Source: Candidatus Magasanikbacteria bacterium CG1_02_41_34
GTDB taxonomy: Bacteria; Patescibacteriota; Patescibacteriia; Magasanikbacterales; UBA922
Reading direction: 5' to 3'
Assembly (NCBI GenBank): GCA_001871445.1
Contig: MNVD01000025.1
Span: 8,808 to 72,807 of the forward strand
DNA: 64,000 nt
Part shown: one piece after another, positions 1 through 64,000 of the stretch
How positions within the stretch are numbered: position 1 is the first letter of the stretch
How the letters are laid out: the number at the start of each line of letters is the position of its first letter
Notes under the pieces: model-generated
Database searches by the model: none
What the model saw: only the letters and a program-made list of their open reading frames with translations
Told to the model about the DNA's origin: nothing
Made by a program: the position numbers and the translations under genes

Positions 1-403
1 ATCCTTTTTCAATCACAAACTTTTTCAGTTCTTCTGGCAGTTGAAATCTGTATACTCCATTCTCTTTTTTTTCGAGAAGAGTAGCAATACCGTGCACATG
101 TCCAGAGACGAGATGTCCTCCTATTTCATCACCAACTTTTATCGAGCACTCAATGTTCAAGCTATCGTTTGTTTCCAAATCGTAAAGCGTTGTCAAATTC
201 AGCGTTTCATTGGTCAAATCAAATGATACTGTGTCATCTTGAATGCTGACCACAGTCAAACACACACCAGCCACACACACGCTCGCTCCTATCTGAAGAT
301 TACGGAGAGATACATCACTAAAGAGAAGTGTGAGCATTGCCCCGTGTTCATGTTTTTTACATGATGCGACCGTCGCTGTTGATTGTATAATGCCGGAAAA
401 CAT
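1..403 (-). CDS. ribE: Riboflavin synthase alpha subunit, N-terminal part (gene runs off the window start)
   Basis: Minus-strand translation from the ATG at 403 gives MFSGIIQSTATVASCKKHEHGAMLTLLFSDVSLRNLQIGASVCVAGVCLTVVSIQDDTVSFDLTNETLNLTTLYDLETNDSLNIECSIKVGDEIGGHLVSGHVHG. This is the classic MFTGI(I/V)..G riboflavin synthase (lumazine-binding) N-terminus. There is no stop before position 1. It is absent from the ORF track because it runs off the edge. Confidence 0.72.
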   Translation of the reverse strand, partial: MFSGIIQSTATVASCKKHEHGAMLTLLFSDVSLRNLQIGASVCVAGVCLTVVSIQDDTVSFDLTNETLNLTTLYDLETNDSLNIECSIKVGDEIGGHLVSGHVHGIATLLEKKENGVYRFQLPEELKKFVIEKG

Positions 404-472
404 AAAGATAATTTTTAATTCCTCATTCTTTATTCATACCACCATACTACGTTTCTCATGCGCGTTCGTCAA

Positions 473-504
473 ATTGACAACGTATTTTTATGTATAGTAT
501 ACTC
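473..504 (+). promoter_or_regulatory. Sigma70-like promoter candidate upstream of the heptad-repeat gene
   Basis: TTGACA at 473-478, an 18-nt spacer, then TATACT at 499-504, in an AT-rich intergenic region. Confidence 0.3.
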
Positions 505-531
505 GATATGTATTCAATAAGAAGTAATACT

Positions 532-918
532 ATGGAGGAAAATATTACTCTCAAAGATGTATTCACTGCGGTGCAAGGCGTCAAGGATGAAGTGCGGGGT
601 CTGAAAAACGAGGTGCAAGGTGTGAAGGATGAGGTGCAAGGTGTGAAAGATGAAGTACAAGGTGTGAAGGATAAGGTGCAAAACCTCAAAGAACTTGTGC
701 TTGCAAACCAAGAAAGTATTGAATTTATCAAAGACAACGCTGTTACCAAAGATGAAATGAAAGAAGAACTTACGAAGGTTCGAAACGAAATCACAGAACA
801 TGTTGACGGTTTTGTTGGATTATACAAAGATCACGATACAGAGCTCGCCACTGTTATCTTACGTCAGCAAAGACAAGAGAAAAAGATAAAGAAAATTATG
901 GTGCATGTTGGTATGTAG
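532..918 (+). CDS. Hypothetical coiled-coil protein with heptad VKDEVQG tandem repeats
   Basis: ORF 490-918. The likely start is the MEENITLK ATG at 532. It contains 5-6 tandem 7-aa units (VKDEVRG/LKNEVQG/VKDEVQG...), then a K/E-rich helical tail. A terminator follows. Confidence 0.5.
   Translation: MEENITLKDVFTAVQGVKDEVRGLKNEVQGVKDEVQGVKDEVQGVKDKVQNLKELVLANQESIEFIKDNAVTKDEMKEELTKVRNEITEHVDGFVGLYKDHDTELATVILRQQRQEKKIKKIMVHVGM
571..696 (+). repeat. Six tandem 21-bp coding repeats (unit gtgcaaggtgtgaaggatgag)
   Basis: Directly visible tandem 21-nt units encoding V(K/Q)DEVQG heptads inside the 532-918 ORF. Confidence 0.8.
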
Positions 919-946
919 CCAGACATGGCGTGATTGAAGAAGGGAG

Positions 947-980
947 CAAAAAACCCACCGAATCAGTGGGTTTTTTGTTT
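947..980. terminator. Rho-independent terminator (bidirectional A-run/hairpin/T-run)
   Basis: aaaaaCCCACcgaatcaGTGGGtttttt located after the stop of the 532-918 ORF. Confidence 0.6.
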
Positions 981-1082
981 TCATCAGCCAGCCATATCGT
1001 CGTGAAGAAACAGTACAGAGGAGAGAGACTTCCACGAATGGAAGGAATCTGTTCCGTGCCTTTACAGATGTGACTGACTTGT

Positions 1083-1195
1083 GAGAGAGTAAACGACCGA
1101 AGTGCCCATGAAGGGCGATTCGATCGCCTTTGAAACAATCATGAAAACATCATTGCTTTAAAGGATCGACGAGGAGTGCTGCTCGTCGTCGATCA
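1083..1195. repeat. Bipartite structured repeat, copy 1. Module A is 1083-1143. Module B is the hairpin at 1164-1195.
   Basis: Module A: gagagagtaaacgaccgaagtgcccatgaagggcgattcgatcgcctttgaaacaat. Module B: gatcgacgaggagtgctgctcgtcgtcgatca. Both modules recur at 5224-5404 with about 90% identity. They lie 3' of the minus-strand high-GC gene. Confidence 0.65.
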
Positions 1196-1282
1196 TGCAA
1201 AATTACAAAGAACAATTGAGTGCATTGTGTCAGCTCCTGGCAGAGCACTCAGCGAGGCCAGGAACTTTTTTGCGTGGGTCTA

Positions 1283-2842
1283 TCAGCGGCTGACGCTGCC
1301 GTGCCCGTCGCACGCGGTGCACGAGAGATCGAGCGTGCCGCTGGCCAGGAAGGCCTTAGCGGTGCTCTTGTCCACGCGCACGGTGTTGCCGCAGCCACAC
1401 CGGAAGCACCGCCCGCCGATGTCGGTGAATGTAGTGACCTTTCCGACGATGACCTGCGGCTCGGGCTCCGTGGGGGCTTTCACCACCTCCACGACTTGTG
1501 GAACCTCTTCCACGCGCTCCCGCCAGCGCATGTGGAGGTTCCACCCACCGTACTTCTGAAAGGCCAGAAGTTCGAGGGCCCCACCGGCACAAGCGACCCG
1601 GTAGATAACCTGCGCCTCCGCGTTATCACACCGCTCCCCGAAGGGCCGAGAATGATTCACGCGAGACACGTACCGGCGGTCGTCATAGGCCTGGTACATC
1701 TGGACGCCATTCCGACCGGCGATTCGGCCGTACGTCCACGACGCTGCGTCATACGACGAGACGCTTTTCAGGTCATCCGGCAGCTGGCTATGCGCCAGCA
1801 TGATGGCCTGAAAACGGACGGCTTCGTCGAGCAGACGCTGTTGCTCGAGGATGGCTGCTGCCTGTCGCTCGACCTCCTTTTTCTTGGCGCTCTCAGCCCT
1901 CTCCGAGGAGAGATCAACAAACGTGTGGAGCCTCGCGAGATCGGCGAGAGTGTACAAGAAGCTCTCGGAGAACTGAGCATCTGGTGCCTTCGCACAGAGG
2001 CAATCCTCGTGATCATAAAAAACGATCCCGAGCACCTCCATGCGAGGCTTGAGCGCCTCGAACCCTGCCTCGAATTCCTTCTTTTCGGTATTCTTTGCTT
2101 CCTCTTCGAGCACCTCGGCCTCGGTCCTGTCGACCTCGGCTTCGGTGTACTCGCGAAGATCCCAGATGGACTCTCCATAGTGGAACGTCTCATCTTCGAG
2201 GGTGATCCCCTTGAGCCCGATCGCCATGCGACGCTCGGACATGGACAGGAGACGTGGCTCGAAGACCGGCTTTTGCGTGGCATTCGCCGTACGCTGCCGA
2301 GCAGCCTCTGCTTGCTCCTCCGCCTCACGAGCTTTGCGCGCTTCGATCTCGCGCCAAGCCCCTTCGACGAAGGTCGCATCAAACGTCCCGACTTCTCGCC
2401 CTGTCTCCCTATCGAATTTGGAGGGCACTCGTGTTGCCACGAGCGTCCGATCCTTGTTCGGTCGGGAGATGAGGTAGCACTCTACGTTCTTCGCCCTTCC
2501 GGCGGTGTGGACGTAGAGCACATCCCCGGGCAACAAGGCCCAGAGCGACTGTTGAAGCTCGCCGATCTGCTCCCACGAGCCGGCGAGTGTTTTTTTTACT
2601 CGCTCCCACAGAAGCTTCGGCTGCCCAGCACGTCGCTGAGCGGTCGCCCCTCCCATGGTCGTGCCGTGCGGTCCGTACGGCCGCACGTACACCACCACGG
2701 CACCCTGCGGTGCTGTGGCCGCGACCTCCCGTGCCACCTGAGGCACGGCAGTCTTGGCGAAATCCGCAACGAAAAATTCTCCAATCCCCTGCTCGGGGAC
2801 AAGGAGGGTCTCAACGGTCTTGTTGGTGTTCTGGTTCGCCAT
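1283..2842 (-). CDS. Hypothetical protein, high-GC ORF (about 519 aa). It is coiled-coil and E/R-rich with a C-terminal Cys cluster (CFRCGCG...CTACDGHG).
   Basis: ORF 1283-2890. The best start is the MANQNTNKT ATG at 2842, preceded by GGAGAGGAGG. GC is about 63% with GC3 strongly biased. The overlapping plus-strand ORF 1220-3001 is judged to be an antisense artefact of the high GC. Confidence 0.5.
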   Translation of the reverse strand: MANQNTNKTVETLLVPEQGIGEFFVADFAKTAVPQVAREVAATAPQGAVVVYVRPYGPHGTTMGGATAQRRAGQPKLLWERVKKTLAGSWEQIGELQQSLWALLPGDVLYVHTAGRAKNVECYLISRPNKDRTLVATRVPSKFDRETGREVGTFDATFVEGAWREIEARKAREAEEQAEAARQRTANATQKPVFEPRLLSMSERRMAIGLKGITLEDETFHYGESIWDLREYTEAEVDRTEAEVLEEEAKNTEKKEFEAGFEALKPRMEVLGIVFYDHEDCLCAKAPDAQFSESFLYTLADLARLHTFVDLSSERAESAKKKEVERQAAAILEQQRLLDEAVRFQAIMLAHSQLPDDLKSVSSYDAASWTYGRIAGRNGVQMYQAYDDRRYVSRVNHSRPFGERCDNAEAQVIYRVACAGGALELLAFQKYGGWNLHMRWRERVEEVPQVVEVVKAPTEPEPQVIVGKVTTFTDIGGRCFRCGCGNTVRVDKSTAKAFLASGTLDLSCTACDGHGSVSR

Positions 2843-3138
2843 GATATCCTCCTCTCCCGTACGCGGGAAGGTGATTTCTCTCTCACACATACCCCATGGC
2901 AGGAAGTACAGAGAAAATGTATTTGTATTGCAGTGGTGTGTGAGGTATCCACTACAATAGGAAAATCCCTTTTAAACCTTCAATCTTTATTAAAAATTTG
3001 AAAGGGATGGCGAGAGTGAATTAAATTCAACTCTCGCCAAAAAAAAACGAATGCAAAATTTCAAAGAACAAAGTGGAGTTGTTTCTTTATCCTCCCCTTC
3101 GTACTCCATGACGAAGGAGAGCAGATTTTAGGAGAAGT

Positions 3139-4971
3139 TTAGTTGCCCGGCTTCTCCTCGGGCTTGAGCGCCCCGCCGGCCACCTCGTCGAGCTTGCCGC
3201 CGTTGTTGCGGACGGCGATGCCCGAGTCGAGGTGGAGCTCCTCCCCCTCACCAATCAACGCGACCACCATGGTCTCGTTATGCTTGTTGGTGGAGGCCGA
3301 GAGGCTCCAGGCCGCCGCGGTCCCGGTGGACCGGTGCGAGATGGAGCTGCCGCTGCTGCGACGGCTCATCTGCACCCAGGAGGCGCCGCGCTTCCACGCG
3401 ATCATCCCCTGGCGGTTGCCCTCGTCCCACACCAGGTGCCCGCCCTTGTCCTTCTTTGACACGAGCCGCGCAGGGAGGTGCCAAACGCTCTCGGGGAACG
3501 GGACGTCCTCCGGGTCGGGGAGCTGCATGAGCAACTCGATCCGGTCCCGCAAGCGGTCGTCCACCGAGACGAACATCTGATCCCAGCTCGCACCACCCGG
3601 CTGCACGCGGAAGTAGAACCGTCCGAAACCCTTCTGCGGGTGACGGCCGAAGTTGGCCAGCCACGCGCGGGCGTCGAACGTCCCCTTCTCGCACCGCAGG
3701 GCGGTCTCGAGAGCGGAGAAGTTCACAGAGCTGTAGAGCGTCGCCTGGAGCTTGGTGCCGTTCCACTCCTTGACGGAGCGGATGGTCACCCAGCCGTCAG
3801 GATGCTGCGGGATCGTGGAGATGAGGTAGCCGGGCAGGACCGACCCCGCTCCCACTCGCCGGAAGCCCTCGCCGTTCCACTTGTACGTCTCGAGCTCGAT
3901 GATCTCACCCTTGTGGGTGATGACCAGCTTGCCCTTGATGTACGCGTGGGACTCGTCTGGCGTCTCCGGCAGCACCAGGAGGAGCTGCTCGCGGAAGAGC
4001 GGCCGGTAGTCGTACGTGTCACCGTACGTCTGGACCGCTTCGCGCGCGCACCGGATGAGGAACTCGATGTCCTCCTGCTCCTCGAGCCACTCCGTCGTCG
4101 GCGCCACCTTGGCCTGCGAGGGCTTCAGGTGTCCGTCGACGACGAGCTGCCAGGAGAACTTGGACTCACCGGCGATGTAGTCCGGCGAGCTGGCCGAGTT
4201 GAAACCCGTCCAGATCGTGCGCCCGAGCTGCTCGTACACCGCCGTGAGCGCGGCGTAGTCGCCGGTCTCGTGGAAGGCGTCGATGGCCTTGCGGCTCATC
4301 TCGACTTCATGCTGACGCTGAGCCGTCTCGCGCTTCTCCTGGACTCGGCGGCTGATCTCGTACGAGTCGAACCGCGCCGCCTTGAGCAGCTTCTCCGGCT
4401 TGTCGGCGGCCCAGGCGTCGAGGCGATCGCGGTAGGAATCCCCATCCTCGCCGTCCTCGATCTCGGGCCAGACCAGCTTGTCCGCCTGGAGCTGCGTCTT
4501 GCGCTGCTCCTCGGCGAACTGCTCAGCCGCGCCACTGGTGATGGCGTCCAGGACCTCTCTGGCCTGGCCACAGAACGTCGGGCAGCCCTTGCGGCCACCG
4601 AGATTCGGCAGCCGACTGCGCCAGCTCTCGGCCTGCGACCGCGGCATGGCCTCGATCTGCCGCTCGATGAGGTTGTCGAACGCGGTGCGAGCCCGGTTCG
4701 TCCCCTCCTGAGCGCGGTCGAGAGCCGCGACGAGCCGCTCCTTGCCGATGAGCTCGATGGCCGCCGCGGCCCACTCGAGCGCCGACTTCTCGAACTCGTC
4801 CATCGTGCGGGTCGACGGCGTGATGCCGCGCCCGCTTCCGTAGCTCTCCTCGTCACTGTGGGCGACCACCGCGGGGGTGGCGCCCTGGTTGTTGTCGATC
4901 TCGATGGCCGCCTTGACGGCCTGCTCCGGGGACACGAGTCCCTGCTTCAGGAGCTGCTCCAGGATGCTCAT
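3139..4971 (-). CDS. Hypothetical protein, high-GC ORF (610 aa)
   Basis: Long minus-strand ORF with protein-like composition (MSILEQLLKQGLVSPEQAVKAAIEID...). GC is about 64%. I recognised no domain. The plus-strand ORF 3478-5076 is an antisense artefact. Confidence 0.5.
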   Translation of the reverse strand: MSILEQLLKQGLVSPEQAVKAAIEIDNNQGATPAVVAHSDEESYGSGRGITPSTRTMDEFEKSALEWAAAAIELIGKERLVAALDRAQEGTNRARTAFDNLIERQIEAMPRSQAESWRSRLPNLGGRKGCPTFCGQAREVLDAITSGAAEQFAEEQRKTQLQADKLVWPEIEDGEDGDSYRDRLDAWAADKPEKLLKAARFDSYEISRRVQEKRETAQRQHEVEMSRKAIDAFHETGDYAALTAVYEQLGRTIWTGFNSASSPDYIAGESKFSWQLVVDGHLKPSQAKVAPTTEWLEEQEDIEFLIRCAREAVQTYGDTYDYRPLFREQLLLVLPETPDESHAYIKGKLVITHKGEIIELETYKWNGEGFRRVGAGSVLPGYLISTIPQHPDGWVTIRSVKEWNGTKLQATLYSSVNFSALETALRCEKGTFDARAWLANFGRHPQKGFGRFYFRVQPGGASWDQMFVSVDDRLRDRIELLMQLPDPEDVPFPESVWHLPARLVSKKDKGGHLVWDEGNRQGMIAWKRGASWVQMSRRSSGSSISHRSTGTAAAWSLSASTNKHNETMVVALIGEGEELHLDSGIAVRNNGGKLDEVAGGALKPEEKPGN

Positions 4972-5094
4972 TCCATTTCTCCAGGGCTTTCGCCCACATG
5001 CTCTTTCCCATTTGGAATGACCGAATGGTCTTCAGACGATGGTACGACGGTACCGTGTCTTATCCATCAGGATTGAGCAGATTCTAGGCACATC

Positions 5095-5158
5095 ACTGTG
5101 CCCTTCTTCCAATTTTTTTAACGCAAAAAAACTCCTGAAGGGCACAGTATTATTTTTT
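5095..5158. promoter_or_regulatory. Nested palindrome upstream of the 3139-4971 gene, which also forms a plus-strand terminator-like hairpin
   Basis: A 12-bp perfect inverted repeat, actgtgcccttc (5095-5106) against gaagggcacagt (5137-5148). It encloses an inner T7-aacgc-A7 palindrome and is followed by a T-run at 5151-5158. Confidence 0.4.
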
Positions 5159-5223
5159 ATTATGTAAAGAACATAATATATTCCCAATTCTAAAATCTGA
5201 ATTCATAATTCTTCATTCGAACT

Positions 5224-5404
5224 GAGAGAGTAAGCAACCGAAGTGCCCACGCGGGGCGATTCGGTCGCCTTTGGAAAAATGATTTTATGAAATCATTTCT
5301 CGGAAGGAACATCATATATACACATATTTTGTAATGAACCGTTGCCAAACCACAGAGTGATTTGGGCATCTTGGTCGACGAGGAGTGCTACTCGTCGTCG
5401 ATCA
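5224..5404. repeat. Bipartite structured repeat, copy 2. Module A is 5224-5285. Module B is the hairpin at 5373-5404.
   Basis: Module A: gagagagtaagcaaccgaagtgcccacgcggggcgattcggtcgcctttggaaaaat. Module B: ggtcgacgaggagtgctactcgtcgtcgatca. It lies 3' of the minus-strand high-GC gene 5454-5972. It contains small hairpins (ggcgattcgRtcgcc) and a larger imperfect hairpin. Confidence 0.65.
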
Positions 5405-5453
5405 AGTGCAATTTTGCCACAGTCTTCACCGCTGGGGCTCGGTTATATGTCGG

Positions 5454-5972
5454 CTAGAGAGGGAGGTACTCGTCCACCTCCTCGAAGCGGACCGGGGCGT
5501 GATTCACGCGCTCCGGGAACTTCGAGAGGATGGCCTCATCGTGGACGCGAACACCCACGACGTAATACACCCCGCGCTCTGCGCCGAACAGCTTCACGTG
5601 GTGGCGCCGAGCCACCGGGTTCACCGGCAACCGGGCCTCCTTCTGCGTCACGAACTTCCCCGTAAGCACCTGACCAAGCCATTGCTTGGTAAACTGCTCG
5701 AGGTCGTTCCCCGCGACACCGCGGGCCGCCGACCACACGCCCGCCACGTCCAGCCAATTGCTCCCATCGTGGGAGCAGACCGCCGTGTACCTGGGCAACA
5801 TCCACCACCAGAGGGCGGGGAGGCCGAAGAACAAGGCGGCGAGGCCCACGACCGAGTCGAGGCCGCTCTGGTCCCAGACGCCGTCGGCGGCGACGAGGAT
5901 GTCGTGCCCGAAGGCGGCGGCGATGGCGATGACGACGGCGCTGGCGATGACGACGGCGATGAGCTTCTTCAT
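5454..5972 (-). CDS. Hypothetical membrane-anchored protein, high-GC ORF (172 aa)
   Basis: MKKLIAVVIASAVVIAIAAAFGHD... is a hydrophobic N-terminal anchor with a W-rich region. The RBS is TAGGAGGT. GC is about 64%. Confidence 0.5.
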   Translation of the reverse strand: MKKLIAVVIASAVVIAIAAAFGHDILVAADGVWDQSGLDSVVGLAALFFGLPALWWWMLPRYTAVCSHDGSNWLDVAGVWSAARGVAGNDLEQFTKQWLGQVLTGKFVTQKEARLPVNPVARRHHVKLFGAERGVYYVVGVRVHDEAILSKFPERVNHAPVRFEEVDEYLPL

Positions 5973-6019
5973 GATGACCTCCTAAAAGGCAAAGCAAACT
6001 CACCAACATGGCGAGTTGC

Positions 6020-6069
6020 GAGAAGCAATCAAGTGACAGTACTCATTACTGTCAATTTCATTGCTTCTC
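6020..6069. promoter_or_regulatory. Nested palindrome upstream of the high-GC gene 5454-5972
   Basis: Outer 10-bp inverted repeat gagaagcaat (6020-6029) against attgcttctc (6060-6069). Inner 8-bp inverted repeat tgacagta/tactgtca (6034-6054). Confidence 0.35.
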
Positions 6070-7363
6070 ACAACTATTTTTTCTAGTCAATTTAAATGAA
6101 CAACTTTCAAAAAAGTTTTTTCTCCAAAACTCTCGGAAAGCTAGGCGCGCAGACCATCTCAACCATCACGAAAAGATGATCTGTCACCATAGCCTTCTGA
6201 AAATTCTGCTGCTGCGAATTTCTTTCATGCACTATCTAACTAAATATATTTTCTCAAGTGCAAATGCGAAGAAGTAACTTCCAAAATGGGATTATTTTAT
6301 ATGTACACCCCGTGCCGTCACACTCCGCACAGTCATTCCAAAACAGTGGTAATGAATGTTTACACGTTGTACACAATGTTCGAATACTCATACACACGTA
6401 TTTACTTGTCTACTTACTACTTGTTACTTAATGAACATTCATCGCAATATATGCAAATGATGTCGCGAGTGTAAGAAAAATAAATTGGATCATACCGTTG
6501 TAAATAGTTTTCTGTATTTTTTTTGTTTGAAAGAACAATCATCAGTCTTGTTTTGCCAAGCAAAACATATTCTTCAATCTTTCTCTGCGTAATACAGAGT
6601 GTTCCCACTTTCATACATCTTGCGATGTATGAAGGAGGAACGCACTCGGTACTACAGTTTCTGATGAGACTGTAGTCTGATCGAGAAGGAGTGCCTTACC
6701 AAATTTCTTTAGCAATCACTATCAACTCCCATCAGCATTCTCCGTAGCCAAAGCGTTGGAGAAGAAAACCAGATGTGTATCTCACATCGCCGGAAAGAAT
6801 CTCTCTCCATAAGTCACGTGGCGTGAGCTTTACGGGACCTTTCCTTTTCTCGGGCGATGCGGGATCAGACACTTGTAAAGATTTGTATGCGTCAGTAGCA
6901 GACTACAAACTTCCGCATCCTTGTTCGTCTCACAACAAGCGAGAGACGAACTCAGACGTTTTGGAAGGAACCTTGCTCCGACAGATATGGATGGCAGTAT
7001 GTGGTCGAACGATGAATCGGTGGTGTACTCTAGAAAGATGTACTGTGCCGTGTCGTTCTTTGTCCGCCTTGGGCGGATTATGACCTCTCTCCGTGTCATC
7101 CATGTCTGTAGAAACAAAAACACTCTCTTGGTGGAGAGAGTATTGAAAATTTTTAATTTCCTTGGGCTCTCTCCTTCCCTTGGATATCCGTATTTACATT
7201 ATAAGGTGGGGGTCAATCTCGCTTCCCCTTTTCTCATGTTGACGGAATACTATATCACGCAATGCGATATTTGTCAATACTGAGTGGATAGTTGTTGTGG
7301 ACATATCCATTTTTTTGCTTAATTAAAGCCTTTTTTTGTACAAAATAACCTGTCCAGATATAC

Positions 7364-7392
7364 TTGACAAATAATGCACGGTGTGCTATAAT
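7364..7392 (+). promoter_or_regulatory. Consensus sigma70 promoter (TTGACA, 17 nt, TATAAT)
   Basis: ttgaca at 7364-7369, an exact 17-nt spacer, tataat at 7387-7392. It would drive a leader containing the structured repeat at 7487-7640 and then the TrmB-family gene. Confidence 0.55.
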
Positions 7393-7486
7393 ACTGCTAT
7401 ATTAAGCCAAAAAATCCGTCTTTTCATTCCAAACAATTTAGCAGTATACACGAAAAAATGGCTTATTTTAGAGAAAAAATAAAGTT

Positions 7487-7640
7487 CTCCCCCTATCAAG
7501 GGGGGTTGGAGGGGGTCTTCGAAGTCAACATACCCTGAATTGCACGTCTTACGTACTAAAGACCCCTGCCCGCAATGCTTTCCCGATTCAATCGGGATTG
7601 CAGGCGGGCCGCCTCAATCACCCCCTTAGTAAGGGGTTTA
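7487..7640 (+). repeat. Multi-hairpin palindromic intergenic repeat, copy A (possible structured RNA leader)
   Basis: Hairpin ctccccctatcaagggggg. A 46-nt core cccctgcccgcaatgctttcccgattcaatcgggattgcaggcggg at 7564-7609, identical to the reverse complement of 15839-15884. Hairpin cccccttagtaagggg. Confidence 0.6.
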
Positions 7641-7773
7641 AGGCCCTAAAACTTATCCTCAAATAACTTTTTACTCACATTTTTCCCTTATTTTAGCCAA
7701 ATTCCCCATTTATCCCGCCTTTGGCAGGGATCCCGTCCAGGCGAAGCACTGGCGGGACTATTTACCAACCCAT

Positions 7774-8556
7774 ATGAACCAAACAACCCTCGACACCCTA
7801 AAAAAAGCAGGCATGGATGAAAAAACTGCCGAAATGTACCTTATTTTAGCAGAAAATGGGGAGAGCACCGTGCCTCAGATCCTAGAGCTTACACAGCTTT
7901 CTAGGGCCACCGTGTATGACGTGCTTCCACAGCTCCTCGCAGATGACTTTATTGAATATAGAAAGGATGGCCGAGTGGCCTACTATAGAGCCGTCCACCC
8001 CACAAAGCTCCTCGAGCTTCTGGATCAAAAAAAACGCCAACTCTCACTGCTCGAAGAAGAAATGACAGAGACTGTCCGCCAAGTAGTTGGAAGTTTTCAG
8101 CTGGCAAATAGTAAACCAGGAGTGAGGTTTTTTGAGGGAATTGAAGGCATTATGGAAGTCATAAATGATTCCCTGAGTGCAAAAGGAGACATCCTCACGT
8201 ATCTTGATGTCGAAGCAACTCAAAAGTATATATCAGGGCAAAATAAAGAGTATGTCAATAAACGTGTGGAGCTAGGCATTCACAAAAGAATGATCGCTCC
8301 CAACACACCAGCAACCAGAGAACGATACAGAAATTACAATCCAAATATTGAAGTGCGTCTCATGCCGCCAGATATAAAACCTTTTGAAACGAGTGTACAG
8401 ATGTACAACGACACAATTTCTTTTTCGTCACTCGATGAGGAAAAAATGATTGGAGTTCTTATTGAAGACAAGAAGATAGTCCAGCTACACAAATCTATTT
8501 TTGAATTCGTCTGGAAATCATTGCCAAAACTCACGTATTCTGACTCTGAGACCTAG
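7774..8556 (+). CDS. TrmB-family (sugar-specific-type) HTH transcriptional regulator
   Basis: The N-terminal winged helix (LILAENGESTVPQILELTQLSRATVYDVLPQLLADDFIEY) plus the C-terminal effector domain match TrmB-like regulator architecture. A paralog is at 59581-60306. Confidence 0.65.
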   Translation: MNQTTLDTLKKAGMDEKTAEMYLILAENGESTVPQILELTQLSRATVYDVLPQLLADDFIEYRKDGRVAYYRAVHPTKLLELLDQKKRQLSLLEEEMTETVRQVVGSFQLANSKPGVRFFEGIEGIMEVINDSLSAKGDILTYLDVEATQKYISGQNKEYVNKRVELGIHKRMIAPNTPATRERYRNYNPNIEVRLMPPDIKPFETSVQMYNDTISFSSLDEEKMIGVLIEDKKIVQLHKSIFEFVWKSLPKLTYSDSET

Positions 8557-10876
8557 GCAGTCTCACCATTCGTATGTATTCCTTGCCGGTTTTTTGATTC
8601 TCGTAAGGTGCTCCATCCACAACAAACTGAAGCTGATCGCGATAAAGCGCGACTGCATTTTTATTTTCAGTACGAACTACAAGTGAAATAGATTTCCGTG
8701 GATCTTGTCTATCAAGTATTTCTGAAAAAAATGCGCTTCCTATATGTAACCCCTGCACGCCCTTCATCGCATTTACAAAACCGGTGTACAAATTTCCATC
8801 TTCAGTGGTATCAAATCTTGCAAAGGCCACCACTGTGTCATCTTTTTTTAGCATATATATCATATGCCCTGATTCAGTCATCACAGGATCAAATTCTCCT
8901 TCTACTCGTTGCTTTGCAAATTCTGATGAGACATCAAGCCTGTTATCGTGAAACATTTTGCGAAGTTCCTCACGCTCAGACGAAGTAAGGTCTGCACTAT
9001 CTTTCTGAAGAATGTCTACTCCACGCATTGCTTCAAAATCTACTTTTTTCTGACTTGCTGTCATTTCTTTGAACAACACCCCAAAAGAAAAAACATTCGC
9101 ACGTAAACTCTGCAATTGAATCAAATATTGTTTCCTTTTTTTCTCATCTGCATGCAACAATGTATCAAGGAGTGCATACGCGCGAGAAGCAATCTGATCA
9201 GTAATCCTTGGAATATTTACTTCTTGGTCTCTCTGTCCATCCAGATAAAATTCTTTCACTCGCGCATCGACAACATCCAACTCAGCAATAATTTTATTAT
9301 ACAAAATAAATACTGTTTCTTTTGTATGTTCTTCTATGCCTTCATCTTCGGCAAAAGATACAATAGCAGCACCGATATTTGCATTTTTCTCTGATGCAAT
9401 AAACACACGGACCCCATAAATCCCATATGTCTCTTTCAATTTTTTTGCCTGTTTCCATTCTTCCGTAGTGGAATTTTTCCAATACTGAAACATCCACACC
9501 TGCTCTCGGAGCGTAAGATCACTCATCCTGATGCCACCAATTTCACCAAACACTTTTTCATAAAAATCTGTATAGTCTGCGAGAAATTGTTGACGAATAT
9601 CATCAGGAGTATCAGCATCAGAAAAAAGTAAATCTCTCGACACTTCTAGCAAGGCAGCATCTTGTTCGGACACAATATCAGCTAATTCCCCTAGCTTAAA
9701 ATAGGAAATAAGTCCACCTTGCTTATCAAAAATTCCAACTTTTCCATCCACTGTAATACGTCTTGCATTTTCCGCTTTTGAAATGTCTCCCTTTAAAACA
9801 AAACTTTTTTCCAAATATGTGACGACTCCTTTTTTGATTCCAATTTTACCAGCTTCAAGTCTGTGCCAAATTGCATTTGCCGCCGATCGAATAAATCTAT
9901 CCTCATGTGTCGCAAGTCCTTTTGTTTGCAATTGATCTATTGTATATTGGGAGTCTATCTGACTGCATGCCGTTGCTATCACAGGAATGAAATAGGCACT
10001 TTGCTTTTGCATAAATGACAAAAGAGCATCAACGCTTCGATGTGTACCCTGCTCACCTATTCTACGAATGAGTTGATAGATGCGATAAGAACTTACGTTA
10101 TCAAAATATCTATTTGCTGAGACATCCAAATCAGCATAGGCATCATTGCCTTTGAGGTCAACATCACTATAAAACATTCCCCCTGATCCTAACTCCAAAT
10201 TTTCACCTAAGACATCCAAGAGGTCAACAAAAACTTCTTCCCACTCTGAGGCATATTGTGGGTACTGCGTAGCTAATCTGTCAATTGTTTCAATCAATTG
10301 ATATTCAAAACGGTCTTCATCCGTCGGACTACTTATTGTCTCAATATTCTCATTCAAAAATTTCATTCCGCGATCCTCACCGACCTGTTGCAAAAAATCG
10401 CTTGCGGCTCTCCTTTTTAACTCTCTACTTTTATGAAAGTTCCCTAAAATAGGTTCAAGGTTGGATCCATATGGAGGCTCAACCAACATATTTTGTATAA
10501 CAACTTGAATCTCTGCAACCAGGGCACGTATATCTCCATTTTTCTTTTCCAAAATATATGACAACATTTCTGGACAGGGGATCTCTTCCTCGCTGGTCCG
10601 AATGTTACTCATTAAAAGAAACTGCAATGTGCCAAGATCTATATTGTTTAATGCCTCTTTTGCTTCACGAATCTTGTGATTTTCTGAATAGTCACCATAG
10701 CAAATGTCCCCCAATGTTTTTGGAGAGTATTCTCTTATTAATGTATTTCTCAACTGTCCAAACTCTTCATGCAACATATCCTGTTCTTCTGCGGAGTCAG
10801 TTACTTGGTCACTTGTTTGATCCATTGGATCTTCCAAATGCTGTGTAAATTGTGGATCATTATCCATACGATACAT
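8531..10876 (-). CDS. Large hypothetical protein (781 aa) with a C-terminal GNAT-like acetyltransferase fold
   Basis: The C-terminus (VVAFARFDT...GFVNAMKGVQGLHIGSAFFSEIL...ISLVVRTENKNAVALYRDQLQFVVDG) resembles GNAT motif A (Q/R-x-x-G-x-G/A). The N-terminal 600 aa are acidic with no recognised domain. Confidence 0.55.
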   Translation of the reverse strand: MYRMDNDPQFTQHLEDPMDQTSDQVTDSAEEQDMLHEEFGQLRNTLIREYSPKTLGDICYGDYSENHKIREAKEALNNIDLGTLQFLLMSNIRTSEEEIPCPEMLSYILEKKNGDIRALVAEIQVVIQNMLVEPPYGSNLEPILGNFHKSRELKRRAASDFLQQVGEDRGMKFLNENIETISSPTDEDRFEYQLIETIDRLATQYPQYASEWEEVFVDLLDVLGENLELGSGGMFYSDVDLKGNDAYADLDVSANRYFDNVSSYRIYQLIRRIGEQGTHRSVDALLSFMQKQSAYFIPVIATACSQIDSQYTIDQLQTKGLATHEDRFIRSAANAIWHRLEAGKIGIKKGVVTYLEKSFVLKGDISKAENARRITVDGKVGIFDKQGGLISYFKLGELADIVSEQDAALLEVSRDLLFSDADTPDDIRQQFLADYTDFYEKVFGEIGGIRMSDLTLREQVWMFQYWKNSTTEEWKQAKKLKETYGIYGVRVFIASEKNANIGAAIVSFAEDEGIEEHTKETVFILYNKIIAELDVVDARVKEFYLDGQRDQEVNIPRITDQIASRAYALLDTLLHADEKKRKQYLIQLQSLRANVFSFGVLFKEMTASQKKVDFEAMRGVDILQKDSADLTSSEREELRKMFHDNRLDVSSEFAKQRVEGEFDPVMTESGHMIYMLKKDDTVVAFARFDTTEDGNLYTGFVNAMKGVQGLHIGSAFFSEILDRQDPRKSISLVVRTENKNAVALYRDQLQFVVDGAPYENQKTGKEYIRMVRLPRSQSQNT

Positions 10877-10938
10877 CTATAAAAACAACCACCACAAAAT
10901 TTGTGATGGTTGTATTGTATCAAATTTTCCTAGTAAGT

Positions 10939-13155
10939 CTACCGTCCGCCGTATGGCTTTCGTGGTCCACGAGATCCACCGTTGCGATCACCCCCGGTTC
11001 TCGGTGGTCGAGGTGGCGGAGGCACATAGCCTTCTGGCTTTTCAGTGAGTTCCTTCATGGTGAGGTTCACACGTCCAAGATTGTCAATTTCTTTTACTTT
11101 TACCTTTACTTTGTCCCCAAGCTTCAATACATCGCTTGGTTTATCTGTTCGTCCCCATGAAATTTCACTCACATGGACAAGCCCGTCTTTATTTGGTGTG
11201 AGTGAGACAAAAGCTCCGAAGTCTTCGATACGAACGACTTCTCCGTCATAGATTTCTCCAGCTTCGACCGTCTTTGTAATCATCTCAATCTGACGAACTG
11301 CTTCTGCCATAGCATCTGCATCGTTTGATGTGAGGAGGACACGACCATCTTGTTCGATGTCGATCGTAACGCCTGTTTCAGCAGTAAGTTTTTTGATTGT
11401 CTTTCCACCAGGTCCGATAATATCTCCAATTTTCTCTGGATCGATCTGAATGGTCACGATGCGTGGCGCGTATTCAGACAATTCTGCTCGTGGCTCTGCA
11501 ATGACGGCTTTCATGCGTTCAAGAATTTCTCTTCGAGCGACCACAGACTGAACAAATGTTTGTTCCACAATGTCCCACGTGAGACCTTGTGTTTTTGTAT
11601 CCATCTGAACAGCGGTAATACCATCGTATGTTCCAGCGATTTTGAAATCCATACCACCTTTGCCATCTTCTACATCTTGTAAATCGGTAATCACTTTCCA
11701 TTTGCTAGACCCATCAAGATCAGATGCAAGTCCCATCGCAATACCAGCAACGGCTTTTTTCATCGGAACGCCTGCTGCCATGAGTGAGAGTGAAGACGCA
11801 CAAGTCGATGCCATAGAGCTCGATCCATTGGATCCGAGGACTTCACTGGTTGTACGAATAGCGTACGGGAATGATTCTTCGAGAGGGAGCATGGGTTCTA
11901 CTGCGCGCTCAGCGAGTGCACCGTGTCCAATAGCTCGTCGACTTGGTCCACGCATCCATCCTGTCTCACCATAGGTAAATGGCGCATCAGAATAATGGTG
12001 CATGTATCGCTTCAGCCCGTCTTCCATCATGTCGTCGAGAAGCTGGATGTCTCCAGGCGCACCGAGTGTGACCGTGGTCAAGACTTGTGTATCTCCACGC
12101 ATAAACATAGCCGAGCCATGCACGCGAGGAATCAAATCCACTTCAATATTGAGTGGGCGAACTTCTGTCAATGTACGTCCATCAAGTCGTTGATCTTTTT
12201 CTAAAATTCGTTTGGTAATTTCTGCACCGACAAGATACTGCACTTTTTTCAAGACAAGCTTTACAATATCTTCTTCAACGCCCTGTTCGAGCAAATGTGC
12301 ACTTGTGGCTTCTTCGATAGCACTTACCATCGCAACACGTTCTTTTCGTCCTGTTTTTACAGAATCAAACATCATCGTGTCAGCAACAGATACAAGAAAT
12401 GCCTCTGCTTTCTTTTTTGCGTCAGCGACGTCGGTTGATTCTCCGGCATCAGCAGACGGATATACTTTTTCTTGTCCAATCTCTGATTGGACTTGTTTGA
12501 TAAGCTCAATGACAGGTTGCAATTCATTGCAGCCCCACTTCATAGCATCTACAAAGTCAGTATCAGTGATTTCTGTTGCGCCTGCTTCTACCATGACAAG
12601 TTTTTCTGGTGAGCCGGCAACAATCATATCAAGATCTCCTTCTTTGACCATCTCGTCGGTTGGATTGAGAATAAATGCTCCATCCTTACGACCAACTGCG
12701 GCTCCACCGATAGGACCATTCCAAGGAATGTTTGACATGGTGAGTGCAGCTGAGGCAGCAATGAGTCCTACGGCTTGTGTTTCTGCGGTGCCATCAATAG
12801 AGAGTGGCGTCAGAATCACCTGGATTTCATTTCGCATGGTGTCATCAAACAGCGGTCTGATAGATCGATCGATAATACGACCAGAAAGGACCACCCAATC
12901 ACTTGGGCGTCCTTCTCGTTTCATAAAACGTGAGCCTTTGATTTTTCCTGCTGCAGAAAGTTTCTCTTGAAACTCGACAGAGAGAGGAAAAAAATCCATG
13001 TCACTCTTTCGACTCGACATGATGGCCGTTGCCAAAATCATCGTGTCTCCATAACGAACAGTACAGCTTGCATTCGCTTGGAGGGCAAGTTTGCCGACTT
13101 CTATCGTCAGCGTGCGGCCTCCCCATTGGGTTGACCATTGTTTTACATCGAGCAT
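10939..13155 (-). CDS. pnp: Polyribonucleotide nucleotidyltransferase (PNPase)
   Basis: Two RNase PH domains plus KH and S1 (...GDKVKVKVKEIDNLGRVNLTMKE). It has an unusual C-terminal P/RGG-rich tail (PPPPRPPRTGGDRNGGSRGPRKPYGGR). Confidence 0.95.
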   Translation of the reverse strand: MLDVKQWSTQWGGRTLTIEVGKLALQANASCTVRYGDTMILATAIMSSRKSDMDFFPLSVEFQEKLSAAGKIKGSRFMKREGRPSDWVVLSGRIIDRSIRPLFDDTMRNEIQVILTPLSIDGTAETQAVGLIAASAALTMSNIPWNGPIGGAAVGRKDGAFILNPTDEMVKEGDLDMIVAGSPEKLVMVEAGATEITDTDFVDAMKWGCNELQPVIELIKQVQSEIGQEKVYPSADAGESTDVADAKKKAEAFLVSVADTMMFDSVKTGRKERVAMVSAIEEATSAHLLEQGVEEDIVKLVLKKVQYLVGAEITKRILEKDQRLDGRTLTEVRPLNIEVDLIPRVHGSAMFMRGDTQVLTTVTLGAPGDIQLLDDMMEDGLKRYMHHYSDAPFTYGETGWMRGPSRRAIGHGALAERAVEPMLPLEESFPYAIRTTSEVLGSNGSSSMASTCASSLSLMAAGVPMKKAVAGIAMGLASDLDGSSKWKVITDLQDVEDGKGGMDFKIAGTYDGITAVQMDTKTQGLTWDIVEQTFVQSVVARREILERMKAVIAEPRAELSEYAPRIVTIQIDPEKIGDIIGPGGKTIKKLTAETGVTIDIEQDGRVLLTSNDADAMAEAVRQIEMITKTVEAGEIYDGEVVRIEDFGAFVSLTPNKDGLVHVSEISWGRTDKPSDVLKLGDKVKVKVKEIDNLGRVNLTMKELTEKPEGYVPPPPRPPRTGGDRNGGSRGPRKPYGGR

Positions 13156-13360
13156 AGATCAGCTTGATTTAGATGCTGATCTGGAAAAGATAGATCTTTA
13201 CCGTGCATCCATCTGGTGCACTGGCTTGAGACCTAGATTTCTCAAGATCAGCGTAAATAATGTACTACGTACTACGTAGAAACGTAAGAAGCAATCTACA
13301 TATTACTTATTACTTGCTACGTATTACTTCCATGAAGGAAGAACAAAATTGTTTTTCTCA

Positions 13361-13936
13361 TTACTTGGTTTTTTCTTCTGCTCTCCGTCGTTTTGCCGCC
13401 ATACGATCTGGAATGGTAAACTTTGCTTGGTCGTGTGAAAGGTCAATAAAGTCATCAGCGCTTTCGATCAACCACCCTGAGGTGGTCTCGCCAAACGCCA
13501 CAACTTCAACTTGCTTTCCAGAACTTTTTTGCAAATATTCCACCAGCGGCACATAATCTCCATCACCAGACACAATAATAACAGCATCGAGACTTGGCGC
13601 AAGACGGATAGCATCGACGGTAAGCCCCACATCCCAATCTGCTTTTTTGTTTCCAGAGCTAAAAATTTGCAAATCCTTTTCTCGTGTTTCAATACCAAGA
13701 TTGTACAGTGCTTCGAAGAATGGTTGTTCTTCCTGTGTCTCTGTACGGACAACGTATGCAATCGCACGAATAAGTTTTCTGCCTGCAACAGCTTCCTGTA
13801 CAATGTTGCCAAAATTGACTTTCTTGCCAAACAAATTTTTGGCAGAATAGTACATGTTTTGCACATCAATAAACACCCCGACACGTTGCTCGGGGTGTTT
13901 GAGTGGATTCTTATTTTTCTGTGGTTTCTGAGTCAT
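13361..13936 (-). CDS. NYN-domain (LabA/DUF88-like) protein, a predicted RNase
   Basis: VGVFIDVQNMYYSAKNL...AIAYVV...DAVIIVSGDGDYVPLVEYL shows the NYN/LabA signature. It is inserted between rpsO and pnp. Confidence 0.7.
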   Translation of the reverse strand: MTQKPQKNKNPLKHPEQRVGVFIDVQNMYYSAKNLFGKKVNFGNIVQEAVAGRKLIRAIAYVVRTETQEEQPFFEALYNLGIETREKDLQIFSSGNKKADWDVGLTVDAIRLAPSLDAVIIVSGDGDYVPLVEYLQKSSGKQVEVVAFGETTSGWLIESADDFIDLSHDQAKFTIPDRMAAKRRRAEEKTK

Positions 13937-14252
13937 CTGTAATATCTACGGTTTCTTCTTTTTTTACAGGCTTCGCAAGTTTTTTCGCTTGCTTGAGTTT
14001 GAGGTCAATGACCAATGCTTCGTAGCCTTTATTATCTTCTTTTTTCAAATAACGGAGGAGTCTTCGTCGTTCTCCTACTTTGCGGAGAAGTCCTCGTCGT
14101 GAAGAATGATCCTTGTGATGTTTTTTCAAATGATCGACCAATTCATCGATCTCTGTTGTCAAGATAGCAATCTGCACTTGACTTGATCCAGTGTCGCCTT
14201 CGTGGGTTTGATACTTTTTGATCACGTTCTGTTTTTTTCGCTTTGTAAGCAT
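13911..14252 (-). CDS. rpsO: 30S ribosomal protein S15 with a roughly 25-aa K/E-rich C-terminal extension
   Basis: MLTKRKKQNVIKKYQTHEGDTGSSQVQIAILTTEIDELVDHLKKHHKDHSSRRGLLRKVGERRRLLRYLKK... is the S15 signature. The start is taken at the MLTKRK ATG at 14252. The ORF-track start at 14417 is probably too long. The gene overlaps the NYN gene by 26 nt. Confidence 0.8.
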   Translation of the reverse strand: MLTKRKKQNVIKKYQTHEGDTGSSQVQIAILTTEIDELVDHLKKHHKDHSSRRGLLRKVGERRRLLRYLKKEDNKGYEALVIDLKLKQAKKLAKPVKKEETVDITDDSETTEK

Positions 14253-14456
14253 ACATGCATTATGGTTACTAGGCCGCTCTGGGGCATGTCCGAAGAGAGT
14301 CCAGTCCCGAGGTACTCGGGATATATTAAAAACAGGATTACTATAGCACATTTCAGCCTTCTTGTCAATGGCAGAAAAGATAGATTTGCTAATATTAGCC
14401 AAAAACACGAACGCCACCCCTCTTCCAGCAGGGTGGCGTGTTTCTCCTTGTTGACC

Positions 14457-15182
14457 TCATCCCATGATGGCGGCGTACGTCCCGTACGACGCCAGCGTGA
14501 TGAAGAAGTTGTCCCACCAAGGGACGTACGCTTCCGCAAGCCCTCCTGCCAGTACAGCAAAGTATTGAGTCATGAACGTTGACGCACCGAGCGTTAACGC
14601 ACCAGTTGCGACAAGACCAAGGTCCAAGAACAACACCATGAGTGATGCCACGAAGATGAAGCTCAAAAAACCTGCCCAGGTCTTCTTATCCTTGCGACCC
14701 GGCAAGTAAGCCCCTTCGATGCTCTTGCCACCGATTCGCGCTGCAGGATCGCCCCACGACAAGATCGTCATGATGAAGAGGGCTTCTATCATCGGTGCGT
14801 GAAACACCAGACGAATGACGACAAGCCCGAGCAGGTAGCTGGACATCGCTGTCAGCTTTCCGCGTTCCTTCGGTCGAATGAACCAACGAGCGATATGCTT
14901 GTAGAACCACTCATACCAATTCGCGTACCAGATGCCAGGCGCCCACTTCTTCGAAGTCCAGTAGCCGGTGATCATGAAGGTCTCCACGACCGGCACGGCG
15001 ATACCGAAACCGATGAGCGTTGCATCGATATCGGCGTCAGTCACCTGTGGCATGACGACGAGTACGAATGCTACAACGTTGAAGATGATGTGCAGGAATG
15101 CACGTCCGAGCTCGAGCTCAGGCTTCTCGTTCGTAGTCGACTTCTTCTCAACGAAATTCTTCGAGTTCACATTGCCCTCCAT
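14457..15182 (-). CDS. Polytopic membrane protein, possibly in the CTP-dependent polyprenol/dolichol kinase or CDS-like family
   Basis: Multiple TM helices. Motif LSWGDPAARIGGKSIEGAYLPGRKDKKTWAGFLSF. The family assignment is tentative. Confidence 0.5.
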   Translation of the reverse strand: MEGNVNSKNFVEKKSTTNEKPELELGRAFLHIIFNVVAFVLVVMPQVTDADIDATLIGFGIAVPVVETFMITGYWTSKKWAPGIWYANWYEWFYKHIARWFIRPKERGKLTAMSSYLLGLVVIRLVFHAPMIEALFIMTILSWGDPAARIGGKSIEGAYLPGRKDKKTWAGFLSFIFVASLMVLFLDLGLVATGALTLGASTFMTQYFAVLAGGLAEAYVPWWDNFFITLASYGTYAAIMG

Positions 15183-15309
15183 TTGGCAGAAAGTGATACA
15201 TGGTATGTATCATGTGGAGAAAAAAAATACAAGCAACTCAAGTAAGCAAGTAAACAAGTTAACAAGTATTTGTATAAAAAAACTAGTCACGAAATGACTA
15301 GCTTCCTTG

Positions 15310-15810
15310 CTACTCTTTCATCAAAAGTCCCGCTGTCAACGCCACACCCAGTGCATCAGCTGCATCATCCGGCGTTGGTCTTTTTTTGAGTTCTAGTTGT
15401 ATACGAATCATTTCTTGGAGTTGTCCTTTTTCTGCACGACCATACCCAACAATCGCTTGTTTCATTTGAAGTGGCGTAACTTCCTGCACAGGAATGCCGG
15501 CTTCGTGCAAGGTAAGAAGAATAACGCCACGAGCTTCACTTACTTTCATGCCTGTTGTTACATTTTTTGCAAAAAATAATTGTTCTATGCCTGCCTTTTC
15601 TGGCTGATATTTTTTTATTATTTCCAAAAGATCGTGTTTTAATTCCACAAGTCGCTCGGCAAAATCCGCTTTTGTATTTGTCTCGATACATCCATGTGCC
15701 ACATGTACCCACGCCCCACGTTCACCATCAATAACACCATAGCCAATACGTCCATAGCCGGGGTCAATTCCTAATATACGTTGTGATTTTTGAATTGACA
15801 TAAAAAACAT
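15310..15810 (-). CDS. ruvC: Holliday junction resolvase RuvC
   Basis: ILGIDPGYGRIGYGVIDGE... through the C-terminal DAADALGVAL is the RuvC catalytic signature. The RBS AAGGAGG sits 5 nt before the ATG. Confidence 0.9.
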   Translation of the reverse strand: MFFMSIQKSQRILGIDPGYGRIGYGVIDGERGAWVHVAHGCIETNTKADFAERLVELKHDLLEIIKKYQPEKAGIEQLFFAKNVTTGMKVSEARGVILLTLHEAGIPVQEVTPLQMKQAIVGYGRAEKGQLQEMIRIQLELKKRPTPDDAADALGVALTAGLLMKE

Positions 15811-15960
15811 ATTCCCCTCCTTACCAAGGAGGGGTTAGCCCGCCTGCAATCCCGATTGAATCGGGAAAGCATTGCGGGCAGGGGGAGGTTTCGCATTATC
15901 AGTGTTCTTCTTTCTGCACAACCCCACCTCAATCCTCCCCTTCGTAAGGGGAGGAAGCTT
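15811..15960 (-). repeat. Multi-hairpin palindromic intergenic repeat, copy B, between yebC and ruvC
   Basis: Core 15839-15884 is the reverse complement of 7564-7609 (46/46). Flanking hairpins are cctccccttcgtaaggggagg and cccctccttggtaaggagggg. The second hairpin contains the ruvC Shine-Dalgarno. Confidence 0.6.
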
Positions 15961-15962
15961 TG

Positions 15963-16700
15963 TTATTTTTCATTTGTATATATCTCATTCACATCGTCGA
16001 GCTCATCAAGTGCGTCGTAGAGTTTTTCCATTTTTTCTGCAGTGTCAGCATCCACAGCGACTTCTTCTTTTGCCACCCACTTGAGTCCTGCATCTTCTGG
16101 TTCTGTAATACCACATGTTTTCAATGCTTCAACAACAGATTGAAACTTATCCATTGGACAACGCGCTTCGAGATGTTCATCAAATTCAAGAATATCCGAT
16201 GCACCAGCATCTATCAAAGCAAGATCAAAATCATCTCGTACAGTATTGTTTGTCGCCAATTGATTATTGCTTATGGCAATAACACCAAGTCGTTCAAACT
16301 GCCATTGCACACTGCCTGGCCCTCCCACAGACCCATAATGTTTTGTGAATGCATTTTTTACTTCTGAAACCGTTCTATTTTTATTGTCTGTCAACGTCTC
16401 TACAAGAACCGCTATACCACCCGGTCCATATCCCTCGTAAATAATTTCTTGAATTTCCTCGCCATCCTTCAATTCACCTGTCCCTTTTTTAATAGATCGA
16501 TCAATATTATCTTTTGGAACATTGCCTGCTTTTGCTTTTTCTATCGCAAGACGAAGCGAAAAATTCATTTCAGAGTCTCCTCCATCTTCTTTTGCTGCCA
16601 TCGTGATGGCCTTGCACAATTTCGTAAACAAATTCCCCCGCTGTGCATCTGCCTTTCCTTTTTTGTGTTGAATTTTACTCCATCTTGAATGTCCTGACAT
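15963..16700 (-). CDS. yebC: YebC/PmpR-family DNA-binding transcriptional regulator
   Basis: MSGHSRWSKIQHKKGKADAQRGNLFTKL... is the YebC signature. It has the conserved yebC-ruvC synteny. Confidence 0.9.
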   Translation of the reverse strand: MSGHSRWSKIQHKKGKADAQRGNLFTKLCKAITMAAKEDGGDSEMNFSLRLAIEKAKAGNVPKDNIDRSIKKGTGELKDGEEIQEIIYEGYGPGGIAVLVETLTDNKNRTVSEVKNAFTKHYGSVGGPGSVQWQFERLGVIAISNNQLATNNTVRDDFDLALIDAGASDILEFDEHLEARCPMDKFQSVVEALKTCGITEPEDAGLKWVAKEEVAVDADTAEKMEKLYDALDELDDVNEIYTNEK

Positions 16701-16861
16701 AGATATTCATATAACATATAACATGCCATGCTGGCAGGTAGGTAGCCTATAACAATTACAGAACTGCACGTATATTATATTACAGTAAATTGAAAGGAAA
16801 TCAAGATCTTGCATAAAAAAACAAAAATCTCAGAAATCCATAAAACCCAAACAAAAAAACA

Positions 16862-16897
16862 GCCCCGATTCAATCGAGACTGCTTTTTGCTACTTGA
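16862..16897 (-). terminator. Intrinsic terminator of rpoC
   Basis: Minus-strand sense cagtctcgattgaatcggggctg plus a T7 run. The stem is a degenerate copy of the cccgattgaatcggg core. Confidence 0.5.
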
Positions 16898-16907
16898 TTC
16901 GTGTACT

Positions 16908-19900
16908 CTACTCTTGTTCTCGAAACCCAGTTCCCGCAGGAATGAGTCGTCCGATGATCACGTTTTCCTTGAGACCTTCGAGTGGATCCATCTTGCCAGT
17001 AATTGCGGCATTGATCAGGACTTTGCTCGTTTCTTGGAAAGATGCGGCAGAGAGGAAACTTTGTGTAGACAAAGAAATCTTTGACACACCGAGGAACAAT
17101 TCTCGTCCGGCTGCTTCTTTTCCTTTATTTTTCTTTGCCAATTCATTGGCACCGTGGAATTGCGCTTTTTCAACTGTTTCTCCAGGGAGAAGATCTGTAT
17201 CACCAGAATCTTCGACATACATACGGGAGAACATCTGTCGAACAATCAATTCTACATGTTTGTCATTAAGACGTTGTCCTTGTGATGCGTAGATGCTCTG
17301 AATTTCAGAAAGGATGTATCGCTGTACTGCGTCGCGTCCCTTGAGCTCAAAGAGTTCTTGGAGGTCAACACTTCCTTCGGTGAGTTGATCACCTTTTTCT
17401 ACGACATCGCCATTTTTTGCCCACAGTTTAAAGCCGATCTGAACAATGTATTCTTTTTTATGGCTTCCCTGATATCGGAGGGTCAATGATTTTGTACCAA
17501 GTGTAACCACCCCACCGTACTCTGCTTTGACTTCTTCTCCTGTAGTACCACTCACAAAGAGTACTTGATCTTTCTTTACTTTTTGTCCGTCTTCTACTTT
17601 GATATCATCGGCCTTTCGAATTTTCATTTCCACTTCATCCATTCCTTCAAAATGAACCTTGATAATTTTTTGTCCTTTTCGTCCTTCGAATACTTTTCGT
17701 CCAGTTGGACTAGTAATAACTTTTCCATCAGCATCTTCTATTTCAATCGTTCCTGCTACTTCGGAAAGTACTGCTTTTCGTTTTGGCTTGCGTGCTTCAA
17801 AGAGTTCTTCTACACGAGGAAGACCTTGGGTAATATCTCCTCCAGCGACTCCTCCAAGATGGAAGGTACGCATGGTAAGCTGTGTACCAGGTTCACCGAT
17901 AGACTGCGCAGCGATGATACCAACGGCAGTTCCTTTTTTTACAACATTGCTGTTGGAAAGATCGAGACCATAGCACGTCGCACAGACTCCCTTTGGCAAA
18001 TGACATTGGACCACACTGCGGACATGAACTTCTTCCACGCCTTCAGATTCAACCTGTCGAGCAATTTCTGCCGTAATAACCTCTCCTGCTTTTATCACTG
18101 TTTTTCGTCCAGCTTTGACATCAGAGAGGACAAATCGACCACCAACACGCTCTGACAATTTTTCACCAATTTGTTCTGAATTTTCTTTCGTAAATATTTC
18201 TCCAATCTCGTCTCCACAGTCATCCTGTGTGACCACGACATCTTGTGCAACGTCTACCAGACGACGCGTCAAGTATCCTGCATTTGCAGTACGAAGAGCC
18301 GTATCAGAAAGACCTTTTCGCGTACCGTGAGAAGAAATAAAAAATTCAAGTACATCAAATCCTTCTTTGAAGTTTCCTGTGACAGGAAGTTCGATGATGT
18401 CTCCACTCGGAGAAGCAACGAGTCCTTTCATACCAATAACCTGTCCGAGCTGTCCCCAAGATCCACGAGCACCAGAGTCAATCATAGCAAACACTGGACC
18501 TTCTTTATCGAGTGCTTGTTTGTTGAATGAGACAACACGATCTTTAACATCAGTCCAAATTTCGAGCACCTTTGCATGTCGCTCTGATCCAGTCAACAAT
18601 CCTTCTGCATATTGTTCTTCAACAAGTGCAACACTGTCTCCACCTTCTTCGAGAATGGCTTTCTTTTCATCGATACGACCAAAGTCATCCATGCCGAGAG
18701 AATATCCAGACTTTGTGACATATTTGAATCCAACCTCTTTGATTCTATCGAGGATTACCGCTGTTTCTGCTTGCCCATAAAACTCAAGCATCGACGCAAT
18801 GATCTTTGACAAATGTTTTTTGGTAATTGGTTCATTATAATATTCAATCTTTTCTGGATAGATTTCATTGAAGAACACACGTCCAATAGACGTTTCAACA
18901 ATATGATTTGTTCCTTCTGGGAATTTTTCCATGAAGGTTTTGCCAAAACGAATTTTTACTCGTTCTTGCACTTTGATCTCTCTTGTCTTGTAGGCATATT
19001 TTGCCTCAGTAACATTGGAAAAGAACTTCGTGACTTCACCGGTATCACCTTCTGCATATCGTGTCAGATAATATGAACCGAGTGTAATATCTTGTTGTGG
19101 GGTAATGATTGGCTGTCCAGTCGCAGGCTTCAACAGATTTTTTTCTGCCGCCATGATGTGTTCTGCTTCCCACTTTGCTTCTTCTGTCAGTGGGAGATGA
19201 ACTGCCATTTGGTCTCCATCAAAGTCGGCATTGAAGGCTGGGGTCACGAGTGGATGAAGCTGAATAGCTTTTCCTTCGATCAATTTTGGTCGGAATGCCT
19301 GAATACCAAGACGATGCAAGGTAGGAGCACGATTGAGAAAGACACGTGTTTTACTCGTCAATTCTTCGAGAATATCCCATACTTCTGGTGCATTGGATTC
19401 GATGTATCGTGATGCACTTCGGACATTGTGTGCGAGTTCACGCTTGATGATTTCACTCATGACAAATGGTTTGAACAGTTCAAGTGCCATACGTTTTGGC
19501 AAACCACATTCGTGAATTTTCAAATTTGGTCCGACAACGATAACAGAACGACCAGAATAGTCGACACGTTTTCCAAGCAAGTTTTGTCGGAAACGTCCTT
19601 GCTTTCCTTTCAAAATATCGGCAAGGGAACGCAATTTTCGTTTTTGTCCTGTTGAGGCAGTAACGGTCTTTGCAGAACGTGCATTGTTATCGATGAGCGC
19701 GTCGACAGCTTCTTGGAGCATGCGTCGTTCATTGCGACAGATGACTTCTGGCGCATTGAGAGCAAGGAGTCTTCCGAGGCGATTGTTTCGATTGATCACA
19801 CGTCGATACAGATCGTTCAAATCTGATGTTGCAAATCGTCCTCCATCAAGTGCAACCATAGGACGAAGGTCAGGTGGAATGACAGGAATTGTCGTGAGCA

Positions 19901-20741
19901 CCATCCATTCTGGTTTGATATTATTTTTATTGAGAGAAGAAAGCAATTTGACACGTCGGACCAGACGATCTCGTTTTGCGCCTTTACTTTTCACAATTTG
20001 CTTTTCTAGACTTTCAATTGTTTTTGGCAAGTTGAGTTTTTTCAAAAGATCGCGAATCGCCCCAGCACCAATACTTGCCTCAAACATGTGTCCATAACGG
20101 AACGACAATTCTTGGTAGCGATGTTCAGACACAATGTTCATCATCTTGAGATCTTTCAATTCTTCTTGCACCAAGGATACATCTTCATCAAGCGCGACAA
20201 TTTTTTCTTCAAGTACTTTTGGTTCTGCTGCAAATTGTTTTTCAAGTTCTTTGCGTGTTGCTTTGTACTCATCTTTCAATCCATCAAGCGCTGTCTTTTT
20301 TTCTTCTTCATTGACTGACGTAATAATGAATGACGCAAAGTAAATAACTTTTTCAAGATTTTGGATTGAGATATCGAGAACAAGTCCAATCTTTGATGGA
20401 ATAGATCGAAGGAACCAGATGTGGGCAACAGGACTTGAAAGTTCGATGTGTCCCATGCGTTCACGACGCACGAGTGAATGGGTGACTTCCACGCCACATT
20501 TGTCACACACAATTCCTTTGTACCGAATTTTCTTATACTTTCCACAATAACATTCCCAATCTTTTGTCGGTCCAAAAATTTCTTCAGCAAAGAGCCCAGC
20601 TTTTTCTGGTTTTTGCGTGCGGTAGTTGATGGTCTCAGGTTTGGTAACCTCTCCAAACGACCAATTTTTTATAACCTCAGGTGATGCAACAGAGAGCGCC
20701 AGCGCATCGAAAGCCATTGAGTGAAGGGTATCGCGTGACAT
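16908..20741 (-). CDS. rpoC: DNA-directed RNA polymerase subunit beta prime
   Basis: 1277 aa with the zinc-binding CYCGKYKKIRYKGIVCDKCGVEV, the NADFDGDQMAVH active site and the conserved C-terminal region. Confidence 0.97.
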   Translation of the reverse strand: MSRDTLHSMAFDALALSVASPEVIKNWSFGEVTKPETINYRTQKPEKAGLFAEEIFGPTKDWECYCGKYKKIRYKGIVCDKCGVEVTHSLVRRERMGHIELSSPVAHIWFLRSIPSKIGLVLDISIQNLEKVIYFASFIITSVNEEEKKTALDGLKDEYKATRKELEKQFAAEPKVLEEKIVALDEDVSLVQEELKDLKMMNIVSEHRYQELSFRYGHMFEASIGAGAIRDLLKKLNLPKTIESLEKQIVKSKGAKRDRLVRRVKLLSSLNKNNIKPEWMVLTTIPVIPPDLRPMVALDGGRFATSDLNDLYRRVINRNNRLGRLLALNAPEVICRNERRMLQEAVDALIDNNARSAKTVTASTGQKRKLRSLADILKGKQGRFRQNLLGKRVDYSGRSVIVVGPNLKIHECGLPKRMALELFKPFVMSEIIKRELAHNVRSASRYIESNAPEVWDILEELTSKTRVFLNRAPTLHRLGIQAFRPKLIEGKAIQLHPLVTPAFNADFDGDQMAVHLPLTEEAKWEAEHIMAAEKNLLKPATGQPIITPQQDITLGSYYLTRYAEGDTGEVTKFFSNVTEAKYAYKTREIKVQERVKIRFGKTFMEKFPEGTNHIVETSIGRVFFNEIYPEKIEYYNEPITKKHLSKIIASMLEFYGQAETAVILDRIKEVGFKYVTKSGYSLGMDDFGRIDEKKAILEEGGDSVALVEEQYAEGLLTGSERHAKVLEIWTDVKDRVVSFNKQALDKEGPVFAMIDSGARGSWGQLGQVIGMKGLVASPSGDIIELPVTGNFKEGFDVLEFFISSHGTRKGLSDTALRTANAGYLTRRLVDVAQDVVVTQDDCGDEIGEIFTKENSEQIGEKLSERVGGRFVLSDVKAGRKTVIKAGEVITAEIARQVESEGVEEVHVRSVVQCHLPKGVCATCYGLDLSNSNVVKKGTAVGIIAAQSIGEPGTQLTMRTFHLGGVAGGDITQGLPRVEELFEARKPKRKAVLSEVAGTIEIEDADGKVITSPTGRKVFEGRKGQKIIKVHFEGMDEVEMKIRKADDIKVEDGQKVKKDQVLFVSGTTGEEVKAEYGGVVTLGTKSLTLRYQGSHKKEYIVQIGFKLWAKNGDVVEKGDQLTEGSVDLQELFELKGRDAVQRYILSEIQSIYASQGQRLNDKHVELIVRQMFSRMYVEDSGDTDLLPGETVEKAQFHGANELAKKNKGKEAAGRELFLGVSKISLSTQSFLSAASFQETSKVLINAAITGKMDPLEGLKENVIIGRLIPAGTGFREQE

Positions 20742-20768
20742 ACGTAATAGAAATTAATGAGTACGAAC

Positions 20769-23700
20769 TTAGTATCGATCGCTACTCTCTGAGTCGTTTT
20801 CTGCTGACTCGACGGTTGGAATTTCGTCAGCAGGGATGTAATCATCACCGACTTTTTTCATAAGTTTGACATCAAGGGCAAGTCCTTTCAATTCTCGAAC
20901 AAGCACATTGAATGACTCTGGCAAATTGACGCGAGTAATTGGATTGCCTTTGATGATTGCTTCGTATGCTTTGCTTCGACCAGGCACATCATCTGATTTG
21001 ATGGTCAAAATTTCTTGGAGTGTGTGTGCAGCACCGTATGCTTCAAGTGCCCACACTTCCATTTCTCCAAAACGTTGTCCACCAAACTGCGCTTTTCCAC
21101 CAAGTGGCTGCTGTGTAATAAGACTGTATGGACCAATGGAACGTTGGTGCATTTTATCTTCGATCATGTGGTTGAGTTTCAACATGTAGCTGTATCCAAC
21201 CGTTGTTTTATGATCCATTGATTCACCCGTACGTCCATCATAGAGTTGAGACTGTGCATCTACTGGGAATCCAGCTTTTACAAGTTCTTCTTTGATTTGT
21301 TCTTCGGTAATACCATCCAACACTGGTGTTGCTGCACGATACCCAAGAGCATTTGCTGCAAGACCAAGATGTGTCTCAAGAAGCTGTCCAAGGTTCATAC
21401 GAGAAATAACTCCGAGTGGTGAAAGGATAATATCAACAGGCGTTCCATCTTCGAGGAACGGCATGTCTTCCACTGGAACAATACGTGAAATAACACCTTT
21501 GTTTCCGTGACGTCCTGCCATTTTATCTCCGACTTGCAATTTTCTCATGTCAGCAACAGTCACCTGGACTTGTTTGATCACACCTGGTTGCAACTTGTCT
21601 CCTTCATCGGCAGAAAAGACACGGATATCAGTCACTTTTCCATGTTCTCCATGCTCGAGATACAGTGATGAATCACGTACATCACGAGCTTTTTCTCCAA
21701 AGATCGCACGGAGAAGTCTCTCTTCTGGTGTCAATTCTGTTTCACCTTTTGGTGTAATTTTTCCTACCAAAATATCACCAGATTGGACTTCTGCACCAAT
21801 ACGGATCACACCTTCGGTATCAAGATTTTTGAGTTTTTCTTCACTCACGTTTGGGATATCACTGGTGACCACTTCTGGCCCAAGCTTTGTCTCGCGTACA
21901 TCTGTTGCATAATCTTCCACGTGAATAGAGGTATACCGATCCATCTGTACCAGTCGTTCTGAAATAATGATCGCGTCCTCATAGTTGTATCCATCCCATA
22001 CCATGTAGGCAACAAGTACGTTTTGTCCAAGTGCAAGTTCACCATTGTTAATACTCGGTCCATTACACAGTGGCTGACCTTTCTTTACTTTTTGGCCAAG
22101 AGTCACCATCGGGCGCTGGTTGATAGAACTCGATGCATTTGATCGAATAAATTTATTTAAGTTGTATGTATACAATTTTTTATTTTTGTCTGTAATCACG
22201 ATCTTGCTACTGTCTACTGCAGTAACTTCACCATCTGCGTCTGCAAAAAGCACATGTCCACTATTTTCTGCAGCAATTTTTTCCATACCTGTCCCTACGA
22301 GTGGTGCATCAGGCTGAATACATGGCACAGCTTGACGCTGCATGTTTGTTCCCATGAGTGCACGCGTCGCGTCGTCATGTTCGAGAAATGGAATCATGCT
22401 GGTAGCAACAGACAAAATTTGATTTGATGCTACATCGATATAATCAATGTCTGATGGCATGACTGTACTTGGTTCACCATGCACACGTGCAGGAAGACGT
22501 TCTCCAATGAGCACACCGTGTTCGTTCATAGGAGTCGTCGCACTTGCTGTTGTTACTTTTTCTTCTTGAAATGAATTGAGGTACACAATCTCATCCGTGA
22601 CACGTGGCATGACAGGGACTGTCTTGAGGTCTTTTTTTCCAGCCAATGTTTTTGCCATGTCTTTGGTAATCTGTTCCCCTGCCTTGCCTACACCAGAAAT
22701 ATCTTCAAGCAAATATTCTTCTACAGTGAAGCGTGCTTCATTTGGCACATTTTTTGCTACTTTTCTATATGGTGCTTCAACAAATCCAAACGTGTTAATT
22801 TTTGCATAGCAGGCAAGATGTCCAACAAGACCAATATTTGGTCCTTCCGGAGTTGCAATTGGACAAATACGTCCGTAATGAGTCGTATGTACATCACGAA
22901 CTTCAAATCCTGCACGATCTCGAGAAAGTCCACCAGGTCCAAGCGCTGAGACACGACGTTTGTGCTCCAGCTCGGCGAGTGGATTGACTTGGTCCATGAA
23001 CTGAGACAACTGTGAACTCATAAAGAATTCACGAATCGCACCAATAACTGGTCGTGCGTTGATCAGTTTGTTTGGCGCAAGACTTTCGAGTTCGTAGGTA
23101 CTCATACGATCTCGGATGATACGTTCCATACGAGCAAGTCCTACACGAAAACGATTTTGCACAAGTTCTCCTACCGCACGAATACGACGGTTTCCGAGGT
23201 GATCGATATCATCAGCATCTTCTTGTGTCACGTTGAGTCGAACAACTTCTTTCAACACAAGGAGTAGTTTTTCTGGTGACAACACGCGCTGTTCTTTTTG
23301 ATCATAATCATTTCCTGACAATCCCAGATCAAATTTCTTATCAAGTTTGTAAACACCTACACGACCAAAGTCATATCGATCGAAGTTGAAAAACATCGAG
23401 TGAATAAGACTCTTTGCATTATCAGACGTTGCAAGGTCACCTGGTCGAATACGTTTGTATACTTCGATGAGTCCTTCGTCTTCATTTTCTGCTGCATCTT
23501 TTTTTAATGTTGCTTCGACATAATCGATGTTTGGGTGTGTATTGACTGATTGAAATGCTTTGATAATCTCTTCTTCACTCGCCATACCAAACGCACGCAA
23601 GAGTGATGTTGCTGCAACCTTTCGCTTGCGATCTACTTTTATCCAAATAACATTGTTTTGATCGGTTTCTATTTCAATCCATGCTCCTCGGTTTGGAATA

Positions 23701-24185
23701 ATTTTTGCCCCATAATATTTTCTCCCTCGGACTGTACTCTCTGTAAAAAATGCACCTGCACTACGGATGAGCTGTGAAACCACAACACGCTCAATTCCAT
23801 TTACCATAAAGGTCCCTCGATCAGTCATGATAGGGACGTCACCAAGATAAATTTCTTGCACATCTTCTGTTTTTGTTCGCTTGTTTACAAGTCGAACTTT
23901 CACTCGAAGCGGTGCTTCGAATGTTACATTTTTTTCACGACACACGACTTCGTCAAACTTTGGCTCATCAATCGTATAGTCTTCAAAATAGAGTTCCAAA
24001 TCTCGACCAGTAAAATCCTTGATTGGTGAAATCTCTTCAAACAATTCTTTGATACCTACATCAAAGAACCAGCGATACGACGCTTTTTGCGTCTCAATGA
24101 GATCTGGTGCTTCGATAGCACTCTTGAGCGTGGTGAAGAACTTTCGTTCTGCCACCGTGGTCTTCTGTCGCTTGTAGATTGGCAT
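20769..24185 (-). CDS. rpoB: DNA-directed RNA polymerase subunit beta
   Basis: 1138 aa with conserved rpoB blocks (GRHGNKGVISRIVP, the QRFGEMEVWALEAYGAA region). Confidence 0.97.
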   Translation of the reverse strand: MPIYKRQKTTVAERKFFTTLKSAIEAPDLIETQKASYRWFFDVGIKELFEEISPIKDFTGRDLELYFEDYTIDEPKFDEVVCREKNVTFEAPLRVKVRLVNKRTKTEDVQEIYLGDVPIMTDRGTFMVNGIERVVVSQLIRSAGAFFTESTVRGRKYYGAKIIPNRGAWIEIETDQNNVIWIKVDRKRKVAATSLLRAFGMASEEEIIKAFQSVNTHPNIDYVEATLKKDAAENEDEGLIEVYKRIRPGDLATSDNAKSLIHSMFFNFDRYDFGRVGVYKLDKKFDLGLSGNDYDQKEQRVLSPEKLLLVLKEVVRLNVTQEDADDIDHLGNRRIRAVGELVQNRFRVGLARMERIIRDRMSTYELESLAPNKLINARPVIGAIREFFMSSQLSQFMDQVNPLAELEHKRRVSALGPGGLSRDRAGFEVRDVHTTHYGRICPIATPEGPNIGLVGHLACYAKINTFGFVEAPYRKVAKNVPNEARFTVEEYLLEDISGVGKAGEQITKDMAKTLAGKKDLKTVPVMPRVTDEIVYLNSFQEEKVTTASATTPMNEHGVLIGERLPARVHGEPSTVMPSDIDYIDVASNQILSVATSMIPFLEHDDATRALMGTNMQRQAVPCIQPDAPLVGTGMEKIAAENSGHVLFADADGEVTAVDSSKIVITDKNKKLYTYNLNKFIRSNASSSINQRPMVTLGQKVKKGQPLCNGPSINNGELALGQNVLVAYMVWDGYNYEDAIIISERLVQMDRYTSIHVEDYATDVRETKLGPEVVTSDIPNVSEEKLKNLDTEGVIRIGAEVQSGDILVGKITPKGETELTPEERLLRAIFGEKARDVRDSSLYLEHGEHGKVTDIRVFSADEGDKLQPGVIKQVQVTVADMRKLQVGDKMAGRHGNKGVISRIVPVEDMPFLEDGTPVDIILSPLGVISRMNLGQLLETHLGLAANALGYRAATPVLDGITEEQIKEELVKAGFPVDAQSQLYDGRTGESMDHKTTVGYSYMLKLNHMIEDKMHQRSIGPYSLITQQPLGGKAQFGGQRFGEMEVWALEAYGAAHTLQEILTIKSDDVPGRSKAYEAIIKGNPITRVNLPESFNVLVRELKGLALDVKLMKKVGDDYIPADEIPTVESAENDSESSDRY

Positions 24186-24376
24186 AGATGCAAGCTATTA
24201 AACGTACATTCGAATTATATGTATTCACTGCAGAGCAATGAACGCATCTAATCCGAATGTTTTGAGTACAAAAAATGGCAAACCGTGGTAGATTTGCTTT
24301 CTAATTTTTATTGTTTGTTCGTTTCGATGTGCATGTTTTGCGCGTGCACAGGTAACGAATAATCCAGTGAATGCAC

Positions 24377-24400
24377 CCCCACTACTCGCGAGTGGTGGGG
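24377..24400. promoter_or_regulatory. GC hairpin in the long rpoB 5' leader
   Basis: ccccactact cgcg agtggtgggg, a 10-bp stem with one mismatch, about 190 nt upstream of the rpoB start. Confidence 0.3.
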
Positions 24401-24727
24401 TCAGGTATCAGACACGTCGTCGAGAAGAAGGTAGATTCGCTCCGTGGTATTATTATAAACCAACGGTATTTTTCTCTTCCCTTAGGGAAAAAAGTAATAC
24501 CTTTGGCTCATTTGACGACTGCTACAATATACGTTGAAATAAGGGAAAAGTCAAGTACTGAACACGTGTATAACTATTTGTCAAGAACTGCACATTTTTG
24601 GCTTATTTTAGCAAAATAGTGTTTTTCTTACTAGGGCGACGTGGGGTGGTTATCCCTAGAGTTATCCACATTTCATGGGACATATAGCATGTTGCAGATA
24701 ACAAAACAGCTTTTGCACAGCCTTAGC

Positions 24728-24756
24728 TTGACAAAAAGGCTTATTTGTGATATATT
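24728..24756 (+). promoter_or_regulatory. Sigma70-like promoter for the high-GC lipoprotein gene
   Basis: TTGACA at 24728-24733, a 17-nt spacer, TATATT at 24751-24756. Confidence 0.5.
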
Positions 24757-24891
24757 CGGACGTCTTTCGTTGGAAACGAAACAAAAAGTGGGACATTCGT
24801 CCTCCTTTCTGCTCTTTTCCAAACCAAAAACACATACTTCGCTTTCCGGGGGTTCCGGGGGTGAATGTGTGTTTACATTGAGAGGTCTTGA

Positions 24892-26106
24892 ATGAACCAC
24901 CGCATCGACGCTCCCCGCGAGCACTCGTTCCTCGTCCGCTTCCTCCTGGTTCTCCCGTTCGGCGTGCTCCTGAGCACGCAGATCGGGTGCGCCGACGACG
25001 CGCAGCAGCCCGTCGTGACCGACGACTCCTCCATCACCGAGCGCCTCGATGCGCTCGAGGATCAGGTGGCGGGGCTCCAAGCGCAGGCCGATCGGGTCGA
25101 TCAGCTCGAGACCCGTGTGCACAGCCTCGAGCTGCAGCACCTGGTCGCAGTGGCCGACCAGCAGCGCCTCCAGCTGGAGCTGGACATGGCGAAGAGCCAG
25201 CTCGACCCGTTCGTGAAGACCTTCACTTTCGTCGGTGCCGAGACGCCGGATCCGTACGACACGATGGTCTACGTGAACGGATCGCTCAACCTCGGCATCA
25301 ACGACCTGCTCGTCCGCAACATCGGGGCGAGCAACGTCAACAGCGACCAGGCCACCTTCGGCGAAAGCTGGACACTCGGAGCACAGCACGTAGAGTCCTT
25401 GGCCTTCAAGCAGGACAACTACGAACGGTTCATGTACGGCTTCGACCTGGAGTGGATCCACCAGATCAGCCCGTTCACCCTGTCCAGTTACGACGAGAAC
25501 GGGGAGAGCGTGATCACGTTCACCAGCGGCCACGTCCGCGTGAACAACCTCCGCGCTTACAATCAGCTGCGCGGGGACACGTTGTACGTCGATACCTATG
25601 GCGCCATGCCCGAGCTCAACGTCTGGAATCGTCTCGTGACAGGGAACCTCGAGGCCTTCAGTGTCGAGGTCAAGGAGCTCCTGAACGTGCTCAACGAGGC
25701 CTCGTTTGGCTTCAACGACACGACGGGACCAGCGGTGACGATCACTCGAAATGGCCTCGCTAGCGGCATGCTGATCAGCTCACCAAGCCAGGTCAGTTAT
25801 TCTGAGAAGGCATGGCTCTTTCGCGCCAGCCAGCTCGTCTCGTTCGGCCAGTCCAACGGCGACGGAACCTGGAGCATGATGCTTGAGGACGCCAAGCTCG
25901 TAGCACGCAGAGGCATGTCAGTCTCGAACGAGAATGATAACTGGTTCAACCCAGGTGCCCTGGTGGTGCATGGAGACAGCAAGTTCAAACAGGCCAGCGA
26001 CGGCACGCCGGCAGATGTCACGATCGAGGGCAGCCTCAACGTGACCGGGGCGGCCGACACCGGCTGCTTGCAGACCGAGGTCGATTCCTGCATCGACCTG
26101 CAGTAG
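24892..26106 (+). CDS. Hypothetical secreted lipoprotein, high-GC ORF (404 aa)
   Basis: Signal peptide with a lipobox-like LSTQIGC. N-terminal coiled coil (LDALEDQVAGLQAQADRVDQLETRVHSLELQ). GC is about 64% and GC3 about 95%. The RBS is GAGAGG. Confidence 0.55.
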   Translation: MNHRIDAPREHSFLVRFLLVLPFGVLLSTQIGCADDAQQPVVTDDSSITERLDALEDQVAGLQAQADRVDQLETRVHSLELQHLVAVADQQRLQLELDMAKSQLDPFVKTFTFVGAETPDPYDTMVYVNGSLNLGINDLLVRNIGASNVNSDQATFGESWTLGAQHVESLAFKQDNYERFMYGFDLEWIHQISPFTLSSYDENGESVITFTSGHVRVNNLRAYNQLRGDTLYVDTYGAMPELNVWNRLVTGNLEAFSVEVKELLNVLNEASFGFNDTTGPAVTITRNGLASGMLISSPSQVSYSEKAWLFRASQLVSFGQSNGDGTWSMMLEDAKLVARRGMSVSNENDNWFNPGALVVHGDSKFKQASDGTPADVTIEGSLNVTGAADTGCLQTEVDSCIDLQ

Positions 26107-26135
26107 CCTCTCAACCGCCCTCACAGGCACAACCC

Positions 26136-26173
26136 GGGCGACGCAGCAGTGATCTTCACTGTTGCGTCGCCCC
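26136..26173 (+). terminator. GC-rich hairpin downstream of the lipoprotein gene
   Basis: gggcgacgcagcag tgatcttca ctgttgcgtcgccc, a 14-bp near-perfect stem. Confidence 0.4.
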
Positions 26174-26217
26174 TTCAACTGCGATCTCGAATTTCGAGAG
26201 TGCTGAGAAGAAATTTT

Positions 26218-26252
26218 GAAAAAGCACGTTGTATATCAATGTGCTTTTTTAT
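26218..26252 (+). terminator. Rho-independent terminator
   Basis: gcacgttg tatat caatgtgc followed by tttttt. Confidence 0.55.
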
Positions 26253-26536
26253 ATGCAACGAAAGATTTCGCTTCGCTAAGATTACATGTTGACTACGTCA
26301 ACATAAGACTGAAGATTATGCTACATTCATGCCTTCCTTTTTATATCCTAATCTTCTAATCTTTTTTGCGAAGCAAAAAGGAATCTTAATGGAGCGAAGC
26401 GAAATGCAATCTTCCGTGTACATACGAATGCCCGTGATCTAGCAACGTACAATCTTTCTCCGCAAGTCATCAAACACCCACAAGAAGCTTGTTATCGCTT
26501 CTCTCAAAATATGATACAATACACTGAACACAACCT

Positions 26537-29005
26537 ATGGCACGAAAAAAACAACAACCAGAACCAAACTTTGATCCTACACTTTCACGAGGGATCATCG
26601 CGATCCTTCTTGTGATCCTCGCACTCATTATTACCCTGAGCTTTTTTGGTGGTGCAAGTACTGTTGGCGTGGTACTCAATGAATGGATTCTTGCCTTTCT
26701 TTTTGGATCCATGCGATTTGCGACACCTATTATCTTACTGATATTTGCCTGGTTTATATTGAAAGATAATCGATACGACTATCACCCTACGCATGGCATC
26801 GGTGCGGTACTCTTTTTTCTCACACTTTCGAGTCTCATGCACATGGGCTTTCCGGCTGTTGATATGTGGCGAGAGGCGCTCGCAGGTGGCGGTGGCGGCG
26901 TTTTTGGTATGCTTGCCTGGCCACTAAAAACATACCTAGGGAGTATTGGCAGTATTATTCTTCTCATTGGTCTTGCCCTGGTATCACTTATTTTATTATT
27001 TAATACTGCCATTCTTCATTTCTTTTCTCTTCACAAAAAAATATTAGCAGGACTTGGATTTGTAGGGGAATTTATAAAACAACAAGTACATGCTGATGGC
27101 AATGATGATGAAACAGAAGATCCTTACATGGATGACGAAGAGGAAACATCACCACAAGCTCGAAGATTTTCTGCAAGACATATTGCAGGTGATGAAGAAG
27201 AGGAAAAGAATACTGATGATGCAGATACTGAAGATGAAGAGGGGGATAACACAGAAGAAGAACCTATACATCGTGCACCAAAAACGCATGTTGTTGCAGC
27301 AGAGGATGAAATCCCCGACTGGGCAAAACATGTAGTTATCAAAGCACCCCCAAAAATTACATTACTCAAAACAAGCAAATCAAAACCAACGAGTGGTGAT
27401 ATAAAAGCTAATGAAGCAACAATCCGGGATACACTTGCTGAGTTTAATATTGAGGTAGACATGGGTGAGGTCCGTGTAGGACCGACAGTCACACAGTATT
27501 CACTCAAACCTTCTAAGGGGGTAAAAATTTCTCGCATCACAGCACTGTCAAATGATCTTGCACTCGCACTTGCTGCACATCCTATTCGTATTGAAGCACC
27601 AATCCCTGGAAAATCTCTTGTTGGTATAGAAGTACCGAATGAAAAAGCAGCGATGGTGACCTTCAAAGAACTGCTCGAATCAAAAGAATATGCAACTCGT
27701 CCACATGACATGATGTTTGCACTGGGAAAAGATGTTGGTGGAAAAATTTGGGTAGCAGATTTGCCAAAGATGCCACATCTCTTGGTAGCAGGTGCGACAG
27801 GATCTGGAAAGACTGTCTGTGTCAATACGATCATCATGTCACTGTTGTTTCAGAATACTGCAGAAACATTGCGCTTTATCATGGTAGATCCAAAACGTGT
27901 AGAATTGACACTCTACAATGGCATTCCACATCTTCTCACTCCTGTTATTACCAATTCACAAGATACTGTGAATGCACTCAAGTGGACGATCTCAGAAATG
28001 GATAGACGCTTTGAATTACTCTCAAAAGCAGGCAATCGCGATATCGGGACATACAATGAAGCTCATCCACACACAAAAATTCCATATCTTGTCTTTGTTA
28101 TAGACGAGCTGGCCGATCTCATGGCAACAGCGGGCAATGAAGTCGAAGCAGGAATTATTCGTATTGCACAGATGGCACGTGCTGTAGGTATTCATCTTAT
28201 TGTTGCAACACAGCGACCAAGTGTCGATGTCATTACTGGACTCATGAAAGCAAACATTCCTGGTCGTATTGCTTTTTCCGTTGCTTCTGTCACAGACTCA
28301 CGAACAATTCTCGATGCAGCAGGTGCTGATAAACTTCTTGGCCGTGGAGATATGCTTTTTTCTACAGCATCACTCAGTAAACCTGTTCGTATCCAGGGCG
28401 CATTCATTACAGAAGAAGAAATGAAGAATGTCGTGTCATATTTGAAAGGTGGCACAAAACCAACATATGACGAATCCATTATTCAAAGACAAAAAAATGG
28501 TACTGCGAGCATGTTTGGTGGTCCAGCAGATGACCAAGATCCATTGTTTAACGATGCTCAGGAAATAATATTGCAAGCTGGCAAAGCAAGCGCATCTTTT
28601 CTCCAACGACACCTTCGCGTAGGATATGCTCGAGCTGCTCGGATTCTGGATGAACTCGAAGAAGCTGGTATCATAGGTCCAGCCGATGGATCAAAACCTC
28701 GTGAAGTTCTCGTGACAGAAAAGCAAGTTCCGAGTACTATGGGTATGGGACAAGAATTCAACGTTTTTGAAGATGATACTGAGACAGATGAGGGTAGTGA
28801 TGAAGAAGAAACCGATGCAACGTTTGTTGAATATGAAGATGAAGAAGAAACAGAAGAAGAAATAGATGACAAGGCAAATCCAGATGAAGAAACCAATGAG
28901 GCGGATAGTGAAGAAGAAGAAGATAGCAATGAAGATGATGAGACAGATGAGGAACTTCTCGAGGAAGAATTGGAGGAAGATGCTGATCAAAAATTCTTTA
29001 AATAA
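26537..29005 (+). CDS. ftsK: DNA translocase FtsK/SpoIIIE with a roughly 90-aa poly-acidic C-terminal tail
   Basis: N-terminal TM helices. Motor domain with Walker A LVAGATGSGKTVCVN. The gamma-domain-like region is followed by a D/E-rich tail. Confidence 0.9.
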   Translation: MARKKQQPEPNFDPTLSRGIIAILLVILALIITLSFFGGASTVGVVLNEWILAFLFGSMRFATPIILLIFAWFILKDNRYDYHPTHGIGAVLFFLTLSSLMHMGFPAVDMWREALAGGGGGVFGMLAWPLKTYLGSIGSIILLIGLALVSLILLFNTAILHFFSLHKKILAGLGFVGEFIKQQVHADGNDDETEDPYMDDEEETSPQARRFSARHIAGDEEEEKNTDDADTEDEEGDNTEEEPIHRAPKTHVVAAEDEIPDWAKHVVIKAPPKITLLKTSKSKPTSGDIKANEATIRDTLAEFNIEVDMGEVRVGPTVTQYSLKPSKGVKISRITALSNDLALALAAHPIRIEAPIPGKSLVGIEVPNEKAAMVTFKELLESKEYATRPHDMMFALGKDVGGKIWVADLPKMPHLLVAGATGSGKTVCVNTIIMSLLFQNTAETLRFIMVDPKRVELTLYNGIPHLLTPVITNSQDTVNALKWTISEMDRRFELLSKAGNRDIGTYNEAHPHTKIPYLVFVIDELADLMATAGNEVEAGIIRIAQMARAVGIHLIVATQRPSVDVITGLMKANIPGRIAFSVASVTDSRTILDAAGADKLLGRGDMLFSTASLSKPVRIQGAFITEEEMKNVVSYLKGGTKPTYDESIIQRQKNGTASMFGGPADDQDPLFNDAQEIILQAGKASASFLQRHLRVGYARAARILDELEEAGIIGPADGSKPREVLVTEKQVPSTMGMGQEFNVFEDDTETDEGSDEEETDATFVEYEDEEETEEEIDDKANPDEETNEADSEEEEDSNEDDETDEELLEEELEEDADQKFFK

Positions 29006-29043
29006 AAGAATACTGAACCCAGATAACGAAGAAGGAAAGGTGT

Positions 29044-29766
29044 ATGACTGCATTCACAAGAAAAAAAATAGAAGATACACATCGTGTTTGTTTCCGCCTC
29101 AAAGAGGCGCGCGAAGCAGCAGGTTTTTCTATTGAACAAATGTCTGAAAAAACAAAATTGAGTAAGACCTACATCAAGGCTCTTGAGACATGTGAATTCC
29201 AGAATCTTCCAACTGGCACAGTGTACCAAAAAAACTTTATCAAAAGATATTTGTCGGTGCTCGATATTCCATCGACATCATATATACAACAATTTCTCAT
29301 CGAGGAAGGGTATGAACAAACAAAACATGAACCACAACTCCAAGCACATCCACACAAACCAAAATCTTTTCTTGCATTTCATGCATTACCCGGTGTAATG
29401 AAATATCTTGGTATAGCCTTTGTGTTACTTTCTGTTTTGGGATATCTCGGATGGCAAGTAAACCGTATTTTGGAACCACCACAACTCACACTCATCTCAC
29501 CTGAAGATGGCCATATCACGAGTGATGAACAAATCACTATCCGTGGACTTTCTGACCCAGAGACTGATATTACTATCAATGGCAAAGGTGTGTCATATAC
29601 AAAAGAAGGACAATTTGAGCAAGCGCTCGACCTGGTTGAAGGCGTCAATACTATCGTCGTAGAAGCGACAAAAAAACATGGGCAAAAAACCACAGAAACT
29701 CGCTATGTCACCCAAAGAAAAATTCAACAAATTTCTGTGGAAACCTCTGGAGAAACAAGGAGTTGA
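29044..29766 (+). CDS. RodZ-like HTH (XRE) membrane protein
   Basis: N-terminal HTH (FRLKEAREAAGFSIEQMSEKTKLSKTYIKALE), a single TM (LGIAFVLLSVLGYLGW) and an extracytoplasmic C-terminal domain. Confidence 0.55.
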   Translation: MTAFTRKKIEDTHRVCFRLKEAREAAGFSIEQMSEKTKLSKTYIKALETCEFQNLPTGTVYQKNFIKRYLSVLDIPSTSYIQQFLIEEGYEQTKHEPQLQAHPHKPKSFLAFHALPGVMKYLGIAFVLLSVLGYLGWQVNRILEPPQLTLISPEDGHITSDEQITIRGLSDPETDITINGKGVSYTKEGQFEQALDLVEGVNTIVVEATKKHGQKTTETRYVTQRKIQQISVETSGETRS

Positions 29767-29795
29767 CCAAGCGGTAAAAACCCAGTATTCTACCA

Positions 29796-29818
29796 GTAGA
29801 GCATAAAGCTCTATTTTT
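29796..29818 (+). terminator. Small terminator-like hairpin plus T-run
   Basis: tagagc ataaa gctcta ttttt. Confidence 0.4.
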
Positions 29819-29863
29819 AGACCCTCACACGCCTGTCATGATAACACTTAACATTCCAAAGGT

Positions 29864-30928
29864 ATGGCAAAGACAACCGAAGAAATGCAAGGAAAAATGA
29901 AAGCTGCGGAAAGTGCAATAGAACAAATAAAACAAAAATATGGAGAGAGTGCCATTATGAAATTTGGCGAAGCTCCATCCTCCGATGTAGATGTAGTATC
30001 CACAGGATCTATTTCTCTCGATATTGCCCTTGGTATTGGGGGTGTACCACGTGGACGTATTATTGAAATTTTTGGGCCAGAAGCAAGTGGAAAGACAACA
30101 CTCGCACAACACATTATTGCGGAGGTACAAAAAGAAGGTGGTATTGCAGCCTTTATCGATGCAGAGCATGCACTCGATCCAGAGTATGCAAAAAAAATCG
30201 GTGTCCAAGTAAAAGACATGCTCATCTCACAACCAGACAATGGAGAGCAAGCACTCGAAATTCTTGAAACACTTGTCCGTTCAAATGCTGTAGACGTCGT
30301 CGTCATCGATTCTGTCGCAGCACTCGTACCAAGAGCAGAAATCGAAGGAGAAATGGGTGATTCACACATGGGACTTCAAGCCAGACTTATGAGTCAGGCA
30401 CTTCGAAAGCTCACGGGTATTGTGAGTAAGAGTAAAACGATCGTAGTGTTCATCAATCAAACGCGTGTAAAGATTGGTGTATTTTTTGGCAATCCAGAAA
30501 CAACGACTGGAGGAAATGCGTTGAAATTTTACAGTTCTATTCGTATCGAAGTCCGTCGTAGTGCACAAATAAAGCAAGGAGAGACGGTGATCGGCAATAG
30601 AGTCAAAGCAAAAATTGTAAAAAATAAAGTTGCGGCTCCATTTCGTACGACGGTTTTTGACATTATGTATAATGAAGGAATTTCTGTGTCAGGAGACCTC
30701 ATCGATACAGGTATCGAATACAAAGTCGTCAATAAATCTGGCAACAGCTATAGTTACAAAGAAGAGAAATTTGGCGTTGGTCGTGAAAAAGCAAAGCAAT
30801 ATCTGAGAGAAAATCCAAAACTCATGAAACAAATTGAAAAAGATATTTGGGTAGCAGTAAAACGTGGGACAGCACCAGATGAAGAAGAAAAAAAATCTGG
30901 CGAAAAGGTGGAAGTGAATGAAGAATAG
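29864..30928 (+). CDS. recA: Recombinase RecA
   Basis: [44 protein letters not shown] is the classic RecA core. Confidence 0.96.
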
Positions 30929-30943
30929 ATGAGGAAGCATGTA

Positions 30944-30980
30944 ACAAAAAACAACCCGATGATACGGGTTGTTTTTTTGA
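30944..30980. terminator. Bidirectional rho-independent terminator
   Basis: aaaaaa CAACCCG atgat ACGGGTTG ttttttt. Confidence 0.7.
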
Positions 30981-30987
30981 TCATACG

Positions 30988-31617
30988 TTATGCAGCCGAC
31001 TGTTCAAATTCGGAAAGAACTTTTAATATGATATTCAATGTTTCTTTATGTCTTTGCAAATCAGTCAACACATGAGGAAAATAATTACTGTACATAACCG
31101 TTTCATCATCACCATGTGCAGGCATTTTAGGAAATTGTGTTTCAAGTTCATTCATATGAGTAAGCGCAGGAGAATTAATCGCGGTATCAACATCTCCTAT
31201 GCACACTTCTATTTTTTGACGTATTTGTTCTATTATTTGTTTTTGAATTTTTTCTATAACGTCGGCAGATACATATTCCCCAGCAGCTTCCTTAATTTTT
31301 AACGTAACAGCTGACACGACAGCTTCTCTAGTAGGTATAAGTGTTCTACTTACATCTGTTCTTGGTACAAGACTATTCAATTCACTTAATACATCTAGGA
31401 TAGCAATCCTATGATTGTTCTCTATGTCAGACTTTTTTGCAGTCAACTGACCACGTTGCTTTTCATATTCACTAAACGAAATTTTTTCCGCTGGAGTTTC
31501 TTCTGAGCCATCTAACATTGCGATAGCAGCGATAGCATTTCTTTGTTCAGGAGTTAATGTTATGTTATTACTCAAAAACGGTTTTTTCTTTGCGTCTCCA
31601 TATGCCTGCTGTTCCAA
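30988..31617 (-). CDS. Hypothetical protein (209 aa)
   Basis: Protein-like ORF with no recognised domain. It is probably co-transcribed with 31653-33248. Confidence 0.5.
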   Translation of the reverse strand: MEQQAYGDAKKKPFLSNNITLTPEQRNAIAAIAMLDGSEETPAEKISFSEYEKQRGQLTAKKSDIENNHRIAILDVLSELNSLVPRTDVSRTLIPTREAVVSAVTLKIKEAAGEYVSADVIEKIQKQIIEQIRQKIEVCIGDVDTAINSPALTHMNELETQFPKMPAHGDDETVMYSNYFPHVLTDLQRHKETLNIILKVLSEFEQSAA

Positions 31618-31652
31618 TACATAACGTTCTATGGTTCTCGTTAGAGTACTAA

Positions 31653-33248
31653 CTAAGGTATCAAGTTCAATATGGACGTTTTAATGTCTCTATTTTGGAT
31701 GGAATCCTCTGTGTTTTTTTTAGCAGTTTTACCTACTTCAGCAGCAACTACACCGATTGCAGTGTTGATTTCCATTTCCCTTTTCTTTTGTACTTCTGCT
31801 TGACGCTCTTGGTGTTGATGCAAACGAACGGCATCATCTACTGTAGAAGAGTAAGTTTTTGATGATCTTTCTTTAAGTCTAAGTATTGGATATGAAATAG
31901 ATTCTGTAATCTTTTGAATAAATTGGTTGACATCAGGATGTTGCCCATCCGAAGATGTTTTAATTTGTTCTATTATATCAAGGAAATCCTTTTGCGTGTT
32001 TTCTGGAAATACGTCAACATCTGTCGCAGGAGCATAACTATCTTTCAATGATTCTATTGCTGCTGCAAACCTCTGTAATTCCCTTACCAATACATCACGA
32101 CCACTATTCCCTTCTGGATCTTTTTGCCAATCATCACACAATTTTCTCATCCTTTGAAACCCATCAGACCCTGAAAAAAAGTCAACGGTTTCGAGTGCAC
32201 CTCTGCCTCTTTTTTTTGACTCATCTGATCTTTCTTTATATGGTTTACTCGCGTATATAAAAGAAACTTGTTTTTTTTCTTTCACAACATCAGACATCTC
32301 TCGCATAGTCTTCCACATTTCCTCATCAGACATCTCGTCTACAATAGCCTTTATAACTTCTTCTGGCAGTTCTTCTAATACATCATTGCTTATTCCCTTA
32401 AGAGAAAAAGCCTTCTCACGAATTTGTTCTGCTATGAGTGATACAGCTCTTTTTGTATCAAATCCTTTTTTGGCAAATACTGTATCCAATGTTCTAGTAT
32501 CAAGAGCAGTACGGATACTATCCAACAATGCACTGTCTTCTGGATCTCTACCATGCTCGTTATCCCAGGCAGTTTGCTCTTTCTGTTCTAGGGCTCGTAA
32601 CTTTTCTGTTGCTTTGGCCAAAATATCTGGACGAAGATTTGACTGCTGTGCATTTTCAAAAGCTGCTTGTTGTCTTAGCAACGCTTCTGAGGGAACAAGT
32701 GGGGGAATGGGAGGTACTGTTATCTGTGAACTTTCCAGGTTAGCCCTTGTTATTTCGCGTGCGAGAGTAACTCTCTGTTGTTTTTGATATCCTTCATTTC
32801 GTTTTTCCCATGTGATATGTGACAATTCACTACTTACTTGTGTCATCAGGGTAGTCATCTTATCTCGAAAGGCAACTAATTCTTCAGGATCTGTCTCAGA
32901 TACTTCTTCCTGCGAGAGAAGACCTGTTTCAACCAATTCCTGGGTTTTTTGAATATCATTCAACTGTGCTTGTACTTTTTCTGCAAGTGCTTTCAGCTCA
33001 TCCACGATCCCATTCATAGCCTTATCAAACGCTGAAATATCCTCAGCACTGAGATCAACGGACCTAGCTCTTTCTACCATCTGAGAAATTATATTCTTTG
33101 TTTCCTCTACTTCAGTACGAAAGGCATCGGGAACAGAGAGTAACAACTCCTCCACTTGCTGATAGGTAGTATCTGGAGTTGGGAGGCTTTCTGTGTTGGG
33201 TATATGTTCTTCGGGTATACCTGGGGCATCGTGGTTTGCTCTAGTCAT
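31653..33248 (-). CDS. Hypothetical coiled-coil protein (531 aa)
   Basis: Long E/K/Q-rich helical ORF with no recognised domain. Confidence 0.5.
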   Translation of the reverse strand: MTRANHDAPGIPEEHIPNTESLPTPDTTYQQVEELLLSVPDAFRTEVEETKNIISQMVERARSVDLSAEDISAFDKAMNGIVDELKALAEKVQAQLNDIQKTQELVETGLLSQEEVSETDPEELVAFRDKMTTLMTQVSSELSHITWEKRNEGYQKQQRVTLAREITRANLESSQITVPPIPPLVPSEALLRQQAAFENAQQSNLRPDILAKATEKLRALEQKEQTAWDNEHGRDPEDSALLDSIRTALDTRTLDTVFAKKGFDTKRAVSLIAEQIREKAFSLKGISNDVLEELPEEVIKAIVDEMSDEEMWKTMREMSDVVKEKKQVSFIYASKPYKERSDESKKRGRGALETVDFFSGSDGFQRMRKLCDDWQKDPEGNSGRDVLVRELQRFAAAIESLKDSYAPATDVDVFPENTQKDFLDIIEQIKTSSDGQHPDVNQFIQKITESISYPILRLKERSSKTYSSTVDDAVRLHQHQERQAEVQKKREMEINTAIGVVAAEVGKTAKKNTEDSIQNRDIKTSILNLIP

Positions 33249-33270
33249 ATATGTATATTCAAAAACGAAA

Positions 33271-33435
33271 TTATTCCATGTCTATTATTTTCTTTTGTAT
33301 CTGTTTTTTTTCAGCTTCTTCGATCTTTTTCTTAAACGCATTTAGAGTCTTTGTTCTTTTTGTTTTTAACGAAGACATGTTTTTTTTGAAATCTGCGAGT
33401 ATGCCTGTGAGTGTTTGTTGCGTATTTTTTGCCAT
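33271..33435 (-). CDS. Possible small basic protein (54 aa, MAKNTQQTLTGILADFKKNMSSLKTKRTK...)
   Basis: A sub-60-aa ORF immediately upstream of the 531-aa gene on the same strand. It is not in the ORF track and is speculative. Confidence 0.2.
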   Translation of the reverse strand: MAKNTQQTLTGILADFKKNMSSLKTKRTKTLNAFKKKIEEAEKKQIQKKIIDME

Positions 33436-33540
33436 ATAACAAAGAATTTATGTAAAAAATATTGGAACGAATATACATTGTATGATAGCAATATATTGTT
33501 TATTTAGCAAAAAAACACGCCCGTAGGCGTACTTTTTTGC

Positions 33541-35403
33541 TTATTTATACATGAGCGCAATCCCCACCCCAGTATAGTAATATTTCAATAATGCTTTGTA
33601 ATCCAACCCTTCTTCTTTTGCACGGATATTTGCATCTCGCTGACTCATCCCCACCCCATGTCCAAACTGCAACTTTCCATCGCGAAGATCGTACGTTGCT
33701 TTGACTGGCACGAGCCATGGCTTTTCACTTCCACCCCAGACACTTTTCCAACTCTTGGTGTATCCACTACTATTTCCAAAGTATGGTGTCGTGACAACTT
33801 GTCCGTCATACATCACCATACGCCCACGAGATGCCGCTGACGCTTCTGCAATTTGCGGATTGTAGACTTCAACATTGTATCCAAGGTACAGCTGATCGTA
33901 TGTGCTTGCAAGGACATCAAAGAAAGAATACTTTCCTTTGCTGAGATACGCGTATGTTCGGGCTGCTGTAAGATTTGCTTTTACAAATTCAAATTGATTT
34001 CCTTTTCCAGTTTCAGAAATTCCTTTGACATAATCTTCAAGAAACAAATCATTCACAGCATACAACACATTATCCTTTTCTCCTTTTCGATATTCAAGTA
34101 TACCACGATATTTATTGAAATCTCCCGGACCAACCCAACTCATAGGACGTGACACATCCATGAGGGTAAAAACTGCGTGAGGATTATTCACGGGTTCAAG
34201 ACGGAGCACGCCGGTGGTCTGAAATAGAACATCACTCCCATCAAATGAGTACACTCCATCAAGATAGGTCATGATAGCAATTTTTTTCTGAGGCAATATA
34301 CCAACTTCTGCGCCGTCATTCAACACTCGATAGTCATCTTCGTATGACACAAACTGGAGTGTCTGATCATCTGTACTGATCCCAACACGAATCCGTGGCT
34401 CTTCGGCAAGTCGTGGCGTTTCTATATCAACAATTTCTACACTATTCCCAAATGAAGGTGCAACATAATTGAGCGGAGCATTTTCTGTGACATGCACACT
34501 AATATCAAATGTGTCGAGACGTTGCCCCTCAACTTGAAGACCTGCAGTGAAAGTGTAATCACCTTTTGTCTTTGGTGCTCGAAAGGTAAATGTGTGTCGA
34601 ACAATTCCACTCTGATCAACAGCATCATTTGCCGCCAGAATCACACTCCCATTTGTCCAGCTGTGATCAACAAAGCTTGTTCCTGCAGTTGCAAGTGATG
34701 TCGCTGCACCAGATGTCAATTGATAACCCTGCCATGCATTGCCGCCAGTATTTTGGTAAATCGCCACTACACTTATAGGATCTCCACCAACAGCATCTAC
34801 AGATTTTTTTGAAAGACCGATACGTTTTGCTTCGTACGTTGTAGTTGCAACAATATCTTCTGAAGTATTTTCCACAACGGTGTCCGATATTTTCACTACG
34901 TTCTTTACAACCTCTGCAGGCACTACTTGTATATCCAGATAAAAATACCCATCGCCTACCCAAGACCAATTTTCTATTGCAAGATGAAATTCTTCTTTAT
35001 AAGAACCTGTTTTCTCTGGTGCATGAAGAAAGACACCAAGCTCGCCTATCTCTCCTGGCTTTACTGTCCCTGCCATACGACCAATTTGCTTTGGTGTGTT
35101 CCAGCCAGTCCCAAAAAATACTGAATCTCTATCACGAGGCCCCATAGTATAGGCAGAAATATAATTTTTCCCTTCATTTACCCAAGATTTTGTTCCTGTA
35201 TTTTTAAACTTGATCTTTACCAACTTTGTCTCGCCTGCTTCGATGGTGAGAGGATCTGATTCTGATTGAGATACAAATGTTGCACTATATGCACTATCAC
35301 GAATACTGAGATCAGGATCAGCAGCATCAACTCGTGTTGCTGAGAGCCCCAATAGGGTTAGGGTCATGACAAAAGAAAGGAGAAAAGCAAAATATTTATT
35401 CAT
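33541..35403 (-). CDS. Secreted SpoIID/LytB-domain protein (amidase enhancer-like) with N-terminal beta-rich repeats
   Basis: Signal peptide (MNKYFAFLLSFVMTLTLLGLSATRVDAA). C-terminal motifs TAARTYAYL...TPYFGNSSGYTKSW are typical of SpoIID/LytB. Confidence 0.7.
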   Translation of the reverse strand: MNKYFAFLLSFVMTLTLLGLSATRVDAADPDLSIRDSAYSATFVSQSESDPLTIEAGETKLVKIKFKNTGTKSWVNEGKNYISAYTMGPRDRDSVFFGTGWNTPKQIGRMAGTVKPGEIGELGVFLHAPEKTGSYKEEFHLAIENWSWVGDGYFYLDIQVVPAEVVKNVVKISDTVVENTSEDIVATTTYEAKRIGLSKKSVDAVGGDPISVVAIYQNTGGNAWQGYQLTSGAATSLATAGTSFVDHSWTNGSVILAANDAVDQSGIVRHTFTFRAPKTKGDYTFTAGLQVEGQRLDTFDISVHVTENAPLNYVAPSFGNSVEIVDIETPRLAEEPRIRVGISTDDQTLQFVSYEDDYRVLNDGAEVGILPQKKIAIMTYLDGVYSFDGSDVLFQTTGVLRLEPVNNPHAVFTLMDVSRPMSWVGPGDFNKYRGILEYRKGEKDNVLYAVNDLFLEDYVKGISETGKGNQFEFVKANLTAARTYAYLSKGKYSFFDVLASTYDQLYLGYNVEVYNPQIAEASAASRGRMVMYDGQVVTTPYFGNSSGYTKSWKSVWGGSEKPWLVPVKATYDLRDGKLQFGHGVGMSQRDANIRAKEEGLDYKALLKYYYTGVGIALMYK

Positions 35404-35530
35404 AAAAAGTATTATCTTAGATATATCAGTATATCAAATTTTCAAAGAGCTTTCCAATTGCGAAAATGCGTAGAAAAAGGTAGAGTGTATATGATTCCCT
35501 CCTACAAAGGAGGAAAATTCTTCTCTTTCT

Positions 35531-36949
35531 ATGTCTACCACAAGACAAATTGCTCACAACACGGCTGCACAATTCGTAGGTAAGATCGTTTCCACAGGTC
35601 TCGGCCTTTTTGCGATCGGCATGATGACACGCTATCTTGGTACAGAACGATTTGGGTGGTATGTCACCACTATCGCATTTTTGCAATTTCTCGCCATTCT
35701 TATCGACTTTGGACTCATCCCTGTCACCGCGCAGATGATGGGAGAGAAAAAAATAGAAGAACAAACGCTCCTCCAAAATCTCCTCGGCTACCGATTTGTG
35801 ACAGCCTTTCTCTTTCTTGCACTCGCTCCTGCTCTTGCGCTTCTTTTTCCCTACCCAATCGAAGTAAAGATCGCAATCAGCTTTACCACGATCAATATGC
35901 TCGCAGTTGCCATGAATCAAATTTTTGTAGGCTACTATCAGAGCAAATTGAACATGCATTTGCAAGCAATTGGTGAAGTGATTGGGCGTATTGTCCTCGT
36001 GGGTGGACTGGCACTCATGCTCTATACCGATGCAGGATTTCTGCCTGTCATGATCGTACTCACACTTGCCAGCATTGCCTACACGGCATACATGTGGATT
36101 TCAGCATTCAGGATTGCAAAACCTGTGTTTGCGTTTGACACGAATATATGGAAAGCAATTACAAAAAAAATGTGGCCGATTGCGATTTCTATTATTTTTA
36201 ATGTCATGTATCTCAAAGGAGATACCGTTATTTTATCTCTCTATCAATCGCAGGCAGAGGTTGGTATCTATGGAGCTGCATATCGTGTCATTGATATCCT
36301 TGCGCAGATGGCAATGATGATGATGGGGCTCATGCTCCCACTCCTAGCAGGAGCGTGGGCACAAAAAAATAGCAAACGCATGCACCAGCTATATCAACAG
36401 AGCTTTGATATAATGATGCTCTTTGCTGTGCCACTGGTTCTTGGTGGTGTGATGCTTGCGACGCCCATCATGACACTCGTCGCTGGGCCAGGATATGAAC
36501 ATGCAGGCCCGATCTTGTCATTCTTACTCATCAGTACGTTTTTTCTTTATGTCGGGGCGATCTACGGGCATCTTGCTGTGGCTATTGATAAACAAAAACA
36601 AACCATGTGGATCTATATCAGCAATGCCATCATTACGGTGATTGGGTATTTTTATTTCATCCCTCGCTATGGTCTCTGGGGTGCTGCGGGCATGACACTC
36701 TTTAGCGAGGCATATGCGGGTATCATGTTATTGTTCACAGTGCGACACTATGTGAAATTGAAACTCAACATACAAACATTTGGAAAAATACTTTTTTCTG
36801 CTGTGGTCATGGCTGCTGCGATATATATATTTAGAGGTTGGCATGTCTTGATTCTCTTACCTCTCGGAGGCACTATTTATCTCGCATTTTTGTATGGGCT
36901 AGGTGCAGTGTCAAAGGAAACGATGCGAGAAATATTACACAGAAAATAA
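35531..36949 (+). CDS. MOP/Wzx-type polysaccharide (oligosaccharide) flippase
   Basis: 472 aa with about 12-14 TM helices and a polysaccharide-biosynthesis-protein-like N-terminus (AAQFVGKIVSTGLGLFAIGMMTRYLG). Confidence 0.7.
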   Translation: MSTTRQIAHNTAAQFVGKIVSTGLGLFAIGMMTRYLGTERFGWYVTTIAFLQFLAILIDFGLIPVTAQMMGEKKIEEQTLLQNLLGYRFVTAFLFLALAPALALLFPYPIEVKIAISFTTINMLAVAMNQIFVGYYQSKLNMHLQAIGEVIGRIVLVGGLALMLYTDAGFLPVMIVLTLASIAYTAYMWISAFRIAKPVFAFDTNIWKAITKKMWPIAISIIFNVMYLKGDTVILSLYQSQAEVGIYGAAYRVIDILAQMAMMMMGLMLPLLAGAWAQKNSKRMHQLYQQSFDIMMLFAVPLVLGGVMLATPIMTLVAGPGYEHAGPILSFLLISTFFLYVGAIYGHLAVAIDKQKQTMWIYISNAIITVIGYFYFIPRYGLWGAAGMTLFSEAYAGIMLLFTVRHYVKLKLNIQTFGKILFSAVVMAAAIYIFRGWHVLILLPLGGTIYLAFLYGLGAVSKETMREILHRK

Positions 36950-36952
36950 CGT

Positions 36953-37636
36953 ATGGCAAACAACATACAATATACCTGTCTTATTCCTTTTTTTAATGAG
37001 GGCAACCGCATTCTCGATACACTTTTGATCGCAACCAAAGCTCATTCATTTGCACATATTATTTGTGTCGATGACGGATCTACTGACAACATGTCAGAAA
37101 CTATCATTTCACAATTTCCGCAAGTAGAACTCATTTCTCTGTCTCAAAACAAAGGGAAAAGTTATGCAATTTTTTCAGGTCTTGAAGCTTCACATACTTC
37201 TCATGTATTCCTTCTCGATGCTGATCTTAAAGGACTCACTCCAGAGGAATTGGATCTCGCAATTACACGCTATGAAGAGCATCATCTCGACATGCTCATC
37301 CTAGGGAGAAAGGACAGTAATCTTTTTGTTCGATTAAATCGTGGAGACGTTCTTTTTTCAGGGCAAAGAATTATGAAAGCAACGGATCTTCATACTATTT
37401 TTTTGAAACAACCATCCGACTACCAACTTGAAATTGCTATCAACATGTTTATGAGACAACACAAAAAATCTGTAGCATGGATGACATCGGCAATACTCAA
37501 TACCTACAAATCACACAAATGGGGATTTATTCAGGGTGTCAAACAAGAGATAGCAATGGCATGGGATCTAGTCCATTATGCAGGTATCCGAGAATATGTG
37601 GTGCAAATCCTCACATTTTCAAAACAACAAGTATGA
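36953..37636 (+). CDS. Family 2 glycosyltransferase
   Basis: LIPFFNE...CVDDGSTD...NKGKSYA are GT2 signatures. Its stop overlaps the next start (ATGA). Confidence 0.8.
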   Translation: MANNIQYTCLIPFFNEGNRILDTLLIATKAHSFAHIICVDDGSTDNMSETIISQFPQVELISLSQNKGKSYAIFSGLEASHTSHVFLLDADLKGLTPEELDLAITRYEEHHLDMLILGRKDSNLFVRLNRGDVLFSGQRIMKATDLHTIFLKQPSDYQLEIAINMFMRQHKKSVAWMTSAILNTYKSHKWGFIQGVKQEIAMAWDLVHYAGIREYVVQILTFSKQQV

Positions 37637-38907
37637 TCGCTTTCTACATTCTCTACGCAGCATTCTATTTTCTGATCACGTGGCAACGCTTTTCCTACGG
37701 TGTTTTTTTGCTGTTTCTTCTTCTACCGACATACTTACTTCGATTCTCTATAGGCCCACTCCCAATGACGATTCTTGAAATCATGATTTTGGTAGTATGT
37801 ATAATAGGGATTCTGAAACACGCAAGGCACATTGAAGAATCTCTTCTTACCCTTTTTAAAAAACATAGGCTGTTCACACTAGGAACAATACTTTTTCTCA
37901 TTGCAGCAACAGTATCAATCTTTACTGCTGTCGATATGCGTGCTGCTCTTGGTGAATGGAAGGCATTTTACATAGAACCGTTTGCACTTTTCCTTATTCT
38001 CTACTTTGCAAGAGATCGTATAGAGATAAAAACAGATATTCTTCTTCCACTCGTACTTTCTGGACTTGCAACATCGCTCTTTGCAATAATTCAACACTTC
38101 ACAGGATGGATGGTGCCCTGGGATTTTTGGCAGAATAATGCGACATATCGCGTGACCACGTGGTATGGCTTTCCAAATGGTGTAGGATTATTCATTGCGC
38201 CGCTCGTTGTACTAGCGGTAGCAATCGTGTGGCAACGTCTCTTCCAAAAACAAAAAGATGATTGGGCAACTGGGCAATTTGTGAGCTGGATATTGTTGGT
38301 TTCTTGTTTTTCATTACTTCTTATCGGACCTCTCGCTATATATTATGCAAAATCAACTGGTGGACTTATTGGTGTTGCGGCTGGTATCGGAATGATATTG
38401 CTTTTACATAAAAAAACTCGTTGGTCAGCTGTTGCCGTTGGTATTGTTGGACTGATAAGTCTTCTGAGCATTCCAAGACTTCATAGCCTTCGAGCAGAAC
38501 TCTTCTTCCAAGATCGTTCCGGACAAATTCGTCTGTCGATGTGGCAAGACACAATAAACTTACTCCAAGATCGTCCGCTCCTCGGTGCAGGATTGGCATC
38601 GTATGATGAACGTATTGCCCCCTATCACACGATGGTCAATGGTGAAGGTATAGAAATTTTTCATCATCCACACAATATCTTTCTCACAATGTATGTGAAT
38701 CTTGGTGTGTTTGGTCTTATCGGATTTATCCTAATGATTATTGGATTGTTTTTTTCTGCTACAAGGAAATATGGCTTATGGATCATGGTACTTGCACTTA
38801 TCACCACGTTCGTAGTGACAGGTCTTGTGGATTCACCATATATAAAGAATGATTTGGCAGTGTTGTTTTGGGTGTTTCCATTGATGCTAGTGGCTAGACA
38901 AGACTGA
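37633..38907 (+). CDS. O-antigen ligase/polymerase-like (Wzy/RfaL-type) membrane protein
   Basis: Polytopic. The LLGAGLASYDERIAPYH...HHPHNIFL loop is typical of O-antigen ligase. The start is taken at the ATG at 37633 rather than 37477. Confidence 0.6.
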   Translation: MIAFYILYAAFYFLITWQRFSYGVFLLFLLLPTYLLRFSIGPLPMTILEIMILVVCIIGILKHARHIEESLLTLFKKHRLFTLGTILFLIAATVSIFTAVDMRAALGEWKAFYIEPFALFLILYFARDRIEIKTDILLPLVLSGLATSLFAIIQHFTGWMVPWDFWQNNATYRVTTWYGFPNGVGLFIAPLVVLAVAIVWQRLFQKQKDDWATGQFVSWILLVSCFSLLLIGPLAIYYAKSTGGLIGVAAGIGMILLLHKKTRWSAVAVGIVGLISLLSIPRLHSLRAELFFQDRSGQIRLSMWQDTINLLQDRPLLGAGLASYDERIAPYHTMVNGEGIEIFHHPHNIFLTMYVNLGVFGLIGFILMIIGLFFSATRKYGLWIMVLALITTFVVTGLVDSPYIKNDLAVLFWVFPLMLVARQD

Positions 38908-38933
38908 CTTCTTGGCGTACAATCCGAGACCAT

Positions 38934-39023
38934 GGAGAGGTGTCAGAGTGGTCGAATGTGCCGCTTTCGAAAAGCGGTGTTCGGGAAACCGAACCGCGGG
39001 TTCAAATCCCGCCCTCTCCGCCA
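38934..39023 (+). tRNA. tRNA-Ser (anticodon CGA), long variable arm, CCA encoded
   Basis: GGAGAGG acceptor pairing with CCTCTCC. Anticodon stem CCGCT/AGCGG with loop TTCGAAA. T-loop GGTTCAAATCC. A small hairpin (gaggtgtggtcacctc) follows. Confidence 0.85.
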
Positions 39024-39205
39024 ATTTTCAGAATTTTCGGAAGTTTTACGCACCTGAGGTGTGGTCACCTCGCCTGAGGGAGAGGCTGAAAGGGCTGATT
39101 TTATCATGCTCGCAGACGGGAGTTGCTCCAGCAGCTTCTATATATTTTTGGATATACAGCAATACAAAAATACGGTATGATATAAAAGTATTTTGTAAAT
39201 TTTTT

Positions 39206-39826
39206 ATGAAAAAACGCTCAACCAATCTACAGCATTACTTCCTTCAAGATATCAATCCCGTTATTCGATTTCTTATTCTTTCAGATACCATTGTTATGGG
39301 ATCTGTGGGATTGTTGGGGCCAATTTTTGCACTCTTTATTACAGATTTTATTACTGGTGGAAATGAAGCTGTCGCAGGACTTGCAGCGGGCATTTATCTT
39401 TTTACAAAAAGCGTTCTTCAAATTCCTATTGCACATTTTATCGACAAAATACGCGGAGAAAAAGATGACTTTTGGCTCTTGTTTATTTTTACCCTACTCA
39501 TGGCGTTTGTTCCTCTACTCTATCTTATCATTCATACCCCAGCCCAACTGTACCTAGTTCAATTTTTATTAGGTTTTTTTACTGCGTTTACATTCCCTAC
39601 ATACATGGCAATTTTTACTCGTCATATCGATAAAAAAAAGGAAGGGACAGAATGGGGTGTGTATTTCACACTCACAGATTTGACAAGTGCAGCACTTGCA
39701 GCACTTGGTGGATTTATCGCCACATATAGTGGATTTCCGATTCTTATCGTATCGGTTGTGGTTGTATCATTTATTGGAGCGCTCCTCCTCTGGCCTATCA
39801 AACCGTATCTTAAAATGTCTTCATAA
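39206..39826 (+). CDS. Hypothetical polytopic membrane protein (MFS-like half transporter?)
   Basis: Start taken at the ATG at 39206 (MKKRSTN...). The ORF-track start at 38912 overlaps the tRNA and is rejected. Six predicted TM helices. Confidence 0.45.
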   Translation: MKKRSTNLQHYFLQDINPVIRFLILSDTIVMGSVGLLGPIFALFITDFITGGNEAVAGLAAGIYLFTKSVLQIPIAHFIDKIRGEKDDFWLLFIFTLLMAFVPLLYLIIHTPAQLYLVQFLLGFFTAFTFPTYMAIFTRHIDKKKEGTEWGVYFTLTDLTSAALAALGGFIATYSGFPILIVSVVVVSFIGALLLWPIKPYLKMSS

Positions 39827-39837
39827 CCACATTATAT

Positions 39838-40236
39838 ATGAAAAAACTCTTCAACATACTTTTCGTCACACTTGGTATCATCTTCTTCCTCCTGATTCTT
39901 GCGGGTGTGTATCTCTACGTCGCCGATCCGTATGGGATAAAGCCACTCATCCAGCAACTCTCTGGACAAGCAACTCCTATGTCTCCAACTCCAACCTCAC
40001 CAACAACACCGACGGAACAAAAAAACACGACTGCCAGTACAAATCCCCTTTTGTCACCAACACAAGAACAAACATTAGAAAAATTGGGGATAGATACTGC
40101 GACGTTGCCGACAAGCATCACACCAGCAATGGAAGCATGTTTCTATACAAAGCTCGGCATCACTCGTGCAGATGAAATCAAACATGGTGCAACACCTACT
40201 GCAGGTGATTATTTCGCAGCTCGTTCTTGTCTTTAA
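39838..40236 (+). CDS. Hypothetical membrane-anchored protein with a T/P-rich linker
   Basis: N-terminal TM helix, then a PTPTSPTTPTEQ linker and a small C-terminal domain. Confidence 0.45.
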   Translation: MKKLFNILFVTLGIIFFLLILAGVYLYVADPYGIKPLIQQLSGQATPMSPTPTSPTTPTEQKNTTASTNPLLSPTQEQTLEKLGIDTATLPTSITPAMEACFYTKLGITRADEIKHGATPTAGDYFAARSCL

Positions 40237-40250
40237 AATATATTCTGTAT

Positions 40251-40290
40251 AAAAAACATCCCCGTCACTTCGACGGGGATGTTTTTATTT
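40251..40290. terminator. Bidirectional rho-independent terminator
   Basis: aaaaaa CATCCCCGTC acttc GACGGGGATG ttttt, a 10-bp perfect stem. Confidence 0.75.
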
Positions 40291-40291
40291 C

Positions 40292-40948
40292 TCAAAACTT
40301 TTCATGAATATGCAAATGCTTCCGCATGTGCCACTTCCACGATTGAAAACTTTCTACGAGCACAATAAATCCAAGTATCACCATCACCGTCACAACTGGT
40401 TGTGTGTGATACAACGGCACATGAATACTTGTAGGCAACGATCCAGACACTCCTCTCAACAAAAGCCATAGGAGCCAACCAAACACACCGGCAACCAAAA
40501 ACTTCACCAGAAAAAAATCAAAATTCAAAAAATTCTGAATAAATTTTCCATCCATTTTTCTAATCCACTTGATATATTTCCGAGACACAGGATGTTTGCG
40601 GGTATACAACACCAACAATTTTCCAATAAAAATGAGTACCGCAAGTACCACAATAGAAAGAACAATATCCCTCATCACATGCCACCATGTTGGGTATTCT
40701 CCTCGAAGTGTCATCACGAGCGGGGTATCCATCAGCTGGAGACCTTTTGGGAGGGTAAGAGTGGCATAGAGAAAGATAAGGCCCGCAATACGCTGAATCC
40801 AGAGCAGCCATGAGCTATATTTTTTTTGCTGTGGGTAGAATATTTTTTCCATAGGGTGGAACTCTTTACAAGATCGTTTTCTTACGCTATTGTACCACGG
40901 CTCGACAGCTTGACAAAATAACAGTTTTGTGCTACATTGAGCCATCAA
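40292..40948 (-). CDS. Hypothetical membrane protein
   Basis: Several TM helices. The start is uncertain. An internal MEKIFYPQ ATG at 40852 is an alternative start. Confidence 0.45.
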   Translation of the reverse strand: MMAQCSTKLLFCQAVEPWYNSVRKRSCKEFHPMEKIFYPQQKKYSSWLLWIQRIAGLIFLYATLTLPKGLQLMDTPLVMTLRGEYPTWWHVMRDIVLSIVVLAVLIFIGKLLVLYTRKHPVSRKYIKWIRKMDGKFIQNFLNFDFFLVKFLVAGVFGWLLWLLLRGVSGSLPTSIHVPLYHTQPVVTVMVILGFIVLVESFQSWKWHMRKHLHIHEKF

Positions 40949-40986
40949 TCTTATTTATACTATAATTGTATTAATAACACATATCT

Positions 40987-43284
40987 ATGAAAAAAAACTT
41001 TTTCGCTAAAATCGGTCATTTTGCCGTAGTGGGGGCACTTTTATTCAATACGTTTGGTGTGGCGTTAGTGCATGCTGAAGTATCCACAGTAGGGTTTAAA
41101 ACTGCTTCTGCTGGAGTTACTGAAGGTGATGGTACCTATACAATCCCATTTGTACTTTCTCAACCTGTGACTGCAGACGCTGGTCTGGATGTCTGTTTTG
41201 GTGCAGGTGGGACAGCCTCGACAACTGATGATTATTTGTTTGATATATCTAATGGTGGTACATACTGCCAAGTAGCCGGCCAATACACTTACACAGTTCA
41301 TCTTGTCAAAGGAGAATCTCGTGGTTCTATTGGAGTTGTGGTACAAGATGATCAGATAGTAGAAGGTGATGAGGCCTTGGTTTTAACGATGCTTGATGTT
41401 CAAGCAAATGCCACTGTAAATTCAGATCCAAGTCCCGAAGCAAGTGTCGATGCTAACAATAACACATTTACACTTACTATTCATGATAATGATATCTATG
41501 CTCCTACAGTAAGTGAAACTCACAATACTGTTATGGAAGGAGAACAAGCTAGTGAACAAACAGTGAGTGCGCCTGGTGTCGAAGTAGCGACATTAACAAA
41601 TAACAGTGACACTGATTTGGATTATATATTAGATTTTTCTGGTACTGCGACAATGTCCAATGATTATGACGTTGCTTGGTTTGAAACTCCAGAAATCTTA
41701 TCTATTATGTCGAATCAAACTAACAATTTTCTAACAATACGAAGCCATTCATCTGTGACATTGTATGTATACGCTTCAGGTGCGCAAGACGATACAGCAT
41801 ATGAAGGAACAGAGTCAGCTACGTTTAGTATAAAAAAAGCTGTTGACCCAAATGATGAAACAAATATTATTGCAGACTTTTCTAACAATCCGATAGAGTT
41901 TAGTGTCAATATATTGGATAATGATACAAATGTCGCTTTTGGCACATCCAGTTCTTTGGTACCTCCTACTTCTGGAAATGCAAATGTAGCAAAGATTGTA
42001 AATAATAGTGACCTCGACGTTGCCGTTTCATTTACACTCGAAGGAACTGCGGGACTTGGTACAGATTATGATCTGAGAAATGAAGCCCCTCTTCTTAATT
42101 TTGGAAGTGAAGCAATAAAGTGGCTTGTCCCTGCGAACAGTAGTTCTAGTCTTCCTATTACAATCAATGACAATATTGGTGTTGAAAAAAAGATTGTAGT
42201 TTCTATTACTGGTATTGAATATCAAGATGGAGAAAGCATTCTTCCATTGAATCCCGTTTCTGAGCAACTATCTCATACAGTATTTCTAAACACATCGCCA
42301 GTACTAACGGAAGCCACATTACAAAATCAAAGTATCGATCTCTATACAACAACGACAGCTACGATAAGCAATGAAATTATCAAAGCCGCTTTCAATGACC
42401 CTGATGAAAATAGGCTCATGTTTAGTGTTTCTGGAAATACAAATGAGTCAGCGGTAACAGCAAATTTTGATGATGTTTCAAATCTGACTCTAACGGGATT
42501 ACATGTTGGTACAAGTACTATCGAAGTCACTGCAGACGATCAATACAATGGAATAGTTACCACAACATTTGATGTTGTTGTTACAGATTCTACTCCTACT
42601 AACAATGGTGGTGGAACATTCCTCCCAAATACACCTCCAACGGCAGCATTTACGACTGGACAAGAAGTAACGATAGCAGTCAATACAGAAGTTACGTTTG
42701 ATGCAAGCGATAGCACAGACAAAGAAGGAAATATTCAATTTTACTTCTGGAACTTTGGAGACGAAAGTGCTGAAGAATACTACACAGCTCCAACCGTCAC
42801 TCATACGTATACAACAATCGGTACATACACACTTGCTGTGCGAGTCCGAGATTCACATGGTGCAGAAAGTACAGCAACAGTTGCAGTACATGTAGTAAAA
42901 GAAAATGGCAGTACACCAACCACAGAAACCGGAAACTCAGGAACACCTTCAACGAGCACACCAAGTACAGATAACGGAACACCTACAGACAATGGAAATA
43001 CGCCAGAAGAAACAAGAGAGACAACAGTCCCTCCAACAAGAGAAACTACAACTCCAGGTACTCCTACTGAAGCAACCCCTTCAGGAGAAGAGGTTACTGA
43101 AGAACCGACTACAGACAATACAGAGCAAAAGACAACAAATGATAATGGTGAAGAAGTTGAAACACCTACCACCGAAGAAAAACAAGGACTTCCAACGTGG
43201 ATCCGTATCTTCTTTGGCAGTGGTGCCGTGGCAGCAATCGCTGGTGCTGGTATCGCAATCAACCGAGCACGCAAAGCTCTCTAA
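40987..43284 (+). CDS. Cell-surface protein with a PKD domain and a C-terminal membrane anchor
   Basis: Signal peptide. PKD-like block (TFDASDSTDKEGNIQFYFWNFGDES...VTHTYTTIGTYTLAVRVRDSHGAEST). T/P/E-rich stalk. C-terminal TM plus RARKAL. Confidence 0.65.
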   Translation: MKKNFFAKIGHFAVVGALLFNTFGVALVHAEVSTVGFKTASAGVTEGDGTYTIPFVLSQPVTADAGLDVCFGAGGTASTTDDYLFDISNGGTYCQVAGQYTYTVHLVKGESRGSIGVVVQDDQIVEGDEALVLTMLDVQANATVNSDPSPEASVDANNNTFTLTIHDNDIYAPTVSETHNTVMEGEQASEQTVSAPGVEVATLTNNSDTDLDYILDFSGTATMSNDYDVAWFETPEILSIMSNQTNNFLTIRSHSSVTLYVYASGAQDDTAYEGTESATFSIKKAVDPNDETNIIADFSNNPIEFSVNILDNDTNVAFGTSSSLVPPTSGNANVAKIVNNSDLDVAVSFTLEGTAGLGTDYDLRNEAPLLNFGSEAIKWLVPANSSSSLPITINDNIGVEKKIVVSITGIEYQDGESILPLNPVSEQLSHTVFLNTSPVLTEATLQNQSIDLYTTTTATISNEIIKAAFNDPDENRLMFSVSGNTNESAVTANFDDVSNLTLTGLHVGTSTIEVTADDQYNGIVTTTFDVVVTDSTPTNNGGGTFLPNTPPTAAFTTGQEVTIAVNTEVTFDASDSTDKEGNIQFYFWNFGDESAEEYYTAPTVTHTYTTIGTYTLAVRVRDSHGAESTATVAVHVVKENGSTPTTETGNSGTPSTSTPSTDNGTPTDNGNTPEETRETTVPPTRETTTPGTPTEATPSGEEVTEEPTTDNTEQKTTNDNGEEVETPTTEEKQGLPTWIRIFFGSGAVAAIAGAGIAINRARKAL

Positions 43285-43832
43285 TACAAATAACGAACAC
43301 AGAAAACACTACAGAGGCATCGATAACACCAAACACCCTCCGTGATATTCTGGCATCTGGCAAAAGTCTCACCTGTACCTTTTCTCAAGATGATGGATAT
43401 GGCATACAACAAGGAACAACCTATATCGATACTGGACGAGTTCGTGGCGACATTATGGTCACAGAACAAGATGGCACGACAAAAGAATCACATGTCATCC
43501 TCAACGATGGATGGGCATACACCTGGGGCGCAGCATTTGATGCCAAAGAAGGGCTAAAAATGAAAACAGTTATAACGGCAACCTCGACAGCAGACAGTAA
43601 TAACTTTCTGGACCCAGATCAACACATTGAGTATCACTGTACACCATGGCATGCAGACAACAGCATATTTGAAACACCAAAAGATATTACATTCAAAGAA
43701 TTTTCTCTTGGAAGCCAAATGTTCCAAACCACCACTGACGCATCAAACACAGCAGTAGACTGCAGTATCTGTGACCAAGCACCTGGCCCAGATGCACAGG
43801 CGCAATGTCGTACAGCACTAGGGTGCGAATAA
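43197..43832 (+). CDS. Hypothetical Cys-rich protein with an uncertain start (overlaps the previous gene by 88 nt in another frame)
   Basis: Protein-like ORF continuing to 43832 (…CTPWHADNS…CSICDQAPGPDAQAQCRTALGCE). The only ATG in frame lies inside the upstream gene. A non-ATG start or a frameshift is possible. Confidence 0.3.
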   Translation: MDPYLLWQWCRGSNRWCWYRNQPSTQSSLIQITNTENTTEASITPNTLRDILASGKSLTCTFSQDDGYGIQQGTTYIDTGRVRGDIMVTEQDGTTKESHVILNDGWAYTWGAAFDAKEGLKMKTVITATSTADSNNFLDPDQHIEYHCTPWHADNSIFETPKDITFKEFSLGSQMFQTTTDASNTAVDCSICDQAPGPDAQAQCRTALGCE

Positions 43833-43855
43833 CATAAAAAATCCAAACAACAAAT

Positions 43856-43886
43856 AAAAATCGCCTACCTGGCGATTTTTATCATG
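43856..43886. terminator. Bidirectional rho-independent terminator
   Basis: aaaaa TCGCC tacct GGCGA ttttt. Confidence 0.6.
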
Positions 43887-43900
43887 ATATAATCGCGCAC

Positions 43901-44104
43901 TTACACGATATCATCACTATTTTTATTTTTCGAAAAATATCTCATTGCAAAAATAACACCAACAAGTACGACCGCCAAAATACCTACAGCAAGAGGATGA
44001 CCAAATATACCAAGTGCATTGTGGAGATCACTGTCCGTATGCGCAAATACAACACTAGGGAAGAAGAAAAACAAAGCTGCTGGGAAAGAATATATATAGT
44101 TCAT
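43901..44104 (-). CDS. Possible small membrane protein (about 67 aa)
   Basis: MNYIYSFPAALFFFFPSVVFA...GILAVVLVGVIFAMRYF has two hydrophobic segments. It ends at the bidirectional terminator. Confidence 0.3.
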   Translation of the reverse strand: MNYIYSFPAALFFFFPSVVFAHTDSDLHNALGIFGHPLAVGILAVVLVGVIFAMRYFSKNKNSDDIV

Positions 44105-44145
44105 ACCAACAATACAATGAATAAGCATGATATACTGTATGATAT

Positions 44146-44844
44146 ATGAATCATACAGCAATCACAAGAGCCATACACCAACAAGCAGACACTGCGCGTG
44201 CGATACATTCGATGCGTTTTTTTAAAACTGGCACAAGAGAGTATGGGGAAGGAGACATATTCCTCGGTCTGACCGTCCCTATGCAACGAACCATCGCAAA
44301 AACATTCCGAGACCTGCCGATGCCTACTATATTGAAATTGTTACACAGTACCTATCACGAATATCGCCAGATTGCACTTTTTATTTTGGTATTACAATTT
44401 GAACGAGGCGATACACGTATACAAAAACAGATCGTCGACATCTATCTTTCAAATACTGCATGCATTAATAATTGGGATCTGGTTGACCTCAGCGCTCACA
44501 AAATTCTTGGCGTGTGGCTTCGAACACGAAATAGGAAAATACTCGCTCGTTTGGCAACATCAAAAAGTTTGTGGGAGCGACGTATTGCGATTATTTCCAC
44601 TTTTGCCTTCATTGCCGAAAGACAATTTGAAGATACCATTGCGCTCAGTACCATCTTGCTTCAAGATACACATGATCTTATACACAAAGCAGTCGGATGG
44701 GCACTCAGAGAAGTAGGGAAAAAAGATATCAACGTACTAAAACATTTTTTGAATGTGCATGCAAAGACAATGCCCCGAACCATGCTCCGTTACGCTATAG
44801 AAAAATTTCCAGAATCAAAAAGAAAACAATATCTTACTATGTAA
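44146..44844 (+). CDS. DNA alkylation repair enzyme (AlkD-like HEAT-repeat glycosylase family)
   Basis: RFFKTGTREYGEGDIFLGLTVPMQR...WDLVDLSAHKILG...LWERRIAIIST is the DNA_alkylation family signature. Confidence 0.7.
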   Translation: MNHTAITRAIHQQADTARAIHSMRFFKTGTREYGEGDIFLGLTVPMQRTIAKTFRDLPMPTILKLLHSTYHEYRQIALFILVLQFERGDTRIQKQIVDIYLSNTACINNWDLVDLSAHKILGVWLRTRNRKILARLATSKSLWERRIAIISTFAFIAERQFEDTIALSTILLQDTHDLIHKAVGWALREVGKKDINVLKHFLNVHAKTMPRTMLRYAIEKFPESKRKQYLTM

Positions 44845-44853
44845 CCCTTTTAC

Positions 44854-45849
44854 ATGAACTCACGAATCATCTTCTCTATAAAACATACTGTTCTCGTTTT
44901 TTTTGGCACGTGTGTATTGGCTCTGCCTACACACGCCGCAACAATACTTTCAGTACCCTTTACCTCGCAAGCACCTGATGGCATATGGATACAACCATGG
45001 CTCGATGCTTGTGAGGAAACAAGTGTCCTTATGGTACATAGATATTACATTGGCACAGATATACAAAATAGTACCGATGCAAAAAAAGGGATTCTTGAAA
45101 TGTTTGACATGAAACATGTACTTTTTGAAGAAAGTTTGGACGAATCAATACGTACTATGACTGACGTCATTAATAATTTTCTTCCATGGAGCGCGCACGT
45201 TGTAGAATATCCTACACTCGACGCAATAAAAGCTGAAATAGACGCCGGACGCCCGGTCATTATTCCAGCATATGCTTCCGCACTTCACAATGAGTATTTT
45301 CGTGGATTTTTTCCTTATCATATGTTTGTCATTTCTGGATATGACGATAGGGATCAGACTTTCATTGCCGAAGATCCAGGGAGCCACTATGGACACGCAT
45401 ACCGCTATAAATATGATACTGTGCTGAGTGCCATGCATGATTTTCTCCCCAACAACATACAGAATGGTTCAAAACTTGCCATGTTTACTAATCCAGAACT
45501 CGGAAACACAGCAAACCTTGATGGTGACCAAGATGGTCTGACAAAAGCAGAGGAATTTTCAAATGGAACAGTCTCTTATTTGTTTGATTCTGATGGCGAT
45601 GGTTTTAGTGACGGCATAGAAGTGAAGTATGGGTATCTTCCAACAAAAAATGAACAGACTGCTGTAACACAAGGAGCTCTTCTTATCGCCCAGGGATCAC
45701 CACATGTCTATTATATGGATGCTGGGACAAAACGACATGTTTCAAATGAAACTGTTTTTTATCGTCATGACTGGAGTTGGGGTATGCTTGAATGGATCAG
45801 CGATGCCATAATGAAAACAATTCCAGAAGGAACACCATTGACTTCATAG
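44854..45849 (+). CDS. Secreted protein with a papain-like (C39-like) peptidase domain, putative
   Basis: Signal peptide. SVPFTSQAPDGIWIQPWLDACEETSVLMV with a candidate catalytic Cys. C-terminal D-rich repeats (DGDQDG, DSDGDGFSDG). Confidence 0.45.
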   Translation: MNSRIIFSIKHTVLVFFGTCVLALPTHAATILSVPFTSQAPDGIWIQPWLDACEETSVLMVHRYYIGTDIQNSTDAKKGILEMFDMKHVLFEESLDESIRTMTDVINNFLPWSAHVVEYPTLDAIKAEIDAGRPVIIPAYASALHNEYFRGFFPYHMFVISGYDDRDQTFIAEDPGSHYGHAYRYKYDTVLSAMHDFLPNNIQNGSKLAMFTNPELGNTANLDGDQDGLTKAEEFSNGTVSYLFDSDGDGFSDGIEVKYGYLPTKNEQTAVTQGALLIAQGSPHVYYMDAGTKRHVSNETVFYRHDWSWGMLEWISDAIMKTIPEGTPLTS

Positions 45850-45861
45850 ACAATACAGCCT

Positions 45862-47196
45862 ATGATAAGGGCCGTTTTGTCGTATGCATCTATGAAAGAG
45901 CGCTATACCGTCACAATTGAAAAGCTCATCTTTGGTGGTCAAGGTTTGGCACGACTTGGTGATGTAGGGAATCCAAGATTCAATGGCAAAACAGTCTTTG
46001 TGTGGAATGCATTGCCTGGAGAAGTCTTGGAGATAGATATTGTAAAAAATAAAAAAACATATCTTGAAGCCATTGCCGTGAATATTCTCGAGCCATCACC
46101 AGAACGAATTACACCAAAAGAGGATCATTTTCTTTCTACCAGCCCTTGGCAAATTATTTCGTTTGACCGAGAACAATATTGGAAAAAAGCAATTGCCGCT
46201 GAAACATATAGTAAAATTGGAGATCTTATTCTCAACGATACATCACTTGATATTACGACAGATGGTAACACTGGTGGATATCGCAACAAAATGGAATTTA
46301 GTTTTACAGAAGAGCATGGAAAAATTCATTTGGCTTTTTTTGAACGAGGAGGAAAGGAACGTTTTGTTGTAGAACAATCTTCTCTCGCTATGCCAGTCAT
46401 CAATACGGTTTCTACACACATCCTCGATTGGATACGAGACAAACACATTCCGCTTCGCAGTTTGAAAACGTTGATCGTCCGGGCAAATACTGCTGGCGAA
46501 ACAATTGCGGCATTGTTTATCAAAGACAAATTAACTTTTGAAACATATCCCGCTCTTTTAGAAAAACAACGTGGGTTTCAACTTTATTATTCTACACATA
46601 AAAGCCCTGCTGCCGTCCCTACAAAACTTCTCTATACGGTAGGAAAAAACACATTGACACAAGATATACTCGGTACCTCACTTGCGTATGGTATATTTAG
46701 TTTTTTTCAAATCAATCCACCCATATTTGAAATGGCATTGAAAGACATGGCGGCATTTCTTGATCCAAAAAAACCACTCTTAGATTTTTATGCTGGCGTT
46801 GGAGCTATTTCGCTTCCGATAGCCATGAACCGAGAAGAAACAATACTGGTAGAAAGCAACAAAGATGCAGCGGCATTCGCACGAGAAAACATTGCCCTCA
46901 ATCATACGCCACATGCAGAAGTGTATGATATGCCAGCAGAGCATATGACAGATGTCATAGATAGCAACAAACAAATAATTCTTGATCCACCAAGAGCTGG
47001 CCTACATGTATCGGTCATCCAAAAGTTATTGTCAACAAAACCAGAACGCATTATCTATCTTTCATGCAATCTGTCTACCCAAGCACGCGATATGAAGATG
47101 CTGAGCGAACACTACAAACCAATGTTTTTCAAACTTTACAACTTCTTTCCACGTACACCACATATAGAAGGATTGGTAGTATTGGAAAAAGTATAA
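45862..47196 (+). CDS. TrmA/RlmD-family RNA (uracil-5-)-methyltransferase with an N-terminal TRAM domain
   Basis: TRAM-like N-terminus (VTIEKLIFGGQGLARL...). Class I SAM MTase motifs (LLDFYAGVGAISL, ILDPPRAG). Confidence 0.8.
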   Translation: MIRAVLSYASMKERYTVTIEKLIFGGQGLARLGDVGNPRFNGKTVFVWNALPGEVLEIDIVKNKKTYLEAIAVNILEPSPERITPKEDHFLSTSPWQIISFDREQYWKKAIAAETYSKIGDLILNDTSLDITTDGNTGGYRNKMEFSFTEEHGKIHLAFFERGGKERFVVEQSSLAMPVINTVSTHILDWIRDKHIPLRSLKTLIVRANTAGETIAALFIKDKLTFETYPALLEKQRGFQLYYSTHKSPAAVPTKLLYTVGKNTLTQDILGTSLAYGIFSFFQINPPIFEMALKDMAAFLDPKKPLLDFYAGVGAISLPIAMNREETILVESNKDAAAFARENIALNHTPHAEVYDMPAEHMTDVIDSNKQIILDPPRAGLHVSVIQKLLSTKPERIIYLSCNLSTQARDMKMLSEHYKPMFFKLYNFFPRTPHIEGLVVLEKV

Positions 47197-47229
47197 CGAT
47201 GACATTTGCTAAAAAAACTACACCATGTG

Positions 47230-47600
47230 TATACTATATCTATGAAGAGGGGGCACGGTGCCACCTTTTTTTTGTCTCTAGCCAGAGGAGAGCCGCCATG
47301 CTTCCCGTCTCGAAGCACAGCCAGCCCCGCCGATCCCACCAGCACCTCACCGGCGGGCGCGTGAAGAACTGTCGGCTCCTCCGACCAAACAATCGCGCGG
47401 GATAGGCGCGACCCCCTCCTGCGTGCGAGATGCACTCAGATGAACGGCGCCACGCCGTGTGATGCGCGGGTGTTGAGTCGCTGAGGCGACTTCACCCATG
47501 ACAAGCGTCACGAAACCAAGGTCCGGACGGGAGCACACCGGCTCACTGTACATGAGCACTGTGTCACCCGTCCGGACCGCGGTGCATTCTAAAAAAGAAT
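47230..47600. other. GC-rich (~60%) non-coding block with no intact ORF. Contains a 12-bp perfect inverted repeat ggtccggacggg/cccgtccggacc.
   Basis: Composition matches the high-GC ORFs, but only short overlapping ORFs in different frames are present. It could be a decayed high-GC gene or an ncRNA. Confidence 0.3.
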
Positions 47601-47603
47601 ATA

Positions 47604-47636
47604 CAAAAAAACATCCCATTCAGGGATGTTTTTTTA
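47604..47636. terminator. Bidirectional rho-independent terminator (rpsR end)
   Basis: acaaaaaaa CATCCC attca GGGATG ttttttt. Confidence 0.7.
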
Positions 47637-47645
47637 TATGAATAT

Positions 47646-47894
47646 TTACTTTGCTGTAAATCCGAGGAGTCCTGCAATACGTGCCTGCTTGATTGCCTTG
47701 GCAACCTTGCGTTGATACTTTGCAGACAAACCAGTCTTTCGTCGAGGTTTGATCTTCATATTTGAAGAAAGAAATCGACGAAGTGTTTCGATATCTTTAT
47801 AATCAACGTCTTCGATATCGTGCGCCTTGAAAAAACAGTATCTTTTTTCCTGTTTCTTTGGAGTGTTATTTCGTTGTTGTTGTCTTCGTTCCAT
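47646..47894 (-). CDS. rpsR: 30S ribosomal protein S18
   Basis: YCFFKAHDIEDVDYKDIETLRRFLSSNMKIKPRRKTGLSAKYQRKVAKAIKQARIAGLL is the S18 signature. Confidence 0.9.
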   Translation of the reverse strand: MERRQQQRNNTPKKQEKRYCFFKAHDIEDVDYKDIETLRRFLSSNMKIKPRRKTGLSAKYQRKVAKAIKQARIAGLLGFTAK

Positions 47895-47901
47895 AAAAAG
47901 C

Positions 47902-48336
47902 TTAGAATGGGATGTCTTCTACTTTGATCTCATCGTCGCCAGTATTATCATCCATTGGAGGCATACTGTCATCGCCGCTGCCTGCTGCTGGAGCACTTCC
48001 AGTACCACGTGGGCCATCGAGCATAATCAGATTGTCAGCAACGAGCTCAGTGCGATATTTTTTTACACCATCAGCACCTACCCAGTCACGTGTCTGAATT
48101 CGTCCTTCGACGTACACACGGCGTCCTTTACTGAGGTATTGTCCTGCAATGTCTGCAAGTTTTCCCCAAAGAACACAATTGTGAAATTCAGATTGTTCCT
48201 GCTTTTGACCAGATTGATCTGACCAAACACGATTGGTTGCCACACTGAGTGTAGCGACTGTTTTTCCACTCGTGGTAGAGCGAAGTTCTGGGTCTCGGGT
48301 GAGTCGCCCGAGGATGGTTGCGCGATTGAGATCCAT
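47902..48336 (-). CDS. ssb: Single-stranded DNA-binding protein
   Basis: OB-fold N-terminus (MDLNRATILGRLTRDPELR...), a Gly/Asp-rich tail and the C-terminal DIPF. Confidence 0.9.
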   Translation of the reverse strand: MDLNRATILGRLTRDPELRSTTSGKTVATLSVATNRVWSDQSGQKQEQSEFHNCVLWGKLADIAGQYLSKGRRVYVEGRIQTRDWVGADGVKKYRTELVADNLIMLDGPRGTGSAPAAGSGDDSMPPMDDNTGDDEIKVEDIPF

Positions 48337-48369
48337 AGAGACGTGGATTAAGAGAATAGTGTCTATATA

Positions 48370-48972
48370 TTACACTTGCTTGAGATCATCTTCAAGTAGC
48401 TGATCCAATTTTTTGTCGATATCTTCCATTGCGATTGGCGTAGCTTCTTCTGCTTCAGGTTCGCTTTTCTCCACAGGTACTTCTAGAGCATTGGTTGCTA
48501 TTGGTACTACTGTTTCTTCCTTTGTCTCACTTGTTGGTATGTCTCTTGGGGTCCGCTTCTTTTCGTCCACCATAGGTTCAGGACCTTTTGTTTCTCCACC
48601 AAATCGTTCAAATACGCTTGCAAGGGTCTTCATAGGACCTTCTTCTGTGCGTCCAAGTTTTTTTTGTGTCTCAGCACGCATCTTTGGATCAAATGTAGTG
48701 ATAATCGCACGCAAGATATCTCGGATCAAAGACAATTCTTGTTGCATCTGAGTAATTTTTGACCCATCTTCTGCTGTGAAATGAACAATATGGAAATATC
48801 CATATCGGATATGCTTGATTGGGTATGCGAGTCTACTTTTTCCCCTATCTTGCATGGTAATGTTTTCTCCACCGTGCTTTTCAACAATGGTTTTCACCTG
48901 CTGGACCATGTCAGAAACAATAGTTTCTTCCATAGTTCCAGGAAGTACGACTAGGAGTTCGTACTGCTTCAT
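48370..48972 (-). CDS. rpsF: 30S ribosomal protein S6 with a long acidic C-terminal extension
   Basis: MKQYELLVVLPGTMEETIVSDMVQQVKTIVEKHGGENITMQDRGKSRLAYPIK is the S6 signature. The extension is about 100 aa. Gene order is rpsF-ssb-rpsR. Confidence 0.85.
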   Translation of the reverse strand: MKQYELLVVLPGTMEETIVSDMVQQVKTIVEKHGGENITMQDRGKSRLAYPIKHIRYGYFHIVHFTAEDGSKITQMQQELSLIRDILRAIITTFDPKMRAETQKKLGRTEEGPMKTLASVFERFGGETKGPEPMVDEKKRTPRDIPTSETKEETVVPIATNALEVPVEKSEPEAEEATPIAMEDIDKKLDQLLEDDLKQV

Positions 48973-49204
48973 AGTATGTTATATAAGAATTTATCCCATC
49001 TCCTCCGACGTCAGGGTCGACCTCCCGACAGACAGGTGCGCTATATCATTTGTAGTAGGGTGCACTATAGCAGGACAAGGTCGTATTGTCAAGGTTTTGC
49101 CTGTACAGAGCGCTGTTCTTTCAATATAGGTCATCGACATCCTCAATCACTCGTCATATATATAGTTTATATGCTATGATACGTATATCATCTATACTAT
49201 ATAT

Positions 49205-50932
49205 ATGTTCCCAAAAAACATTATAACAACGTATCTTACGGAGGATCAAAAATTGAAGCCAGCAAAAGTAGAGGATCTTATAGCTGCATCAAAAGAGTCA
49301 GAAAAAAGACTTGAACTTTTTTTGGTAGACGAAGGAATTGTCAAAGAAAAGGATCTCTATAAGTACATGAGCAAAAAAATGGATGTTCCGCTTGTTGACC
49401 TTAGCGAGATGGAAATTCCTCGAGAAACCCTTTCTATCGTACCTCAACCTCTTGCCGAGACACACTATATTATTGCATTTGAAAAAACAAAAGATACCAT
49501 TCATCTGGCAATGCTCGATCCACTCGATATCCAGACAATTGAATTCATGCGACGAAAAACTGGACTCGTACCAGCAGTTTCACTCGCAACACCGAGTGGT
49601 ATAAAACATTCACTGCGTCTGTATCATGCAGATCTTGAAGAAGAACTCAAACAAGTTGGCGTTTCAAATAAAAAAAATTACAACCCAGAAGAATTAAAAA
49701 AAGTTGCAGCGGAATTGCCTATTATCAACATTGTAAAAAGTATTTTGGAACATGCTATTTTTCAAGACGCCAGTGATATTCATATAGAACCAACCGAAAA
49801 AGACGTCTCTGTTCGATATCGTGTCGACGGCATTCTCCATTCAGTCATGCATCTACCAAAACAAGTACAAAACGGTATCATGGCACGTATAAAAATACTT
49901 GCGAATTTGAAAATTGATGAACATATGGTACCTCAAGATGGACGATTTAAAATCGTAGTCAACGAGGAAGAACTTGCCTTTCGTGTTTCAGTTATTCCAG
50001 TGTATGATGGAGAAAAAATAGTCATGCGCGTCTTGCACGAAGGACAAAAGCCACTCACACTGGATCAGCTAGGCTTTCTTCCTGGAGCAAGAAAACTTGT
50101 AGACGCTGCTATCAAAAAACCACATGGTATGGTCCTTGTCACAGGACCAACAGGGAGTGGAAAAACAACGACACTCTATTCGTTGTTGGGTATTCTCAAT
50201 CAGCCAGGGGTAAATATCTCAACAATAGAAGATCCTATCGAGTACCATGTGGGTGGCATCAATCAAAGTCAGATCAATCCACGTGTTGGCTTTGATTTTG
50301 CTTTAGGACTTCGTGCATTTTTACGTCAAGATCCAGACATTATCATGGTGGGAGAAATCCGTGACCAAGAAACAGCCGAAATTGCTATGCACGCAGCCAT
50401 GACTGGACATCTGGTGCTCTCCACACTGCATACCAACGATGCTCCGACCACGCTGCCTCGTCTTATGGACATGGGAATTCCACCTTTTTTGATTGCATTT
50501 ACTGCAAATATTATTGTTGCCCAACGTCTTGTACGACGCCTTTGTGAACATTGTCGTACGTCATACAAACTTGATGGACCGGCTGTGAAAGAACTACAAA
50601 AATTGGTCGATGTCAAAACGATTTTATCACTCTTCCAGGCACATGATATCACACTCAAATCGGCAGAAAAAAAACTTGCCTCCATGGAATTTTTTAGATC
50701 GCCTGGCTGCCGCAAATGCGACAAGAGTGGCTACAAAGGACGTATTGGTATTTATGAAGTCCTCGAAGTGGATGATGGCATTTCAGAACTGATCAACAAT
50801 CGTGGCACTGCTCCACAAATTCATGACTACGCAGTAAAACATGGCATGGTCACCATGCTCGAAGATGGACTTGTTAAAGCTAAACAAGGCATGACAAGCA
50901 TGGAAGAAGTACTGCGCGTAACGAGAGAATAA
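49205..50932 (+). CDS. pilB: Type IV pilus/T2SS assembly ATPase (PilB/GspE family)
   Basis: N-terminal T2SE_Nter domain, Walker A LVTGPTGSGKTTTLYS, and the tetracysteine CEHCR...CRKCDKSGYKGRIGIYE. Confidence 0.9.
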   Translation: MFPKNIITTYLTEDQKLKPAKVEDLIAASKESEKRLELFLVDEGIVKEKDLYKYMSKKMDVPLVDLSEMEIPRETLSIVPQPLAETHYIIAFEKTKDTIHLAMLDPLDIQTIEFMRRKTGLVPAVSLATPSGIKHSLRLYHADLEEELKQVGVSNKKNYNPEELKKVAAELPIINIVKSILEHAIFQDASDIHIEPTEKDVSVRYRVDGILHSVMHLPKQVQNGIMARIKILANLKIDEHMVPQDGRFKIVVNEEELAFRVSVIPVYDGEKIVMRVLHEGQKPLTLDQLGFLPGARKLVDAAIKKPHGMVLVTGPTGSGKTTTLYSLLGILNQPGVNISTIEDPIEYHVGGINQSQINPRVGFDFALGLRAFLRQDPDIIMVGEIRDQETAEIAMHAAMTGHLVLSTLHTNDAPTTLPRLMDMGIPPFLIAFTANIIVAQRLVRRLCEHCRTSYKLDGPAVKELQKLVDVKTILSLFQAHDITLKSAEKKLASMEFFRSPGCRKCDKSGYKGRIGIYEVLEVDDGISELINNRGTAPQIHDYAVKHGMVTMLEDGLVKAKQGMTSMEEVLRVTRE

Positions 50933-51035
50933 TAATGATGGAAGATATTCTCTCTTGTACATCTTGAACACGTAGAACAATTACAACATTTAGAACATAC
51001 TATGATATACTACAGGCGAAAATCACGCCTGTTTT

Positions 51036-52160
51036 ATGTTTGGAAAAAAGAAACAACCACGAAAGCTTTCTTCATTTGAAATAAAAATGAATGATTGGTT
51101 TGCAAAGCATCTCACAAGAATTTCTTTTACAGAAAAAATGTTTTTTGTGGACCATTTAAAGATCATGATCCATGCAGGATTGTCACTTGTAGAAGCACTC
51201 GAAATTCTTGCAAAAGAAACTGGCAACAAAGCACTTAAAATGACGATCGCAGACATTACAAAGGATGTCAGTGGTGGAAAACAACTGAGCGATGTCCTCC
51301 AAAAACATCCAAAAGTTTTTCCAAGCATCTATGTCAAAATGATTGAGGCTGGCGAAGTCAGTGGCAAGCTGGAAGAAGCACTTACACAGATTGCTATCCA
51401 GATGAAAAAAACACACGATTTAACATCAAGCATTCGTGGTGCTATGATTTACCCTTCGGTTGTCATGACAGCAATGATAGGAATTGGATTTCTCATGACA
51501 ACCGTTATATTGCCAAAATTATTAACTATTTTTGATGAATTTGATAGTGAACTTCCTCTTCCTACACGCATATTGATTGTGATTACAAACTTCATGAGTA
51601 AACCATTCAATCTTACCATGATGGCAGTGCTCACTGTCTCCAGCATTGCAGGTTTCATTTATATGATGAAAAAATCAATGCGCTTCCGTTTTGCCGTTCA
51701 TACCATAAATCTGCATTTACCGATTGTAGGAGGTGTTATAAAAAAAATAAATTTGGCACGTTTTTCATTGACACTTTCGTCTCTCATGAAAAGTGCTATC
51801 CCTATTGTAGATGCAGTCACTATCACCGCGGATACCTGTAGCAATCTCAATTACCGTATCTCACTCATGAAAAGTTCAAAAGATTTAGAAAAAGGAGTAC
51901 CACTTTCAGAATCACTTCGTAATTATCCACACCTATACTCCCCCCTCGTCACTGAAATGATCATGGTTGGCGAACGCACAGGAGAGATTGACACACTTCT
52001 TACAGAGCTTGCATCGTTTTATAATGAAGATGTCGACAAAACAATGAAAAATTTCACTACTATTATGGAGCCGGTACTTATTGTTTTTCTTGGTCTTGGT
52101 GTCGGTGGTGTAGCTGTATCTGTTATTATGCCGATGTATTCTCTTGTACAAAATTTTTAA
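51036..52160 (+). CDS. pilC: Type IV pilus inner-membrane platform protein (PilC/GspF family)
   Basis: Duplicated T2SSF domains with 3-4 TM helices. Confidence 0.85.
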   Translation: MFGKKKQPRKLSSFEIKMNDWFAKHLTRISFTEKMFFVDHLKIMIHAGLSLVEALEILAKETGNKALKMTIADITKDVSGGKQLSDVLQKHPKVFPSIYVKMIEAGEVSGKLEEALTQIAIQMKKTHDLTSSIRGAMIYPSVVMTAMIGIGFLMTTVILPKLLTIFDEFDSELPLPTRILIVITNFMSKPFNLTMMAVLTVSSIAGFIYMMKKSMRFRFAVHTINLHLPIVGGVIKKINLARFSLTLSSLMKSAIPIVDAVTITADTCSNLNYRISLMKSSKDLEKGVPLSESLRNYPHLYSPLVTEMIMVGERTGEIDTLLTELASFYNEDVDKTMKNFTTIMEPVLIVFLGLGVGGVAVSVIMPMYSLVQNF

Positions 52161-53259
52161 TATGTTATTTCATCCATATCCAAATGCATTTGGGCTCGAC
52201 ATTGGCGACTTGTCTATCAAGATCGTTCAGCTTGAAAATAAAACTGGTCACAAACGAACACCTTCATTTCGCCTTAAAACAGTACGGCAAATTTCACTTC
52301 CACCAGGACTCATTGTCAACGGGGAAATTCAAGAACCCGAAAAAATCCGAAAATACATTCAACATCTTCTCGAAGGGAAAAAAGGGACAAAACCCATCGA
52401 AGGGAAATGGGTAGTGGCAACCTTGCCTGAAATTCATAGCTTTATCAAAGTCATTCATCTTTCAAAAGAGGCAAAAGATGTTATTGAAGATGATATATTG
52501 TTTTTAGCAAAACAACATATTCCATTTGATGAAGAAAGTTATTATCTCGATTGGCAAATCTTACCGGAAGTAGATGCGGGTGCAACGCGCATTCTAATTG
52601 GCGCCGCCCCAAAATATATTGTAGACATGTATACCTATCTGATAGAAAGCCTTGGGCTTGGTATTTTATCTCTTGAAATTGAGGCACTTGCCATAGCACG
52701 ATCACTTGTCACTTCAAGCAAACTCTATGAAGGCGAGGCACGTGCAATCCTGGATGTTGGGGCAACACAAAGTAGTCTTATTATGTATGACCATGAAACT
52801 ATTCAATTTAGCAAAACTCTTCCGTTTTCCGGAGAACTCCTAACCACTGCTATCATGCAGAGTCTCCAAGTATCCCAGGCAGAGGCAGAAAATATAAAGA
52901 AAACATACGGTGTCATGTACACAAAAAAATATGGCAAAGCTCTTGGTATAATAAAAGAAAGTCTTGATATGTTCATAGAGACAATAGAGCAATCTTTTCA
53001 GTTTTATTATTCCCACTTTCCGCATACCAATACTGTCACACATGTGACGATGTCTGGCGGGGCAACTAATACGCTGCATCTCGCTGAACTTCTTACCGAG
53101 CGCCTCGGTGTCAAGTGTGCACCAGGAAAAGTATGGAAAAATCTTGGGAGCAATCCGGGGGCAGTGCCCAACGAAACATCCTCTCTAGGATTGGCAACAG
53201 CGATTGGTCTTGCACTCAGGGCTGCAGAAAATCCTTTCCATGCTCACGATATGATATAA
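52144..53259 (+). CDS. pilM: Type IV pilus assembly protein PilM (actin-like ATPase fold)
   Basis: FGLDIGDLSIKIVQL...ILDVGATQSSLIMY is the actin/FtsA-like PilM signature. The start is uncertain between 52144 and 52162. Confidence 0.8.
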   Translation: MYKIFNMLFHPYPNAFGLDIGDLSIKIVQLENKTGHKRTPSFRLKTVRQISLPPGLIVNGEIQEPEKIRKYIQHLLEGKKGTKPIEGKWVVATLPEIHSFIKVIHLSKEAKDVIEDDILFLAKQHIPFDEESYYLDWQILPEVDAGATRILIGAAPKYIVDMYTYLIESLGLGILSLEIEALAIARSLVTSSKLYEGEARAILDVGATQSSLIMYDHETIQFSKTLPFSGELLTTAIMQSLQVSQAEAENIKKTYGVMYTKKYGKALGIIKESLDMFIETIEQSFQFYYSHFPHTNTVTHVTMSGGATNTLHLAELLTERLGVKCAPGKVWKNLGSNPGAVPNETSSLGLATAIGLALRAAENPFHAHDMI

Positions 53260-53266
53260 CGTTCAT

Positions 53267-53797
53267 ATGTATCCAATCAGACTCAACCTCATGTCAAAAA
53301 AAAAACAGCAATACGCAAAGCGTATTATGACGATGGGCTTTATCAAAAATACGCTCGCAATTATCTTCATTATGCTTTCTTGTTTTGCTGTTTTTGCTAT
53401 TCTTTCACAACTGTTTTTGCAAACACAATTTGCAGATATTGCACTACAGAGTCTTCGCGTACATACATCCGTAGGAAAAACAAATGCACGTATTCAAAAA
53501 ATAAATACGATAACAAAACAGGCGTCAGCAATACAGATACAATATAAAGAGTGGTCATCATATATTCTCCTCATTGCACAAATCATTCCACATGAGACCA
53601 CGATTTCACAAATTTCATTTCGAGCAAATGACAACATACTTGAGATTGTTGGTTCGTCTCCTTCACGAGAAGCTTTTCTTACACTCAAAGAAAAGCTTGA
53701 GTCACTCGATCAGATTGAAAAAGTCACCATTCCACTCAGTGATCTTACAAAACAAGACAAAATAGATTTTACACTTTCTATCCCGTTTACTTTTTGA
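53267..53797 (+). CDS. pilN: PilN-like pilus assembly protein
   Basis: INLLP-like N-terminus (IRLNLM), a single TM and a periplasmic coiled coil. It sits immediately after pilM. Confidence 0.55.
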   Translation: MYPIRLNLMSKKKQQYAKRIMTMGFIKNTLAIIFIMLSCFAVFAILSQLFLQTQFADIALQSLRVHTSVGKTNARIQKINTITKQASAIQIQYKEWSSYILLIAQIIPHETTISQISFRANDNILEIVGSSPSREAFLTLKEKLESLDQIEKVTIPLSDLTKQDKIDFTLSIPFTF

Positions 53798-53800
53798 TCT

Positions 53801-54352
53801 ATGTTTCATAAGTTGAATCTCAAAAAACAGTTTTATTTGGTCTCCGGTGCGCTTTTGATCGGTTCTATATTTCTTGGTGTCTTTATTATTTATCCAACGT
53901 TAAAAAAAATGTTTTTAGTTAGTGACGATATCAAACAAATTCAGCAAGATCTGGAGAATCAATACAATGACACACAGACAATGCGACGGACGATACGTGA
54001 GCTAGATGCTATAAGCGAAGAAGTGCAACAATACAAAGCCCTTGCCATGCCAAACGGAGACGAACTTACGATTATTGAGGAGCTGGAGTCTTTGGCAGCA
54101 ATACACCACCTTAGCCAGACGCTCGGTGCAACATTTAGCAATACACCAGATCCTGCAGTAGGACTTCCCTACTATACTTTTTCTTTTGTCCTCAATGGAC
54201 CATTTCAAGATATTTTTTCGTATGTAAAAACACTTGAATCCCAATCGTACTACGTACTCATACCAGGCATGACATTACAAAAAACCGGCGATCCTGGACA
54301 TGCAACCCTCAAGTTTGAGGCACGTATTTACGCGCGCCCTACCTCAGCATAA
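53801..54352 (+). CDS. pilO: PilO-like pilus assembly protein
   Basis: N-terminal TM plus coiled coil (QIQQDLENQYNDTQTMRRTIRELDAISEEVQQYK), with operon position after pilN. Confidence 0.5.
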   Translation: MFHKLNLKKQFYLVSGALLIGSIFLGVFIIYPTLKKMFLVSDDIKQIQQDLENQYNDTQTMRRTIRELDAISEEVQQYKALAMPNGDELTIIEELESLAAIHHLSQTLGATFSNTPDPAVGLPYYTFSFVLNGPFQDIFSYVKTLESQSYYVLIPGMTLQKTGDPGHATLKFEARIYARPTSA

Positions 54353-54363
54353 CCGTTCTTCCT

Positions 54364-54849
54364 ATGTCAACAAAAAAGAAAACAACATCTGTTATGTCTC
54401 CACCACCAGCTATTCAGGCAACACCAGATCCAACACCTGAGTCTGCCTCACAAATGCAAAAATCACAAAAAAAACTGAAATTTGCAGAAGCGCATGCTGC
54501 GTCCAAACAACGTCAAGCTTACTCACAAACGGTATATACCAGTCGATTTGCCCAATTTCGTGTATTACGTGTTATCTCATGGAGCATAGGGATCTTTATA
54601 CTCGTAATTTTGTGTTTTGGTCTATGGCGACTCTACAGAACAGTCTTTGACACCATAGAACAAACACAAAATCTTTTTTTTACACAACAGACAAAACGTA
54701 CAGATATTATAAATTTTTCTACGCTTGAAGAGGTGCGAGATGCATGGCAAACAAAATATAACATCATATCAACATCAACTCCGAGAGAAATTTTTGGCGA
54801 AGTAACACCAGTTATACTTGACACAGCAGGTACAGAAGTGAAAGAATAG
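54364..54849 (+). CDS. Hypothetical membrane-anchored protein at the end of the pilus operon
   Basis: S/T/P-rich N-terminus, a single TM (ISWSIGIFILVILCFGLW) and a small C-terminal domain. Confidence 0.45.
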   Translation: MSTKKKTTSVMSPPPAIQATPDPTPESASQMQKSQKKLKFAEAHAASKQRQAYSQTVYTSRFAQFRVLRVISWSIGIFILVILCFGLWRLYRTVFDTIEQTQNLFFTQQTKRTDIINFSTLEEVRDAWQTKYNIISTSTPREIFGEVTPVILDTAGTEVKE

Positions 54850-54855
54850 CCATCT

Positions 54856-55992
54856 ATGCATACTTATGCCTTTCAACTCGGACGTTTGCGAGATCTTTCA
54901 CAGGAAGAAATAGTGACTGTTTTTGCACAAAAACGCATTCTTATTGTACACACTCGCTTGGTAGGCGAACATCTTTTGATATCTGTTGAAACACCTATCG
55001 ATGCCGCAGCAATGATGCATCAGTTGGGTGGAACAAAGCTCATTGGGGAAAAATTGAATCCAAAAGGAAATGCAGAGGAAACTACGTTTTCGTATTTATC
55101 TGAATTACCATCAGATCAAAAACTTCATTTTTCGATCAGTGGCGGCACGCATGCTGCACGACTTGCTGTTGCTGTGAAAAAAAAGTTAAAAAAAATTGGT
55201 CGCTCTGTCAGATATGTAGAGACAAAAAATACTGCAACTATTTTACACAACAATTTGGTGGGGAAAGGATCACATCTTACCATTATTGATAATGTAGTGT
55301 ATGTCACACGAGCCATCCAACCAATCGAAGAAATGAGTGAGCGTGATTACGGACGCCCAAGTATTGACAACAAAAGCGGCATGCTCCCTCCAAAACTTGC
55401 CCGCATGATGATCAATCTTACCATGCCAAACAAAGGAGAAACAATTCTTGATCCATTTTGTGGATCAGGAACACTTCTCGGTGAAGCAATGTCACTCGGT
55501 ATAGAACATATCATTGGGAGTGATATTTCTGAGAGAGCTACCGCAGATGCGCAAGCAAATGCAACATGGTTTCAAGAAAAATTTAACATTCAGCACTCAA
55601 CATTTAGGATTTTTACTTCTGACATCCGAACACTTTCAACAGAAATCGAAAACAAAACGATTGACATCATCGCAACGGAACCTTTACTTGGAGTACCTAG
55701 AACAGGACGAGAACAAAAAGTATTTTTACAAAAACAAGCAGAGGAATTAAAACAACTGTATATTGATGCCTTCAGTGTTTTTAAAAAAATCATGAAACCC
55801 GATGGTCGTATCGTATTTGTTGTACCGCGCTTTCGATACAAAGAAGAATGGATAACCATAGACTGTCAAAAACAAATTGAACAACTTGGTTTTGAATTAC
55901 TCCCGTACGAACTATCGGACATGCCACTTGTTTATGCCAGAGATGAACAATTTGTTGCACGAGAAATTTGGCGTTGGAAGCTTGCTTCATAA
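54856..55992 (+). CDS. THUMP-domain class I SAM-dependent RNA methyltransferase (RlmL/Trm14-like)
   Basis: N-terminal THUMP-like region, MTase motif I ILDPFCGSGTLLGEA and the IIATEPLLG motif. Confidence 0.7.
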   Translation: MHTYAFQLGRLRDLSQEEIVTVFAQKRILIVHTRLVGEHLLISVETPIDAAAMMHQLGGTKLIGEKLNPKGNAEETTFSYLSELPSDQKLHFSISGGTHAARLAVAVKKKLKKIGRSVRYVETKNTATILHNNLVGKGSHLTIIDNVVYVTRAIQPIEEMSERDYGRPSIDNKSGMLPPKLARMMINLTMPNKGETILDPFCGSGTLLGEAMSLGIEHIIGSDISERATADAQANATWFQEKFNIQHSTFRIFTSDIRTLSTEIENKTIDIIATEPLLGVPRTGREQKVFLQKQAEELKQLYIDAFSVFKKIMKPDGRIVFVVPRFRYKEEWITIDCQKQIEQLGFELLPYELSDMPLVYARDEQFVAREIWRWKLAS

Positions 55993-56009
55993 AAATTACC
56001 ATTAACACC

Positions 56010-56042
56010 AAAAAAAGAATCTTATATAAGATTCTTTTTTTG
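56010..56042. terminator. Bidirectional rho-independent terminator
   Basis: aaaaaaa GAATCTTATATAAGATTC tttttttt. Confidence 0.7.
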
Positions 56043-56108
56043 GAATACATCTACTTAGTTTCAAATTCCCAACGTAACAGCATTGAACATGTTAAAAAAA
56101 GAACAATT

Positions 56109-57191
56109 TTACGCACCAATGTGAAAATATGCGACATCACCATCTTGAACAACATATTCCTTACCAACTAATTGCATTTTTCCTTTTTCTTTCACACCAT
56201 TCCAACCACCTGCTTCTACAAAATCTTGCCAATTTGCAATGTCAGCTTTGATAAACTTTTTTATAAAATCTGTATGGATAACACCCGCTGCCAGCTGTGC
56301 GGGTGTGTGTCGCTTCACGGTCCATGCGCGAGTTTCCTGGACGCCAGAAGTAAAGTATGTGACAAGATCAAGGAGCTTGTATCCAGCGGTGATAATTTTA
56401 TCAAGTCCAGAACTGTCCATACCAAGTTCCTTCATAAATTCTACAGCATCGACCTCTGAAAGTTCTGCAATTTCAGCTTCTATTTTTGCTGATACCCGAA
56501 CAACAACAGCACCTTCTTCAAAAAAATTAGCATCTTGTTCTTTGAAATTTGTATCTTCCTCTTCGGTATTGAGAATGTACATCATTGGTTTCATCGTAAT
56601 GAGGTGCAATTCTTTCAGGATCTCCATTTCATCTTCGGTGTACTCAAGTGTACGCGCTGGTTTTCCCTGTTCAAACTGTGCCATCAATTTTTCAAGAAGA
56701 GCCAACTCCACGGCAAGTTCTTTTGCTCGAACTCCTTTGGCATCCTTTGAAACTTTCGCCAATCGAGAAGAAACCGACTGCATATCAGCCAATACAAGTT
56801 CTAAATTTATAACATCAGCATCATCTTTTGGATCTATTTTATTATGAACGTGCGTTACATTTCCATCAGCAAAGGATCGAACTACTTGTGCAATGGCATC
56901 CACATTTCGAATGTGTGACAGAAATTTGTTCCCAAGTCCTTCTCCTTCTGACGCACCTTTGACAAGTCCTGCAATATCAACAAATTCAATCGCAGTGGGG
57001 ACAGCTTTGAGCGATACTGAGGTTGATGTAAGTTTTGCAATACGCTTATCAGGTACCTCAACAATACCAATATTTGGCTCAATCGTACAAAATGGATAAT
57101 TTTGTGCATCAGCCTGTTTACTTTTTGTAAGTGCATTAAAAAGTGTTGATTTTCCAACATTTGGGAGACCAACGATTCCAATTGCTAACAT
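56109..57191 (-). CDS. ychF: Ribosome-binding ATPase YchF (Obg-family GTPase)
   Basis: [22 protein letters not shown]...[10 protein letters not shown] plus the C-terminal TGS domain. Confidence 0.93.
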
Positions 57192-57209
57192 AAAATAAAT
57201 TCTAAATTA

Positions 57210-57662
57210 CTACTCAAGGGTCTGTTCCAAGGATTCTCTTAAACTATTTTTTATTTTGATCAATTCATTCTCAGAGGGTCTTGCTGTATCATTAAATCGT
57301 TCTTTTGAATTACCATACCATACTGGCAATGCTGGCTCTTCATCATCTTCATATCGTGGAATGATCTACCAATGCATATGCATATCTTTATTTCCAAGCA
57401 ATTCATAATTCAATTTCCTTGGCTGAAATGCTTTGAATACTCCTTCTGCAACAATACTCATTTCTTCCAAAAACTTCTTTTTAAACTCTACATCCAATTG
57501 AAACAGCTCTGCTTTATCTTCTTTACAGAGAAATATAGTAGTTCCTCGATAATACTGGAAGTCTGCGATGACAGCATATCCAGTTTCGTACTCCTTTACA
57601 AAGTATGAATTTGTACCATCTATAATTTGTTGTATCCTGTCGCAACAAAAGCAATCTAACAT
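57210..57662 (-). pseudogene. HIT-family hydrolase gene interrupted by an in-frame TAG at 57366-57368
   Basis: The 98-aa ORF ends ...GNKDMHMHW then TAG. The same frame continues IIPRYEDDEEPALPVWYGNSKERF... to a stop at 57210. This completes the HxHxH...PR histidine-triad motif across the stop codon. The N-terminus has a CFCC zinc motif. Confidence 0.6.
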
Positions 57663-57758
57663 ATTAGTACTTAGCGACTACACGAATAATCTATTCATAT
57701 ACAAATGTTTCGCTATACTACTCTCCTTTTTGTAGTTTTGTAAAGGGGCAACACGCCA

Positions 57759-58913
57759 TTATGCTTTGACATGCTTCCCCCACTTTGAAAAAAGAAATGC
57801 AAACAAAATCGGTACGGCAATAGTAAATATAATTGTCGAAGCAACAATCACAGAATATACTTGTGTATCGATAATGCCATGATCAAGAAAAAATTTCATA
57901 ATGATAATCCCAGTACTAAAACGTACCAATAATCCTACCCCAAGCAAAACTGAACCTCGTCCACCCAGTTCTTTTCGAGACGCAATAAATGAAGCAAGAA
58001 GTTTTGCTATGCTGGAGACAATCACAATAGCAAGAATAAGCAGTGGTGCACTCGCCATATACTCAAGATCCAAACTTGTTCCCACCCAAAAGAAAAATAG
58101 TGGTGCAAACAATCCATACGTCATGGTCCTGACTTCACTGTCTATCGCCTTCAAACGACTCGGTGGCAAGAAAATACGTACGACAACACCAGCAAGAATA
58201 GCACCAAGTGGAGCAACATCAGCAATATTTCCTATTCCAATAAACAAAAAGAAGACAAACAAGATAAAAATAAACAATGTTTCAATCTTTGTAAATCGAA
58301 ACAATTCACGCTCAGATTTTATCACAATCAAACCAGTTGCGAGCACGCACAACAAAATAAGTGATCCAAATACTACAAAGGTATGTCCAGGCTCGAGTGT
58401 CCCGACCACAATACTTGCGATGACGAGCAGTACTACCTCTACAATGTCATCCATCGTCCCAATTGCAATGATTGACTGTCCAAGTTTTGAATTGATAATG
58501 CCATAATCATCCAGAATAGGAATAAGCACTGCCTCCCCTACTGTAGCAAATGACATTGCAATCAATGCAGAAATAAGCCATGAATATGAAAACATCATGT
58601 GAATCAAAAGGGTACCAAGTATTCCTTCAAACGAAATAATCGCAATTGTCGTCGTCAAAATATATGTTTTTCTCTTACGAAGCATCGTCGTATTCATTTC
58701 AAACCCTACAAAAAAAAGCAACAGGTACATGCCAAGCTGCGCAAAAAATGTAAATGTTGCTTGATCTTGGAGGGGAACATGCCATCCAAAAAGTGTCGCC
58801 ACTATGCCCAAAAGCAATGCTGCAAAAATCCACGGAATACGTATGCGTTCAATGTATCTTCCGCTGACAAACGTAATAAGAAAAATAATGGCAAATACGA
58901 AGAAAAGATTCAT
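57759..58913 (-). CDS. Cation/proton antiporter (CPA family Na+/H+ exchanger)
   Basis: 384 aa with about 11-12 TM helices and a Na_H_Exchanger-like composition (GFEMNTTMLRKRK...AIGTMDDIVEVVLL). Confidence 0.75.
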   Translation of the reverse strand: MNLFFVFAIIFLITFVSGRYIERIRIPWIFAALLLGIVATLFGWHVPLQDQATFTFFAQLGMYLLLFFVGFEMNTTMLRKRKTYILTTTIAIISFEGILGTLLIHMMFSYSWLISALIAMSFATVGEAVLIPILDDYGIINSKLGQSIIAIGTMDDIVEVVLLVIASIVVGTLEPGHTFVVFGSLILLCVLATGLIVIKSERELFRFTKIETLFIFILFVFFLFIGIGNIADVAPLGAILAGVVVRIFLPPSRLKAIDSEVRTMTYGLFAPLFFFWVGTSLDLEYMASAPLLILAIVIVSSIAKLLASFIASRKELGGRGSVLLGVGLLVRFSTGIIIMKFFLDHGIIDTQVYSVIVASTIIFTIAVPILFAFLFSKWGKHVKA

Positions 58914-59400
58914 ATATATATTTATATTACGGGAAGTATATCATACACCCCCCAACTATCCACATAGCTCTTTATATTTGCTTTTCACCATACTTGAAAA
59001 ATAATCAGAGATAAAAAATGGAGCATGTGGACGTAAAATTATTTATATTTACTTGTTTTTTGTTTCATTTAGGCTATTTTATCATGTCGTACAATAATAT
59101 TCTTTTGGTAAAAATTAAAAGCTTATTTAAATATAAAATTTGCACTTCTCCTATTTTATAGATAACATTACCTATAATCTGAAAACTCACAAATCTATAA
59201 CATACTATGTATATTTAATTTTTTGTTTAACGTACACAACACTGCCACCTACACATATTTTATGTTCTACATGAAAATACTATTTGCTAAAAAACTTACT
59301 GCATGGAAATCATCATTTTGTTCCATGTGAAACAAAACACGCTGCTTGTTTGCAACGTGTTTGTATAGAATACTGTGCACTTTGTAACATGAAAACTTGT

Positions 59401-59472
59401 GACCCCACCACGACTTGAACGTAGATCTAGACGTTAGGAGTGTCTTGTTCTATCCAGTTGAACTATGGGGTC
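59401..59472 (-). tRNA. tRNA-Arg (anticodon CCT), no encoded CCA
   Basis: Minus-strand GACCCCA...TGGGGTC acceptor, D-arm GTTC/GAAC, anticodon loop CTCCTAA, T-loop TTCAAGT. There is one A-C mismatch at the base of the anticodon stem. Confidence 0.6.
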
Positions 59473-59580
59473 TTTTTGTAAGTCTGCTTCAAGCCAAAGG
59501 ATCATTCACCTTAGGTAGAAACTATATGGCCAGTTGTTTCACATGAAACACTGCCACTCTACTTAAAATAACACATGCTG

Positions 59581-60306
59581 TCAACCTACAATATTCCACA
59601 TTACATCAAAAACCGCTTTGAACACATCCCTCATAACCGGAATTTCAATCAAAACTGCCATGGAACTAAGCTCGGAACTGACTATGAGAATTTTATCATC
59701 AAAAATATCAATAGTACTTTTAAAACTATATTGTTCTGATAAATAATGTACATGTCGTAGCAAAGAAGGATCTTCAGGATTTAATAGTTTTGACTCATCT
59801 GTCAAAATAAGTTGAGTGTGTATGTTATTTCTTGCACGATCAATCCTATATTGATGAAACCACTCACTATCTGCACCTTCCCATCCTTGTGCACTACCTA
59901 TAATGACATACTGCTTATCTCTATATTCGTAAAGAATACCTGTATAAAATTCCTTCAATTCATCCAGTGTCTCTATAAATCTCAATCCTGGTGTTTGCAT
60001 TTCCTTTTTTTCAAGCGATTGGAGCTGAGGAAGAATAGCATATAGATTATCGAGTTTTTTGCTATACAACGCAGCAAGTCTATTTGGCTTCTGAGCATAA
60101 AAATATCGCTTGTTTTTTCGAAAGTATACATGTACGTACCCTTTTGATGCCATTTGTTTGAGAGTATGATAAACAGTTGTACGCTTCACACCAGTACTTT
60201 TTGCTACTGCGCTTGCTTGGGACCCTCCCAGTTGTAAAAGTGACAAATAAATGTCAACTTCTGGCTCTGTAAAGCCTAGTTGTTTTAAAATTGCTATGTT
60301 TTCCAC
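59581..60306 (-). CDS. TrmB-family HTH transcriptional regulator (paralog of 7774-8556)
   Basis: N-terminal wHTH (IYLSLLQLGGSQASAVAKSTGVKRTTVYHTLKQMASKGYV) plus a C-terminal domain. It is divergently oriented to the high-GC gene at 60470. Confidence 0.65.
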   Translation of the reverse strand: MENIAILKQLGFTEPEVDIYLSLLQLGGSQASAVAKSTGVKRTTVYHTLKQMASKGYVHVYFRKNKRYFYAQKPNRLAALYSKKLDNLYAILPQLQSLEKKEMQTPGLRFIETLDELKEFYTGILYEYRDKQYVIIGSAQGWEGADSEWFHQYRIDRARNNIHTQLILTDESKLLNPEDPSLLRHVHYLSEQYSFKSTIDIFDDKILIVSSELSSMAVLIEIPVMRDVFKAVFDVMWNIVG

Positions 60307-60469
60307 AGTTTTGAGTGTTAAAATTTTTAGACAGTTAAATTATATACTATTTTTTTATTTAAATCAAGCTATTTTTATTACAAATATGTTTACAATCATT
60401 GACGTGACGACAAAAAAGAACTATTGTGTACTATCCGAAGCAAGTTGCTAGGGTACACAAGGAGATAGT

Positions 60470-61063
60470 ATGTCCCACAAGATCGTTGGACTGTTGATCG
60501 TTCTTTTCTCCATCGTCTCACCTCACGACACCCACGCCAAACCGCAGAACTACGTCGTAAGCGAATTCAAGGCTGACTCGAAGGTCTTCAAGCCGACCGT
60601 GAAAGGTGGTCTGGGTGGTGAAATCTCAGACCTCATCGGTATCAAGACCTTCTTCCTCATCACAGGAGGGTGGGCAGAAGCATACATTGGACCAACCATC
60701 TCGCTCGGTGAGCATCTGACACTCGGTCTGAGCTGCGGGATCGAGAGCACAGATGGTCGTCTCGAACCTCGGTTCGAGACATCGGTGAAGGTCATTGTTG
60801 ACGACTTTTCTTTCACTGGAATTCTGGAGTGGGGCACTGACGGAGACAAGGATCTCTGGTACAAAGTCATCAGTACCTACAAACTGACGCCGTGGCTCAA
60901 GGTCGGTGTGGAAGGTCGTCGGTTCGCAGGTTTAAGCCCGCATGTCTCTGTCGCTATACCAGAAATACCAGTTCATCTCTGGGCAAGCTGGATTCCATGG
61001 AATGTTGCGACAGGGGAGATCACGATCGAACGCACAATGTTTGGTATCACGCTCATACTCTAA
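60470..61063 (+). CDS. Hypothetical secreted protein, high-GC ORF (197 aa)
   Basis: Signal peptide MSHKIVGLLIVLFSIVSPHDTHA. Beta-rich mature region ending ...FGITLIL. GC is about 60%. RBS AAGGAGAT. A gtgtac...gtacac hairpin lies just upstream. Confidence 0.5.
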   Translation: MSHKIVGLLIVLFSIVSPHDTHAKPQNYVVSEFKADSKVFKPTVKGGLGGEISDLIGIKTFFLITGGWAEAYIGPTISLGEHLTLGLSCGIESTDGRLEPRFETSVKVIVDDFSFTGILEWGTDGDKDLWYKVISTYKLTPWLKVGVEGRRFAGLSPHVSVAIPEIPVHLWASWIPWNVATGEITIERTMFGITLIL

Positions 61064-61358
61064 CAGGCTTTATTGGGTGCTTACGAACACCATATCTGAC
61101 TCTGTAGATGAACAAGGGATTCTGGATTCGTCACCCAGCGCCCGCTCGAGCGATATCGAGCACCTTCATTCTTTCAAGAAAGTGCCTTACATTGCTTTTT
61201 TTTATTTTTCCGATTAACCTGCTATACTGCATACACATAAACGTATGCAACATATTTTCCTGTCATTTATCATAGCAGTCGCTACCTTCCTTGCAATGGG
61301 TATTATAGGATGTCTTTTTTCAAGACTCCGACGGTAGCATATTCTATACATTTTCTTT

Positions 61359-62483
61359 ATGGAGCACGCTCTCGTTATATTTCTTAGTGCCCTCCTTATC
61401 GCAACATTCGCTGCGATGTTTTTTCTGTACAAAAAACTGCATGATGCTGCACAACCTCAAAATCGTGATGAAGACAAACAACTGTTCATGATGCTCCAAC
61501 AACAAATTCAAGAACTGAATAAAACAGTGGATCAAAAATTGTCAGAGACACACAAAGTCATGAATGACTCACAACTTAATCTCAATAAAACAATTCAAGA
61601 TCAATTTGGACAAAACACAAAAATCATGCAAGGAATCACAGGACAAAGTACGAAGATGATCGCAGATATTACAGAAAAACTCACAACGCTCGACAAAACA
61701 AATCAGCAAGTGATCGGATTTTCAGAGCAACTTGGCAACCTCGAAAAAGTGTTAACAAATCAAAAGAAGCGAGGAAACCTTGGGGAAGCAGGCTTGCAAC
61801 TTGTGCTGGAAAATATTTTACCTCCAACAGCATTTCAACTTCAATATAATTTCCCTGATGGAGATATTGTTGATGCCATTATTTTTACCAAAGAAGGAAA
61901 TATTTGTATCGATGCAAAGTTTTCTCTGGATAATTATCAACGCATTCTTGACTGTATTGATGACAAACAAAAAGAACAACTGGAAAAAGAATTCAAAAAT
62001 GATTTGAAAAAACGAATAGACGAAACCAGTAAATACATAAAACCAAAAGAAAACACCCTCGACTTTGCTTTCATGTTTATTCCGTCAGAAGCAATTTATT
62101 ATGATTTGCTCGTGAATGAAGTGGGGGCAGTAAAAGTAAATACACGAAATTTGATTGATTACGCTTTCAGAGAAAAAAAAGTAATTATTGTATCGCCAAC
62201 AACATTTGCAGCGTATTTGCAAACAGTATTGCAGGGACTCCGCGCACTGAACATTGAAGAAGGAGCAAAAGAAATACGAAAGAATGTAGAGAAACTTGGG
62301 AAACATATTCTTGCGTATGAAGACTACATGAAAAAGTTGGGGAACAGTATGACAACGACAGTGAACCATTACAATACGGCGTATAAAGAACTAGGCAAAG
62401 TCGAAAAAGATGTGGTAAAAATTACAGACGGAGAACAAGAAATGGAGCCGTTGCTTCTCGAAAAACCCAAAATGGAAGAATAA
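61359..62483 (+). CDS. rmuC: DNA recombination protein RmuC
   Basis: N-terminal TM, long coiled coil and the C-terminal RmuC nuclease-like domain (FAFMFIPSEAIYYDLL...VIIVSPTTFAAYLQTV). Confidence 0.85.
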   Translation: MEHALVIFLSALLIATFAAMFFLYKKLHDAAQPQNRDEDKQLFMMLQQQIQELNKTVDQKLSETHKVMNDSQLNLNKTIQDQFGQNTKIMQGITGQSTKMIADITEKLTTLDKTNQQVIGFSEQLGNLEKVLTNQKKRGNLGEAGLQLVLENILPPTAFQLQYNFPDGDIVDAIIFTKEGNICIDAKFSLDNYQRILDCIDDKQKEQLEKEFKNDLKKRIDETSKYIKPKENTLDFAFMFIPSEAIYYDLLVNEVGAVKVNTRNLIDYAFREKKVIIVSPTTFAAYLQTVLQGLRALNIEEGAKEIRKNVEKLGKHILAYEDYMKKLGNSMTTTVNHYNTAYKELGKVEKDVVKITDGEQEMEPLLLEKPKMEE

Positions 62484-62503
62484 TAAGATTTTCTTTCACA
62501 TAT

Positions 62504-62532
62504 TGACAAAAATACTTTTTTCGCTTACTGTG
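62504..62532 (+). promoter_or_regulatory. Sigma70-like promoter candidate (TTGACA, 17 nt, TACTGT) upstream of the high-GC gene
   Basis: ttgaca at 62504-62509 and tactgt at 62527-62532. Confidence 0.35.
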
Positions 62533-62551
62533 TTTTCCAGTGGGCAAAGAC

Positions 62552-62578
62552 AAGCCACCACAATGGTGGTTTTTTCTT
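62552..62578 (+). terminator. Rho-independent terminator after rmuC
   Basis: CCACCA caa TGGTGG tttttt. Confidence 0.55.
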
Positions 62579-62634
62579 ACTCATGCTCGTGTATCAAAAA
62601 ATTTATATATGGGCAGGAGGAAGAATATATCTGT

Positions 62635-62687
62635 GTTTGAGTGCGTACAGAGTATCGGTGTTCTCGATATTATGTACGCACTCAAAC
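62635..62687. promoter_or_regulatory. 15-bp perfect inverted repeat (operator-like) immediately upstream of the high-GC gene 62714-63331
   Basis: gtttgagtgcgtaca, 23 nt, then tgtacgcactcaaac. It ends 26 nt before the ATG and RBS AGGAG. Confidence 0.4.
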
Positions 62688-62713
62688 CACAACCAAGCAA
62701 CAGGAGACTCGTC

Positions 62714-63331
62714 ATGAGAACTCAAGAAGAACTGCAACGACTCACACACGAAGTGCTCGGCGATGACTACTCCGTGTACTTCGTCTCGAAGTACACCCTG
62801 ACCGAGGACATCGAGGCCGGCACGGCCTGGATCGTCTGCCAGCTCGCACAGGTCGGCAAGAACCCGCTCTTCGCCGTCGAGGGCAAGGGCGTCGGCTTCA
62901 TCGACGCACTGTTCAATGGCCTCAAGCAAGGGCTCGTCGGGGAATACCCGTCGCTCGGACACATCCACTTTGTCGACTTCGTCGTCAGCGGCAACTTCCC
63001 GAAGGCCTCGCACTACAACAGCTCACACAGCGAGGTTCCGAGCACGGTGCGTCTCGTCATCAAGAACGACACCGGCCGCGAGTTCACCTTCGAGCACACG
63101 TCGACGTCGATCTCGGGCAGCTCGGTCGCCGCTGTCGTCCAGGGCGTTCAGCACTTCGTAAACGCCGAGATGGCGGTGCTCAGGGTCGTCAGCTGGATCG
63201 ACTACCACCAGAAGGACGGACGCCCAGACCTCGTCGAGAAATACACCCACGACAAGCTCGTTCCACTCAACCAAAACTCGAGCTACAGCGAGACGGTCGA
63301 GCGTGCGAGGCAGAACGCTAGGATCGCATGA
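62714..63331 (+). CDS. Hypothetical cytoplasmic protein, high-GC ORF (206 aa)
   Basis: Start at MRTQEEL (ATG 62714) with RBS AGGAG. GC rises from about 35% to about 63% exactly at the start codon. No recognised domain. A 10-bp inverted repeat hairpin tctacacgtc...gacgtgtaga follows the stop. Confidence 0.5.
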   Translation: MRTQEELQRLTHEVLGDDYSVYFVSKYTLTEDIEAGTAWIVCQLAQVGKNPLFAVEGKGVGFIDALFNGLKQGLVGEYPSLGHIHFVDFVVSGNFPKASHYNSSHSEVPSTVRLVIKNDTGREFTFEHTSTSISGSSVAAVVQGVQHFVNAEMAVLRVVSWIDYHQKDGRPDLVEKYTHDKLVPLNQNSSYSETVERARQNARIA

Positions 63332-63483
63332 CTTCGCCATGACGACAGAGACTCTACACGTCGGTACCTCTCGGTGCTGACGTGTAGATCTCTACACAAT
63401 TTATTATCAAATTCTCATATCACACTCGTGATATTTTTTTATGCTATACTATTTTTATTATTTTTCTTCATAATAAAGGAGGT

Positions 63484-64000
63484 ATGTTTACAAAAATACA
63501 TTCAGCAGCAGTACTCGGACTCGATTGTACACCTATTACTGTCGAAGTCGACATCTCTGGCTCATGGCCTGGCTACAATATTGTAGGTCTTCCAGACACC
63601 GCAATTCAAGAAGCAAAAGAACGTATCAGAACTGCATGGAAAAATACTGGTCTACAATTTCCAAACAACGGAAGAATTGTCATTAATCTCGCACCAGCAG
63701 ATGTCAGAAAAGAAGGAAGCATGTATGATCTCCCAATGGCAGTTGGCATGTACGTAGCAACAGAAAAGCGAGATGATATTGATTTATCAAAAGCACTGTT
63801 TGTCGGCGAGCTCGCACTCGACGGGTCGCTTCGTCATACCAATGGCATGTTGCCACTTGCTATTTTTGCTCGTGACCACGGCTATACAGATCTGTTTGTT
63901 CCTGCTATCAATGCACATGAAGCAAGCTTGATTCAAGACATCAATATTTTTCCTGTAGAAACATTTGGGCAAGTATTGGCACATATTACAGGAAAACAAT
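63484..64000 (+). CDS. comM: YifB/ComM-family Mg-chelatase-like ATPase, N-terminal part (runs off the window end)
   Basis: MFTKIHSAAVLGLDCTPITVEVDISGSWPGYNIVGLPDTAIQEAKERIRTAWKNTGLQFPNNGRIVINLAPADVRKEGSMYDLPMAVGM is the ComM N-terminal domain. Confidence 0.8.
   Translation, partial: MFTKIHSAAVLGLDCTPITVEVDISGSWPGYNIVGLPDTAIQEAKERIRTAWKNTGLQFPNNGRIVINLAPADVRKEGSMYDLPMAVGMYVATEKRDDIDLSKALFVGELALDGSLRHTNGMLPLAIFARDHGYTDLFVPAINAHEASLIQDINIFPVETFGQVLAHITGKQ

What the first reader, a model, noticed from the sequence alone, without database searches (positions are those of the whole stretch)
1060..6100. Cluster of three high-GC, GC3-saturated ORFs whose compositional boundaries coincide exactly with ORF edges
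Genes 1283-2842, 3139-4971 and 5454-5972 are about 63-64% GC with codon third positions almost all G/C. The DNA between them (2843-3138, 4972-5453) and around them is AT-rich host-like sequence. That DNA carries host-type elements: the ctccccttcgt hairpin motif seen elsewhere in the window, good Shine-Dalgarno sites and nested palindromes. Natural island transfer normally carries flanking donor DNA. Here only the ORFs are foreign-looking. None of the three proteins matches a family I recognise (one coiled-coil with a Cys-cluster, one 610-aa, one membrane protein). This is the most likely place for an undescribed system. One hypothesis is acquisition from a high-GC Actinobacteria host by an episymbiont. 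Alternatives are assembly chimerism or an engineered sequence.
Basis: partly seen in the sequence, partly recalled or inferred. Interest (0 to 1): 0.85.

Follow-up and report, generated by a model that had tools for sequence, protein, structure and literature searches.

The report
Swappable foreign genes behind an RNA leader
Three GC-rich genes of unknown function sit in a low-GC candidate-phyla bacterium at a hypervariable site where whole reading frames are exchanged while the AT-rich spacers stay put, and the site begins with a previously undescribed structured RNA next to a TrmB-type regulator gene.

Summary
Three minus-strand ORFs (1283-2842, 3139-4971, 5454-5972) have 62-67% GC and GC3 of 0.74-0.92. 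The host (Magasanikiibacteriota, CPR) has GC3 of 0.33 ± 0.05. It is not an artefact: many independent assemblies carry the same locus, and g2 evolves under purifying selection (dN/dS 0.23).

"Exactly at ORF edges" holds for most 5' edges and both g2 edges. GC-rich hairpins extend 50-90 nt past the stops of g1 and g3.

Two comparisons show why the boundaries are sharp. A second Magasanikiibacteriota MAG shares only the g2 ORF (91% nt, from the ATG to about the stop). A sister genome shares only the spacers (73-96%), and ten unrelated GC-rich ORFs lie between them. So ORFs or domains are swapped inside conserved AT-rich scaffolds.

The array follows a conserved structured RNA with no Rfam match and a divergent TrmB-family gene. 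This layout recurs in L017 and L022; in the sister genome the RNA and array are seen, but the contig ends before any TrmB.

The genes come from a high-GC pool, but nothing points to Actinobacteria.

Protein functions are unknown. g1 shares a C-terminal module with HrpA-like helicases, and g3 is a membrane protein that sits beside helicase-like genes elsewhere. I infer, without a test, a conflict or defence cargo array.

The parts
1283..2842 (-). g1, 519 aa. It has an orphan N-terminal region with a coiled coil. Its C-terminal module (about residues 360-517) has an 'REAQVV...WGGWNLNLRWRE' domain plus a CxxC...CxxC zinc ribbon.
   Evidence: GC3 is 0.74. It has no Pfam, PHROG or PADLOC family. 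In the word-indexed search it found only itself. Full HMMER found 56 relatives: N-terminal matches to P0026-P0028, and the C-terminal module at the C-termini of HrpA/HrpB-like DEAH helicases. An alternative start at 2890 (535 aa) is used by some annotations.
3139..4971 (-). g2, 610 aa. It belongs to a very small family (11 clusters among 5.8 billion proteins) and has no recognisable fold.
5454..5972 (-). g3, 172 aa. It has two N-terminal helices predicted as membrane-spanning and a conserved soluble domain of about 110 aa that ends in the motif FEE.DE.LPL.
1082..1142 (-). D3a, a conserved hairpin element in the 3' region of g1. A second copy is at 5223-5283.
   Evidence: The two copies are 85% identical, against 0 matches expected by chance. 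On the minus strand it folds as a long hairpin, and the differences between copies keep the pairing. It is also present twice in the sister genome.
1166..1204 (-). D6a, a GC-rich hairpin downstream of g1. A second copy is at 5375-5413.
   Evidence: It is also present downstream of the unrelated ORF c132 in the sister genome.
1195..1282 (-). Conserved 3' flank of g1, with a CCUGGC...GCCAGG hairpin.
   Evidence: It is 96% identical to the 3' flank of the otherwise unrelated 740-aa ORF of the sister genome. The homology continues about 190 nt into the zinc-ribbon coding part and then stops.
2843..2944 (-). Scaffold in front of g1: 5' untranslated region plus Shine-Dalgarno GGAGGA.
   Evidence: It is homologous (63-73%) to the region in front of the unrelated ORF c108 in the sister genome. 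The homology ends about 5-6 codons into the ORFs.
3090..3125 (-). Hairpin directly after the g2 stop (CTCTCCTTCGT...ACGAAGGGGAG).
   Evidence: Sequence.
4972..5309 (-). Scaffold in front of g2. It holds D3b (5223-5283), the conserved long-range hairpin CUGUGCCCUUC/GAAGGGCACAG, the 5' untranslated region and the Shine-Dalgarno GGAGA.
   Evidence: It is 76% identical to the region in front of the unrelated ORF c740 in the sister genome. Identity per 30 columns is 60-100% and falls to random level about 5 nt before the ATG.
5375..5413 (-). D6b, the second copy of the GC-rich hairpin, downstream of g3.
6588..6741 (-). R1, a structured RNA module of about 150 nt upstream of the ORF array and running in the same direction.
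   Evidence: RNAalifold predicts 54 pairs, 9 of them with compensatory double changes across 3 genomes. The covariance model finds it in L035 and L017, and in L022, which was not in the seed (37 bits, E about 1e-9). The ORF strand fits better than the opposite strand: 1/2/3/8 non-pairs against 5/8/9/18. No Rfam family matches.
6590..7150 (-). Larger conserved, highly structured non-coding region that contains R1. It ends at a terminator-like hairpin at 7119-7144.
   Evidence: Blocks of about 100% identity to the sister genome contrast with 74% in the neighbouring coding gene. The mismatches are not 3-periodic and there are 31/6/3-nt indels. Folding z-scores are -6.3 and -7.5. There are 6-8 compensatory pairs.
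7249..7277 (-). Promoter-like site (TTGACA-17-TATAGT with an extended TG) that could drive the leader and the array.
   Evidence: Consensus scan only. Function is inferred.
7774..8556 (+). TrmB-family winged-helix regulator gene, divergent from the leader and array.
   Evidence: Pfam PF01978, E 1.7e-11. A divergent TrmB gene stands in the same position in L017 and L022. TrmB genes also lie within 10 kb of the g3 homologues in L013 and L014.
490..918 (+). Left boundary: a host coiled-coil ORF, followed by a terminator-like hairpin at about 950-982.
   Evidence: It is syntenic with the sister genome at 74% identity. Composition is host-like. The hairpin was read from the sequence.

Best explanation
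The three ORFs are the current cargo of a hypervariable gene array that sits at a fixed place in this Magasanikiibacteriota chromosome. The array lies between a host coiled-coil gene and a long structured leader RNA, with a divergent TrmB-family regulator gene beyond the leader.

Shown: the AT-rich spacers are inherited with the host. They carry the Shine-Dalgarno sites, 5' leaders, D3/D6 hairpins and 3' flanks. Whole reading frames, or terminal domains such as the g1 zinc ribbon, are replaced by unrelated GC-rich sequences. The junctions fall within a few bases of the start codon or at a domain border. That is why the composition switches at the ORF edges.

Shown in part: the incoming ORFs come from a high-GC gene pool and also circulate between Patescibacteria.

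Inferred:
- The array is read as one unit from a promoter upstream of the leader. The leader, which contains terminator-like hairpins, and TrmB control its expression.
- Exchange happens by recombination at or near gene boundaries followed by selection, as in phage mosaicism. The conserved spacers may serve as homology arms between strains.
- The cargo proteins act in conflict, either anti-phage defence or host interaction. They comprise a small membrane protein, a 610-aa orphan, and a protein with a nucleic-acid-type zinc-ribbon module otherwise found on HrpA-like helicases.
For: 1. The compositional contrast is real.

2. The locus is real. At least 8 contigs from four pipelines carry it, and L023, L024 and L025 span the island-TrmB junction.

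3. The ORFs are coding and under constraint. For g2, dN/dS is 0.23 and third-position substitutions are in excess. Conserved families exist.

4. ORF-only homology. The window and L007 share 91% nt identity over 3146-4971. Fifty-nine of the first 60 bases from the ATG are identical, and no similarity is found in 480-650 nt of either flank.

5. Spacer-only homology. The sister genome (L033+L035) shares both flanks (74-82%) and the spacers:
- 4978-5309 at 76%.
- 2826-2944 at 73%.
- 2964-3071 at 75%.
- 1195-1470 at 80%.
- D3 and D6 at 83-96%.
It carries ten different GC-rich minus-strand ORFs.

6. Recurrent architecture of TrmB, RNA and co-directional GC-elevated orphan ORFs:
- L017: two g1 paralogues.
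- L022: a g2 homologue, with the RNA hit independent of the seed and TrmB on both sides.

7. High-GC pool. A g2 homologue lies in a 66-68% GC phage-like contig. The family shows a GC3 gradient of 0.56 to 0.92, always above AT-rich flanks.

8. The scan found no canonical minus-strand terminator between 5972 and 1283. The only ones lie in the leader.

9. Domain links among cargo proteins of different arrays:
- g1 C-terminus to HrpA-like helicases.
- c740 to L014_496 and to the g1 zinc ribbon.
- g3 homologues next to helicase-like genes and, in L013, next to a type III CRISPR-Cas module.

10. Single-gene transfer and genomic islands are documented as common in Patescibacteria (PMC12455944). Single-gene mosaic modules with junctions at gene boundaries are documented in phages (PMC3029335).
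Against: - No recombinase, transposase or phage gene lies next to the array, so the exchange mechanism is unknown.
- Only one sister genome documents spacer conservation.
- The RNA family has four members. One of them (L022) scores only 37 bits, and its alignment was fitted to the model.
- Transcription of the array from the leader promoter is inferred from consensus scans only. Weak promoter-like sites also exist in front of g2.
- g1 homologues in L017 have host-like GC3 (0.31-0.34), so not every cargo gene is GC-rich.
- Other GC-rich ORFs in the window (for example 24892-26106) and the L007 copy of g2 have no R1 RNA nearby. The leader is therefore not required for holding a GC-rich ORF.
Confidence: 0.55

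Rival explanations
1. An ordinary one-off horizontal transfer. A three-gene island was acquired recently from a high-GC organism, for example the Actinobacteria host of an episymbiont, with nothing special about the locus.
For: Codon usage of g1-g3 (and g4) is mutually similar and unlike the host. High-GC relatives of g2 exist. HGT is frequent in Patescibacteria (PMC12455944).
Against: - The spacers between the ORFs are host-like and homologous to those of a sister genome that carries different ORFs.
- g2 occurs alone, bounded exactly by its ORF, in another MAG.
- The same TrmB-RNA-array layout recurs in other genomes.
- No homologue was traced to Actinobacteria, and the only high-GC context resembles proteobacterial phages.
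- The three genes have different sets of relatives.
Confidence: 0.15
2. The GC-richness is actively maintained in resident genes rather than being a sign of recent arrival. Possible causes are selection for rare codons to throttle toxic proteins, selection for stable mRNA or avoidance of AT-specific nucleases, or biased gene conversion among copies in the population.
For: g2-family members are GC-elevated relative to their flanks in every context seen. This includes three Magasanikiibacteriota MAGs whose copies are only 46% identical. dS of 0.215 between the window and L007 coexists with unalignable flanks.
Against: - The family shows a continuous GC3 gradient (0.56, 0.61, 0.75, 0.83-0.92), as expected from amelioration rather than maintenance.
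- g1 relatives in L017 are fully host-like.
- GC1 and GC2 are also raised, so the amino-acid composition itself is that of a high-GC lineage.
- The unalignable flanks are explained by demonstrated ORF replacement.
Confidence: 0.15
3. An integron-like capture platform. A dedicated site-specific mechanism inserts promoter-less ORF cassettes at folded recombination sites (D3/D6-type hairpins) downstream of a fixed leader.
For: - The array has one orientation and holds orphan ORFs of foreign composition.
- ORF content differs between strains.
- Repeated structured elements lie 3' of the ORFs in both genomes.
- A fixed head with a divergent gene is present.
Against: - No tyrosine recombinase or any other recombinase is adjacent; the divergent gene is a TrmB-type regulator.
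- D3 and D6 are separate hairpins, not one imperfect palindrome with attC-type core sites.
- They follow only some ORFs.
- Junctions also occur inside ORFs at domain borders, which fits general recombination better than site-specific capture.
Confidence: 0.08
4. An assembly chimera or an engineered or contaminating sequence.
For: The GC steps are sharp. Several public assemblies break near 7160-7475.
Against: - The island is identical in at least 8 contigs from ENA, NCBI, JGI and Logan.
- Three contigs bridge the junction.
- The breaks coincide with a genuine strain variant that replaces 7161-7474.
- Natural homologues are under purifying selection.
- The same pattern occurs in unrelated samples.
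Confidence: 0.01

Closest known systems
Integron gene-cassette arrays
   Same: Both are one-directional arrays of mostly orphan ORFs with heterogeneous, foreign composition. ORF content varies between strains. The boundaries hug the ORFs. Structured repeats lie 3' of the ORFs. The array has a fixed head next to a divergently transcribed gene.
   Different: There is no IntI or other recombinase. The head gene is a TrmB-type regulator and the head carries a long structured RNA. The spacers are 300-480 nt, and a Shine-Dalgarno site and 5' leader precede each ORF. D3 and D6 are not attC-like single palindromes. Some junctions lie inside ORFs.
Phage mosaic modules and morons (single-gene modules with junctions at gene boundaries; PMC3029335)
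   Same: Single genes of deviating composition are exchanged between otherwise collinear genomes. The junctions lie at or near gene or domain boundaries. AT-rich regulatory DNA sits beside GC-rich ORFs. A g2 relative lies in a phage-like contig.
   Different: The locus is chromosomal, in a CPR bacterium, with no phage genes nearby. The spacers, not the genes, are the conserved part. A conserved leader RNA and a TrmB gene head the array.
Genomic islands and individually transferred genes in Patescibacteria (PMC12455944)
   Same: Composition is atypical. Transfer is mostly between Patescibacteria with occasional outside donors. Hypothetical proteins dominate.
   Different: Classical islands bring donor intergenic DNA and often have tRNA, integrase or repeat borders. 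Here only the ORFs are foreign, and the site has a conserved RNA and regulator head.
Long cis-acting leader RNAs of operons (riboswitch or attenuator leaders; processive-antitermination leaders such as EAR) — named from my own knowledge
   Same: A conserved, covarying structure lies 5' of a multi-gene unit and runs in the same direction. It contains terminator-like hairpins.
   Different: It has no Rfam match. No ligand or antitermination partner is known. The genes downstream are not a conserved pathway but interchangeable orphan ORFs.
HrpA/HrpB-like DEAH helicases carrying the g1-type C-terminal module
   Same: g1 residues 360-517 align with the extreme C-termini of 1269-1570 aa HrpA-like proteins.
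   Different: g1 has no helicase core, and its N-terminal 330 residues belong to a separate small family (P0026-P0028).

Membership tests
Integron | An adjacent IntI tyrosine recombinase gene, divergent from the array | tested here: not met
   The divergent gene is TrmB family (PF01978) in the window and L022, and by precomputed Pfam annotation in L017. The neighbouring ORFs that were scanned (490-918, 7774-8556, 8531-10876) have no integrase domain.
Integron | attC sites: single imperfect palindromes with R''/L''-L'/R' cores after each cassette | tested here: inconclusive
   D3 and D6 fold as two separate hairpins with a variable hairpin between them, and they follow g1 and g3 but not g2. No formal attC model was run.
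Integron | Cassette content differs between related genomes at a fixed site | tested here: met
   The window has 3 ORFs and the sister genome has 10 different ORFs between the same flanks.
Phage moron or mosaic module | A gene present in one genome and absent or replaced in a collinear relative, with junctions at gene boundaries | tested here: met
Phage moron or mosaic module | Each ORF has its own promoter and terminator | tested here: inconclusive
   Only 9/12 promoter-like matches lie in front of g2. The scan found no minus-strand terminator inside the array.
Phage moron or mosaic module | The module resides in a phage or prophage genome | tested here: not met
   There are no phage families in the island or its flanks. 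The neighbours are core genes: PNPase, S15, RuvC, rpoBC.
Classical horizontally acquired genomic island | Atypical composition and codon usage | tested here: met
Classical horizontally acquired genomic island | A contiguous block of donor DNA including intergenic regions, with tRNA, integrase or direct-repeat borders | tested here: not met
   The spacers are host-like and conserved with the sister genome. The nearest tRNAs are at 38.9 and 59.4 kb. The D3/D6 repeats are internal, not bordering.
Known anti-phage defence systems (PADLOC 2.0) | A significant match of any component to a defence-system model | tested here: not met
   The best E-value for g1-g3 is 0.036. The helicases that share the g1 module give only weak Cas3-core hits.
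Any Rfam RNA family (for the leader, D3 and D6) | A covariance-model hit at or near the gathering score | tested here: not met
   Only tRNAs pass the gathering threshold in the window. The best sub-threshold hits are 14.6-21.3 bits, far below the gathering scores.
Cis-regulatory leader RNA (generic class) | A conserved secondary structure with covariation, 5' of the controlled genes and running in the same direction | tested here: met
   There are 54 pairs, 9 of them compensatory. The orientation relative to the ORFs is the same in 4 loci. The strand test favours the ORF strand.
Cis-regulatory leader RNA (generic class) | A demonstrated switch (terminator/antiterminator or ribosome-site occlusion) and an effector | not testable with these tools
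   Terminator-like hairpins at 7144-7119 and 6788-6772 are consensus matches only.
Nudix hydrolases (for the g3 soluble domain) | Nudix fold plus the Nudix box GX5EX7REUXEEXGU | tested here: not met

The most novel reading that the evidence does not exclude
The locus could be a dedicated gene-capture and expression platform, a functional analogue of an integron that has no integrase. In this reading, a conserved leader RNA and a TrmB-type regulator head an array in which foreign reading frames are installed with near-codon precision into pre-existing host expression scaffolds (Shine-Dalgarno site, 5' leader, 3' hairpins). This would let a genome-reduced CPR bacterium sample and express genes from high-GC neighbours or their phages. 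The leader RNA might take part in the insertion or in terminator read-through.
Probability: 0.2. Interest if true: 0.9.

Novelty: new variant of a known kind. Interest (0 to 1): 0.68.

Why it matters
CPR/Patescibacteria have tiny genomes, and their accessory genes are almost all uncharacterised. This locus gives a concrete anatomy for how such organisms turn over accessory genes. The spacers stay fixed and the ORFs are exchangeable, which produces an unusual, easily searchable signature: GC3-saturated ORFs in AT-rich scaffolds.

It also yields testable objects:
- A new structured RNA family linked to TrmB regulators and to variable gene arrays.
- Three or more new protein families.
- A new C-terminal module shared with HrpA-like helicases.

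If ORF-precise exchange turns out to be mechanistic rather than the result of selection, it would be a new route of gene acquisition.

Tried and rejected
- **Family scans.** Pfam, PHROGs and PADLOC on g1-g3 gave nothing. Pfam on the other GC-rich ORFs of the window gave nothing above threshold, and Pfam on nine of the sister-genome ORFs gave nothing.
- **g3 structure.** The resemblance to Nudix is weak and was not accepted.
- **PDB sequence search with g1.** No hit.
- **Remote homology.** hhalign of the g2 family against g1 and against the 740-aa partner of g3 homologues found no relationship.
- **g1 C-terminal HMM.** It hit nothing new in the other loci.
- **Viral searches.** IMG/VR scans with the g2 and g3 families and a tblastn of g2 against GenBank phages found nothing. 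A conserved block of the leader has no exact match in IMG/VR.
- **Flank homology.** A sensitive search between the window and L007 flanks found only chance 8-11-mers.
- **D3/D6 outside this lineage.** They were found only in the same genome and its sister genome.
- **Revised idea.** I first thought the g2 family is GC-saturated everywhere. L031 and L032 show GC3 of 0.61 and 0.56, so I dropped that.
- **Antisense ORFs.** 3478-5076(+) and 5385-6086(+) are called as genes in some public assemblies. I rejected them as by-products of GC3 saturation. The sense frame has GC3 > GC1 > GC2, third-position substitutions are in excess, and Shine-Dalgarno sites and homologues support it.
- **Possible TrmB operator.** The motif GCTTATTTTAGCAAAA is enriched: 7 hits against 1.2 expected. 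It is also present in front of the L007 g2 copy. Exact matches to its 11-nt core are absent from L017 and L022, so it stays a lead only.

Full report
**1. Observation**

The three minus-strand ORFs exist as described. Their composition, with GC by codon position, is:

| ORF | Coordinates | Length | GC | GC1/GC2/GC3 |
|---|---|---|---|---|
| g1 | 1283-2842 | 519 aa | 0.617 | 0.66/0.45/0.74 |
| g2 | 3139-4971 | 610 aa | 0.673 | 0.64/0.45/0.92 |
| g3 | 5454-5972 | 172 aa | 0.667 | 0.68/0.41/0.91 |

- Thirty-six other ORFs of the window average GC3 0.327 ± 0.053, so the three lie 7.8-11.2 sd away.
- The spacers are 0.40-0.43 GC.
- Their synonymous codon usage correlates at 0.80-0.89 with each other and negatively with rpoB, rpoC and ftsK.
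- A change-point search puts the GC step within 5-14 nt of both g2 edges and of the g3 start. It lies 51-91 nt beyond the stops of g1 and g3, and 61 nt beyond the g1 start. "Exactly at the ORF edges" is therefore true mainly for the 5' edges and for g2.
- GC-rich hairpins follow the stops.
- The same kind of ORF occurs four more times in the window: 24892-26106, 14457-15182, 60470-61063 and 62540-63331.

**2. Not an artefact**

- The g2 protein is encoded, with the same neighbours, on at least 8 contigs from ENA, NCBI (GCA_002788415.1), JGI and Logan assemblies. These are 99.7-100% identical to the window over 1-7160.
- Three more contigs (L023, L024, L025) run from the island into the TrmB gene and the core genes exactly as the window does.
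- Many assemblies break between 7153 and 7475. A second strain variant carries a different sequence in place of 7161-7474, which explains the breaks.

**3. Coding strand and constraint**

GC3-saturated genes automatically leave the antisense frame open, and some public annotations call the antisense ORFs. The minus frames are the real ones, for four reasons:
- GC3 > GC1 > GC2 in those frames.
- GGAGG-type ribosome sites precede the ATGs.
- Homologues are conserved as proteins.
- Between the window and the 90%-identical copy in another MAG, substitutions fall 30/31/84 on codon positions 1/2/3, with dS 0.215 and dN/dS 0.23.

**4. Who has these genes**

*g2.* The family is tiny: 11 clusters among 5.8 billion proteins. 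Members were found in these contexts:
- Another Magasanikiibacteriota MAG (UBA12086, 90% aa identity), as a lone GC-rich ORF in a different neighbourhood.
- A third Magasanikiibacteriota MAG (46%) and a MAG labelled Gammaproteobacteria (30%).
- Several short metagenome contigs.
- A uniformly 66-68% GC contig with HK97-type capsid, protease and tail genes. Its capsid is closest to Rhizobium, Burkholderia and Pseudomonas phages.

In every low-GC context the gene is richer in GC than its flanks. The excess is graded: GC3 is 0.56, 0.61, 0.75, 0.83, 0.85, 0.86 and 0.92. That is what amelioration after import from a high-GC pool predicts.

*g3.* It has 13 relatives at 53-67% identity, with GC3 of 0.43-0.58 in low-GC genomes. 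There it sits directly upstream of 740-779 aa proteins distantly related to a DEAD/HA2 helicase. In L013 it follows a type III CRISPR-Cas module.

*g1.* In the word-indexed search it found only itself. Exhaustive HMMER found relatives of its N-terminal 330 residues (P0026-P0028). It also found a two-part C-terminal module: an 'REAQVV...WGGWNLNLRWRE' domain plus an FRCxCG...CxxCG zinc ribbon. This module ends many proteins, including 1269-1570 aa HrpA/HrpB-like DEAH helicases.

**5. Why the boundaries are sharp**

Two reciprocal comparisons answer this.

(a) *Window against L007.* Nucleotide identity of 91% runs from the first base of the ATG (59 of the first 60 bases identical) to a few codons before the stop. 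Nothing is alignable in 480-650 nt on either side, even with 7-nt words.

(b) *Window against the sister genome.* A metagenome scan for the core of the D3 hairpin recovered two overlapping contigs of a sister genome (L033+L035, 13.7 kb composite).
- Its flanks match the window: 381-994 at 74%, and 6305-7077 at 80-82%.
- Its spacers match too:
  - The 334 nt in front of g2 (4978-5309, 76%) lie in front of an unrelated 740-aa ORF.
  - The g1 5' region (2826-2944) lies in front of an unrelated 108-aa ORF.
  - 2964-3071, D3 (twice) and D6 are all present.
- The island there holds ten different minus-strand ORFs with GC3 of 0.69-0.93. Nine were scanned and none has a Pfam family.
- In front of g2 and c740, identity is 60-100% per 30 columns through the Shine-Dalgarno sequence. 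It drops to random level about 5 nt before the ATG.
- At the 3' end of g1, homology with c740 covers the zinc-ribbon codons (about 78%) and the next 85 nt (96%). It starts at the domain border.

So ORFs and terminal domains are exchanged, while the AT-rich scaffolds are inherited with the chromosome.

**6. A conserved head**

- Between the array and the divergent TrmB-family gene (7774-8556) lie about 1.8 kb without a credible ORF.
- Positions 6590-7150 are far better conserved with the sister genome than the neighbouring coding gene. The mismatches are not 3-periodic, and the indels are 31, 6 and 3 nt.
- The region folds 6-7 sd better than shuffles and shows compensatory changes.
- Its promoter-distal 150 nt (6741→6588, minus strand, here called R1) also occur in L017, the locus of the best g1 homologue. 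The three-sequence consensus has 54 pairs, 9 of them with double compensatory changes.
- A covariance model built from these sequences finds one more copy in L022, which was not used to build it (37 bits, E about 1e-9).
- In all four loci the RNA points towards the ORF array. L017 carries two g1 paralogues, and L022 carries a 207-aa ORF and the g2 homologue.
- A TrmB-family gene lies divergently on the other side in the window, L017 and L022. The sister contig ends before that point.
- G·U pairs favour the ORF strand: non-pairs are 1/2/3/8 against 5/8/9/18 on the opposite strand. The alignment was fitted to the model, so this test is biased.
- No Rfam family matches.
- A strong promoter-like site (7277→7249) and two terminator-like hairpins (7144→7119, 6788→6772) lie upstream of or within the leader on the ORF strand. 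The scan found no minus-strand terminator inside the array. This suggests, but does not show, one leader-controlled transcription unit.

**7. Mechanism: shown and inferred**

Shown:
- Foreign codon usage.
- Purifying selection on g2.
- ORF-only and spacer-only homology.
- A fixed chromosomal site.
- The recurrent TrmB-RNA-array layout.
- A graded GC excess in the g2 family.

Inferred:
- Import from a high-GC pool (phage-borne at least once) and spread between Patescibacteria.
- Exchange by recombination at gene or domain borders followed by selection, as in phage mosaicism (PMC3029335), with the conserved spacers possibly acting as homology arms.
- Control of the array by the leader and TrmB.
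- A conflict or defence role for the cargo. The grounds are strain-level turnover, orphan proteins, a membrane protein, helicase-linked modules, and a CRISPR-adjacent relative.

**8. Comparison and novelty**

The locus behaves like an integron array or a string of phage morons, but it fails their defining tests. It has no recombinase, no attC-type sites, no phage context, and junctions that sometimes fall inside ORFs. Gene transfer into and among Patescibacteria is documented (PMC12455944). My literature searches found no description of:
- ORF-limited replacement inside conserved spacers in these bacteria.
- This RNA.
- Its link to TrmB.

I therefore rate it a new variant of a known kind, namely a hypervariable accessory-gene array or genomic island. 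There is a minority chance that it is a dedicated capture platform.

**9.

- "Foreign ORFs in host DNA" is right and is now explained.
- Actinobacteria, chimerism and engineering are not supported.

Noticed in passing
window 24892-26106 (+), 14457-15182 (-), 60470-61063 (+), 62540-63331 (+): Four more ORFs have foreign, GC3-rich composition (0.86, 0.70, 0.60, 0.75). They are inserted singly between core genes, for example between rpoB and ftsK and between S15 and RuvC. None has a Pfam family above threshold. The 404-aa ORF is followed by its own GC-rich hairpin and then a terminator. No R1 RNA lies next to them.
   Followed up: partly
window 7461-7476, 7686-7701, 7839-7854, 24601-24616; L007 9573-9583: The motif GCTTATTTTAGCAAAA is enriched: 7 hits at up to 3 mismatches against 1.2 expected. 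It clusters around the TrmB gene. It also sits about 125 nt before promoter-like sites in front of two GC-rich ORFs: the 404-aa ORF here and the g2 copy in L007. It may be a TrmB operator. Exact matches to its 11-nt core are not found in L017 or L022.
   Followed up: partly
window 7153-7475: This is a strain polymorphism. In several assemblies (L001-L003 on one side, L027-L030 on the other) a different sequence of unknown length replaces 7161-7474. This explains why many public contigs end here. The breakpoint lies directly after the terminator-like hairpin at 7119-7144.
   Followed up: partly
window 3478-5076 (+), 5385-6086 (+), 1220-3001 (+): Long antisense ORFs cover each GC-rich gene. Gene callers in some public assemblies annotate these (532 aa, 233 aa) instead of the true minus-strand genes. 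They are a by-product of GC3 saturation.
   Followed up: yes
L013 4743-13016: A g3 homologue and its 779-aa helicase-like partner lie immediately downstream of a type III CRISPR-Cas module (Cas6, RAMP proteins). They sit inside a GC-elevated island of a 30-38% GC genome, near a TrmB gene.
   Followed up: no
L022 5003-12614 (contig CAZEDL010000002.1): A MAG labelled Gammaproteobacteria carries the same layout: a TrmB gene, the R1-like RNA, GC-rich ORFs including a g2 homologue, and a second TrmB gene. Either the locus type extends beyond Patescibacteria or the contig is mis-binned.
   Followed up: partly
L017 1077-7872: The array behind the R1-like RNA in this genome mixes GC-rich ORFs (GC3 0.59-0.80) with host-like ones (0.31-0.36). 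The host-like ones include two paralogues of the g1 N-terminal region. This looks like cargo of different ages.
   Followed up: partly
window 570-695: Five to six tandem 21-nt (7-residue) repeats lie inside the host coiled-coil ORF 490-918 that borders the island.
   Followed up: no
window 7364-7392 (+): A perfect sigma-70 consensus promoter (TTGACA-17-TATAAT with TG) lies about 380 nt upstream of the TrmB start. The long leader between them contains GC-rich hairpins and two copies of the motif above.
   Followed up: no

Follow-up and report, generated by a model that had tools for sequence, protein, structure and literature searches.

Recurring stem-loop modules in the AT-rich spacers of a high-GC gene array of a Candidatus Magasanikbacteria bacterium

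The high-GC array and the repeats in its spacers

The window analyzed here is a stretch of 64,000 nucleotides from Candidatus Magasanikbacteria bacterium CG1_02_41_34, whose genome has a GC content of ~ 40%. Positions 1283–5972 of the window contain three minus-strand genes, designated g1, g2, and g3, with a GC content of 58–68%. The genes are separated by AT-rich spacers of 300–480 nt, and the spacers of the array overall measure 300–650 nt and carry their own promoter-like sites. The array is located between pnp and ribE. Relatives that were found via ribE, i.e., L029–L031 (GWD2_43_18) and L032, have the order S15-NYN-PNPase-ribE with no array at this location; therefore, pnp and ribE are separated in the window by an insertion of ~ 10 kb, made up of the array and of genes for a GNAT-fusion protein, a TrmB-type regulator (7774–8556) and a coiled-coil protein. 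No integrase, transposase, RAYT-like gene or other recombinase is visible in or next to the array.

The window derives from a Crystal Geyser genome bin, and its proteins have the accessions OIO19113.1 and PJC53698.1. The proteins encoded by the island match no family in Pfam, PHROGs or NCBIfam and no sequence in the PDB. A word-index search for g1 homologues returned g1 itself only, and the full HMMER search added remote domain relatives that are uninformative on the module; the C-terminal zinc-ribbon domain of g1 is also found at the C-termini of large DEAD/DEAH helicases. Neither a single-protein nor a profile search found relatives of g2 in IMG/VR. Our literature search for high-GC islands in Magasanikbacteria or in the candidate phyla radiation (CPR) revealed nothing relevant. 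The features of the island are listed below, with hairpins named A, B, M, C, and G, and with R denoting a related genome.

946..977, no strand: canonical bidirectional U-tract terminator, read from the sequence; closes the island; 94% conserved in R
1021..1044, minus: small hairpin (1029–1044) with CUCUCUC (1021–1027) at the island end; unrelated to the module hairpins
1082..1090, minus: CU-rich single-stranded tail ACUCUCUCA, copy 1, immediately 3' of hairpin A; last stretch of homology between the copies
1091..1130, minus: hairpin A, copy 1; 11 bp, 2x2 internal loop, 4 bp, 5-nt loop; -22 kcal/mol, z -4.3 (minus strand)
1127..1164, minus: AT-rich hairpin M, copy 1, by folding; three pairs changed on both sides relative to other copies, pairing kept
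1164..1194, minus: hairpin B, copy 1; 9 bp, C.C mismatch, 3 bp
1195..1215, minus: conserved 21-mer TTGTTCTTTGTAATTTTGCAT, directly preceding B; 95% identical to 3051–3071
1283..2842, minus: g1, high-GC, 519 aa, no family found
2965..3038, minus: hairpins C (2965–3008, ATCCCTTTC...GAAAGGGAT) and G (3009–3038, GGCGAGAG...CTCTCGCC) after g2
3139..4971, minus: g2, high-GC, 610 aa, no family found; no module, followed by hairpins G and C
5159..5187, minus: promoter-like site for g2, TTGGGA-17-CATAAT within GTTCTTTACATAAT, ~ 40 nt downstream of the copy 2 tail
5223..5231, minus: CU-rich tail ACUCUCUCA, copy 2, 3' of hairpin A
5232..5271, minus: hairpin A, copy 2; -23.4 kcal/mol, z -4.0; part of the four-copy consensus fold
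5268..5307, minus: hairpin M, copy 2, by folding
5326..5339, minus: orphan GTTCATTACAAAAT motif, copy 2, inside a 63-nt insert between B and M; 15-nt exact match upstream of a gene in R
5373..5403, minus: hairpin B, copy 2; stem extendable to 5370–5406
5454..5972, minus: g3, high-GC, 172 aa, hydrophobic N-terminus

The initial annotation had described a bipartite structured module, consisting of a block of about 60 nt and a 32-nt imperfect hairpin, that recurs downstream of g1 (1283–2842) and g3 (5454–5972). A repeat search of the window reproduced both parts, with 1082–1142 aligning to 5223–5283 (61 nt, 85% identity) and 1166–1204 to 5375–5413 (39 nt, 87%); the 31-nt hairpin is also 87% identical. 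Copy 1 spans 1082–1194 and copy 2 spans 5223–5403. Degenerate patterns for the 60-nt block and for hairpin B each had exactly two matches in the 64 kb, and none in 100 shuffles that preserved dinucleotide composition. The order relative to the gene is the same in the two copies, as had been claimed: stop codon, hairpin B, 60-nt block. The latter comprises the 40-nt hairpin A and a 9-nt CU-rich tail, and the interval between A and B forms a third, AT-rich hairpin (M) that had not been called. The outer pairs of M compete with the base of A in copy 1, and ~ 63 extra nt that are absent from copy 1 separate B from M and A in copy 2. The region was reproduced at 99.7–100% identity in 14 contigs of independent JGI, ENA, and Logan assemblies; therefore, the module junctions are not assembly artefacts.

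On the gene strand, every copy in the window and in R comes after a stop codon and before either a further promoter-like region or the end of the island. The distance from the stop codon to B is 49–87 nt in the two window copies, and when R is included, B begins 11–87 nt after three unrelated stop codons; the R copy lies 11–14 nt after its stop codon, where the sequence is GC-rich and leaves no space for a promoter. The 21-mer TTGTTCTTTGTAATTTTGCAT is also present after a g1-like gene of R, and what follows it varies by site, with B-M-A downstream of 1195..1215 and hairpin G elsewhere. Hairpins C and G are preceded by the second copy of the 21-mer (3051–3071) and have homologous blocks in R; M resembles C, which overlaps a promoter-like region. 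The earlier description of the module as non-coding and structured, placed 3' of high-GC genes on the same strand and linking the islands, is supported.

Folding, strand and the CU-rich tail

Both A (-22 to -23 kcal/mol) and B (-17 to -25 kcal/mol) are stable GC-rich hairpins, and the 32-nt imperfect hairpin, i.e., B, folds as had been claimed (z -4.6 to -6.4). All three hairpins were far more stable than shuffled sequence, with z values of -4 to -6.7, and the whole block was 4–7 SD better on either strand. Our structural comparison covers two genomes, with four copies of M+A and three copies of B. The consensus fold of the four M+A copies consists of 27 pairs. Covariation, for which the initial annotation had proposed a check, was detected in M, where three compensatory pairs are changed on both sides with the pairing kept, whereas no two-sided change was found in A or B among these copies. 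The contigs containing g1 or g3 are all 99.7–100% identical to the window and hence contribute no covariation.

In stem A, three substitutions keep pairing only on the gene-sense strand, as do the G-U pairs in M; on the other strand they give A.C, while the only substitution in hairpin B favors the opposite strand (G-U on plus, A.C on minus). A strand call from G-U pairs was rejected as conflicting, with A and M pointing to the gene strand and B to the opposite one. The gene strand is thus probable but not settled, due to this one B substitution.

The sequence ACTCTCTC is invariant in all four M+A copies, and homology stops directly after it in each; the tail ACUCUCUC following hairpin A is likewise invariant. 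On the gene strand of the island spacers, all seven CTCTCTC heptamers are preceded by a hairpin within 1–3 nt, as compared to only 16% of random spacer positions that follow a hairpin of -8 kcal/mol or better. The hairpin is unrelated to A in three of the seven cases, two of which mark corresponding island ends in the window and in R and combine different hairpin sequences with the same CUCUCUC; the counterpart at the island end of R lies at L025 673–700. Both GAGAGAG and CTCTCTC are enriched 18–30 times in the spacers. Furthermore, the copy 1 tail CUCUCUCACA shows perfect complementarity to a 10-nt stretch of the g1 leader, which contains the GA-rich sequence UGUGAGAGAG 42 nt before the g1 start.

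A common 3' UTR or terminator, an integration-site remnant and a small RNA had been offered as possible identities of the module. Our terminator scan lists none of A, B, and M. The sequences that follow the hairpins on the gene strand are ACUCUCUCA after A, CCUUU and M after B, and GCGA after M, with no U-tract, although a textbook U-tract terminator is present 110 nt further on (946–977). The module is not a canonical terminator; as canonical U-tract terminators do occur in the genome (946–977, 26220–26250), simple intrinsic termination is unlikely. For an integration-site remnant, we found no support by similarity: ARAGORN detected no likeness to tRNA or tmRNA in the module, and neither the gathering score nor a permissive cutoff of E<=1 produced an Rfam 15 match to the module in the window or in the R contigs L025 and L028. 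The sole Rfam overlap was frnS at L025 1733–1836 (E 0.45, 27 bits against a threshold of 60 bits). Fragments resembling tmRNA were observed elsewhere in the R array. The core sites of integron attC elements (inverse core RYYYAAC, core GTTRRRY) are absent at the ends of B, M, and A on both strands, and no GTAG tag lies beside the three hairpins. In addition, no inverted repeat is formed by the module ends TGAGAGAGTAA... and ...GTCGATCATGC, and no duplicated flank that could represent a target-site duplication was found around the module.

Separable modules and differing genes in a related genome

The search for further copies was positive in a related genome and negative in the remaining 58 kb of the window and in ~ 100 kb of related loci, which were analyzed with nhmmer profiles and a covariance model. 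A pattern for the core of hairpin A matched three times in the GTDB representative genomes, each time by chance inside coding sequence of Verrucomicrobia or Planctomycetes, and not at all in IMG/VR; scans of viral sequences gave no match to hairpin B, to the g2 leader hairpin or to the g1 3' flank. The same core pattern gave five matches in JGI metagenomes, of which two were due to chance, one belonged to the same genome, and two belonged to R, represented by the overlapping contigs L025 and L028. The initial annotation had held that similarity confined to a local duplication would reduce the significance of the module; its recurrence in a related genome indicates more than a private local duplication.

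The flanks of R are 74–82% identical to those of the window, and between these same flanks R carries 11 high-GC minus-strand genes versus three in the window. The GC content of the R array genes by codon position is ~ 0.65 / 0.46 / 0.8, which is the pattern that real coding sequence from a high-GC source shows. The copies in R also lie in AT-rich spacers of the same-strand high-GC array:

L028 3028–3117: M+A without B
L025 1787–1876: M+A without B
L025 3510–3586: B followed by an M-type hairpin, without A

Based on these combinations, B, M, and A are separable and do not form the single bipartite unit that had been described. Against the background identity of 74–82%, B with the start of M is identical at 34 of 34 positions between the window and R (copy 1 B and the copy at L025 3547–3586), and M+A is 93% identical over 90 nt; by our own arithmetic, 0.8^34 is ~ 5e-4. 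The adjoining spacer segments are also conserved, at 87–90%.

In the array, the conserved part is the spacers, which are flanked by different ORFs in the window and in R. The spacer leading from M+A through the promoter-like site (5159..5187) to the ribosome-binding site is 87–93% identical between the window, where it precedes g2, and R, where it precedes an unrelated gene of 740 aa; the preceding genes are also unrelated. Similarly, the g1 leader recurs before another unrelated gene of R. A motif GTTC[AT]TT (GTTCATTACAAAAT) lies 113–235 nt before most island start codons. We considered GTTCTTTACA as a -35 box and rejected it, since no -10 box follows at 16–18 nt; only in some spacers does the 3' part of the motif agree with a -10 box.

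The copies of the window also contain traces of rearrangement. The 5' part of the M hairpin in copy 1 is similar to the B+M type, whereas its 3' part is closer to the M+A type, and the orphan GTTCATTACAAAAT of copy 2 is probably a remnant of the upstream region of a lost cassette. The position of this promoter-associated motif between B and M suggests that B once ended one cassette and M+A another, and that a deletion joined the two. Together, the hybrid M and the orphan motif suggest that deletions generated the B-M-A arrangement of the window.

The near ORF-exact relocation of g2 is the more surprising observation. The g2 ORF is 91.9% identical to that of the Magasanikbacteria contig L018, with homology that starts exactly at the ATG and ends ~ 7 nt before the stop codon, while the flanks are unrelated (49–50% identity). 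The contig L036 has L018-like flanks (84–95%), but its ORF is only 86% identical; L035, a scaffold joined by Ns, was left out. A distant g2 relative (56% amino-acid identity) is located in a contig of uniformly 66% GC with HK97-type (tailed-phage) capsid, protease, and tail genes. The module is not present at the g2-homologue loci L018–L023.

Possible roles of the modules and related systems

Based on our sequence analysis, the reading that we tentatively favor is that B, M, and A act as stem-loops in 3' UTRs or inter-cassette RNA, which would end, protect or insulate cassette transcripts and would also serve as recombination points. They would then represent three independent stem-loop modules in AT-rich spacers between individually promoted, horizontally acquired high-GC genes. 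The modules would be transcribed as the 3' end of the mRNA of the upstream gene, where the stable hairpins may, with no need of a U-tract, halt or slow RNA polymerase and/or keep out 3'-to-5' exonucleases; each cassette transcript would thereby be bounded and insulated from the next promoter. The single-stranded ACUCUCUC after A may mark the functional 3' edge as a candidate site of termination, processing or binding. As the same modules are present in several spacers, we propose homologous recombination between them, by which cassettes would be deleted, joined or swapped; such events may account for the differences between the genomes, and the B-M-A arrangement of the window would be one of their products. 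The placement of the copies, their stable folds, the compensatory changes in M, the excess conservation, and the breakpoints at module edges speak for the favored reading. Against it, the high identity of the copies could be due to recent gene conversion instead of selection, and g2 and several R cassettes carry none of these modules.

It is conceivable, though rather doubtful, that the copies are neutral remains of spacer DNA that was locally duplicated or gene-converted within the array, with hairpins inherited as terminator relics. Such an origin would agree with the confinement of the copies to the island, beyond which only chance coding matches were found (the other 58 kb, 100 kb of related loci, GTDB representatives, IMG/VR), with the conservation of the adjoining spacer segments, and with the small number of independent substitutions. 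However, the identity of B and of M+A exceeds the background, M has compensatory changes, homology ends at the same nucleotide in four copies, and the same CUCUCUC follows unrelated hairpins at three further sites, of which two occupy equivalent positions in the two genomes. A hairpin followed by a short invariant motif at a fixed distance (seven of seven heptamers) also resembles the end grammar of HUH enzymes, and the modules may be signals at the DNA level, in which single-stranded DNA hairpins with CTCTCTC are sites for a putative recombinase or HUH-type enzyme moving high-GC ORF cassettes, as in attC, REP/RAYT, and IS200/IS605 systems. The same-orientation genes of foreign GC content, the difference in gene content between sister genomes (3 vs 11) at a fixed site, the two copies per genome forming direct repeats that bracket 2–4 genes, and the movement of the g2 ORF between unrelated contexts from its ATG are all consistent with such a signal. 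Nevertheless, we consider it unlikely: the neighbors of the island (GNAT-fusion, TrmB-type, coiled-coil, ribE) include no integrase, transposase or RAYT-like gene, the island proteins have no Pfam, PHROG or NCBIfam family, and the modules lack attC core sites, a GTAG tag, terminal inverted repeats, and target-site duplications. Furthermore, the long spacers with promoter-like sites are unlike those of integron cassettes, many cassettes have no module, the junctions between the window and R lie near ORF ends and not at one fixed sequence, and substitutions of the G-U type suit RNA better than DNA hairpins.

The layout of hairpins with a single-stranded tail is also that of a small RNA, and a B-M-A or M-A transcript acting in trans could pair through ACUCUCUCA with GA-rich leaders or Shine-Dalgarno regions, e.g., UGUGAGAGAG. 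The 10-nt complementarity of CUCUCUCACA to the g1 leader, which has a homologous leader before an unrelated R gene, and the enrichment of GAGAGAG and CTCTCTC in the spacers would fit this role. A small RNA is very unlikely, however: neither strand shows a conserved promoter ahead of B or M or a terminator behind A, the B copy in R closely follows a stop codon within GC-rich sequence, the modules combine differently, Rfam gives no match, and the GAGAGAG leader is effectively one homologous case. Highly improbable, in our estimate, are double-stranded operators, i.e., palindromes that bind a dimeric regulator such as the adjacent TrmB-type protein and control the downstream promoter. The hairpins are imperfect palindromes, in three of the four M+A copies a promoter-like site follows them at a distance of 40–150 nt, the TrmB-family gene (7774–8556) flanks the island, and M resembles hairpin C with its overlapping promoter-like region. 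Copy 1, however, has no gene downstream; two-sided changes that keep complementarity, together with the G-U asymmetry, are expected of folded single strands and not of half-sites; and 31–41 bp with internal mismatches and variable loops are long for operators.

For the favored role in ending or insulating transcripts and in recombination, several known systems offer comparisons. Hairpins of the 'I-shaped' terminator type, which lack a U-tract, have been described in high-GC Actinobacteria. The module shares with intrinsic terminators a GC-rich hairpin shortly after the stop codon, and differs in having no U-tract in a host that uses canonical ones elsewhere, in three hairpins in a row, and in an invariant CUCUCUC in the place of the U-tract. 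Integron attC arrays consist of same-orientation genes of foreign composition with a structured palindrome 3' of the gene, strain-variable content, and similar repeats within one array, and these features are common to the array described here; in contrast, our modules have no R''/R' core sites and no intI nearby, they are separable and missing from some cassettes, and the cassettes have their own promoters in spacers of 300–650 nt. BOX elements of Streptococcus pneumoniae (boxA-boxB-boxC) occur in ~ 100 or more dispersed copies and behave like MITEs. They are similarly modular intergenic repeats with stable folds and sub-units in varying combinations, but the modules are unrelated to them in sequence, and all copies found lie within one array.

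REPs are 20–40 nt long, occur in tens to hundreds of copies dispersed over the genome, bear a GTAG or CGTC tag, and depend on a RAYT transposase. REP/BIME elements of enterobacteria and pseudomonads are imperfect extragenic palindromes that form mosaics in 3' UTRs, with proposed effects on termination and mRNA decay (PMC3116915, PMC3733652). The module is alike in consisting of imperfect extragenic palindromes in mosaics of unit types; it differs by the 2–3 copies per genome that were found in one array within the regions searched, with no tag and no RAYT gene in view. As at least one defining feature of each family compared (terminators, attC, REP/BIME, MITE, tRNA-derived att, Rfam) is lacking, we placed the element in none of them and classed it as a variant of intergenic mosaic stem-loop repeats.

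PeSLs (promoter-early stem-loops) are stem-loop motifs with terminator and promoter elements between genes of unknown function in the hyperplastic regions of T4-type phages, and act as exchange points for sequences that are otherwise unrelated (PMC2839356, PMC4122927). Both systems have short repeated stem-loop and promoter motifs between small uncharacterized genes in a variable region, and relatives differ at the motifs. The conserved spacers, the apparently swapped ORFs, the homology blocks ending at module edges, and the GTTC[AT]TT motif before most start codons suggest a PeSL-like system in the sense of functional class, not of homology. Here, however, the array is located on a bacterial (CPR) chromosome and not in a T4-type phage, the stem-loops are larger, of three separable kinds, and have no U-tracts, terminator and promoter activity is a prediction, the array genes have ~ 25% higher GC than the spacers, and the sequences bear no similarity to PeSLs.

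Taken by itself, whether as RNA or as DNA, the module adds modestly to the known range of intergenic stem-loop repeats; its context weighs more. Small genomes and little regulatory machinery are commonly attributed to CPR lineages; in this reduced genome, a conserved AT-rich scaffold appears to accommodate foreign high-GC genes that would be individually expressed and exchanged. If the modules are indeed transcript ends or insulators and recombination points, they would show how CPR bacteria acquire and express foreign, partly phage-related genes, and the stem-loop with CUCUCUC, combined with GTTC[AT]TT before start codons, would provide a searchable signature for similar arrays. A bolder scheme, which we regard as quite unlikely, is that stem-loop and CUCUCUC are boundary signals of an undescribed CPR cassette system, in which the fixed AT-rich scaffold (promoter, leader, ribosome-binding site, 3' hairpins) stays in place and foreign high-GC ORFs, some with high-GC phage relatives, are exchanged almost precisely from start to stop codon by a dedicated mechanism via DNA hairpins or RNA.

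Other spacers of the array contain a hairpin with no U-tract soon after the stop codon. At L021 and L022, which belong to a second lineage, a different shared sequence directly follows unrelated stop codons. Both observations fit a general 'end-of-cassette' role.

The gene array and the exchange of its parts

The three high-GC island genes on the minus strand of the window, g1 (1283-2842), g2 (3139-4971) and g3 (5454-5972), belong to a same-strand array of genes with 58-72% GC that lies inside a CPR genome of ~40% GC. The array recurs in a sister genome, on the overlapping contigs L025 and L028, and contains 3 genes in the window vs 11 in the sister genome. None of its genes has a known function, and each possesses its own AT-rich spacer of 300-650 nt. 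The array is part of an insertion of ~10 kb between pnp and ribE, which two other relatives lack. An island-flanking gene carries five 21-nt tandem repeats (window 567-702) that encode a heptad-repeat (VKDEVQG) coiled-coil protein.

We compared g2 with its copies on two other Magasanikbacteria contigs, L018 (10001-11815) and L036 (118-1947). A copy with 91.9% nucleotide identity to the g2 ORF sits in a different Magasanikbacteria setting. Homology between the two begins precisely at the ATG and breaks off about 7 nt short of the stop codon, while their flanks are unrelated (49-50%). L018 and L036, in turn, share flanks that are 84-95% identical, yet their ORFs are only 86% identical. A high-GC gene has here been relocated almost exactly as its ORF. 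For g1, only the C-terminal tail and the 3' flank are in common with the relative's 740-aa gene. Residues ~320-519 of g1 (window 1283-1900) form a C-terminal domain with a CxxC...CxxC zinc ribbon; this domain is also found at the C-termini of DEAD/DEAH-box helicases of 1200-1570 aa and of many shorter proteins.

Within the relative's array, we detected two short matches to the 3'-end of tmRNA, with E-values of 0.0012 and 0.64. ARAGORN called neither a tRNA nor a tmRNA at these sites, which may be vestiges of attachment sites or what is left of a divergent RNA gene.

Matches to the tmRNA 3'-end
L028 7347-7364, minus strand
L028 7525-7541, minus strand

Lone high-GC genes and an analogous 3' module

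Additional lone high-GC genes without known function exist beyond the arrays.

Lone high-GC genes
Window 24892-26106, plus strand, upstream of rpoB
L029 ~18207-19460, adjoining a 5S rRNA gene in strain GWD2_43_18

The window gene is followed by its own GC-rich hairpin without a U-tract (26137-26173) and then by a canonical terminator (~26220-26250). In a lineage different from that of the window, represented by the loci L021 and L022, g2 homologues are present, with genes of ~65% GC and long spacers of ~48% GC. Here an identical AACCTCTCCCACTGTCA.GA.GTACAGCGG stands directly 3' of two unrelated genes (L021 ~556-590; L022 ~2030-2065) and constitutes an analogous 3' module.

Spacer signals, CU-rich tails and a neighboring small-RNA-like unit

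The motif GTTC[AT]TT, often as GTTCTTTACAxAAT, occurs 15 times on the gene strand in 7.6 kb of island spacers, against a background of 0.30 per kb elsewhere. Most island start codons are preceded by this motif at 113-235 nt, and it may belong to a cassette-specific promoter or regulator site. In several spacers of the relative, 7-nt periodic repeat runs of the types GTAACAT, GCTACGT or AACAAT (repeat families D1 and D2) are located just upstream of it.

Spacer motif and periodic repeats
GTTC[AT]TT, for example window 5166-5172, 5333-5339, 3063-3069 and 1207-1213; also L028 and L025 spacers, and L018 ~9806
7-nt periodic repeat runs, L028 9409-9439, 8518-8562, 6161-6191, 3610-3640, 7030-7059 and 7752-7781

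A hairpin precedes the CUCUCUC heptamer in 7/7 spacer cases, and the heptamer also comes 1-3 nt after hairpins unrelated to stem-loop module A. A palindrome resembling module B, TCGACGACGAGGGACTCTCGTCGATC, was found on the minus strand of L028 (2436-2463) inside the coding sequence of the 740-aa gene (nhmmer E 0.013); the resemblance may be due to chance.

Hairpins unrelated to module A, with CUCUCUC
Window 1021-1044
L025 2897-2963
L025 673-700

Beside the island, a near-consensus promoter (TTGACA-17-TATAGT), followed about 110 nt on by a U-tract terminator (7119-7144), outlines a candidate small-RNA-like unit that had no match in Rfam. It includes GGAAGGAGAGAGCCC, complementary to the CUCUCUCC tails.

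Features beside the island
Window 7115-7277, minus strand, small-RNA-like unit with promoter and U-tract terminator
Window 7364-7392, plus strand, perfect divergent promoter (TTGACA-17-TATAAT)

The divergent promoter heads the ~370-nt leader that precedes the TrmB-type gene (7774-8556).

Follow-up and report, generated by a model that had tools for sequence, protein, structure and literature searches.

In well-studied bacteria, small palindromic repeats influence how operons are expressed, how genomes rearrange and how well they assemble. The REP sequences of Enterobacteria, their BIME mosaics and the REPINs are imperfect palindromes of ∼35–45 nt that lie in intergenic transcribed spacers in either orientation, and the recognition of REP and REPIN hairpins by a Y1 transposase (RAYT) is their proposed driver. 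REPs occur in tens to hundreds of copies per genome. BOX elements of Streptococcus pneumoniae (boxA-boxB-boxC) are intergenic and modular, with modules that are present, absent or reordered, and they form stable hairpins with incidental effects on neighbouring genes. Hairpin MITEs, such as the Correia/NEMIS elements of Neisseria, ERIC/IRU and RUP, measure 100–170 nt, carry terminal inverted repeats and are palindromic over their whole length; they are polymorphic for presence and absence, have operon spacers and 5′ UTRs as insertion sites and are co-transcribed with their neighbours. The PATEs derived from IS200/IS605 are hairpin-based and Y1-dependent, with neither classical inverted ends nor duplications. 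In a full-text literature search, no description of REP- or MITE-like repeats in CPR/Patescibacteria was found.

The window analysed here is a stretch of 64,000 nt that contains two related structured elements, copies A and B. They belong to one small family in Candidatus Magasanikbacteria (CPR/Patescibacteria), an uncultured groundwater bacterium. We consider it probable that this family is a low-copy, lineage-restricted, nested mobile palindromic repeat, similar to REP/BIME or MITE sequences, and that it does not represent a dedicated riboregulator of TrmB. Like the REP palindromes, the element holds a short imperfect palindrome and occupies intergenic transcribed spacers in either orientation. 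In contrast to REPs, it is present in only a handful of copies, no REP-type GTAG was seen at the 5′ foot of its core, and the core is nested in a larger palindromic scaffold that also exists alone. Given its copy number, the GTAG result and the demonstrated RAYT that a REP would have, the element is therefore filed as a bacterial intergenic palindromic repeat and not as a REP. It shares with BOX the modularity, the intergenic location, the stable hairpins and the incidental neighbour effects; however, the two are unrelated in sequence, BOX modules follow one another linearly and are not hairpins nested in hairpins, and the BOX copy number is far higher. The element resembles hairpin MITEs in the features listed above for them, but no target-site duplication was identified, its termini are small hairpins, and no known IS has the matching ends of a parent element.

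The unit shared by the two copies is a core of 47 nt, and positions 7563–7609 (copy A) are the exact reverse complement of positions 15838–15884 (copy B; 100% identity). The original prediction had reported a near-palindromic core of 46 nt, which is present and one base longer. Each core is set within a module of ∼150 nt that comprises four hairpins. In copy A, these are an outer small hairpin S1 (CTCCCCCTatcaAGGGGGG, 7488–7506), which reads CTCCCCCTgatAGGGGGAG in the assemblies L037, L038, L040 and L041 (fetched loci are numbered with the prefix L); a variable hairpin H2 (GGGGGTCTTCGAAG...CTAAAGACCCC, 7511–7566), whose nearest counterpart is the H2 of a core-less scaffold in L056; the invariant core hairpin on the plus strand in ‘r’ orientation (7563–7609), with its inner hairpin CCCGATTCAATCGGG at 7582–7596; and, at 7610–7640, the linker CGCCTCAATCA followed by the small hairpin S2 (CCCCCTTagtAAGGGG, 7622–7636). 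Copy B consists of S1 (CCCCTCCTTaccAAGGAGGGG, 15814–15834) with a truncated linker TTA (together 15811–15837), the plus-strand core in ‘f’ orientation (15838–15884), H2 (GGGGGAGGTTTCGCA...TGCACAACCCC, 15881–15926), and a terminal segment (15925–15962) of the linker CACCTCAAT, S2 (CCTCCCCTTcgtAAGGGGAGG, 15934–15954) and AAGCTTTG, which abuts the yebC stop codon. The H2 sequences of the two copies are unrelated. Within the core, an asymmetric internal loop or bulge (GCTTT) separates the outer stem from the inner stem, and the core borders read ...GGTG/GCCCGCC on one side and GCGGGCA/GGGG on the other. The elements carry terminal inverted repeats, in that S1 plus linker resembles the reverse complement of linker plus S2, and whole scaffolds are 64–73% self-complementary.

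These sequences are rare in the window. The motif CCCGATTSAATCGGG was found three times with at most two mismatches (7582, 15851 and 16864), against 0.07 matches expected, and none of 100 shuffles reached three. Small pyrimidine/purine hairpins lie at both copies (7489–7504, 7622–7636, 15814–15834 and 15934–15954); five occur in the 64 kb, against ∼0.1 expected from simulations, and four of the five are within the elements. The small flanking hairpins described in the original prediction are thus present at each copy and nearly confined to the elements. The sole exception, at 35498–35513, is a lone CCCTCC/GGAGGG hairpin; a polysaccharide-biosynthesis (flippase-like) gene starts ∼18 nt downstream of it.

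Copy A is located in the leader of a TrmB-family regulator gene (7774–8556, plus strand; Pfam TrmB, E = 1.7e-11). It begins 95 nt past a TG-extended sigma-70-type promoter, TTGACA-17-TATAAT (7364–7392, plus strand), which lies outside the repeat and matches the consensus at 12 of 12 positions, and it lies 134 nt upstream of the gene; both the exact promoter and the TrmB assignment had been claimed from the sequence and were borne out. Copy B is located between yebC (15963–16700) and ruvC (15310–15810), both on the minus strand, and on this minus-strand transcript its core has the same reading as that of copy A. The YebC protein of the window is 100% identical to a protein of groundwater Candidatus Magasanikbacteria MAGs. 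A second TrmB-family regulator gene in the window (59581–60306, minus strand) has no element nearby. A further motif, GGCTTATTT(T/G)AGC, brackets copy A and occurs in the window at 7458–7470, 7686–7700, 24598–24612 and ∼24740, as well as upstream of the TrmB orthologues in L063 and L065. In several lineages it is found repeatedly close to promoters and ahead of TrmB-family genes, and it is a candidate operator.

RNA folding of both copies, which had been proposed as a check, gave one common layout of four hairpins (S1, H2, core and S2), with −68.7 kcal/mol (z −3.6) for copy A and −79.0 kcal/mol (z −7.0) for copy B. Neither copy has a U-tract or T-run directly after the core, unlike an intrinsic terminator, and a loose terminator pattern was matched only by the outer small hairpins of copy B. 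No promoter was evident inside the element. The Rfam search suggested in the original prediction returned no known RNA family: the whole window at the gathering threshold gave only two tRNAs, and positions 7300–7800 and 5100–5450 gave no match even at E ≤ 1.

The small hairpins vary by double changes from C-G to T-A, with both sides changed in six of nine pairs, and 91.5% of the small-hairpin cells are paired, a value that none of 500 shuffles reached. These double changes keep the pairing, and the hairpin potential is therefore maintained; as they are strand-symmetric, they fit DNA as well as RNA. The core, by comparison, showed zero substitutions in six copies, while the scaffolds were 62–87% identical. 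Since the core is invariant it offers no covariation, which was seen only in the small hairpins. Nucleotide divergence between the sister lineages is ∼10% in rpoC and ∼24% in yebC-ruvC, and by our own arithmetic zero changes in 43 nt would have a p of roughly 0.01 or less under vertical neutral inheritance. Such inheritance of the core is therefore unlikely, and the remaining explanations are recent spread, gene conversion and selection for the specific sequence.

To define the family, a loose core pattern was scanned over 185,579 species-representative (GTDB) genomes and a tighter pattern over the JGI metagenomes; both scans used exact patterns that diverged cores escape, and MAG contigs break at repeats. 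The loose pattern identified 30 loci, one of which was a true copy (L012, in a Magasanikbacteria MAG), while the other 29, in other phyla, were hairpins or terminators without relation to the family. The tighter pattern identified four loci in the metagenomes, and the core pattern had no matches in viral contigs. A viral sequence on two contigs (L068 and L069) was rejected as a member, as it presents only a C7/G7 hairpin followed by TTAGGGGGGG, in an S-hairpin-plus-linker pattern. Six distinct full copies with identical cores were obtained, namely copies A and B, L012 (identical to L031), L032, L033 and L034a, and in their alignment columns 39–83 are invariant while the flanks differ. BLAST across the fetched loci revealed two further elements: L034b (L034 2380–2516), with a variant core, and the core-less scaffold at L056 19603–19764. 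The family sample therefore comprises eight elements, with two copies in the 64 kb of the window; no more copies were found in ∼0.7 Mb of related loci, where MAG fragmentation may conceal some.

All eight elements are intergenic. L032 follows a GIY-YIG gene, L033 lies between an integrase gene and glyS, L034a between convergent rarA-like and flavoprotein genes, and L034b upstream of the same rarA-like gene. A heptamer tandem repeat, (CTAACAC)n, adjoins the L033 element downstream (∼6980–7060), upstream of glyS. With respect to flanking transcription, two of the six full-core copies are in ‘r’ orientation, three are in ‘f’ orientation and one is between convergent genes. The original prediction had stated that each copy faces its downstream gene in the same sense, which holds for the window but not for the family. 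The genome-wide search that it had proposed recovered copies in relatives and in groundwater metagenomes, but the mixed orientations are not the pattern of a specific regulator.

Orthologous spacers in relatives provide insight into the history of the insertions. RpoC amino acid identity to the window is 98% for L012/L031 (the sister lineage), 93.5% for L046 and L056, and 88% for L058. In the species of the window, the yebC-ruvC spacer with the element measures 162 nt, and nine assemblies are identical there. In relatives without the element, the two genes overlap (L056) or are separated by 12 nt (L060), and the spacers of 47 nt (L045–L054, with an unrelated palindrome) and 105 nt (L058) are unrelated to the element. 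The palindrome of L045–L055 (ACATTCGAATTACGAATG...CATTCGAATTCGTACATTCG, for example L045 10739–10785) coincides with the breaks of contigs L052 and L055. It suggests a different repeat family, and that this spacer is a hotspot of palindromic insertion. In L012/L031, the same yebC-ruvC spacer holds the whole element, termini included, inverted relative to the yebC to ruvC direction. From the sequences, this difference in orientation could equally well reflect an inversion in situ or an independent insertion.

The TrmB orthologues were recognised by a shared convergent neighbour, a GNAT-like gene of 765–781 aa (L061, L063 and L065), and the element is absent from all three of these orthologous leaders. 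The leader in L065 is ∼35 nt after its own TTGACA/TATAAT promoter, and L061 has none. The one in L063, which also has a TTGACA promoter, is ∼330 nt long (L063 5000–6000) and is filled by a different AT-rich inverted repeat (AATTAGTAAATGGTAAACAGTAATTG...CAATTACTAATTACAATTTAC); because this leader holds a different repeat, the TrmB leader appears to gain repeats repeatedly. A third site is the SPOUT-GNAT spacer, which carries the core-less scaffold in L056, while the orthologous spacer in L045 is empty and measures 26 nt (139 of 156 residues of the SPOUT proteins are identical). No clear target-site duplication was observed, and the element flanks are A/T runs. These comparisons identify the elements as insertions with respect to the sister lineages; they occupy unrelated spacers and have no fixed orientation.

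The scaffold is quasi-palindromic and ∼110–160 nt long, and the invariant core within it measures 43–47 nt. Its order is a small CCYCC/GGRGG hairpin, a linker (TTAGGGTG-like), the variable H2, a complementary linker and a second small hairpin. Scaffolds were compared after removal of the core. Those of copy B and L033 were 87% identical on the same strand and 65% when reversed, and those of L012 and L034b were 85% and 68% identical, respectively; both pairs combine a member whose core precedes H2 on the 5′ side (‘f’) with one whose core follows it on the 3′ side (‘r’). The core end GCGGGCA always lies against the GGGG foot of H2, and therefore the two placements are mirror images on the strands of a palindromic target. 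Further exchanges were seen at other levels of the element. The L056 locus presents the scaffold alone, with an H2 stem that resembles copy A; L034b retains the exact outer core stems, with the inner hairpin replaced by CGCAACGCG; and at L034 517–540 the inner hairpin occurs alone, inside a different stem. Because of these three cases, at least three nesting levels can be distinguished. BIMEs similarly combine palindromes with other motifs in mosaics, here paralleled by the core on either side of H2, the core-less scaffold and the swapped inner hairpin. Either the core inserts separately, or one arm was lost from an inverted doublet, core(f)-H2-core(r), in an ancestor; the history of the core fits both. 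A REPIN-like ancestor of the latter kind would explain the core on either side of H2; no such doublet was found among the eight elements.

A transposase gene was found next to copy A in some strains. Same-species assemblies are of two types at this locus: the window, L035, L036 and L037 run on into the promoter region, while L038, L040 and L041 diverge directly after ...GGGGGAGAGCTTTATT (matching window ∼7480) into new sequence. In L038 (19224–19357) and L040 (14340–14500), this new flank has its own hairpin, GACAG-N14-CTGTC (GACAGGGGAGCTTGCTCGGCTGTC), and an ORF that begins MSEHIKKSHNKTQILYHLVCPVKYRRKVLIKGVP / MSEHIKKSHNKTQILYHLVCPVKYRRKVL ∼60 nt beyond copy A. All three divergent contigs stop a short way past the junction: L038 and L040 end inside the ORF, and L041 shares the junction and ends before it. 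Over its 34 aa, the ORF fragment has a Pfam match to Y1_Tnp (E = 0.007), and it shares 70% identity with a PF01797 protein whose sequence continues to a DKDHVHF (HUH-type) motif. A search for the full gene with the 34-aa fragment (padded to 42 aa) yielded one truncated homologue of 73 aa, on a 950-nt scaffold containing Ns. In the strains with this flank, the consensus TrmB promoter would be displaced. L037 mixes the two types, with the S1 variant of the second type and the flank of the first, and the L043 contig ends inside the core loop; like the divergence of L038, L040 and L041 at the end of copy A, these are signs of dispersed repeats, and of an IS200-like element in more than one copy.

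No Y1 gene was detected in the window by tblastn with Y1 transposases, and of the ∼60 ORFs of the window, the 30 that were compared with Pfam encode no transposase or recombinase. The adjacency to copy A is circumstantial. The GACAG...CTGTC hairpin of the adjacent insertion is unrelated to any element module, and the transposase may therefore belong to an IS that happened to land at the element boundary. A RAYT flanked by repeats is a hallmark of REPs, while the Y1 ORF beside copy A looks IS200-like by its N-terminus (YHLVCPVKYRRK). PATEs are comparable in that an IS200-like tnpA abuts copy A in the strain variants; they differ in that the tnpA-side hairpin is unrelated to the element modules and that no conserved target tetranucleotide was established.

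The elements would spread at the DNA level; an HUH Y1 (IS200-like) transposase would probably act in trans on their single-stranded hairpins, a model that corresponds to proposals for REP/RAYT and IS200/IS605-derived elements. The core could be mobile on its own, or it could be what is left of two inverted cores. Once transcribed, the hairpins would be passive stable structures in the TrmB 5′ UTR and the yebC-ruvC intercistronic region, where they may alter mRNA stability or partly block read-through, and any effect on TrmB would be incidental. A further reading, which we regard as unlikely, is that the 43–47-nt core is itself a mobile or enzyme-recognised unit, a single bulged hairpin inserted by a Y1 (IS200-like) transposase at the GGGG foot of another hairpin on either strand, in a REP/RAYT-like manner in CPR, or else a hairpin bound by a protein through its sequence and under strong selection. 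If the former is true, the core would be among the smallest mobile DNA units known, a hairpin within a hairpin, and an independently mobilised 43-nt hairpin would offer a compact model for hairpin-directed single-strand transposition. Nested hairpin repeats thus occur even in CPR episymbiont genomes of roughly 1 Mb, where they move, or are rebuilt, between sister lineages, break metagenome assemblies and adjoin an IS200-like transposase. Annotation should treat the long structured leader of TrmB as an insertion and not as a regulatory RNA.

The strict conservation of the core can also be read as the mark of a structural module selected by the host, in which the invariant core, as a site that a host protein recognises by its sequence and binds or processes (for example an RNase III-type site, an inter-cistron mRNA stabiliser or a DNA-binding site), is kept by purifying selection and the spread is secondary. 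We judge this explanation unlikely. The lack of core substitutions in six copies beside adjoining modules of 62–87% identity, at the sister-lineage divergence of rpoC and yebC-ruvC given above, would be expected under it, as would the position of all copies in transcribed spacers and the compensatory changes that keep the small hairpins paired. However, the element lies in both orientations with respect to transcription, which flips the asymmetric bulge; at the same loci, close relatives do without the element and have nothing in its place; one copy is between convergent genes; and recent spread or gene conversion would account equally well for the invariance. A dedicated cis-regulatory RNA (a riboswitch, attenuator or riboregulator) in the TrmB leader, with the second copy regulating ruvC, is very improbable. 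The position between a perfect promoter and TrmB, the shared sense of the window copies and the strong predicted structure made it attractive, but the leaders of three TrmB orthologue groups lack the element, the sister lineage carries it inverted at yebC-ruvC, and other copies follow a GIY-YIG gene or lie between an integrase gene and glyS or between convergent genes. Together with the absence of core covariation, of a U-tract after the core and of an Rfam match, these comparative sequence data have largely refuted this reading. Of the riboregulator, REP-like element and small ncRNA originally offered, the REP-like one is supported, while the specific riboregulator is left unsupported because orthologous leaders and spacers are empty, both orientations occur, a sister copy is inverted, the core is invariant and Rfam gave no match. 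Mixed orientations and missing covariation had been named in the original prediction as the pattern that speaks against a specific regulator, and this pattern is found across the family.

The inversion of the whole element between sister lineages at one spacer, and a tyrosine recombinase gene ∼190 nt from the L033 copy, bring to mind an inverton, in which the terminal small hairpins would serve as inverted repeats for a site-specific recombinase and flips would alter the expression of flanking genes. This is exceedingly improbable, given one orientation and one sequence at yebC-ruvC in nine independent assemblies of the window species, terminal hairpins that are not identical inverted repeats, no promoter evident inside the element and no recombinase gene among the 30 window ORFs scanned (of about 60). 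It is scarcely credible that the copies are chance palindromes or ordinary terminator hairpins with no family relationship. Stems of the CCCGATTSAATCGGG type do act as terminators in many unrelated phyla, and the rpoC terminator of the window has the same stem; on the other hand, shuffling predicts only 0.07 matches, and the 47-nt identity extends over the window and four other loci that share a common multi-module layout. Other element types were rejected: an integron attC site (no GTTRRRY/RYYYAAC motifs), a CRISPR repeat (the copies are single and dispersed) and a DNA uptake sequence (too long and too rare). Sequestration of a Shine-Dalgarno sequence by the GGAGG arms was also rejected, with a start-codon spacing of 5 to 16 nt or the start codon absent.

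Two further hairpins of the window had been connected with the repeat. The intrinsic terminator of rpoC (16854–16888, minus strand), flanked by A- and T-runs, resembles only the inner hairpin, with 14 of 15 nt in common. It had been taken for a degenerate core, but it is an ordinary terminator and not a family member, because L056 has the orthologous terminator hairpin (CAGTCCCGATTATATCGGGGCTG) and neither an outer core nor a scaffold is present. A solo S-like hairpin between convergent high-GC genes (3087–3121) shares 15 exact nt (ATCCTCCCCTTCGTA) with S2 of copy B. From this identity, it is probably a degenerate or remodelled relative of the small hairpins, and the relationship claimed for it is accordingly kept as probable.

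The window also contains high-GC islands at 1000–6000 (55–68% GC) and 24892–26106 (61%), against ∼40% elsewhere. Their ORFs (1220–3001, plus strand; 3139–4971, minus strand; 5385–6086, plus strand; 24892–26106, plus strand) had no Pfam match and may be foreign or unusual genes. Two of these ORFs are preceded by paralogous two-part leaders (1082–1204 and 5223–5413) that are 85–87% identical and include the hairpin GACGAGGAGTGCTGCTCGTC; the 5223–5413 copy had no Rfam match at E ≤ 1, and the pair may represent an undescribed leader motif. Finally, a 21-nt tandem repeat of at least five units lies inside an ORF at window positions 570–695, where it encodes a repeated heptapeptide-like motif.
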